DNA of 32,000 nt from an uncultured Clostridium sp. (GTDB lineage Bacteria > Bacillota > Clostridia > TANB77 > CAG-508), in assembly GCA_930980855.1 (NCBI GenBank), contig CAKNIZ010000004.1, positions 61,002 to 93,001 of the forward strand, in the 5' to 3' direction. Under the pieces are notes generated by a model. The model was not told the DNA's origin, did not search any database, and saw only the letters and a program-made list of their open reading frames with translations. Shown here piece after piece: positions 1-32,000 of the stretch. Position 1 is the first letter of the stretch; every line of letters begins with the position of its first letter. Position numbers and translations under genes: made by a program.

Positions 1-688
1 TCATTTCTATAGCCTGTTTATTCTCAATTATTGCATCTTCTAATATATCTTCATCATCTTCATATAATTTGATATTTTTTATCTTAACTGTTCTTTCCAT
101 TACCGCTTCATTTGCTCTTAAAGATGTTGTTATATATACAAGTGATTTTTCTGAATCTAATAGTTTTAATATTTCCTCATTGTTCATTGATTGTTTTAGT
201 GTGTATTCAGTTTGTTCTGTTTCTTTGTTTATTGCTTTTAACGTTTCTAGATAGTTTGAAGAAATTTTAAACATTAGCTGTAATACAAATCTACTTTTCT
301 TATATGTTGCAAATCCTTTTACTCTTCCATTTGCAAATTCTTCAATAAAAGCCATTTCTTTTAATGAAACTGTAATAATCACCTCATCTCTAACAACAAT
401 TATACCTATTGGCATTGTTGTATATATTTCTCTTCCATGTTCCCTTTCTTTTACTGGAACATCTAATATAAAAAGAATTGTATCATCATCTTCTTCATAA
501 TCTATTCTGGCTTTTTCTTCACTATCTAAAGAATATCTGATAAAATCTTCTTGAATCATTAAACTTCCACAAATACTTTTTATTTCTCCTTCTGTGGGAT
601 TCGTCATATTAATCCAACAACCTTTTTTTATTTCATCTATTTCTTCCATTATATTTGTGTCAATATCCGTATTATATATTTTTACCAT
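1..688 (-). CDS. corA: CorA-family Mg2+/Co2+ transporter, N-terminal cytoplasmic part; gene continues past the left edge
   Basis: Absent from the ORF track because no stop lies inside the window. Minus-strand translation from ATG 688-686 reads MVKIYNTDIDTNIMEEIDEIKKGCWINMTNPTEGEIKSICGSLMIQEDFIRYSLDSEEKARIDYEEDDDTILFILDVP...LYEDDEDILEDAIIENKQAIEM and is open to position 1. This is the typical CorA N-terminal domain pattern. A GGGGG Shine-Dalgarno sits 7 nt upstream of the ATG. Confidence 0.8.
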   Translation of the reverse strand, partial: MVKIYNTDIDTNIMEEIDEIKKGCWINMTNPTEGEIKSICGSLMIQEDFIRYSLDSEEKARIDYEEDDDTILFILDVPVKEREHGREIYTTMPIGIIVVRDEVIITVSLKEMAFIEEFANGRVKGFATYKKSRFVLQLMFKISSNYLETLKAINKETEQTEYTLKQSMNNEEILKLLDSEKSLVYITTSLRANEAVMERTVKIKNIKLYEDDEDILEDAIIENKQAIEM

Positions 689-745
689 AATATGACCCCC
701 TTATAAATTTGACTTTTGTTTATATTTTCTTTATTTTCCTTTAGT

Positions 746-774
746 ATTATAACAGAAATTATGTTATATATCAA
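746..774 (-). promoter_or_regulatory. SigA-type promoter for corA (TTGATA-N17-TATAAT)
   Basis: Minus strand reads TTGATA (774-769), a 17-nt spacer, then TATAAT (751-746), about 60 nt upstream of the corA ATG. Confidence 0.4.
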
Positions 775-782
775 TGTTTGCT

Positions 783-2027
783 TCAAAAACCCTTCTTATA
801 TTTTTCCATAAATTCTTTATCCATATTTATATATGCATAAAATATACGGTAATCATTTTCTATATAATCTTGCATTTCATTGTTATTTACTACATAATTT
901 AATAAATCATTATCCGTATAAATTCCGCTTATTTTATCTATTATTTTTTTACCAATTCCAAAGCTAACTGCATATGCTAAGTATTCATTCCAAAGATATA
1001 TTTGTCCTATATCTTTTTCATTTAATAGTGTATTTTCTAGCTTTTCTTTTAAACAATTAAGTCTACTATAATCTTCAATCATATTTACATTATTTTTAAG
1101 CATTAAATCATCTGTAATTACAATTAATATTGTTACACTAATCAATAATTCATCTGCTATTAACTCTGGTATTTTTAAAATCCAATATGTTATTGCCATT
1201 ATTAACAAAGATATAATTATGATACTTATTGAAGTTGTTGTTATTTTTTGAGCATTTTGAATATTATTGGTTATTAAATGTCTTATTTTTACTGTTATAT
1301 TCATTACTAATTTAGGTATTAAAGGAATTAGTGCAAAAATAATTGGTGCTAAAATCATTAATGGAAGAATTTTTTCATCAAATTTTATTGATTTAATATG
1401 GTAAACTACTAGAAATATTGCCCCACATAGTAACATTACATTTATAGCCTTAATTATATTTGGCACACTTGTTTTGTTTGCTCCTAATTTTTTTAATTCT
1501 TTTTTAGCTAGTCCATCTAGCTCCTTAAATTTAAAATTAGCATTTTGTACCTTTGGCATTTCTTGTAATCTTTCTATTAATGTTTCTTTTTCTCCAGTAA
1601 ATAGCCATTTATATATTAATAATTCTATTTCATCCATCTCATTTTCTTTTTCAGGGACTTTTTCCACTATATAATTGTATAAAGATTTTTCATTTACATC
1701 TCCCTTCATGGTTAGTCTTATATTTCCTTTATTTATAAGATTTAATATTACTGCAATTATGTCTCTTGATAGAATATCTCTATTTCCTTGTATGCAACCT
1801 GCAATTAATGGATTATATTTTTTAAAAAGTTCTTCTTCATTTATATTACTTACTTTATATTTTTTGTCTCTTTCAAATATTAACAATATTATTATCCAAT
1901 ATATAATTAAAGATACTGATAAAAATAAAATCAATTTATTTAAATCTTTTCCCTGTTCAATGTCTATGGGAATTTTGGTTATAAAAAAACAAACCACAAA
2001 AACAATTAGTGCTAACCTTTTCTTCAT
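783..2027 (-). CDS. DUF2207-like polytopic membrane protein
   Basis: 414-aa ORF with an N-terminal TM segment. A soluble segment (IAGCIQGNRDILSRDIIAVILNLINKGNIRL...EIELLIYKWLF) resembles the DUF2207 family. Several TM helices follow. Family assignment is from memory only. Confidence 0.5.
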   Translation of the reverse strand: MKKRLALIVFVVCFFITKIPIDIEQGKDLNKLILFLSVSLIIYWIIILLIFERDKKYKVSNINEEELFKKYNPLIAGCIQGNRDILSRDIIAVILNLINKGNIRLTMKGDVNEKSLYNYIVEKVPEKENEMDEIELLIYKWLFTGEKETLIERLQEMPKVQNANFKFKELDGLAKKELKKLGANKTSVPNIIKAINVMLLCGAIFLVVYHIKSIKFDEKILPLMILAPIIFALIPLIPKLVMNITVKIRHLITNNIQNAQKITTTSISIIIISLLIMAITYWILKIPELIADELLISVTILIVITDDLMLKNNVNMIEDYSRLNCLKEKLENTLLNEKDIGQIYLWNEYLAYAVSFGIGKKIIDKISGIYTDNDLLNYVVNNNEMQDYIENDYRIFYAYINMDKEFMEKYKKGF

Positions 2028-2194
2028 GAAATTTTCTCTCCTATTAATAATAATTGAAGTATATCATATTCTATAAAAAAAAAGCTATATTTATTTAAAA
2101 GTCATATTTATTTTATTTGTTTTTTATAATATAATTAATAAAAAATATTTTAATTAAAATATTTTTTATTATTTATTTAAGAGGTGAAAATCTT

Positions 2195-3181
2195 ATGGAA
2201 AAAATTAAAATTGGAATTTATGGTTATGGAAATTTAGGGAAGGGAGTAGAGCTTGCATTAAAAAATAATCCAGATATGCAGTTAGTAGGTATTTTTACTA
2301 GAAGAAATCCTACTGATGTACATGCGCTTTTTAAAGATACTCAAGTTTTCTCAGTAGATGATGCTGAAAAAATGAAAGATAAAATTGATGTTATGATTTT
2401 ATGTGGTGGCTCTGCAACTGATTTACCTGAACAAGGTCCTAAAGTTTGTAAATTATTTAATACAGTAGATAGTTTTGATACACATGCTAAAATACCAGAA
2501 TATTTCTCTAAAATGAATTCTGTGGCATTGGAATCAAATACTTTAGCTTTAATTTCTTGCGGTTGGGATCCTGGACTATTTTCATTAAATCGCTCTTTGC
2601 TAGAATCAGTTTTGCCTAATGGAAATAATTATGTGTTTTATGGCAGAGGCTTAAGCCAAGGCCATTCTGACGCACTTAGAAGAATAAAAGGTGTTAAAAA
2701 TGCAGTTCAATATACAGTACCTTATGATGAAGCTGTTCAAAAAGTGCGAGATGGAGAAAATCCTGAATTTGCTTCAGTTCGTGAAACAATGTGGAGAGAA
2801 TGTTTTGTTGTTTTAGAAGAAGGAGCAGATAAAAATAAAATAGAAAAGGAAATAAAGGAAATGCCTAATTATTTTGAACCTTATAATACAGTAGTTCATT
2901 TTATTTCTGAGGAGAAACTTAAGGAAAATCATAATACTATGCCTCATGGTGGCTTTGTTTTAAGAAGTGGAAATACAAGTGAGAATACAAATCAGATTGC
3001 AGAATTTTCTTTGAAATTGGATTCTAATCCCGAATTTACTGCTAGTGTATTAGTAGCTTACGCTAGAGCTATTTATAGAATGAAAAACCTTGGAAATACT
3101 GGCGCTATCACAGTTTTAGATGTTCCTGTTTCTTTGCTTTCTTCTAAAAATAGAGATGAATTGTTGAAAGAAATATTATAA
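2195..3181 (+). CDS. ddh: meso-diaminopimelate D-dehydrogenase
   Basis: 328 aa. The N-terminus MEKIKIGIYGYGNLGKGVELALKNNPDMQLVGIFTRR matches the Ddh Rossmann start (compare Corynebacterium IVGYGNLGR...PDMDLVGIFSRR). AGAGGTG RBS 7 nt upstream. Confidence 0.85.
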   Translation: MEKIKIGIYGYGNLGKGVELALKNNPDMQLVGIFTRRNPTDVHALFKDTQVFSVDDAEKMKDKIDVMILCGGSATDLPEQGPKVCKLFNTVDSFDTHAKIPEYFSKMNSVALESNTLALISCGWDPGLFSLNRSLLESVLPNGNNYVFYGRGLSQGHSDALRRIKGVKNAVQYTVPYDEAVQKVRDGENPEFASVRETMWRECFVVLEEGADKNKIEKEIKEMPNYFEPYNTVVHFISEEKLKENHNTMPHGGFVLRSGNTSENTNQIAEFSLKLDSNPEFTASVLVAYARAIYRMKNLGNTGAITVLDVPVSLLSSKNRDELLKEIL

Positions 3182-3185
3182 AAGT

Positions 3186-3228
3186 AAAAGTACTAGTTAT
3201 GAAAAATATTCATAATTAGTACTTTTTT
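3186..3228. terminator. bidirectional intrinsic terminator between ddh and tRNA-Lys
   Basis: AAAAGTACTAGTTATGAA (3186-3203) pairs with TTCATAATTAGTACTTTT (3209-3226), with one G.U or mismatch position. A/T runs flank it on both sides. Confidence 0.6.
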
Positions 3229-3231
3229 ATC

Positions 3232-3307
3232 TGGTGCACCTCCGGAGGGTCGAACTCCGGACCTTCTGATTAAGAGTCAGCTGCTCTACCAACTGAGCTA
3301 GAGGTGC
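3232..3307 (-). tRNA. tRNA-Lys(CUU)
   Basis: The reverse complement gives GCACCTC TA GCTC AGTTGGTA GAGC A GCTGA CTCTTAA TCAGA AGGTC CGGAG TTCGACC CTCCG GAGGTGC A CCA. This is a full cloverleaf with anticodon CTT and an encoded CCA. Confidence 0.9.
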
Positions 3308-3416
3308 TTCTAAGCTACTTTTTTATTATAGTATTTTTTAGCTTAGTTGTCAAGGGGTTTCATTTATAGATTTTTCGGCTTACTTGTGCATTTTATTGTA
3401 TTTTAGCATGTGACAA

Positions 3417-4610
3417 TTATAAATATAGTGCTACTCGAAATCCTATATTATTATAGCCCATAGTAAACCATGATGGCTCAGCGCGACTTGACGCATTGTA
3501 CCCAGTAGGACTACTACTATAGTTCCCTCCTCTTGTTACACGGAACTTAGTTTCATATTCTTCCAATGTCCATTCACTTACATTTCCAGCTAAGTCATAA
3601 ATATTTTTTATTCTATAACTGTCATTTGAACCACATTTAGCTATTCCTCCTGAATAGTTTCCTCTTCCGGTTGAATTCTTTACAAATGAATTGTCCGCAC
3701 ATGTTGTCGTTTTATATGCTGGGTCTATCCATCCCATTATTGTATCCCATTGAATTCCATAAATAAGAGTACTAGTCACATCATATCCATCTTTATCAGT
3801 ATACATATTTTCAGCTTTAGCAACAGCACCTGCAGTTCCAGGATTTGTGAGTGAACTTCCCCATTCAATTAAATTCCATACGCTTGCTCCTTTTTTACTT
3901 ACTACTGTTTCTTCTTCTTTTCCTGCCTCAAACCTTGCTACAAAAAAGCCTTTATTTTTTCTCACGCTTTTTATCATTGAATAATAATCTTCTACTTCTG
4001 TTTCGTAATTATATCCGGTTTTCGCTGGTTCTTCATAACTTGTAATTGGTCTATTACTACCATAGTAACTTGTATATCTCTTAAAATCTGCCATATTTTC
4101 TACAGGTACCCAAACGAATTGATTTCCAATTAATCCATCTGCTGGTATGTTTGCTTGATCCGAATAATTTTGAGCTGAATATTTGTTCTCGTCTGCTTTA
4201 TTATCTGATATTACAATTCCACTGTCTTTAGTTCCTCCAACATAATAGAATCCCTTCGGTATTTTTATACCTTCTATTTCTGCATCCATTTGTTCTTCAT
4301 AGGTTCCAGTTATTTTTTTACCATTAACATAGGCTGTTTCGCCTTTAAATATTTTATCCGGTGTTGCTGTTGCATCTGATGTGTCTAGTACCTCTAGTGT
4401 TCCCGTTACTCCTCCTATTGTTACTCCCTTTTTTATATTATTTGCGATTAGTTCTGAATTTTGATTTGCTCCTGCTAGCTGATTTCCTTCTTTGGCTTCC
4501 TGATTCATTACTGTATTTCTTATTATTACGCTTCCTAGTATTATTGTGATTAATGCTATTACAGTTATTAACCATATTATTTTTTTCTTACTGTCTTTTA
4601 TTTTCATCAT
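3417..4610 (-). CDS. membrane-anchored SUMF1/FGE (formylglycine-generating-enzyme-like) domain protein, paralog A
   Basis: The C-terminus ...YDLAGNVSEWTLEEY...RVTRGGNYSS...NIGFRVALYL is the FGE-sulfatase/SUMF1 signature. The N-terminus has one TM helix (IIWLITVIALITIILGSVII) followed by GVTIGGVTGT / GKKITGT repeats. The start is placed at ATGATG 4610, 7 nt after a GGAGG. The ORF-track start at 4643 lies inside the leader hairpin. Confidence 0.75.
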   Translation of the reverse strand: MMKIKDSKKKIIWLITVIALITIILGSVIIRNTVMNQEAKEGNQLAGANQNSELIANNIKKGVTIGGVTGTLEVLDTSDATATPDKIFKGETAYVNGKKITGTYEEQMDAEIEGIKIPKGFYYVGGTKDSGIVISDNKADENKYSAQNYSDQANIPADGLIGNQFVWVPVENMADFKRYTSYYGSNRPITSYEEPAKTGYNYETEVEDYYSMIKSVRKNKGFFVARFEAGKEEETVVSKKGASVWNLIEWGSSLTNPGTAGAVAKAENMYTDKDGYDVTSTLIYGIQWDTIMGWIDPAYKTTTCADNSFVKNSTGRGNYSGGIAKCGSNDSYRIKNIYDLAGNVSEWTLEEYETKFRVTRGGNYSSSPTGYNASSRAEPSWFTMGYNNIGFRVALYL

Positions 4611-4641
4611 TTTGTTTCCTCCACTATTAATTTTCATGCAC

Positions 4642-4693
4642 AAAAAAGCTACATATTTTACACGATTTTTAAGTTCGTCTAAAATACATAGCT
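4642..4693 (-). terminator. terminator-like hairpin in the leader of SUMF1 paralog A (possible attenuator)
   Basis: The minus-strand RNA AGCUAUGUAUUUU...AAAAUAUGUAGCU followed by UUUUUU forms 13 bp including 2 G.U pairs. On the plus strand those positions are C.A mismatches. Confidence 0.45.
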
Positions 4694-4730
4694 TTTTTTC
4701 TATGTTTATTTATGTCTATTTTATTAAATC

Positions 4731-4784
4731 CTACGATATATATATATATATATATACAGTATCAAGGCTTTCAGAGATTTTCAT
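4731..4784 (-). CDS. candidate 17-codon leader peptide MKISESLDTVYIYIYIS reading through the (TA)10 repeat
   Basis: ATG 4784-4782 to TAG 4733-4731. The same frame and length are conserved in copy B (10850-10903, MKIDKSLEAVYIYIYIS). GAGGGA lies 10 nt upstream. Confidence 0.3.
   Translation of the reverse strand: MKISESLDTVYIYIYIS
4736..4756. repeat. (AT)10A dinucleotide microsatellite
   Basis: Read directly: atatatatatatatatatata. An identical-length copy lies at 10855-10875. Confidence 0.95.
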
Positions 4785-4978
4785 ATGCGTTTTTTCCCTC
4801 TTTTTGTTTTATTCTATATTAATTTTATACATTTATTTTGTTTGTTTGTCAATTAATTGTTCAAATTATTTTAGTTTTGTTTATTTTTTCAATATGTATT
4901 GTGCAATTTTTGAGTAATTTGCTGTGCAGATTTTGACCATTTGGTTGTGCAACTTATCTTTCAATTGTTCGATTAAAT

Positions 4979-6517
4979 TTATTTATATATAATCACAAAG
5001 TTTCCAATTACATGTTTTATGTATTCTGAATCATAATCCTTGTATATCTTGTTGACTACTAATATATCATCATCTTCTAAATTAATTAGTTTATTTTGCA
5101 CTTCATCTGTTTCATTTAGCTTTATATATTCCTTATTTTCGTCTTTATTTAATGTTACATAAAAATCCAAATTTCCTCTTGGTTCTCTATTATCATAATA
5201 TATTTCTTTTTTATCAAGCACATTTATATATGTTAAAGTTTGATAAAATCCTTTAGAAAAGCAAGATGATAAATTTATCTTTTCTACATGATATGTATAC
5301 AATAATATTGAAAACGTAATGAATAATATTGCGTATACTGTTATAACTCCATATTTATATAATTTTTTGTATTTTATTACTTGATATATTTCGTATATCC
5401 CAATGGCTGAAAAAATTATTAATACATACCAAATTGAATTAAGTCTGTTTATTGTAGTTTCATTAATTAATATTCCTGTAAATAAACTTAATATAATCCA
5501 AGTTATTAATATAAATCCACCTGTATTATCCTCTTTTTTGCTTTGTTTAATTTTCTTTATTTTAAATATAATTCCTAATATAGCAAAAACAATTGATATA
5601 TGATATATTGTTCCAAACATAGGAATTACATTCCATTCTATATTATCACTTTGAAATACAATCATTGAAAGTAAATATGCTATATTTTTTATAAATTGCA
5701 CTCCTACATTTTCTGAGAAAAATAGCATATCTGTTGTTCTCGTCAAGCTTTCGTAATATGGTATTGTAATATTAAATATTTCTATAGTTTGTCCTATTCT
5801 AAGTCCATTCATGGCAAATGTTATTATAATTGGCCATGCAAAAAGTAAAAAAACTACCATGCAAATAATTAAATCTCTAGCTTTTATTTTCTTTTTTCTT
5901 ACTAAATAAATTGCAGTTATTAATAAGAAAAATGGGACAAAATATATTGCTATTCCATAACAATATAACGTAATTGCAAAAAATGCCATGGATAAATATA
6001 TTATTGCTTTTTTATTTTTTAAAATTCCTGTATAGAATATATCCATAGCAAATAGTAAGAAATGTGGAAACATATTACAATCCCATGCAAATAATGACTG
6101 CATTATGTGCCATGGTGAAATTGCAAGAAGTCCTAGACCTATTAATGCAATTTTTTTATTATTTGTTATTTTCTTTACAAAATCATAAAATACAAATAAT
6201 GATATTATACTTACTATTAAGGTTGGCAGTCTTACAGCAAATAATGTGTACCCAAATACTTTTACACTTATTGTCATTAAATATACTAATACTACACTTT
6301 GCCCTCCCCACCCAAGCAAATATACTGGAAAACTTAATCCTAATAAGTCTTTTCCTGTTTCTGCAATTTCTCTTGCATATACTGCCGTCATTATTTCATC
6401 TATATTCATTTCAGGAATTGTATTTGGAAATTTATATACTCTTACTCCTATTCCTATTACAATTAAAATTATAAATATTATTGTTACATAGTTTTTCTTT
6501 ATTATTTTTTTCATCAT
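4979..6517 (-). CDS. GT-C fold glycosyltransferase, family 39/83-like (ArnT/PMT-like)
   Basis: 512 aa with about 12 predicted TM helices. The N-terminal loop carries a DE motif (NIDEIMTAVYAREIAETGKD). A C-terminal soluble domain follows. This is typical ArnT/PMT_2 architecture. Confidence 0.7.
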   Translation of the reverse strand: MMKKIIKKNYVTIIFIILIVIGIGVRVYKFPNTIPEMNIDEIMTAVYAREIAETGKDLLGLSFPVYLLGWGGQSVVLVYLMTISVKVFGYTLFAVRLPTLIVSIISLFVFYDFVKKITNNKKIALIGLGLLAISPWHIMQSLFAWDCNMFPHFLLFAMDIFYTGILKNKKAIIYLSMAFFAITLYCYGIAIYFVPFFLLITAIYLVRKKKIKARDLIICMVVFLLFAWPIIITFAMNGLRIGQTIEIFNITIPYYESLTRTTDMLFFSENVGVQFIKNIAYLLSMIVFQSDNIEWNVIPMFGTIYHISIVFAILGIIFKIKKIKQSKKEDNTGGFILITWIILSLFTGILINETTINRLNSIWYVLIIFSAIGIYEIYQVIKYKKLYKYGVITVYAILFITFSILLYTYHVEKINLSSCFSKGFYQTLTYINVLDKKEIYYDNREPRGNLDFYVTLNKDENKEYIKLNETDEVQNKLINLEDDDILVVNKIYKDYDSEYIKHVIGNFVIIYK

Positions 6518-6525
6518 TGTACCTT

Positions 6526-8052
6526 TTATTTATTCCTTTTTATTATAGTTGGTAAGTCATTATATGTGTCTTTTGAAACCAGTGTTCTTGATATTATTAA
6601 TCCATCTTTTGAAAGCACCTTATATGTTTCACTTGTACACCCATCTTCTCCATGCTGTGTTGTTACTTCCTCTCCCAGTTTTAAGTTAGTGTCATTTTCA
6701 TATATAATATCTGTTGGTATTACACTAGTTTCTTGTGATTCTATTGTTACATCATAATCATCTTCTTGTTTAATTCCATATATATCCACTTTTACTACTC
6801 CATCTTGTGCCACAGCATTTATTTTTATTGGATATTTTCTATTATTTTTAAATTTAAAATCTACAGAACCCCAAGATACAGTTGCATCTCTACCGGCTGG
6901 TAGATATGAAGTTTTAAAATAATGACTTCTTCTTTCTATTATTTCTAAATTTGTTAATAATGCTGAATTATATAATGTTGATGATAATTGACAAATTCCT
7001 CCTCCTACATCTAGTACGACTTTTCCATTCGCATAAGCTTTAGCTTCTTTAAATCCTGCTGCAATTGTTCTTTGCCCTACTGTTTGGTTATATGAAAATG
7101 TTTCCCCTGGATTCACTATTGTTCCATTTAGTTTCTGTGCTGCTAATTGCAAATTGTTATTTCTATTTATATTACTTGCATCATAATTTGTAGTACATGT
7201 TCCCAGTAAATTTGGAAATGCGTTATCTCCTAAATCTGAAACTTTTATATTTGCATCTGTTATTGTAAGAGGTATTTCATATTCTGTTTTCTCTTCCTCT
7301 AAAATTTTTTTAGCTTCATCTATTGAAATTGCTAATTTTACTCCACTTTTGTCTGCATGTACTTCCAGTGGTTCTTCACTTAGGTAAGCATCTTGTGGCT
7401 CACATTCTATTTCATTTGCAATTTTCTCTATATCTATATTTTCTGGTGAAACTTCTTCTGTCGGTATTTCTATTACATTATCTGTATTATTAAAGTCTTT
7501 TATTTCTTCTATTATTTTATTTTTTAATTCGTCTTTTTTTATTTTTACTCCACTTATTCCTTTAGTTATTATTAATTTATTATTTTCTATATAATAATCA
7601 TTTTCTATTAATACATCCGGTAATTTAGATTCTGTGTCATCTATTAATGAATCTATACTTTTTTCATCAATTGTCATTTCTATATCTATATTTCTTGGAA
7701 TAAAAAAACTTAATAATATATTATAATTATTACTTATAATATTACCATTTCTACCAATAGAATATGCTTTTGTTACAGCATCTCCTATTTTTGCACTTAT
7801 TCCTAACTGGTCATATGATATTGTAGTTTCATAATCACCATGTTTTAGTTTTATACCATTTATTTTTTTCTCATTATAAATTTTATTAAGCTCGGTATTT
7901 AATTCTTCTTGCTCTTTTCCTGACACTGAAATTCCTTCTATTTTGATATTAGAATATATCTTATCATTTCCCATATTAATTAAACTAAATATAACTGAAA
8001 AAAAAGCAACAATAAATAATATTACTATTATAATTAATATTTTTTTCTTCAT
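6526..8052 (-). CDS. VanW/YoaR-like protein with C-terminal G5 domain
   Basis: 508 aa with an N-terminal TM anchor. The VanW core is GETFSYNQTVGQRT...GGGICQLSSTLYNSALL...ERRSH. A G5-like tail follows (TTQHGEDGCTSETYKV). Confidence 0.75.
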   Translation of the reverse strand: MKKKILIIIVILFIVAFFSVIFSLINMGNDKIYSNIKIEGISVSGKEQEELNTELNKIYNEKKINGIKLKHGDYETTISYDQLGISAKIGDAVTKAYSIGRNGNIISNNYNILLSFFIPRNIDIEMTIDEKSIDSLIDDTESKLPDVLIENDYYIENNKLIITKGISGVKIKKDELKNKIIEEIKDFNNTDNVIEIPTEEVSPENIDIEKIANEIECEPQDAYLSEEPLEVHADKSGVKLAISIDEAKKILEEEKTEYEIPLTITDANIKVSDLGDNAFPNLLGTCTTNYDASNINRNNNLQLAAQKLNGTIVNPGETFSYNQTVGQRTIAAGFKEAKAYANGKVVLDVGGGICQLSSTLYNSALLTNLEIIERRSHYFKTSYLPAGRDATVSWGSVDFKFKNNRKYPIKINAVAQDGVVKVDIYGIKQEDDYDVTIESQETSVIPTDIIYENDTNLKLGEEVTTQHGEDGCTSETYKVLSKDGLIISRTLVSKDTYNDLPTIIKRNK

Positions 8053-8156
8053 CTTAACTCCTGCTATTAGTTTATTATATTTTGAATCTTTTATTACTTT
8101 ATATTAAAATATTATCATAACGCTATTTTTTTTACAATAATTTATTTAATATATAC

Positions 8157-8185
8157 TAGACATTTCTTGGAATATTTTATATAAT
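8157..8185 (+). promoter_or_regulatory. SigA-type promoter (TAGACA-N17-TATAAT) for the XRE-S24 gene
   Basis: TAGACA at 8157-8162 and TATAAT at 8180-8185 with a 17-nt spacer, about 27 nt upstream of the ATG. Confidence 0.45.
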
Positions 8186-8211
8186 TATGTTGAAAATTAA
8201 GAGGTGATATT

Positions 8212-8790
8212 ATGATAGGAGATATGCTTTCTAAAATTAGGGAAGATAAAAAAGTTTCGAAAACTACACTTGCTCAATCTACTAATATTAATGTTGGGCA
8301 CTTAACACATATTGAAAAAGGCGAAAGGAATCCAAGCCATAAAGCTTTAAAAGGTCTTTGTGAAGCGTTAGAAGTTCCTTATCAACCACTGATGTATACA
8401 TATGATAAAAAGTTGACTGATGAGCAAATTGAATATAGCGCTATTAATCATATTAAATATGATTCTATCCCTATGTTAGATAATATTTCTGGTTTTGCTA
8501 AATGTTCTTTAGAGACCAGCAATGCTTCTATATGTTTAAAAGTAAAAGATGATGCAATGTCTCCTAGATTTGAAAAAGATTCTTATGTTTTTGTTGAATT
8601 TAATACTCCTCTAAATAATAAAGATTTTGGACTTTTTGAATATAAAAATGAATATATAATTCGTAAATTTATTGTAAGAAAAAATGATTTAGTTTTGAGA
8701 GCTGAAAAAGAAGGTATTGGAGATATTATTCTTACATCTAGCGATGATTTTTATATAATTGGTAAAGTTCTTGGGAAGTTAGAGAATTAA
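8212..8790 (+). CDS. XRE-family HTH repressor fused to an S24 (LexA/CI-like) peptidase domain
   Basis: N-terminal HTH (KVSKTTLAQSTNINVGHLTHIEKGERNPS). The C-terminal S24-like fold has VKDDAMSPRF in place of the canonical VKGDSMxP motif, and a later IRKF lysine. Confidence 0.75.
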   Translation: MIGDMLSKIREDKKVSKTTLAQSTNINVGHLTHIEKGERNPSHKALKGLCEALEVPYQPLMYTYDKKLTDEQIEYSAINHIKYDSIPMLDNISGFAKCSLETSNASICLKVKDDAMSPRFEKDSYVFVEFNTPLNNKDFGLFEYKNEYIIRKFIVRKNDLVLRAEKEGIGDIILTSSDDFYIIGKVLGKLEN

Positions 8791-8796
8791 CCTTTT

Positions 8797-8831
8797 GATG
8801 TAATATTTATCAAAAATATTACATCTTTTTT
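8797..8831 (+). terminator. intrinsic terminator
   Basis: GATGTAATATTT-atcaa-AAATATTACATC is a perfect 12-bp stem followed by TTTTTT. Confidence 0.6.
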
Positions 8832-8918
8832 ACATTTATAATACAAATTAATTAATCTATTGAATATTTTGTCAAAAAATAATATAATATGGGTAGTTTT
8901 TAAGCATAGGAGAAAGTC

Positions 8919-9389
8919 ATGGAGTTAGTGAAAAATATATTTTTTAATACAGATAAATTGATTGAAAATTCAGTTGTAAAATTATCTTATACAGGAAAGC
9001 TTTTTCAGAATAATTCTGAAGAAGTATTTATTCATTATGGTTTTGGAGATAACTGGGAAAATGTTGCAGAATTGCCTATGAATAAGACAGAACTTGGTTT
9101 TCAAGTTGAAATTCAGTTAAATAATAATGATAAATTAAATTTATGTTTTAGAAACTCTAATAATGAATGGGATAATAATGATTATAAAAATTATACATTT
9201 CAAATAGAAGAGGCTCCTGTTTCTTTAGCTGTTGTTGAAAACAATTCTTTAGAAACACCTAGAAGACTTAGAAAAACTTATCTTTGGAGTAAGAAAATTA
9301 AATTGGCAGTTTATAAAATTATTAAATATTTTCCTAAACTCATATCTGGAAATTATAGAAAAAAAGCAGAAAATGCTAATCATGAATAG
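8919..9389 (+). CDS. carbohydrate-binding-module-like (CBM25/53-like) protein with basic C-terminal tail
   Basis: 156 aa. The pattern VFIHYGFGDNWENV...LNLCFRNSNNEWDNNDYKNYTF resembles starch-binding CBM modules (WDNN..NY). No signal peptide is seen. Family call is tentative. Confidence 0.35.
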   Translation: MELVKNIFFNTDKLIENSVVKLSYTGKLFQNNSEEVFIHYGFGDNWENVAELPMNKTELGFQVEIQLNNNDKLNLCFRNSNNEWDNNDYKNYTFQIEEAPVSLAVVENNSLETPRRLRKTYLWSKKIKLAVYKIIKYFPKLISGNYRKKAENANHE

Positions 9390-9395
9390 ATACAA

Positions 9396-9431
9396 AAAAT
9401 ATCAAGAAGAGAAATTTTCTTGATATTTTTT
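9396..9431. terminator. bidirectional intrinsic terminator
   Basis: AAAATATCAAGAA (9396-9408) pairs with TTCTTGATATTTT (9417-9429) as a perfect 13-bp stem flanked by A and T runs. Confidence 0.55.
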
Positions 9432-9477
9432 ACATTTCCATATTATTTATCTTTCATTGTTTTTAATGAAACTCCTT

Positions 9478-10724
9478 TTACAAATATAAAGTTGGTCTGC
9501 ATGCGATGTAACTATTACCGTGTATTAAGATTTCCGTAACGACCACTAACATAGTAGCTCCCTGAACCATAATATCCACCTCGATAAGTATAAGGATTGT
9601 AAACATTGGTATTGCTTTCTGTGCTCCACTCATGCGTGTTTCCTGCTAAATCATATATGTTGCATTTTACATCTTTATTTATTCCATTTGTTGCCTCTCC
9701 ACATTTTGCCAACATACTTTGTAATTTTATTTGTCTAGAGTAGTCTTCATCTCCACTACACTTTTGTATGAATACTATTGCAGTATCCCATGCAAAACTA
9801 TTTATTAAATCACTGGTAAAATTATTACTACTATACATATTTTGACATAAACTTGATGCTTGCTGTTGTGTTATATAATTATATGGATACACTCCTGCTT
9901 TGCAAACTATAGGATTTGTATCTATTGTACTAGAATTTCTCTCAGAATTAGTTGCTAGAGAGTCTCCGGCTTCAAATCTTCCTATGTAATATCCTCCACT
10001 TTCTTTTGATTTTATAACAAATTCTGATATATCTTTTGCTTTTACGTTGTCTGATTGCGTAGTATTTAATAATTCTTTATAATAGTAGCTACTGGCACTA
10101 GAAGTTTTTAACCATGTCTCATCAGCATAATTCTCTGCTGTTTGAACTAAATTTTCACTTCCATTATAGTCAAATGTATATCTTCCTAATGTTATTTCTT
10201 TTTCTCCTTCTGAGGTTTTTATTTTTCCTATGGGTACCCATACAAATTGACTTCCTTTTGTATTAGTATTCCCTGCTGATACATCTTCAATTATTATTCC
10301 ATTTTCTACATTATCTTGTGGATTTACTACTCCAAATCCTCCGCGGTATTTTTACTTTATTACCTAATGAATCAGTGAAAATGTAATTCGAAGATGGTAC
10401 ATAAGTTCCAGTTATTTTTTCACCTTTTACATATCCTGTTTTTCCATATGCAATATCTTCTGGAGTTGCAGTTGCATCAGAAGTATCTATCGATTCTAAA
10501 GTTCCCGTTATTCCACCTATTGTTATTCCTTTTTTTATGTTATTTGCTATTAAACTTGAACTTGCATTTCCTCCTGCAAAATAATTTCCTCCTTCTGCTT
10601 GTTTTTTTACTACAACGTTTCTTATTACTATGCCTCCAACTATTATTCCTATTAAGGCTATTACTGTAATTAGTATTATTATTTTTTTCCTCTTATCGTT
10701 CTGTACTTTACCTTCCTTTTTCAT
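9478..10724 (-). pseudogene. SUMF1/FGE-domain protein paralog B, disrupted by frameshifts
   Basis: ORF 10311-10724 is the N-terminus (TM anchor plus GITIGGITGT / GEKITGT, closely matching paralog A). The frame breaks at about 10340: ...KIPRR then stop, while the other frame continues GFGVVNPQDN...GRFEAGDS... into ORF 9515-9892 (YDLAGNTHEWSTE...RGGYYGSG). The usual C-terminal ending (..IACRPTLYL, stop at 9478) is again in another frame. Confidence 0.7.
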
Positions 10725-10760
10725 TTTGTTCCTCCTTGTATTTTTTATTTTTTAGCGCAC

Positions 10761-10812
10761 AAAAAAGCTACATACTTTAAACGACTTTTAGGTTCTATTA
10801 AAATACATAGCT
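10761..10812 (-). terminator. terminator-like leader hairpin, copy B
   Basis: The minus-strand RNA AGCUAUGUAUUUUAA...UUAAAGUAUGUAGCU forms 15 bp including 3 G.U pairs, followed by UUUUUU. The loop sequence differs from copy A. Confidence 0.45.
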
Positions 10813-10849
10813 TCTTTTCTATGTCTATTTATGTTTATTTTGTTAAATC

Positions 10850-10903
10850 CTACGATATATATATATATATATATACAGCCTCAAGGCTTTTATCGATTTT
10901 CAT
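10850..10903 (-). CDS. candidate leader peptide MKIDKSLEAVYIYIYIS (copy B)
   Basis: Same frame, length and stop position as copy A. The nucleotide differences between the copies give S/D, E/K, D/E and T/A replacements and no frame disruption. Confidence 0.3.
   Translation of the reverse strand: MKIDKSLEAVYIYIYIS
10855..10875. repeat. (AT)10A dinucleotide microsatellite, copy B
   Basis: Read directly; same length as 4736-4756. Confidence 0.95.
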
Positions 10904-11022
10904 GTATAATTTTTACCTTTCTTTTACTAACTTATATTATCTTTATACATTTATTTTTTACATTTGTCAATCGCTGTAAAAATTTTTCTGAAAAATATGT
11001 AAATTTTTTTTATGAAAAGCTG

Positions 11023-11051
11023 TTGACAAAAGCGTTTACATGTAGTAGAAT
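11023..11051 (+). promoter_or_regulatory. SigA-type promoter (TTGACA-N17-TAGAAT) of the tRNA operon
   Basis: TTGACA at 11023-11028 and TAGAAT at 11046-11051, about 40 nt upstream of the first tRNA. Confidence 0.5.
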
Positions 11052-11089
11052 AATGTATGTGTCAACTGAACAGTTGATATGTGAGTTAT

Positions 11090-11165
11090 GAGTCATTAGC
11101 TCAGTTGGTAGAGCACTTGACTTTTAATCAAGTTGTCCGGGGTTCGATTCCCCGATGGCTCACCA
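11090..11165 (+). tRNA. tRNA-Lys(UUU)
   Basis: GAGTCAT TA GCTC AGTTGGTA GAGC A CTTGA CTTTTAA TCAAG ... CGGGG TTCGATT CCCCG ATGGCTC A CCA. Canonical cloverleaf, very close to Bacillus tRNA-Lys. Confidence 0.95.
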
Positions 11166-11169
11166 TTAC

Positions 11170-11244
11170 GGCCCCGTGGTCAAGCGGTTAAGACATCGCC
11201 CTTTCACGGCGGAGACATGGGTTCGATTCCCGTCGGGGTCACCA
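11170..11244 (+). tRNA. tRNA-Glu(UUC)
   Basis: GGCCCCGTGGTCAAGCGGTTAAGACATCGCCCTTTCACGGCGGAGACATGGGTTCGATTCCCGTCGGGGTCACCA. The anticodon loop is CTTTCAC, and the sequence is close to Bacillus tRNA-Glu. Confidence 0.95.
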
Positions 11245-11247
11245 TAC

Positions 11248-11549
11248 GCCACTTTAGCTCAGCTGGTAGAGCAACTGACTTGTGGGATAGGTAATTTATT
11301 TACTTTGAACTATCTTGCACCTTTGCGAGGAAACTTGCAAAGTGGACATCGCTAATTCGGGGAAGGCTAAATAGTAATATATGCTAATCCCGAGCTAGAA
11401 AGAAATTTCGAGTGTAGAGACTTTATACGATGTGCCTAAGGTTTATTCTATGGCAAAGAGAAAGTCCAGACCACAAACATTATATGGCAATGAAAATTGT
11501 AGTGGTATGAATCAGTAGGTCGTCCGTTCAAATCGGACAAGTGGCTCCA
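11248..11549 (+). tRNA. tRNA-Thr(UGU) gene interrupted by a group I intron (exons 11248-11283 and 11510-11549)
   Basis: The joined exons give GCCACTT TA GCTC AGCTGGTA GAGC A ACTGA CTTGTAA TCAGT AGGTC GTCCG TTCAAAT CGGAC AAGTGGC T CCA (76 nt). The stretch GAGCAACTGACTTGTAATCAGTAGGT is identical to Bacillus tRNA-Thr(UGU). Confidence 0.85.
11284..11509 (+). ncRNA. group I (IC3-like) self-splicing intron in the tRNA-Thr anticodon loop
   Basis: A 9-bp P1 forms between exon UGU plus intron GGGAUA (11281-11289) and UAUCUUGCA (11311-11319), with a U.G wobble at the splice site. P2 is UUUGCGAG-GAAA-CUUGCAAA (11322-11341). Core stretches AAUUCGGGGAAGGCUAAAUAG and GUGUAGAGACU..GUGCCUAAGG..CUAUGG resemble the Azoarcus and Anabaena tRNA introns. 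The intron ends in G at 11509. It is too short to hold an ORF. Confidence 0.85.
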
Positions 11550-11606
11550 TTATAAAAGGTCAGTAATTTTAGGTAAGCTATTGTTATTGGCTTTTATTTT
11601 TTTAGG

Positions 11607-12002
11607 ATGTGCTTAATGTATTGTTTAAATTGTGGTTCTATATTATGCAAGAACAGAAAGTTTTGTAATAATAAATGTCAAAAAGAATATGAATACAAAA
11701 GATTTATTGTTGCATGGAAAAATGGTAAAGAATCTGGCCTACGTGGCCAATACCAAACTTCTATGTATATTAAAACGTATCTTTTCAATAAATATAATAA
11801 TAAATGTGCTAGATGTGGATGGAGTGAAAAAAATATATACACTAATACTATTCCTTTAGAAATTGAGCATATTGACGGAAATTTTCAGAATAATTCTGAA
11901 GATAATTTATTATTATTATGTCCAAATTGCCACTCTTTGACTGGTACATATAAAGGAGCGAATAAAAATGGTAGAAAATCAAGAAAAAAATACTCAAAAT
12001 AG
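11607..12002 (+). CDS. HNH (His-Me finger) endonuclease with N-terminal zinc ribbon
   Basis: CLNCG...CNNKC zinc ribbon, then CARCGW...EIEHIDGNFQNNSEDNLLLLCPNCH, the HNH motif flanked by CxxC pairs. The ATG at 11616 has better spacing from AGGA (11603-11606) than the one at 11607. Confidence 0.8.
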   Translation: MCLMYCLNCGSILCKNRKFCNNKCQKEYEYKRFIVAWKNGKESGLRGQYQTSMYIKTYLFNKYNNKCARCGWSEKNIYTNTIPLEIEHIDGNFQNNSEDNLLLLCPNCHSLTGTYKGANKNGRKSRKKYSK

Positions 12003-12711
12003 AATAGCTATTGTTACAGGTGGCTCAAGGGGTATAGGAGCTTCAATTGTAAAAAAACTTTCTCAAAATGGTTTTTCAGTTATTTTGAATTATAACAATT
12101 CATTTGAAAGTGCAAAGCAAATAACTTCTGAAAACCCTAATATAGATAATTTTAAGGCAGATGTCTCAAATTATGATGAAGTTTGTAATCTAATAAATTT
12201 TACAATTAATAAATATGGAAAAATTGATTTATTAGTTAATAATGCTGGAATTGATTTAATTAAAACTATTAATGACATCACTCCTCAAGATTTTGATAAC
12301 ATTCTTAAAACTAATTTATATTCTGCATTTTATACTTCGAAAGAAGTTTCTAAATACATGATTCAAGCTAAAAATGGAACCATTATAAATATATCTTCTA
12401 TATGGGGGCTAGTTGGTGCTTCATGTGAAATGGCTTATTCTGTTAGTAAAGCTGGATTAGATGCAATGACTAAATCTTTAGCAAAAGAATTAGGCCCATC
12501 AAATATTAAAGTTAACAGCATAGCTCCAGGAATTATTGATACAGATATGAATAAATTTTTGAGTAATGAAGAAAAAAATCAGATAATAAATGAAATTCCT
12601 TTAGAAAAGATTGGAAAGCCCAGTGATATAGCTGATTGTGTGTTGTTTTTAGCAAATTCCAATTATATTACTGGACAAATTATTCAAGTAAATGGTGGAT
12701 GGAATATATAA
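11968..12711 (+). CDS. short-chain dehydrogenase/reductase, FabG-like (3-oxoacyl-ACP reductase family)
   Basis: TGGSRGIG cofactor motif, NNAG, and S...YSVSK catalytic tetrad elements. AAAGGAG RBS 8 nt upstream of the ATG. The start overlaps the HNH ORF by 35 nt. Confidence 0.8.
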   Translation: MVENQEKNTQNRIAIVTGGSRGIGASIVKKLSQNGFSVILNYNNSFESAKQITSENPNIDNFKADVSNYDEVCNLINFTINKYGKIDLLVNNAGIDLIKTINDITPQDFDNILKTNLYSAFYTSKEVSKYMIQAKNGTIINISSIWGLVGASCEMAYSVSKAGLDAMTKSLAKELGPSNIKVNSIAPGIIDTDMNKFLSNEEKNQIINEIPLEKIGKPSDIADCVLFLANSNYITGQIIQVNGGWNI

Positions 12712-12732
12712 AATGGCTTCTAAAAGCCATTT

Positions 12733-12927
12733 TTATTTTTCTTCCTTGTTTAGTTCATTTACTACATCATTTACATCAATTCCATGAATCATGCATGCTT
12801 CTTCTAATGTTTCTCCTTGTGATGCAGGACAACCTACACAATGCATTCCTGCTTGAAGAAGAATATCTACTTTGTCTGGATCTTTTTCTAATATTTCCCC
12901 TATTTTAGTATCTTTATTAAACTTCAT
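12733..12927 (-). CDS. DUF1858 / hybrid-cluster-protein-associated redox disulfide domain protein
   Basis: 64 aa. ...TKIGEILEKDPDKVDILLQAGMHCVGCPASQGETLEEACMIHGIDV... is the characteristic H-C-x-G-C-P motif family. Confidence 0.7.
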   Translation of the reverse strand: MKFNKDTKIGEILEKDPDKVDILLQAGMHCVGCPASQGETLEEACMIHGIDVNDVVNELNKEEK

Positions 12928-13039
12928 AACCTTCCTCCTTTACATTGTTAGTCTTAACTAACTAATATTTTAACATATTTTTTTAAAAAAGTATAGACAA
13001 AATTAAAAATATGTTATATACTGGTAATTGTTGGAAGGA

Positions 13040-13198
13040 GTGTTTTTTATTTTTACTTTATTAGATTTATTTTTTATTATTTTTATAGTTAATGCTTTAA
13101 TTGTTTTTTATGCAGTTTATACATTTATTCAATTCAAATTATCCACATCTGCCCAGGGTTCTAAGCTTAAACTAAAAATAAGGAGGGATAATAATTAG
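13040..13198 (+). CDS. possible small single-TM protein upstream of the coupling protein
   Basis: Open frame (GTG 13040 or ATT 13049, which is 8 nt after GGAAGGAG) encodes ..FTLLDLFFIIFIVNALIVFYAVYTFIQFKLSTSAQGSKLKLKIRRDNN. Its stop TAG (13196-13198) overlaps the proposed ATT start of the next gene. Below the ORF-track size cutoff; weak support. Confidence 0.25.
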   Translation: MFFIFTLLDLFFIIFIVNALIVFYAVYTFIQFKLSTSAQGSKLKLKIRRDNN

Positions 13199-14876
13199 AT
13201 TTATTTTTAATATTTTATTTAATTTCTTTACACTTTTTATCTATTTAGCATTATTTAAACCTATAATATTTTCCAATTATTTAACTGTTCACAGTAATTT
13301 TAAAATTTTTAATTTCCTATTAGAGGACCCTACTTTATGGAATAATTTTAAAGTTATTCATATTATTGCATTTGTGTTTTCTTCTTTAATACTTTGTAAT
13401 TTTCTTTATTCAAATTTTCTTTTAAAATTTTTTAAAATTCGAGAAAAGAATGAAGTTTTTGTCCCATCTGCTTCAGAATTAAGCCTTCTTATAGGAAAAA
13501 ATTATAAAAACATACCTGTTTATATTTCTGAAAAAAGCTTATACCAGAATATCTTAATCACTGGAGGAATAGGCACTGGAAAAACAGCTTCTGCAATGTA
13601 TCCTTTTACAAAACAGTTAATTAATTATATGAACAATGATTTTAATAAAAAACTTGGTTTCTTAATATTAGATGTTAAAGGTAACTATTATTCGAAAGTA
13701 TTAGAGTTTGCTAAACAATCTAATAGATTAGATGATGTTATAGTTATTGAATTAAATGGTAAATATACCTATAATCCGCTAGATAAGCCAAATTTAAAAG
13801 CCTCTATATTAGCCAACAGATTAAAAAATATATTACTATTATTTTCTCCAAATAACTCTGAATCTTTTTGGCTTGATAAAGCCGAGCAAGTTATAGAAAA
13901 TCTTATAATTTTTTGCAGAACATATAATAATAAATATGTTACATTTGACGAACTTCATAAATTAATAACAGATAAATCTTATTATACTTCTAAATTAGTT
14001 GATGTTCGAAAAATATTTTTATCCGGAAAATTAAATGAATCTGAAATATATGATTTATTATCAAGTATAACTTTTTTAGAAAAAGATTTTTTTACTTTAG
14101 ATGATAGAACACTTAATTTATTAAAATCTGAAATTACAAGAATTACTAATTGTTTTGTGTCTGATTATGAAATTCTTCATACTTTTTGTCCTCCAAAATA
14201 TAAAGAAAATTTTTATGGATTTGAAGAAGCAATTTCAAAAGGAAAAATAGTAGTATTAAATCTCAATATTGGTAAATACCGCAATATCTCCAAAATTATT
14301 GCTGCATATTTAAAGTTAGACTTTCAAACAGATGTAATTTCTGGGTTATCTAGTAAAGTAATTAGACCTATGGTATTTATATCTGATGAATACCAGGAAT
14401 ATGTTACAGTATCTGACGCTGAATTCTTTGCTCAAAGCCGTGAAGCTAAATGTATAAATATAGTGTGTACTCAAAGTTATTCTTCATTGCAAAATACCTT
14501 AAACAATTCTTCTAGTGTCAAAGTTATTGTTCAAAATTTGGTAAATAAACTTTGGTTTAGAACTGATGATATTTTTACAATTGAAGATGCTCAAAAGCAG
14601 ATTGGTAAAGAAGATAAAGAAAAAATTTCTAAAACTCTTTCTGAAAACTCTAAGGAAAGTAATTATAATTATTTATTAAAAAACTTTACTTCTTTAGACT
14701 CTAATTTATCTGAAAGTATCAATACTTATACTCAATTTGATTATTCTTATGATTATAATTTCTTTACTCAAGAATTACAAACCTTTACTTGTTTATCTTT
14801 TCTATCTGATGGAGAAAAAATTATTAAACCCCAAAAACTGAAAATGTTACCCTATTTTAAGGAGGATGATGAATGA
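13194..14876 (+). CDS. type IV coupling protein (VirD4/TraG/TraD family ATPase)
   Basis: Walker A ITGGIGTGKTAS, then LILDVKGNYY, Walker B VFISDEYQEY, and CTQSYSSL. The ORF track starts at GTG 13374, in the middle of a TM helix. The frame is open from 13182 and adds two TM helices (IFNILFNFFTLFIYLALF and VIHIIAFVFSSLILCNF). A GGAGGG (13182-13187) lies 6 nt before ATT 13194. Confidence 0.75.
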   Translation: MRFIFNILFNFFTLFIYLALFKPIIFSNYLTVHSNFKIFNFLLEDPTLWNNFKVIHIIAFVFSSLILCNFLYSNFLLKFFKIREKNEVFVPSASELSLLIGKNYKNIPVYISEKSLYQNILITGGIGTGKTASAMYPFTKQLINYMNNDFNKKLGFLILDVKGNYYSKVLEFAKQSNRLDDVIVIELNGKYTYNPLDKPNLKASILANRLKNILLLFSPNNSESFWLDKAEQVIENLIIFCRTYNNKYVTFDELHKLITDKSYYTSKLVDVRKIFLSGKLNESEIYDLLSSITFLEKDFFTLDDRTLNLLKSEITRITNCFVSDYEILHTFCPPKYKENFYGFEEAISKGKIVVLNLNIGKYRNISKIIAAYLKLDFQTDVISGLSSKVIRPMVFISDEYQEYVTVSDAEFFAQSREAKCINIVCTQSYSSLQNTLNNSSSVKVIVQNLVNKLWFRTDDIFTIEDAQKQIGKEDKEKISKTLSENSKESNYNYLLKNFTSLDSNLSESINTYTQFDYSYDYNFFTQELQTFTCLSFLSDGEKIIKPQKLKMLPYFKEDDE

Positions 14877-15205
14877 AATTATCTAAGAAAAAATTTTTTA
14901 TTATATTTTGTATAATTTTAATTATTTTATTTTTATCTTTTTCAACAATATCTTATGGTGCAGAACCTAAAATTATAAAAAAATTAAGTGATGCCTTTGA
15001 AGATATTGAGGACTGGATTCTAAAACTTTCTACTCCTGCTGCTGCTGTTGCTGTTGGAGTTGGTATATTTATGAAAAAATTTAGTTTTGGTGATGAAGAA
15101 AAAATTCGTACTGCAAAAAAGGTAATACGAGGTTCTTTATTTTCCTATGGTTTTATTCTGGCTATTGACTTAATTTTGTCCGCTATTAGTTCTTTAATTG
15201 ACTAG
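14873..15205 (+). CDS. small secreted/membrane protein, VirB2/TrbC-pilin-like topology
   Basis: 110 aa. A signal-peptide-like N-terminus ends ...ISYGA, followed by two hydrophobic segments separated by a charged loop. An ATGA overlap with the coupling-protein stop suggests translational coupling. The call rests on topology only. Confidence 0.3.
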   Translation: MKLSKKKFFIIFCIILIILFLSFSTISYGAEPKIIKKLSDAFEDIEDWILKLSTPAAAVAVGVGIFMKKFSFGDEEKIRTAKKVIRGSLFSYGFILAIDLILSAISSLID

Positions 15206-15219
15206 CTAAAGGAGGTATT

Positions 15220-16080
15220 TTGGATCAAACCGAAATTGTTAATATTATTATTGAGACTATTAATTCTATTTTCAGTAATTTATTTTCATCAATTGATAAC
15301 AATATTTATGAGTATTTAGATGATTTTACTTTTATAAATACCAATATTATTGATTCTTCCTTTTTCGAAAAATTACTTGGAGCAAATGGCAAAAATGGCA
15401 TAATTTATTTATCTGACGCATTACTGGTTGGAGTCATACTTTATTATTCAATTAGATATATGTATTCTACATTTTCTGGTAGTTTTACTGAGAAGCCAAG
15501 TCAATTTGTACTTAGAACAATAATACTAGGTATTATAATTAATGGTTCTTACTTTATTTGTGAACAAATGTTAAATATAAATTATCTTTTATCTGAAAGT
15601 ATTCGAGAAATAGGCTCATCTGTTATAGATTTAGATATTTCATTTGCCGAACTTATTAATAGATTAAATTCTACAATTAGTGTTGGGAATAATTCCTTTG
15701 ATTTATTTTCATTTGATGGTATAATTAAAAGTTTTATTTCTGTCGGTTTACTAAATCTTTTATTTTCATATTCATTAAGATATATTATGCTGCAAGTTTT
15801 TATACTATCTTGCCCTTTAGTTTTTCTATCTTTGATGAATTCTTCGACTTACTGGATATTTAAGTCTTGGCTTAAAATTTTCTTATCTTTATTATTGTTA
15901 CAATCATTTGTATCACTAATTTTAATAGTGATGTTATCTTTTGATGAATCTAATAAACTTCTTCTAATTGGAGCAATTTATGCATTAATTAGAGCAAATA
16001 ATTATATGAGAGATTTAATTGGAGGCATAAACATTGATGTTTCTGCTAGTATATCTTCTTTCGTTTCTTCATTGAAGTAA
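15220..16080 (+). CDS. polytopic membrane protein, VirB6/TrbL/TcpH-like
   Basis: 286 aa with about 6 TM helices and a TTG start 6 nt after AAAGGAGG. The call rests on position and topology only. Confidence 0.4.
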   Translation: MDQTEIVNIIIETINSIFSNLFSSIDNNIYEYLDDFTFINTNIIDSSFFEKLLGANGKNGIIYLSDALLVGVILYYSIRYMYSTFSGSFTEKPSQFVLRTIILGIIINGSYFICEQMLNINYLLSESIREIGSSVIDLDISFAELINRLNSTISVGNNSFDLFSFDGIIKSFISVGLLNLLFSYSLRYIMLQVFILSCPLVFLSLMNSSTYWIFKSWLKIFLSLLLLQSFVSLILIVMLSFDESNKLLLIGAIYALIRANNYMRDLIGGINIDVSASISSFVSSLK

Positions 16081-16117
16081 TTTAAATTACTATTTAGAGC
16101 CATTGTTAAATTCATAT

Positions 16118-16206
16118 AATTGTATATTAAAGATTTTGCAGTTTAGCGCAGTTTGGAGGACTTTATGTCCGACAGTAAGAAACCAAAAATCTTTTAATAT
16201 ACAATT
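16118..16206. repeat. 20-bp inverted repeat (one bulge) enclosing a 48-nt relatively GC-richer spacer
   Basis: AATTGTATATTAAAGATTTT (16118-16137) faces AAAATCTTTTAATATACAATT (16186-16206). The spacer holds GCAGTTT twice, a GGAGG, and the tiny ORF MSDSKKPKIF (16165-16197). Confidence 0.6.
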
Positions 16207-16254
16207 TTAAAGGATTCTATAACATCTGCGAATAATTAATATGAAAGGATATTT

Positions 16255-16533
16255 ATGAAATTTATTTTTCCACAAAATTTTAATTTTAAAAATAAATTAT
16301 TAGGTATAATTGATTACCCTACTGCTATTTTTAATATAATCTATTTTTTGTTGGTTTACATTTTAACTAACATTTTTATATCTAACTTAACAATAAAGAT
16401 AATAATTATTATACTTTTTTATTTGCCTATATTTCTTATAAGTGTAATTGATTTTAATCATGAGAATATCCTTTACTTCTTTTGGTACATGATAAAGTTT
16501 ATATTTAAGCCTAAGATTTATTTATATAAATAG
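16255..16533 (+). CDS. small 2-TM protein, TcpE/PrgI (VirB3-like) family candidate
   Basis: 92 aa. An N-terminal FNFKNKLLGIIDYPTAIF segment is followed by two TM helices, as in the small TcpE/PrgI-type proteins of Gram-positive T4SS loci. Confidence 0.4.
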   Translation: MKFIFPQNFNFKNKLLGIIDYPTAIFNIIYFLLVYILTNIFISNLTIKIIIIILFYLPIFLISVIDFNHENILYFFWYMIKFIFKPKIYLYK

Positions 16534-16562
16534 TTGTAAACGTCGACAAAAAATGATATAAT
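16534..16562 (+). promoter_or_regulatory. SigA-type promoter (TTGTAA-N17-TATAAT) for the dnaD-like/dnaI-like pair
   Basis: TTGTAA at 16534-16539 and TATAAT at 16557-16562, about 30 nt upstream of the ATG at 16593. Confidence 0.5.
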
Positions 16563-16592
16563 TCGACATAATCGATAGTTTAGGAGGTAAAT

Positions 16593-17552
16593 ATGAAGTT
16601 AGAGCAAAATGATTTATCATTAATATTTTCAACCACTTCTATCCCTGATGTTTTCTTTACTGAGTATTTATCTCAGGCAAATGGAGATTTTATAAAAGTT
16701 TATCTTTATATGTATTTTTTATCTAAATATAATAAAGAAGTAAAAATTAATGATTTGTCTAAAAAATTAGAACTACCATTAAAAACAATTCAAGATGCAA
16801 TAAAATATTGGGAAGATTTAGGTTTACTTATTAGAAAGAATCAAGGATTCATAGTAGCTAATATACAGGAAATTGAATTAAATAAAATATATAAACCTAA
16901 AATTACAATTGCTCCTTCTGATATTGAAAAAGTTGCCGAAAATAAATATAGAGCTAAAGCAATTGATACTATAAATAATGAATTTTTCCAAGGTATAATG
17001 TCTCCTTCTTGGTATGGAGATATTGATTTATGGTTTAAAAAATATGCTTTTGATGAAGAAGTAATGATAGCATTATTTAGATACTGTTTTAATAAATCTG
17101 CTCTTCATAGAAGCTATGTTTCAACAGTTGCTGAAGCTTGGTATAAAAATAAAATAAAAACTTTTAATGATTTGGATTTATATTTCCAAAAAGAAGAAAA
17201 AGTAAAAACTATTCAAAATTCTATAAAGAAAAAATTAAGGTTACCTAGGCCTCTTAATATTTACGAAGAAGCTTATGTTGAAAAATGGAATATTACATAT
17301 GGATATGGAATGGATATTATAGAAATAGCATTAAAGAAATCAGCAGGTAAATTTAATTTTAGCTTTGAATATATGGACAAATTAATATCTGATTGGCATG
17401 AAAGGAATTTAAAAACTCCTGAACAAGTTAATAAACACTTAGAAACTCAAAAGAATATACCAGTTCAAAATAAGAGTATTCCTGATAAAAAAGAGTCCAA
17501 TTATTCACAAAGGCAATATACTAACTTAAATAATTTTTATAGTAATATATAA
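16593..17552 (+). CDS. DnaD-domain replication initiation protein (DnaD/DnaB-like replisome organizer)
   Basis: 319 aa. Winged-helix N-terminus (FFTEYLSQANGDFIKVYLYMYFL...). DnaD-like C-terminal repeat (..ALFRYCFNKSALHRSYVSTVAEAWYKNKIKT.. and ..IIEIALKKSAGKFNFSFEYMDKLISDWHERNLKT). Confidence 0.8.
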   Translation: MKLEQNDLSLIFSTTSIPDVFFTEYLSQANGDFIKVYLYMYFLSKYNKEVKINDLSKKLELPLKTIQDAIKYWEDLGLLIRKNQGFIVANIQEIELNKIYKPKITIAPSDIEKVAENKYRAKAIDTINNEFFQGIMSPSWYGDIDLWFKKYAFDEEVMIALFRYCFNKSALHRSYVSTVAEAWYKNKIKTFNDLDLYFQKEEKVKTIQNSIKKKLRLPRPLNIYEEAYVEKWNITYGYGMDIIEIALKKSAGKFNFSFEYMDKLISDWHERNLKTPEQVNKHLETQKNIPVQNKSIPDKKESNYSQRQYTNLNNFYSNI

Positions 17553-17566
17553 AGAGGTGATTATAT

Positions 17567-18574
17567 TTGAATGCGCAAAATTTGCAATCTCTTTTAATTG
17601 AATATGACCAAAAAAGAAATAGAGCTATTGTTGAAGCAGATCAGAGAAAAATTGAGTTATATGCTGAAATTCCTGGACTAGAAAAAATAGATAATGATAT
17701 TAACTCAATTTCTATTCGTACTATTAAGTCTATTTTAACAACTCAAAATTCAAAAGCTCCACAAGAACTTCAAAAAGAATTGAATATTTTAAAAGGTAAA
17801 AAAATAGAGATTTTAAAAAATGCGGGTAAATCTTTAAATGATTTATCTCCACATTTTGAATGTTCAAATTGTAATGATACTGGATATATAAAAACTTCCA
17901 ATGGTTCAGTTTTATGTCCTTGTATTAAACAAAGGTTATATAATATACAATATAATAATTCTAATATATATGATTTAGAAAATCAAAATTTCGATAAGTT
18001 TACATTTGACTATTATGCGGATACACCTGATCCGGATAAATATAATTCTGCAATTTCTCCTAGAGAAAATATGATAAAAATTAAAGAGCTATGTGATAAA
18101 TTTATAGAAAATTTTGATAATCCTGAAGAAAATAATTTACTTTTCTGCGGTAGTCCAGGTCTTGGCAAAACCTTTTTATCTTCATGTATAGCAAATGAAA
18201 TAATAAAAAAAGGCAAAACTGTATTATATCAAACTGCTCCTATAATGCTTGATAATATTATTGATTATAAATTTGGAAAAACTAATAATGATATTGTAAA
18301 AACTATTAGCAATGTTGATTTACTTATAATAGATGATTTAGGAACTGAGGCTAAAAACAATTTAAAGATTACCGAATTATTTAATATTCTTAATTCGCGA
18401 TTATTAAATCAAAACAATAGAATTACAAAAACTATCATTTCTACTAATTTGTCCCTACAAGAGTTATATAGTGCATATGAAGAGCGTATTTTATCCAGAA
18501 TTATTGGAAATTATAAAGCTTGTTACTTTTTCGGAGAGGACATTCGTATAAAAAAGAAATTTGCAAATAATTGA
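17567..18574 (+). CDS. DnaI/DnaC-like replicative helicase loader (AAA+)
   Basis: Zinc motif CSNCNDTGYI...CPC, Walker A GSPGLGKTFL and Walker B LLIIDDLGTE. TTG start 7 nt after GAGGTG. It immediately follows the DnaD-domain gene, as in clostridial primosome pairs. Confidence 0.85.
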   Translation: MNAQNLQSLLIEYDQKRNRAIVEADQRKIELYAEIPGLEKIDNDINSISIRTIKSILTTQNSKAPQELQKELNILKGKKIEILKNAGKSLNDLSPHFECSNCNDTGYIKTSNGSVLCPCIKQRLYNIQYNNSNIYDLENQNFDKFTFDYYADTPDPDKYNSAISPRENMIKIKELCDKFIENFDNPEENNLLFCGSPGLGKTFLSSCIANEIIKKGKTVLYQTAPIMLDNIIDYKFGKTNNDIVKTISNVDLLIIDDLGTEAKNNLKITELFNILNSRLLNQNNRITKTIISTNLSLQELYSAYEERILSRIIGNYKACYFFGEDIRIKKKFANN

Positions 18575-18582
18575 TTTTCTAT

Positions 18583-18653
18583 AAAACTCCCCAAACTTAT
18601 TGAGGAGTTTTAATTTAATAAAATTAGAGGCTATTTAAAATAGTCTCTAATTT
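18583..18653. terminator. two convergent terminator hairpins between the helicase-loader gene and gyrA
   Basis: AAAACTCC...GGAGTTTT (18583-18611) and AAATTAGAGGCTATTT/AAATAGTCTCTAATTT (18621-18653). Confidence 0.5.
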
Positions 18654-18659
18654 ATTTTA

Positions 18660-21128
18660 TTATTCATTTTCTAAATCTTCGGTATCTTCTTTGATTGTTT
18701 CTATACTTACAACCTTTCCTCCATCGTTTGTTCTCATTAAAGTTACACCTTGAGTATTTCTTCCTAAAACACTAATTTCTTTAGCTTTAATTCTGATTAC
18801 TGTACCATTATCGGTTATCATCATTACATCTTCTTCTTCATTTGCTATTCTAATACCTACGATGTCTCCTGTTTTTGAAGTAACTTTATATGTGATAACT
18901 CCTTTTCCACCTCTAGTTTGTACTCTATATTCATCTAGCTCTGTTCTTTTACCGAATCCGTTTTCTGTAATTGCTAGTAATGTTTCTTTGCTATTTGTAA
19001 TTATAGATTCCATTCCTATAACAACATCTTCAGGGTCTAATCTAATTCCGATAACACCTTGTGCCGTTCTTCCTACTGGTCTTACATCTTTTTCACTAAA
19101 TGTAATGCACATTCCTTTTTTAGTTACTAGAACTATATTATCTTCTCCATCAGTCAACCTTACATCTATAAGTTCATCATCTTCTTTTAGGTTAATTCCC
19201 TGTAATCCAGTTTTTCTGGCTGAATCATATTCTTTTAGAGGTGTTTTCTTAATTATTCCTGATTTTGTAGCCATAAGCAAGAATTTACCATCTTCAAAAT
19301 TCTTAATTGGTATTACAGCTGTTATTTTTTCTCCAGCATCTAGAGATAATAAGTTAACAATAGCTGTTCCTTTTGCCGTTCTTCCCGCTTCAGGAACTTC
19401 AAATCCTCTTAATCTATATAATTTTCCTTTATTACTAAAGAATAATATTATATCATGAGTCGATGCACTAAAAATTTGTTTTACAAAGTCATCTTCTCTT
19501 GTTGTCATTCCAGTTATTCCTTTTCCGCCTCTTCTTTGACTCTTATATGTGTCTTGTGGCATTCTTTTTATATAACCAAAATGTGTTAGAGCAATTATAG
19601 ATTGTTCTTCTGTTATAAGGTCATCTTCATTGAATTCTCCTTCTGCAGCAACTATCTTTGTAAGTCTTTCATCTCCATATTTTTCTTTCATTTCTAGACA
19701 TTCTTCTTTGATGATATCATATACTAGTTTTTCACTTGCAAGAATTTCTCTTAAATGTGCTATTAACTTCATTAATTCTGCATATTCTTCTTCTATTTTT
19801 TCTCTTTGCAAGCCTTGTAATGTTCTTAGCCTCATATCTAGTATAGCCTGTGCTTGAATATCATCTAAGCCAAATCTTTCCATTAATCTTTCTTTTGCAT
19901 CATCATAAGATTCACGAATTATTTTTATAACTTCATCGATATTGTCTATTGCTATTCTTAAACCTTCTAATATATGAGCTCTTGCTAAAGCTTTGTCTAA
20001 ATCAAATTTTGTTCTTCTTAAAACTACTGTTTTTCTGTGATCAATGTAATAATCAAGACATTGTCTTAATGTTAAAATTTTGGGTTCATTATTAACCAAT
20101 GCCAACATTATTATTCCAAAAGAGTCTTGCATTTGAGTATATTTATATAATTGATTCAATATTACTTTTGCATTTGCATCTCTCTTTAGCTCAATAACTA
20201 CTCTTACCTTTTCTTCTCTATCAGATTCATCTCTTACTTCTGAGATTCCTTCTATTTTTTTGTCCTTTACTAATTGGCTAATATCCATTATTAGTTTTGC
20301 TTTATTTACTTGATATGGTAATGAAGAAACAATTATTCTTTGCTTATTACCACTCATTTCTTCTATTTCTGCTTCAGCTCTTAATGTGATTTTTCCTTTT
20401 CCTGTAGAATAAGCTTGTTTAATACCTTCTCTACCTAATATCATACCTCCTGTTGGGAAGTCTGGGCCTTTTACTATTTTAAATAAATCTTCATCAGATA
20501 AATCATCTTCTGATTCTATTATTTTAATAATTGCATTTAATATTTCTGTTAGATTATGTGGTGGAATATTTGTAGCCATACCAACAGCTATTCCTGAAGA
20601 ACCATTTACTAATAATGCTGGTAATTTTGCAGGAAGTACAGTTGGCTCTTGTCTAATTCCATCAAAGTTCGGCATAAAGTCTACCGTATTTTTTTCAATG
20701 TCAGTAAGCATTGTTTCAGCTATTTTTGACATTCTTGCTTCTGTATAACGGTAAGCAGCAGCTCCATCTCCATCTATTGATCCAAAATTTCCATGTCCAT
20801 CTATTAGAGGATATCTTAATGAGAAATCTTGTGCCATTCTAACCATTGCATCATATACAGACGAGTCTCCGTGTGGATGATATCTACCTAAAACGTCTCC
20901 GACCGTTGTAGCCGATTTTCTGTATGGTTTGTCTGTTGTTAGTCCATCTTCATACATTGTATAAAGTATTCTTCTATGAACTGGTTTTAAACCATCTCTT
21001 ACATCAGGAAGAGCTCTTTGTACAATAACGCTCATTGCATAATCAATATATGCAGTTTTCATTTCTGCTTCAACATCTCTTTCAATTATCTTTCCTTCTG
21101 TAAATTCTGGCTCTTGTTTTTTATCCAT
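18660..21128 (-). CDS. gyrA: DNA gyrase subunit A
   Basis: [41 protein letters not shown] (active-site Tyr) and C-terminal beta-pinwheel repeats. The start is placed at MDKKQEP (21128), 5 nt after AGAGGGA. The ORF-track start is 21146. Confidence 0.95.
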
Positions 21129-21164
21129 TTGTATCCCTCTTTTCATGCTATTTTTACTTTATTT

Positions 21165-21193
21165 ATTATACTAAACCGAATAAAAATTTGCAA
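21165..21193 (-). promoter_or_regulatory. SigA-type promoter (TTGCAA-N17-TATAAT) dedicated to gyrA
   Basis: Minus strand has TTGCAA at 21193-21188 and TATAAT at 21170-21165 with a 17-nt spacer. Confidence 0.5.
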
Positions 21194-21213
21194 GGAAAAA
21201 TGTATAAAAAATA

Positions 21214-21936
21214 TTAATTTATTAGCTTTTTCGCGAGTTCTACTTCTTCATTTGAAAGGTTAAAATCCCCTCCTTTATTTTTAATTAAAATATGTAAATT
21301 TTCTATATTTCTTGCTTCCTTTATTGTACTTTCTAATGGTACAATTTTTTCCAGTTCATTTTCCAACTTTTTATATTCTCTATCCATCTTTTCAAAATTT
21401 CTATCATTATAATATTCCTTCCAGTTTTGTGAATACTTGTTTATTTTTTCTACTGAATTTACTTGATTATTAAATTCGTCCTCTATATTTTTACTAATAG
21501 TATCTAATAATGCATTTTTACCACTTTTTAATATTGAGCAAATTGTAGCTGGAATTTTTCCAAAATTTGAACAAAAGTTTAAGGCATAATCTAGAGCATT
21601 TGAAATTCCATCTATTATTCCTCCACTTTTTACAGCATTTCTTACTTGTGTTACGTTTTCAAATTTTCCAGTAAAAATTCCTATTGCACTTTTACCTAAA
21701 TCTACAGCGGAAGAAATTGCCTCTTCTACACCTGCTTTAAATCCATTATTTATTATTGCATCTTTTACATCAATAATTTGTTCTTCTATAATATCTGGAA
21801 GTAATGCTCTTATTCCAGTATCTAAAGCAGTATTTACTACTTTTCCCAATGTTGTTTCTAAAAATCCTTTTTGTTTTTCTAGTGTTACATCACTTGAAAT
21901 TGATAAATTATTTTCAATATTATTAGCTAATTCCAT
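21214..21936 (-). CDS. hypothetical helical protein, last gene of the VirB4 operon
   Basis: 240-aa ORF overlapping the upstream gene by 14 nt. No motif recognised. The N-terminal half is Gly/Ala/Ile-rich amphipathic and the C-terminal half is charged and coiled-coil-like. Confidence 0.55.
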   Translation of the reverse strand: MELANNIENNLSISSDVTLEKQKGFLETTLGKVVNTALDTGIRALLPDIIEEQIIDVKDAIINNGFKAGVEEAISSAVDLGKSAIGIFTGKFENVTQVRNAVKSGGIIDGISNALDYALNFCSNFGKIPATICSILKSGKNALLDTISKNIEDEFNNQVNSVEKINKYSQNWKEYYNDRNFEKMDREYKKLENELEKIVPLESTIKEARNIENLHILIKNKGGDFNLSNEEVELAKKLIN

Positions 21937-23080
21937 AGTATTTTTCCTTTATTATTTGTTTTTTTATTTTTTCTATTTCTTTATGTAATTTAGTTTTATA
22001 TGTCATATTTTTATTAATTAATAAATCATAATAATCATTTAATTGTATTTTTCCTAAAATATTATATTTTCTAAATATTTCTCTTAATATATTTTCATCC
22101 ATTGATTTAGCTGTGCATTTATTAAATATAATATTTATTTTATTTTTGCTAATTCCCCACTCCTTATTATAAATTTCTAATAATTTTTCTGATTTTTTTA
22201 TTTCTAGTAAATTTGCTCCCGATATAAATATTGCTTGGTCTGATAAGTTTATTATTTCTTTTGTATAATCTAAAAAGCTTTCGGAAGATGTATCATATAT
22301 GACAATGTCATATTCTTTTTTTAATTCCTCATTAATTTTTCTTATCTTTTTACTACTTAATTTGTACTTGGAATCTAATATTAAATTCATCCCTGAAAGT
22401 AAATCTATTTTTGTATTATTTTTTATTATATATTTTCTAAAATCTTGATTGTGATTTATTAAATCATTATTTTTTATTCCTTTTTTTATCTTACCTTCAT
22501 AATTTTTAATACCTAAAAGAGTATGTAAACTTTGATTTAAAACATCAAAATCAATTATTATACATTTTTTATTTTTCATACTTTGTGCAAATAAAATTGA
22601 AAAAACACTTTTTCCTATTCCATTTGTTCCTAAAATACAAATTATTTCTGAATTTTCTTTTGGTGATATTTCATCAGAATAAATTAAATTATTGAGTGGT
22701 AAAGTTTTTTGATTAAAAATTGAATTTTTTGAATTAGTTTTTTTCTCTTTATTTTTTATTGATGGAACATTATCTTTTTTTATTAAACAATTTTTTATTA
22801 AATTTATTATTTTTTCTTCATCATTTGTAGCAGGCGAAATTAATATTATTTTTATATTTTTATTAATTAAATTTATTTTTTTTATTAATTCTTCTGTACT
22901 AATATTTCCATCTAATTCTTCATTTAATATTATATAATCTATATTTGTGTCATTTTCCAAATATTCCAATATACCTTCTTTATATTGAATATCTGAACCT
23001 ATACTTTCTATTCTGTTTTCTTGTAGTTTATTATATAGACCTTTTTTACCTATTGCCGTTATGATTTTTTTTATTTTAAT
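21923..23080 (-). CDS. CpaE/TadZ/ParA-MinD-like P-loop ATPase with receiver-like N-terminal domain
   Basis: Walker A ILGTNGIGKSVFS. The ORF-track start (TTG 22969) truncates a conserved-looking N-terminus: the frame is open to 23086 and encodes IKKIITAIGKKGLYNKLQENRIESIGSDIQYKEGIL. There is no ATG/GTG/TTG in that extension; the candidates are ATT 23080 and ATA 23074, after AGGAGG. Confidence 0.65.
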   Translation of the reverse strand: MKIKKIITAIGKKGLYNKLQENRIESIGSDIQYKEGILEYLENDTNIDYIILNEELDGNISTEELIKKINLINKNIKIILISPATNDEEKIINLIKNCLIKKDNVPSIKNKEKKTNSKNSIFNQKTLPLNNLIYSDEISPKENSEIICILGTNGIGKSVFSILFAQSMKNKKCIIIDFDVLNQSLHTLLGIKNYEGKIKKGIKNNDLINHNQDFRKYIIKNNTKIDLLSGMNLILDSKYKLSSKKIRKINEELKKEYDIVIYDTSSESFLDYTKEIINLSDQAIFISGANLLEIKKSEKLLEIYNKEWGISKNKINIIFNKCTAKSMDENILREIFRKYNILGKIQLNDYYDLLINKNMTYKTKLHKEIEKIKKQIIKEKYYGIS

Positions 23081-24722
23081 TACCTCCTATTATTCTCTTT
23101 TCAAAGTCGGCAGAAATAATTTTGGTTAAAATATGTTCTTGTCCTACAAACATTAGACACTCTCCTTTTTTGAATGATTTAATTTCTATTTTCTCTTTGT
23201 TGGATAATTCTGTATATTTATCTAATACTTTAATATTTTCTTCTTCTAGATTAAAAAATACTTTGATGTTTGAATTATTTAAAATACTTTTTCCATATGT
23301 GCCTTCATCTAAGCTAAATAAATCTGAAACATCTTGAGTAATGGCTATTCCGCTTCCACCATATTTTCTAATTGTCTTAAAGATTTTATATATAAAACTT
23401 GCTACTTCTTTATTTGATGTTACTCCTATTAGTCTCCATATTTCATCTAAATATATTGCCTTCTTTTTTATTCTTTCTTTTTTAATTTTATTCCAAAAAA
23501 GTTCAATGAAAGCGTACATACCATATTTTATGTTTTCTTCACCCAATTCATATATGTCTGCAATTATTATATTATTATCTAAAATAACATTTGTATAATT
23601 ATTAAAAAATTTCATAGAGCCATATATAAATGGAAATAATTTGGCTTTCATTTTTTTATTTAATTTATTATATAAGTCCTCTAATATTGGCATATCTTTT
23701 GTATCTTTAAATTTTCCATTTTTATATAGACTTTCATCTTTAAATGTTATTTCTTTTTCCTTATATGTTTTTATTATTGCATCTTCTATAAGAGATTTAT
23801 CTTCCTCTTTGATATCTTGGATAATTAGTTTAAAAAAGCCTATTAATTTTTCTATTTTTGTCGCCAAATATCCTTTTTGGTCATCTTCTAAGCTTTCTTC
23901 TCTAATGTCTAAAATATTTATATATGTATTTGAGCTTGGTCCTAATTTTATTATAGTGGCTCCTAACGCCTTACCTAATTCGGAATATTCTCTATCTGGA
24001 TCTATAACATATTGTTCTAATCCAAATAAAGCATATCTTAAAATCATTAATTTTGTGAAATATGATTTTCCTGCACCACTTGTCCCAAATATGCACATAT
24101 TAGCATTTTTATATTTATTTGAGTCATATCTGTCTATAAATATTAATGAATTATTATATATGTTTTCTCCAATAAAAATACCCTCTTCATCAAATACTGC
24201 TGAAGAAATAAATGGATAAGTGGCAATTATAGAATTTGTTAAAATATTTCTTTTTGTAATTTCTTTCACGTCTGTATGATTTTGCATAAGTGGTAGGCAA
24301 GACAAATAAGTCTGTTCTTGTCTAAAATATGCTCTTTTTGTTTGCATACCTCTGCTTCTTAAAAAGCCTTCTATTTTTGTTAAATTGTACTCTAATTCAT
24401 CCTTATTTTTTGAGAATATCATTAAATACATATATAGAAAATATAATTCTTCATTATTAATTTGCATTTCTTTTCTAATATATTTAGCATCATTATATGT
24501 AAAAGCTGCTATTTCGGCATCTTGCCTATTTTCGCCTATTTTTTCTAAATCTACTTTTACATTTCCTATGTTATATGTTAGGTCTTTTATGACCTTATAT
24601 GTATCTTGTTTTTCATAATACATAGAAAGATATAAATTTATATTAGAATCTATTATACTTTTTAATATTAAATCATCTTGTTCTCTTATATAATTAACTA
24701 CTAATAATCCTGAATATAGCAT
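23076..24722 (-). CDS. VirB4/TcpF/TrsE-like T4SS ATPase, C-terminal two thirds (frame open up to 24869)
   Basis: Walker A IFGTSGAGKSYFTK, then YVIDPDREY, Walker B IYLDEIWRL, and GIAITQDVSDL. The upstream in-frame extension encodes ..YLSPSYINLNNPKYIEIDGMLYSGLLVVNY, which still looks like VirB4. Confidence 0.8.
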   Translation of the reverse strand: MLYSGLLVVNYIREQDDLILKSIIDSNINLYLSMYYEKQDTYKVIKDLTYNIGNVKVDLEKIGENRQDAEIAAFTYNDAKYIRKEMQINNEELYFLYMYLMIFSKNKDELEYNLTKIEGFLRSRGMQTKRAYFRQEQTYLSCLPLMQNHTDVKEITKRNILTNSIIATYPFISSAVFDEEGIFIGENIYNNSLIFIDRYDSNKYKNANMCIFGTSGAGKSYFTKLMILRYALFGLEQYVIDPDREYSELGKALGATIIKLGPSSNTYINILDIREESLEDDQKGYLATKIEKLIGFFKLIIQDIKEEDKSLIEDAIIKTYKEKEITFKDESLYKNGKFKDTKDMPILEDLYNKLNKKMKAKLFPFIYGSMKFFNNYTNVILDNNIIIADIYELGEENIKYGMYAFIELFWNKIKKERIKKKAIYLDEIWRLIGVTSNKEVASFIYKIFKTIRKYGGSGIAITQDVSDLFSLDEGTYGKSILNNSNIKVFFNLEEENIKVLDKYTELSNKEKIEIKSFKKGECLMFVGQEHILTKIISADFEKRIIGGN

Positions 24723-24843
24723 TCCATCTATTTCTATATATTTAGGATTATTTAAGTTTATATATGATGGACTTAAATAATCCTTTTTATTAAATATTCC
24801 TCCTATATAACTTTGATTGCTAGAAATAAAATCACCTCTTTTG

Positions 24844-25392
24844 TTATTTTTCCAAAAATATTCTTGAATTTAAAAATGAGAATAGTATCTCTTTTATTTC
24901 ATTTTCTTCTGTATATTCAGATACAACATTACCACATCTTGAAAGTAATTCTTTTATTTTAAAAAATTCTTCCTGTAAATTTTGGATAGCTATATTTTCA
25001 ATATTGTTTAAATCTGTTGTGGATTTTTTTAAAATGATATAAAAATTTTTGTTCGAAGATTGTTTATTTTGATTTAAAGAATTAATATAATTAATATATT
25101 CTTCTTTAATTTCTGGATATAAATTAATTTCATTTATTTTTTTTAAATGCTTAGATAAATCTTCCTTTTTACTTTGAATTAAGATTTGTAGATTAAAATT
25201 GCAACTCTTAATAAAATTTTTATAAGAGTTTAAAATTGCCTCTTTTTCTAATTCAGATTTTAGATTGTAATTTATTGGTTTTATTTTTAGTATTTTTATA
25301 TAGGAGGAATCTTTTAGTTTTATTATTCCTTTATCTAAAATCTTTTCAAAAGGCAACCAATCTTGAACAGCATGGATTTGTTCAAATTTCAT
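24844..25392 (-). CDS. VirB4/TcpF-like ATPase, N-terminal domain fragment
   Basis: MKFEQIHAVQDWLPFEKILDKGIIKLKDSSYIKILKIKPINYNLKSELEKEAILNSYKNFIKS matches the usual N-terminus of Gram-positive VirB4 proteins. Together with 23076-24869 it totals roughly 770 aa, the normal VirB4 length. Confidence 0.7.
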   Translation of the reverse strand: MKFEQIHAVQDWLPFEKILDKGIIKLKDSSYIKILKIKPINYNLKSELEKEAILNSYKNFIKSCNFNLQILIQSKKEDLSKHLKKINEINLYPEIKEEYINYINSLNQNKQSSNKNFYIILKKSTTDLNNIENIAIQNLQEEFFKIKELLSRCGNVVSEYTEENEIKEILFSFLNSRIFLEK

Positions 25393-25413
25393 TCTTCTCC
25401 TTTCTTATTTTCT

Positions 25414-25442
25414 ATAATAAACCTTTTTCCATTATTTGTCAA
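25414..25442 (-). promoter_or_regulatory. SigA-type promoter (TTGACA-N17-TATTAT) of the VirB4 operon
   Basis: Minus strand has TTGACA at 25442-25437 and TATTAT at 25419-25414 with a 17-nt spacer. Confidence 0.45.
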
Positions 25443-25553
25443 CACAAATCGTACGACAAAATTCGACATTTTTCGTCAATTATATTGTTTTTAAGCTTTT
25501 AACATGTATATACAACAAAGGAACACCTTTTAGTGCTCCTCTATGTTTATTTT

Positions 25554-25649
25554 TTAGTGCTTTTCTATATATTGCTCAACTAACTTAAAAAGTTCTTTTG
25601 CTTGTTCTAATCTATGCTTTGCTAATTCTTTTGATATTTTAGGACTCAC
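25554..25649 (-). pseudogene. 31-codon remnant resembling the N-terminus of a HEPN-domain partner of the MNT gene
   Basis: The GTG at 25649 overlaps the MNT stop by 11 nt. It encodes VSPKISKELAKHRLEQAKELFKLVEQYIEKH and then stops, whereas HEPN partners are normally about 120-130 aa. A GCACTAAAA direct repeat lies at the break. Confidence 0.35.
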
Positions 25650-25992
25650 TTAACACCACTCCTTCCTTTTGTACATTCATATAAAAAGGTAATGCCTCTA
25701 ACCAATAATTAAATCTATCTACATTTTTAACTAATGGTGATAAATGAATATCAAACTTATTATTCCACTCAATATCATATGCTAACTGAACTATTTCACT
25801 TCTATATTGTACTATTTCATCATCTGTAAAATCTGTTAAAATCATAATATCTATGTCAGAACTTGTATTAAAATCACCTCTAGCATAAGAGCCATACAAA
25901 ATAATTTTCTTTATTCTTTTTCCAAACTTATTATTTATTGATGTAATAAATTCACTAATAGCCTTATTAATATTTTCTGGTATCTTCTTCAT
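25639..25992 (-). CDS. minimal nucleotidyltransferase (MNT) domain protein
   Basis: 117 aa with LYGSYARGDFNTSSDIDIMIL, the GS...DxD polymerase-beta-type nucleotidyltransferase motif. Confidence 0.8.
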   Translation of the reverse strand: MKKIPENINKAISEFITSINNKFGKRIKKIILYGSYARGDFNTSSDIDIMILTDFTDDEIVQYRSEIVQLAYDIEWNNKFDIHLSPLVKNVDRFNYWLEALPFYMNVQKEGVVLSES

Positions 25993-26076
25993 AAAACTTT
26001 TATTTCCTATCTTTTTTTATTTTCTTATATTTCATCATAATCTCCTATGTGAATTGTAACTCTTAAAGCTTTCTTT

Positions 26077-28035
<1,959 letters not shown>

Positions 28036-28063
28036 TTATTTTTATTTTTTAAATTTGTCAAGC

Positions 28064-28942
28064 TTATTTATTTCTATCTTTTATGTAAATTGCCAATTTT
28101 CTTAAGAATTCTGCTTCTTCTCCATAATCTTTTAATATTATTAGAGATTCGTTTATATTTTTATCTAATTCTTCTATTGATTTTTCTAGTCCGTATTTAC
28201 TAACGTAAGTACATTTATTTCTTTTTTTATCATTTCCTACAGGTTTTCCTAAAATTTTCTCATTTCCTATTTCAGATAAAATATCATCTTTTATTTGAAA
28301 TGCTAATCCTATTTTTTCAGCAAATAAAGTTAAATTATTTAAGTCTTTTTCTTTAGCACTTCCTAAAATTGCCCCTATTCTTACAGAAGCTCTTATTAAA
28401 GCACCTGTTTTATTTTTGTGCATATATTCTAGTTCATCTTCTAAAGCTTTTTTTCCTTCATATTCTGTATCAACATATTCTCCAATTATCATTCTATCCA
28501 CTGCACTTGATATTTCATAAAATGCTAATATTTTTTCATTTAACATTTCTTTTTGCATATCTCTACTTATAGTCAAATATGCATAGTTAAGTAAACTATC
28601 TCCTGCAAGAATTGCTGTTGCTTCATTAAACTGTTTATGATTTGTTGGTTTTCCATGTCTAAAATCATCATTATCTATTCCTGGTAAATCATCATGAATT
28701 AGTGAAAAATTATGAATCATTTCCATTGCTACTGCATATGGCATGCACTTTTCATAATCTTCTTTAAATATTTTATAAGTTGCGAGCATTAAAGTTGGTC
28801 TTAATCTCTTTCCTCCTGCCATTAAACTATATTCTACTGATTCATTTAATTTATGTTCTAGACATTCATTTTTTCTGATATATTTTTCTAATTCTTTATT
28901 TATTATATCGTTATATTGCTTTAATTCTTCTCTAAATTCCAT
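28064..28942 (-). CDS. ispA: trans-polyprenyl (farnesyl/geranylgeranyl) diphosphate synthase
   Basis: First Asp-rich motif LIHDDLPGIDNDDFRHGKP, second FQIKDDILS, and GKRLRP near the N-terminus. Confidence 0.85.
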   Translation of the reverse strand: MEFREELKQYNDIINKELEKYIRKNECLEHKLNESVEYSLMAGGKRLRPTLMLATYKIFKEDYEKCMPYAVAMEMIHNFSLIHDDLPGIDNDDFRHGKPTNHKQFNEATAILAGDSLLNYAYLTISRDMQKEMLNEKILAFYEISSAVDRMIIGEYVDTEYEGKKALEDELEYMHKNKTGALIRASVRIGAILGSAKEKDLNNLTLFAEKIGLAFQIKDDILSEIGNEKILGKPVGNDKKRNKCTYVSKYGLEKSIEELDKNINESLIILKDYGEEAEFLRKLAIYIKDRNK

Positions 28943-28963
28943 TTTAATCCCTTTTTTATTATA

Positions 28964-30007
28964 TTATATAATCTTTCCTTTTACAACATTGTGTGAAACA
29001 CTGTTATTTATATTAATGTTTTTAGTACATGTTATAATAACTTGAATATTTTTTATATTATTTAAAAAATTAGAAATTCTTTTTTCGTCTAATTCAGACA
29101 TAAAATCATCTAATAGTAAAATTGGATATTCTTGTATCTCATCATAAATTACATTTAATTCTGCTAATTTTAAAGATAATACGGCAGTCCTATTTTGCCC
29201 TTGTGAACCATATATATTTACAGCTTCTCCGTTTATAGATATAGAAAAATCGTCTCTATGAATTCCAGAATTCGTATATCCTTTTATATAATCTATTTTT
29301 CTTTGTTTTTTTAGGTTATTTAAAAATATTTCTTTATTTTCACAATTTGATAAATATTTTATATCAATTTTTTCTTTTGTAATTTCTGAATGAATATCTA
29401 CTATTTTTTCTCTAATTTTATCAATAAATTCTTTTCTATATGCATATACTTTTACACCATAATCTGCAAGTTTTTCATCCCAAATTTCAAGCATGGATTC
29501 GTCTTTTATATTCTGTTTTAAATAATTGTTTCTTTGTTCAAGTGTTTTTAAATATAAATTCAAATTTAAAACATATGCTGGTCTTAATTGTCCTATCATC
29601 ATATCTAAAAATTTTCTTCTTAAATTTGGACCATCTTTCAATAAATTAATATCATCTGGTGTAAATATTACTAAATTTATATTTCCTAATAGTTCACTTA
29701 ATTTTTTTAATTTTATATCATTTAAGTAAACACTTTTTTTATCAGAAATTTCTACCTTTATTTTTCCTTCTCTATCTTTTTTTTGAAAATGTGTTTGAAT
29801 TTTTAGAAAATCCTCCCCTTTTTTTATTAATTCTTTTTCTTTATTAGTTCTAAAAGATTTTCCAAAACTAGAAAGGAATATAGATTCTAGGATATTTGTT
29901 TTTCCTTGTGCATTATCTCCATAAAATATATTAATTTTATTTTCTAGATTTATTTCTTGATATTCATAGTTTCTAAAATTTTGTATTTTAATATTGTCTA
30001 TATACAT
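28964..30007 (-). CDS. recF: DNA replication/repair protein RecF
   Basis: MYIDNIKIQNFRNYE...FYGDNAQGKTNILE (Walker A), a signature-like SQGQNRT, and LLLDDFMSELD. The start is placed at ATG 30007, 5 nt after GGAG. The 7-codon extension in the ORF track runs into the DnaA-box palindrome. Confidence 0.9.
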   Translation of the reverse strand: MYIDNIKIQNFRNYEYQEINLENKINIFYGDNAQGKTNILESIFLSSFGKSFRTNKEKELIKKGEDFLKIQTHFQKKDREGKIKVEISDKKSVYLNDIKLKKLSELLGNINLVIFTPDDINLLKDGPNLRRKFLDMMIGQLRPAYVLNLNLYLKTLEQRNNYLKQNIKDESMLEIWDEKLADYGVKVYAYRKEFIDKIREKIVDIHSEITKEKIDIKYLSNCENKEIFLNNLKKQRKIDYIKGYTNSGIHRDDFSISINGEAVNIYGSQGQNRTAVLSLKLAELNVIYDEIQEYPILLLDDFMSELDEKRISNFLNNIKNIQVIITCTKNININNSVSHNVVKGKII

Positions 30008-30020
30008 TTTATCTCCAGTT

Positions 30021-30052
30021 TTATCCACATATTATGCATAATATGTGGATAA
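30021..30052. promoter_or_regulatory. perfect 32-bp palindrome made of two inverted consensus DnaA boxes
   Basis: TTATCCACA-TATTATGCATAATA-TGTGGATAA, lying exactly between the dnaN stop (30053) and the recF start. Confidence 0.7.
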
Positions 30053-31177
30053 CTATTCATTTTTTAAACGTATTGGTAAAATCATATATTTATAATCACC
30101 AGTTTCTTCTATACTTCTTATTATACATGGTGATATGCTTGTTCCAAAATCAATAAATACTTCTTCATCATCAATAGATCTTAGTACATCTAAGAAATAT
30201 TTTGGATTAAATCCTGCTTCTAAATTCTTTCCTTCTGTTGTTACATATAATTCTTCTTTTGCATCTCCTGTTTGATTTGTACAAGAAATTGTTATTTTTC
30301 CAACATCAACAGCAATTTTTACAGGATATTTCTTTTCTTTTTCTATACTAGATGCTGAAATAAGACTGATTCTTTCAAAACAATTTAATATTTGACTTCT
30401 ATTTACTCTTACTCTTGTTTCCCATTTTTGAGGTAAAACATTTGAATAATTTAAGAATTCTCCATCTAATAATCTTGTTACTATTTTACAATCTTCTATT
30501 TCAAATAGAGCTTGATTTTTAGATATTCCTATTTTTACAATTTCAAAAGAATCTGTTAATATTTTATTTATTTCTGTTAAAGTCCTTCCTGGAATTACAG
30601 CAGAAAAGTCATTTGTTTTTGTTTGTAAAAATTTACTTTTCCATGCTAATCTAAATCCATCTACTGCTACAACATTTAATTTATTTGTTTTTACTTCAAA
30701 TAAACATCCTGTAAAAATAGGTCTATTTTCTTCTGTACTGATAGCAAATATTGTTTTTCTAATCATATCTTTTAGAGTATTTTGCTCTATTTCTATAGAA
30801 TTTTCTACATTTATTTCTGGTAATTCTGGAAATTCTTCTGGATTCATTGTTGCTAATTTATATAATGAACCTTCACATTCTATAACTAATAGATTTTTTT
30901 CATTTACTTCTATTTTAATTTCTGTGTCAGGAAGCTTTCTTATTATTTCACTAAACATGATAGCATTTACAACTGTAGCTCCTTGTTCTTGTACATTACA
31001 ATCTTTAATTATATATTCTATGCCTAATTCTAAATCATAACATGTTAATTTTATATCATTATCATTAGTTTGAATTAATATTCCTTCTAATATTGGCATT
31101 GTTGTTCTAACAGCAACAGCTTTTGTTACGGAATTAAGAGCTTTAAGGATTTTTTCCTTTTCACAAATTAGTTTCAT
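30053..31177 (-). CDS. dnaN: DNA polymerase III beta sliding clamp
   Basis: 374 aa. MKLICEKEKILKALNSVTKAVAVRTTMPILEGILI..., three-domain length, and the ...YKYMILPIRL C-terminus. AAGGAG RBS. Confidence 0.95.
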   Translation of the reverse strand: MKLICEKEKILKALNSVTKAVAVRTTMPILEGILIQTNDNDIKLTCYDLELGIEYIIKDCNVQEQGATVVNAIMFSEIIRKLPDTEIKIEVNEKNLLVIECEGSLYKLATMNPEEFPELPEINVENSIEIEQNTLKDMIRKTIFAISTEENRPIFTGCLFEVKTNKLNVVAVDGFRLAWKSKFLQTKTNDFSAVIPGRTLTEINKILTDSFEIVKIGISKNQALFEIEDCKIVTRLLDGEFLNYSNVLPQKWETRVRVNRSQILNCFERISLISASSIEKEKKYPVKIAVDVGKITISCTNQTGDAKEELYVTTEGKNLEAGFNPKYFLDVLRSIDDEEVFIDFGTSISPCIIRSIEETGDYKYMILPIRLKNE

Positions 31178-31506
31178 TTTCTTTTTCTCCTTCTTTTAAT
31201 ATAATATAAATATTTATAGTAGTAGTAGTAATAGTATATGTGGATTGTGTTGATAACTTATCAAAAGCCTGAAATCCCTACGGAAATAGGTGTGGATAAC
31301 TCTGTGGATAACTTTAAATTTTATCCACACAATTCAAAAACTTGTCCACATTTTGAGTTATTCACATTTTATCCACAGGTTATTCACAGGTACCCTGTGG
31401 ATAACCAATGTGGCTGTTCCGTAAGTAGAATTACACTTATGTTGTATCGAACATTAATTTTCCAAACATAAATTTTACTAATAGCTACTTTTGTCAGATG
31501 TTGCAA
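31178..31506. promoter_or_regulatory. oriC (dnaA-dnaN intergenic origin) with DnaA-box cluster
   Basis: Perfect TTATCCACA/TGTGGATAA boxes at 31291, 31303, 31321, 31369 and 31396. One- or two-mismatch boxes at 31239, 31248, 31342, 31358 and 31380. Confidence 0.8.
31217..31237. repeat. TAG-TAG-TAG-TAG-TAA-TAG-TAT trinucleotide array (DnaA-trio-like)
   Basis: Read directly. It sits between an A/T-only tract (31178-31216) and two adjacent DnaA-box-like 9-mers (31239-31256). Confidence 0.6.
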
Positions 31507-32000
31507 CTATTTGTCGGAAAGTAGGATGTTTTTCACACTTTCCACAATTAATCTTGTGTTTGAATTGGTTTTGATTTCACTTTCAATTTTATTACAAGCA
31601 TGCATTACTGTTGTATGATCTCTTTTACCAAAATCAATACCTATTTGAGGTAATGACATTTGAGCAACGTTTCTACATAGGTACATAGCAATTTGTCTTG
31701 GAAAAGTTACATCATTAGATCTTTTAGCACCTCTTAAATCTGCTGGTGAAATGCTAAAGTACTTCCCTACTACATCTTGTATGTATTCTGAAGAAATAAC
31801 TTTATCTTGTTTTGCAATAATATCATTTATAGCTCGTTCTGTCATTTCCATTGTTATAGGTGTACCTGTAAGTGATGCTTTAGCAATTAATTTATTAAGA
31901 GTTCCTTCTAGTTCTCTAATGTTTGTATCCACTCTTGTTGCAATTGCCGATAAAATTTCGTCATCTATAATAATATTATCTAATTGTGTCTTTTTTCTTA
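31507..32000 (-). CDS. dnaA: chromosomal replication initiator DnaA, C-terminal part; gene continues past the right edge
   Basis: Domain IV signature: ..RSNDVTFPRQIAMYLCRNVAQMSLPQIGIDFGKRDHTTVMHACNKIE... The frame stays open upstream of the ORF-track Met to position 32000. Confidence 0.95.
   Translation of the reverse strand, partial: RKKTQLDNIIIDDEILSAIATRVDTNIRELEGTLNKLIAKASLTGTPITMEMTERAINDIIAKQDKVISSEYIQDVVGKYFSISPADLRGAKRSNDVTFPRQIAMYLCRNVAQMSLPQIGIDFGKRDHTTVMHACNKIESEIKTNSNTRLIVESVKNILLSDK

Follow-up and report, generated by a model that had tools for sequence, protein, structure and literature searches.

The tRNA-Thr(UGU) gene in the 32,000-nucleotide stretch of DNA analysed here (the window) is interrupted in its anticodon loop, between U36 and A37, by a 226-nt insert (11284-11509) that we read, with a probability of roughly 0.92, as a functional group I intron of the IC3 type without an open reading frame. 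The intron is real and evolutionarily conserved, one member of a large family that escapes annotation tools. Its host comes third in a Lys-Glu-Thr operon close to the replication origin on the chromosome of an uncultured low-GC gut member of the Clostridia; all features described below lie on the plus strand. The 5' exon (11248-11283; 36 nt, tRNA nucleotides 1 to 36) carries the anticodon U34 G35 U36 at its 3' end, and the 3' exon (11510-11549; 40 nt, nucleotides 37 to 76) encodes the CCA. When the two are joined, ARAGORN recognises a 76-nt tRNA-Thr(UGU) with the anticodon loop CUUGUAA, which agrees with the first-pass annotation, where removal of 11284-11509 had been proposed to leave a canonical tRNA.

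With introns permitted, ARAGORN reports tRNA-Thr(tgt)i(37,226) at this locus. With default settings it called tRNA-Lys(UUU) (11090-11165; Rfam 74.1 bits) and tRNA-Glu(UUC) (11170-11244; Rfam 64.4 bits) alone, and an Rfam search at the gathering score likewise returned these two and no tRNA-Thr; the earlier expectation that standard callers would overlook the gene was thus borne out. tRNAscan-SE 2.0 is by design not meant for the detection of group I introns (PMC8450103). The open reading frame that had been dismissed as spurious (11155-11355; 66 aa) crosses tRNA-Glu, exon 1 and the 5' end of the intron. Upstream of the cluster, 39 nt ahead of tRNA-Lys, lies a promoter-like site (TTGACA-17-TAGAAT, 11023-11051), so named from its consensus match only (11 of 12 positions).

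The group I covariance model RF00028 matches positions 11297 to 11502 over its whole length (model positions 1-253) with 36.3 bits and an E value of 1e-7 in a search of 501 nt. The first-pass annotation had named the lack of a significant match to this model among its grounds for refutation, and this outcome is only narrowly escaped, as the score falls below the Rfam gathering score of 50 bits. The shortfall is to be attributed to the model: according to the preprint by Williams (bioRxiv 10.1101/2020.01.27.920355), the RF00028 seed lacks any bacterial sequence, and a working threshold of 18-20 bits was used there. A nhmmer profile built from six classical introns of tRNA-Leu, tRNA-Arg, tRNA-fMet and tRNA-Ile finds a single match in the window (11316-11509; 66.1 bits, E=3.2e-20), and its alignment stops exactly on the terminal G11509. 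Pairwise identity to these classical introns is 48-63%. A pattern that combines exon and core had no match in 100 shuffles of the window.

The decisive evidence for group I identity is comparative, rather than the RF00028 score. The same intron is found at the same site in at least 93 GTDB species-level genomes, with lengths of 205-242 nt; 87 of the introns are complete and six are cut by contig ends. The carriers are nearly all MAGs of gut or rumen Clostridia and Bacilli, that is, low-GC Firmicutes. These homologs were recruited with a pattern derived from the window intron, which makes their number a lower bound and biases the set toward similar sequences. Three pattern matches (L011, L072 and L099) were set aside as chance matches, and six tRNA-Leu(UAA) genes and one match with an odd Met call (L032) were set aside as well. 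BLAST searches of the intron (11284-11509) against a plasmid collection gave no match, and the split gene (11248-11549) matched a phage collection only in a 36-nt stretch of exon 1 that lies in phage tRNA-Thr.

When a P1-P9 model was applied to 81 distinct homologs, standard pairs filled 97.9% of the pair cells, compared with 35-42% when the partners were slid, and the covariation score was 0.321 versus 0.05-0.065 for slid partners. Changes on both sides occurred in 35 of the 70 pairs; P4, P6 and P7 are invariant and therefore uninformative by covariation. The U·G pair at the splice site is present in all 75 alignable homologs and the terminal G in all 88 introns, 83 of which end in AUG. The exons point the same way. 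In 87 of the 88 complete genes, the one in the window included, they join to 76 nt with CCA (the remaining one stops at the end of its locus), and the 24 distinct joined-exon sequences among the 88 genes include compensatory changes in both the acceptor stem and the T stem. As judged from the cloverleaf and these compensatory changes, the exons evolve as those of a working tRNA.

Each of the 70 pairs in the model is a standard one in the window intron. P1 (11281-11290 / 11310-11319, within a hairpin spanning 11281-11319) consists of 10 bp, UGUGGGAUAG/CUAUCUUGCA, with the splice-site wobble formed by U36 (U11283·G11317). The nine pairs claimed earlier lie within this helix and the U·G pair was placed correctly, though the helix is one pair longer; similarly, the GAAA loop of P2 stood, and the helix beneath it has 9 bp against the 8 claimed. 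Compensatory changes affect three pairs of P1 and all four of its extension P1a (11291-11294 / 11300-11303), on whose 3' side a UUUGAA bulge is conserved. P2 (11321-11342; L2 at 11330-11333) shows them in eight of nine pairs under an invariant loop, and P3 (11346-11351 with 11428-11433) in three of six. P4 and P5 occupy 11357-11393: P4 (11357-11362 / 11388-11393) is invariant among the homologs, and P5 (11366-11373 / 11378-11384) contains a GAAA receptor motif of the 11-nt type (NCUAAR...UAUGN), its first pair being GC in 33 homologs, AU in 32, UA in nine and CG in six. In the P6/P6a hairpin (11394-11413), P6 does not vary and all four pairs of P6a covary.

The 5' strand of P7, GAGACU with a bulged A (11417-11422), pairs with AGUCC (11463-11467) in about 99% of cases and is invariant; J8/7, AAAGAGAA, stands just ahead of the 3' strand, which is identical to that of classical IC3 introns. 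By alignment to the Azoarcus intron, G11417-C11467 is probably the guanosine-binding pair. The segments with the guanosine site and the conserved J6/7 and J8/7, GUGUAGAGACU and AAGAGAAAGUCCAG, match those of the Azoarcus, Arg and Leu introns exactly or almost exactly, and the resemblance of the core to classical IC3 introns noted in the first-pass annotation holds in both the alignment and the profile match. P8 (11434-11454) carries, according to the alignment and the fold model, a canonical 11-nt GAAA receptor (CCUAAG...UAUGG). The 3' end is built as a three-way junction (11470-11506) of P9 (11470-11474 / 11502-11506), P9a (11478-11480 / 11484-11486) and P9b (11487-11491 / 11496-11500, GAAA loop 11492-11495), each of which shows compensatory changes, and the terminal guanosine, omega-G, is G11509, directly before the 3' exon as had been proposed. 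The architecture is compact and IC3-like, with neither P5abc nor P2.1, and both GAAA loops are invariant with receptors in P8 and P5. From these motifs, alignment and fold modelling predict the tetraloop-receptor contacts L2-P8 and L9b-P5.

Uninterrupted versions of the gene occur at more than 80 syntenic metagenome loci, and 21 of the 120 uninterrupted genes returned are identical, base for base, to the joined exons of the window. This shows that the intron boundaries are exact and that the presence of the intron is polymorphic. The conserved downstream neighbour, a FabG-like short-chain dehydrogenase (SDR) gene (11968-12711), served as the synteny anchor, and in the phylogeny of this gene intron-bearing and intronless loci are interleaved, with at least 18 changes of state among 104 loci. 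Taken with the model and profile matches and the covarying P1-P9 fold, the agreement between intronless alleles and predicted ligated exons supports the identification of the insert as a bacterial tRNA-type (IC3) group I intron between nucleotides 36 and 37 of tRNA-Thr(UGU), the position at which the first-pass annotation had placed it.

If the intron follows the established chemistry of the group I family, then P1 would arise by pairing of U34-G35-U36 and the first seven intron bases with the internal guide CUAUCUUGCA, and an exogenous guanosine docked at the G-C pair of P7 would attack after the U36·G wobble. G11509 would next take the same site in P7, and the 3'-hydroxyl of U36 would attack the G11509/A11510 bond, ligating the exons to the 76-nt tRNA. 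The fold would be braced, as in the Azoarcus intron, by the L2-P8 and L9b-P5 contacts. An intron that is genuine but splices poorly by itself in the cell, either needing a host protein or chaperone or regulating the supply of tRNA-Thr through slow splicing, is an unlikely alternative that would fit the AT-rich sequence (37% G+C within the RF00028 match) and a predicted fold only modestly more stable than shuffled sequences (z = -1.9). However, the core elements and both tetraloop-receptor pairs that underlie self-sufficiency of the Azoarcus type are present and conserved, and classical IC3 tRNA introns self-splice in vitro (PMC3984707). Far less probable still is a dead gene with a decaying intron, its function supplied by another tRNA-Thr(UGU) gene. 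The view of the genome is limited to the 32-kb window, and the RF00028 score is below gathering, both of which would leave room for this reading; decay, however, would not keep the U·G pair in all 75 alignable homologs and the terminal G in all 88 introns, nor is it compatible with intact pairing throughout the window intron, strong covariation among 81 homologs, and exons that maintain a perfect cloverleaf through compensatory changes across species. The location in an operon equipped with a promoter, judged by consensus match, also argues against it. A chance resemblance, or an element of a different nature (for instance an IS fragment, MITE or IStron), has nothing in its favour other than the sub-threshold Rfam score, and we regard it as already rejected: the RF00028 and profile E values, the absence of matches in the 100 shuffles, the complete group I fold and the precise excision seen in intronless alleles all speak against it, the insert contains no open reading frame, and inspection by eye noticed neither a transposase gene nor terminal inverted repeats.

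The first-pass annotation had known of no tRNA-Thr(UGU) host in a low-GC Firmicutes-like genome; the novelty implied by this is overstated and out of date. At least 93 low-GC Firmicutes genomes share the Thr(UGU) intron at 36/37, and tRNA-Thr is already among the 21 settings to which Williams expanded the four classical ones (bioRxiv 10.1101/2020.01.27.920355). The seed alignment described there includes the classes Thr.5Ug, Thr.3Ug and Thr.2Ug. Thr.5Ug shares with the window intron the tRNA-Thr host, the site after the fifth base of the anticodon loop (36/37), an IC3-like core, a U at -1 and a G at the intron end, and the window intron falls within the class as it is defined there; the Thr.5Ug seed (Rba53), however, comes from a tRNA with anticodon GGU, is rich in GC and shares only 47.5% identity with the window intron. 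CAG:460 is an example of the Firmicutes Thr(UGU) case. Our search of the literature on tRNA-Thr group I introns found, besides this preprint, only organellar or unrelated work. The "group I introns" of 22-49 nt listed in a survey of cyanobacterial tRNAs (PMC5733544) are too short for group I and were disregarded.

Among the seeds tested, the joint best overall identity to the window intron (63.4%) belongs to Bbo3, the seed of the Agrobacterium-type tRNA-Arg(CCU) intron (Arg.5Ug), which also inserts at 36/37 and shares the P9/P9a/P9b end and the terminal ...GUGGUAUG. The two differ in host tRNA and P1 guide; moreover, the window family has the P1a extension with its conserved UUUGAA bulge, and a P6 of GCU...AGU where Arg.5Ug has GCC...GGU. 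The Azoarcus tRNA-Ile(CAU) intron, for which a crystal structure and a cryo-EM model exist, likewise occupies the 36/37 site with only three exon bases in P1 (PMC3984707, PMC13168695). It has the same pairing of L2 GAAA with an 11-nt receptor in P8 and of L9 GAAA with a receptor in P5, and J3/4, P4, J6/7, P7 and J8/7 are near-identical, whereas overall identity is only 47.9%, neither a three-way junction with P9a and P9b nor a P1a extension is present, and the intron is GC-rich, compared with about 37% G+C in the window. The tRNA-Leu(UAA) intron of cyanobacteria and plastids (54-55% identity) has the IC3 core and the P9 junction in common with the window intron but is inserted at 34/35 and uses a different guide sequence.

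A gene for an HNH endonuclease (11616-12002; 128 aa from the methionine at 11616, reading frame open from 11607) begins 66 nt downstream of tRNA-Thr and overlaps at its 3' end with the start of the SDR gene; a terminator-like site was sought between tRNA-Thr and this gene and none was found. The protein combines an N-terminal CxxC zinc ribbon with an HNH motif (Pfam HNH 22.7 bits against a cut-off of 21.4; PHROG HNH families down to 1.9e-17). Across 32 homologs the cysteine ligands and the H, N and H residues vary little or not at all, the motif thus being intact, and we consider the gene a candidate free-standing homing endonuclease. A look-up of exact matches to the protein led to one 1.2-kb contig, which does not include the tRNA. 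The gene behaves as an indel of 340-400 bp between conserved flanks, inverted in six loci; the distance from tRNA to SDR gene is 415-600 nt where it is present versus 51-118 nt where it is not. Pseudogenes (L004 and L050) and 5'-truncated remnants are found as well, so that the gene is both polymorphic and seen in states of decay. Full-length copies accompany 23 of 42 intron-bearing but 0 of 81 intronless syntenic loci (Fisher 9e-14), a comparison between two locus sets that were drawn from different collections and lack phylogenetic independence.

Among 72 phage loci with relatives of this HNH protein, tRNA-Thr(UGU) is the immediate neighbour in 42, within tRNA arrays. In one phage locus (L181), as read by eye, a relative lies inside the P1 loop of a group I intron in tRNA-Ser, and in another (L175) a gene of the family adjoins intron-bearing tRNAs. 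ARAGORN also called long introns near phage HNH genes in L105, L107, L134 and L140; RF00028 does not support these calls, and we did not count them.

In collaborative homing an ORF-less intron is mobilised together with a free-standing endonuclease (PMC3984707), and homing in trans is known for mobE and I-TevIII (PMC2790892). The window locus resembles these systems in that an ORF-less intron adjoins a free-standing HNH gene, the nuclease gene is polymorphic between conserved flanks, and it is strongly enriched at intron-bearing alleles. The known cases, however, reside in protein-coding genes of phages, whereas the present, putative one concerns a tRNA gene on a bacterial chromosome. Homing endonucleases that act on tRNA genes or clusters have precedents in the tRNA-fMet intron endonuclease and SegB. 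The former is a PD-(D/E)XK enzyme and SegB a GIY-YIG enzyme. The tRNA-fMet endonuclease is encoded within its intron, in contrast to the window HNH protein, which is small, has a zinc ribbon and is encoded outside the intron. We tentatively propose, at somewhat less than even odds, that the HNH gene and the intron form a collaborative-homing pair that acts on a tRNA gene of a bacterial chromosome. The nuclease would cut tRNA-Thr(UGU) genes that are uninterrupted, at the 36/37 site or close to it, the intron would shield the allele that carries it, and repair would copy the intron and the HNH gene together into the broken allele.

An alternative explanation, which we rate as only slightly less likely than collaborative homing, is that the HNH gene is independent of the intron: a selfish, free-standing endonuclease of phage origin that homes into the 3' flank of tRNA-Thr, its excess at intron-bearing loci reflecting linkage and shared ancestry. 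This would account for the 15 of 42 intron-bearing loci without any trace of the HNH gene and the four with fragments only, for one locus (L227) where an intact HNH gene adjoins an intronless tRNA-Thr, and for the HNH remnants that also occur at intronless loci; most of the phage relatives, too, flank tRNA-Thr genes that are uninterrupted and very divergent. However, the skew in HNH distribution persists when the comparison is made within the GCCACTTT exon type (16 of 32 intron-bearing versus 0 of 81 intronless loci), and the interleaving of intron states on the SDR tree fits poorly with simple inheritance within clades. The presence of the same HNH family inside a tRNA group I intron and beside intron-bearing tRNAs in phages also argues for a connection between nuclease and intron. 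If the collaborative-homing proposal were correct, then the HNH family would capture stages on the way from an ORF-less tRNA intron to a mobile intron, and phages would shuttle the family between gut Firmicutes.

Default tRNA callers and Rfam thresholds thus overlook a seemingly essential tRNA-Thr(UGU) in the genomes of at least 93 gut and rumen Firmicutes at species level. The tRNA sets of these genomes, and estimates of completeness or codon capacity derived from such sets, would seem to miss the tRNA-Thr(UGU) isoacceptor. The peer-reviewed view of bacterial tRNA group I introns still comprises four settings in cyanobacteria and proteobacteria; the family described here extends it by a large, strongly covarying low-GC example in which alleles with and without the intron occur naturally at a single orthologous locus. 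Such orthologous alleles are good material for studies of intron gain and loss, and the tight association with an HNH gene offers a testable case of collaborative homing beyond the protein-coding genes of phages.

The three closely spaced tRNA genes at 11090-11549 (+) lie downstream of a promoter-like consensus match (TTGACA-17-TAGAAT, 11023-11051). ARAGORN with default settings and Rfam at the gathering score report only tRNA-Lys(UUU) (11090-11165, +) and tRNA-Glu(UUC) (11170-11244, +) in this interval and call no tRNA-Thr gene there, as the first-pass annotation had expected of standard callers. When 11248-11283 and 11510-11549 are joined, ARAGORN recovers a 76-nt cloverleaf, the proposed tRNA-Thr(UGU), with anticodon loop CUUGUAA and an encoded CCA; run on the native sequence with introns allowed, it returns tRNA-Thr(tgt)i(37,226), an insert at 11284-11509. 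The spurious ORF remarked on earlier is a 66-aa frame at 11155-11355 that covers tRNA-Glu and exon 1 and runs into the insert. A second tRNA-Lys (anticodon CUU, uninterrupted) is located apart from the operon at 3232-3307 (-). The remaining window is ordinary origin-proximal chromosome with a G+C content of about 26%. Genes of the origin neighborhood at 26077-31932 (-) and 16593-21146 include part of dnaA, dnaN, recF, gyrB, gyrA, and DnaD-like and DnaI/DnaC-like loaders, with dnaA about 20 kb from the split tRNA operon; a diaminopimelate dehydrogenase gene is also present. Two homologs of transfer proteins, a TrwB/TraG-D-like coupling protein (13374-14876, +) and a TraG P-loop/HerA-like ATPase (23076-24722, -), sit in housekeeping, origin-proximal surroundings, and the former keeps its synteny with the tRNA-Thr locus throughout the lineage (55-82% identity).

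The insert is a structurally intact, conserved group I intron of the IC3 type, located at position 36/37 of tRNA-Thr(UGU). The whole RF00028 model aligns to 11297-11502 with 36.3 bits (E=1e-7 in a 501-nt search), the kind of match that had been anticipated, although, short of the 50-bit gathering score, it goes unreported in a whole-window Rfam scan. Since bacterial members are absent from the RF00028 seed, according to what the Williams preprint sets out (bioRxiv 10.1101/2020.01.27.920355), we took six classical introns of bacterial tRNAs from the Williams seed alignment (two Leu, two Arg, fMet and Ile) and made a sequence profile of them. Across the 32 kb of the window this profile matches once (11316-11509; 66 bits, E=3.2e-20); the last base of the match coincides exactly with the terminal G (omega-G, 11509) that had been recognized before the 3' exon. 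Individual seed introns share 48-63% overall identity with the insert; an Arg(CCU) 36/37 intron and a Thr 34/35 intron score highest, and the Azoarcus Ile intron reaches 48%. The J3/4-P4, P4'-P6, J6/7-P7, P8-receptor and J8/7-P7' blocks are nearly identical to the seeds, so that the near-identity to the Azoarcus and cyanobacterial Leu introns, noted in the first-pass annotation, holds for the core and not for the intron as a whole.

Helices were assigned by hand and then checked by computation on the window sequence, where all 70 modelled pairs are standard. P1 (11281-11290/11310-11319) carries U11283·G11317 at the splice site and P2 (11321-11329/11334-11342) a GAAA loop, both as described before, but the helices are 10 and 9 bp long instead of 9 and 8. 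An extension hairpin, P1a (11291-11294/11300-11303), forms within the P1 loop. The core comprises P3 (11346-11351/11428-11433), P4 (11357-11362/11388-11393), P5 (11366-11373/11378-11384), P6/P6a (11394-11401/11406-11413), P7 with a bulged A (11417-11422/11463-11467) and P8 (11434-11441/11448-11454), followed by P9, P9a and P9b (11470-11506) with a GAAA loop in P9b. The 11-nt GAAA receptor is present in canonical form in P8 (CCUAAG...UAUGG) and as a variant in P5; together with two invariant GAAA loops, these motifs would permit L2-P8 and L9-P5 bracing of the Azoarcus type. As in Azoarcus, the guide pairs with only three exon bases, the anticodon itself, and a possible P10 involves at most A37-A38 with U11315-U11316. 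A conserved UUUGAA bulge on the 3' side between P1 and P1a (11306-11311; columns 31-36 of the intron alignment, with A31 invariant) could be a docking or protein-binding element; it is missing in the short-P1 variants L017, L038, L056, L064, L081 and L096.

The intron belongs to a family found in at least 93 species. Scanning a species-representative genome collection with GACTTGT-N(45-75)-AWTCRGGGRA-N(40-70)-GYAGAGAC yielded 103 loci, a lower bound skewed to similar sequences, as the pattern was derived from the window intron. In 87 of these, ARAGORN finds tRNA-Thr(UGU) split at 36/37 by an insert of 205-242 nt, and in 6 more the same split gene is truncated by the contig end; we set aside the other loci, three of them chance matches, six introns in tRNA-Leu(UAA) and one an odd call. 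The Thr loci are almost all from MAGs titled uncultured Clostridia, Clostridium sp., Bacilli or Bacillota; the gut sources are human, rabbit, chicken and ruminant, and 'Firmicutes bacterium CAG:460' is among the genomes. The nearest introns are 96-97% identical to that of the window; throughout the intron set the last base is G, and the last three are AUG in 83 introns. Eight Bacilli-titled MAGs (L005, L009, L031, L035, L036, L042, L045 and L049) have the split gene first in a Thr-Tyr-Gln-Lys array; they lack an HNH gene there, and their exons are of another type (GCCGACATAGCG...). Closely related introns are thus found at one site in MAGs of two assigned classes.

Compensatory change marks both the intron and the exons. 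Across 81 distinct intron sequences, 97.9% of pair cells are standard in the proposed structure versus 35-42% when partners are slid by 1-3 columns; pairs changed on both sides number 35 of 70 versus 9-16, and the covariation score is 0.321 versus 0.05-0.065. The splice-site U·G is invariant (75/75), and P4, P6 and P7 are neutral toward the model because they do not vary. The joined exons measure 76 nt in 87 of 88 complete genes (the remaining one ends at the locus end) and exist in 24 distinct versions, with compensatory changes in the acceptor and T stems. The interrupted gene has therefore evolved like that of a functional tRNA, a strong argument for removal of the intron. Two-step, guanosine-initiated self-splicing would restore the tRNA, as the established chemistry of the family predicts (PMC3984707). 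The first observation holds and was interpreted correctly; we put the probability of a genuine, splicing-competent group I intron at about 0.92.

The intron is polymorphic at the orthologous locus. Searching metagenomes for uninterrupted copies of the gene, with a GCCACTTT-type 5' half contiguous with ...CTTGTAATCAG..., recovered at least 120 loci. About 100 of the 120 listed share the window neighborhood, with DUF1858 and TraG/VirD4-like genes on one side and SDR (short-chain dehydrogenase, 11968-12711, +), CBM53 and LexA-like genes on the other. Exact copies of the window's joined 76-mer account for 21 of the 120, which fixes the intron boundaries to the base. In a neighbor-joining tree of the SDR protein, 41 intron-bearing and 63 intronless loci are interleaved, with at least 18 state changes (label shuffles: mean 32.6, minimum 26), a number that is indicative only, given a single-gene tree and locus sets from different collections. 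Such interleaving requires that the intron was repeatedly gained and/or precisely lost, or that the tRNA locus recombined.

Sixty-six nucleotides past tRNA-Thr lies an ORF for a 128-aa protein (11616-12002, +; open from 11607) whose 3' end overlaps the SDR gene start. The protein combines an N-terminal CxxC...CxxC ribbon with an HNH motif (Pfam HNH, 22.7 bits, cut-off 21.4; PHROG HNH families, E down to 1.9e-17), and its catalytic and Cys positions are conserved among 32 homologs. Genome loci with the intron either have or lack this gene between flanks that are themselves conserved, in the manner of an indel: the tRNA-to-SDR distance is 415-600 nt with it and 51-118 nt without. Within the window intron's nearest relatives it is present in L069, L058 and L051 and absent from L003, L007, L012, L020 and L071; it is oppositely oriented at six loci and disrupted by a stop codon in L004 and a frameshift in L050. 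At SDR-anchored loci, a full-length HNH gene accompanies 23 of 42 intron-bearing but none of 81 intronless alleles (Fisher 9e-14; the two sets come from different collections), and 16 of 32 when only the GCCACTTT exon type is counted; at least 16 intronless loci retain 5'-truncated remnants. From these comparative patterns only, we infer that the HNH protein may act as a free-standing homing endonuclease and be tied to the intron by collaborative homing (PMC3984707), akin to trans homing by mobE (PMC2790892). We regard a homing partnership as a tentative reading, somewhat short of even odds.

The main rival is that the HNH gene is an independent selfish element of the tRNA 3' flank, associated with the intron through linkage. 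This would account for the single exception seen, an intact HNH gene next to an intronless allele (L227, on a low-coverage contig ending inside the SDR gene), and for the 19 intron-bearing loci lacking a full-length copy (15 with no trace, 4 with fragments). The phage context of its relatives is also in keeping with this rival: IMG/VR yielded more than 536, and the best 80 (L105-L184, 47-66% identity, HNH match at about 3001-3390 in each) are nearly all inside tRNA arrays. In 42 of the 72 distinct loci among these 80, the immediate neighbor is tRNA-Thr(UGU), which makes up only 56 of their 581 tRNAs; no intron interrupts the adjoining phage tRNA-Thr genes, whose sequences diverge widely. One viral contig (L107:1833-2452) also encodes a full-length ROOL RNA (RF03087, 305.7 bits) adjoining tmRNA and tRNA genes.

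Introns do occur in this setting, on viral-collection contigs that could be true phage or prophage/host DNA. Two strong group I introns follow the HNH gene in L175:2492-2964 (RF00028, 121 and 89.5 bits). In L181:2856-3612 an IC3 intron, as read by eye, splits tRNA-Ser(UGA) at CUU|G, ends in ...GGUAAG (RF00028, 49.2 bits) and encloses the whole HNH ORF in its P1 loop; split tRNA-Thr(UGU) genes are found at L305:1276-1543 and L306:1187-1502. All phage introns known to a 2014 review were in protein-coding genes (PMC3984707), and these phage tRNA introns may deserve a separate look.

The four classical settings of bacterial tRNA introns, Leu(UAA), fMet, Ile(CAU) and Arg(CCU), had by 2020 grown to 21 in the account given in the Williams preprint, whose seed alignment includes Thr.5Ug (anticodon GGU), Thr.3Ug and Thr.2Ug (bioRxiv 10.1101/2020.01.27.920355). 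Because Thr classes are already in that alignment, the Thr host, at first thought novel, and the 36/37 site are not new. Our literature searches found no peer-reviewed description of tRNA-Thr(UGU) 36/37 introns. The CAG:460 genome was public when the preprint appeared, and Firmicutes Thr(UGU) cases may have been counted there. The intron, with its large and under-annotated family, falls within a known kind of element, not a new one, and will not by itself surprise a specialist. The scale of the family, its natural intron-bearing and intronless alleles and the association with an HNH gene make a long-discussed pathway directly testable, namely how ORF-less introns and free-standing nucleases combine.
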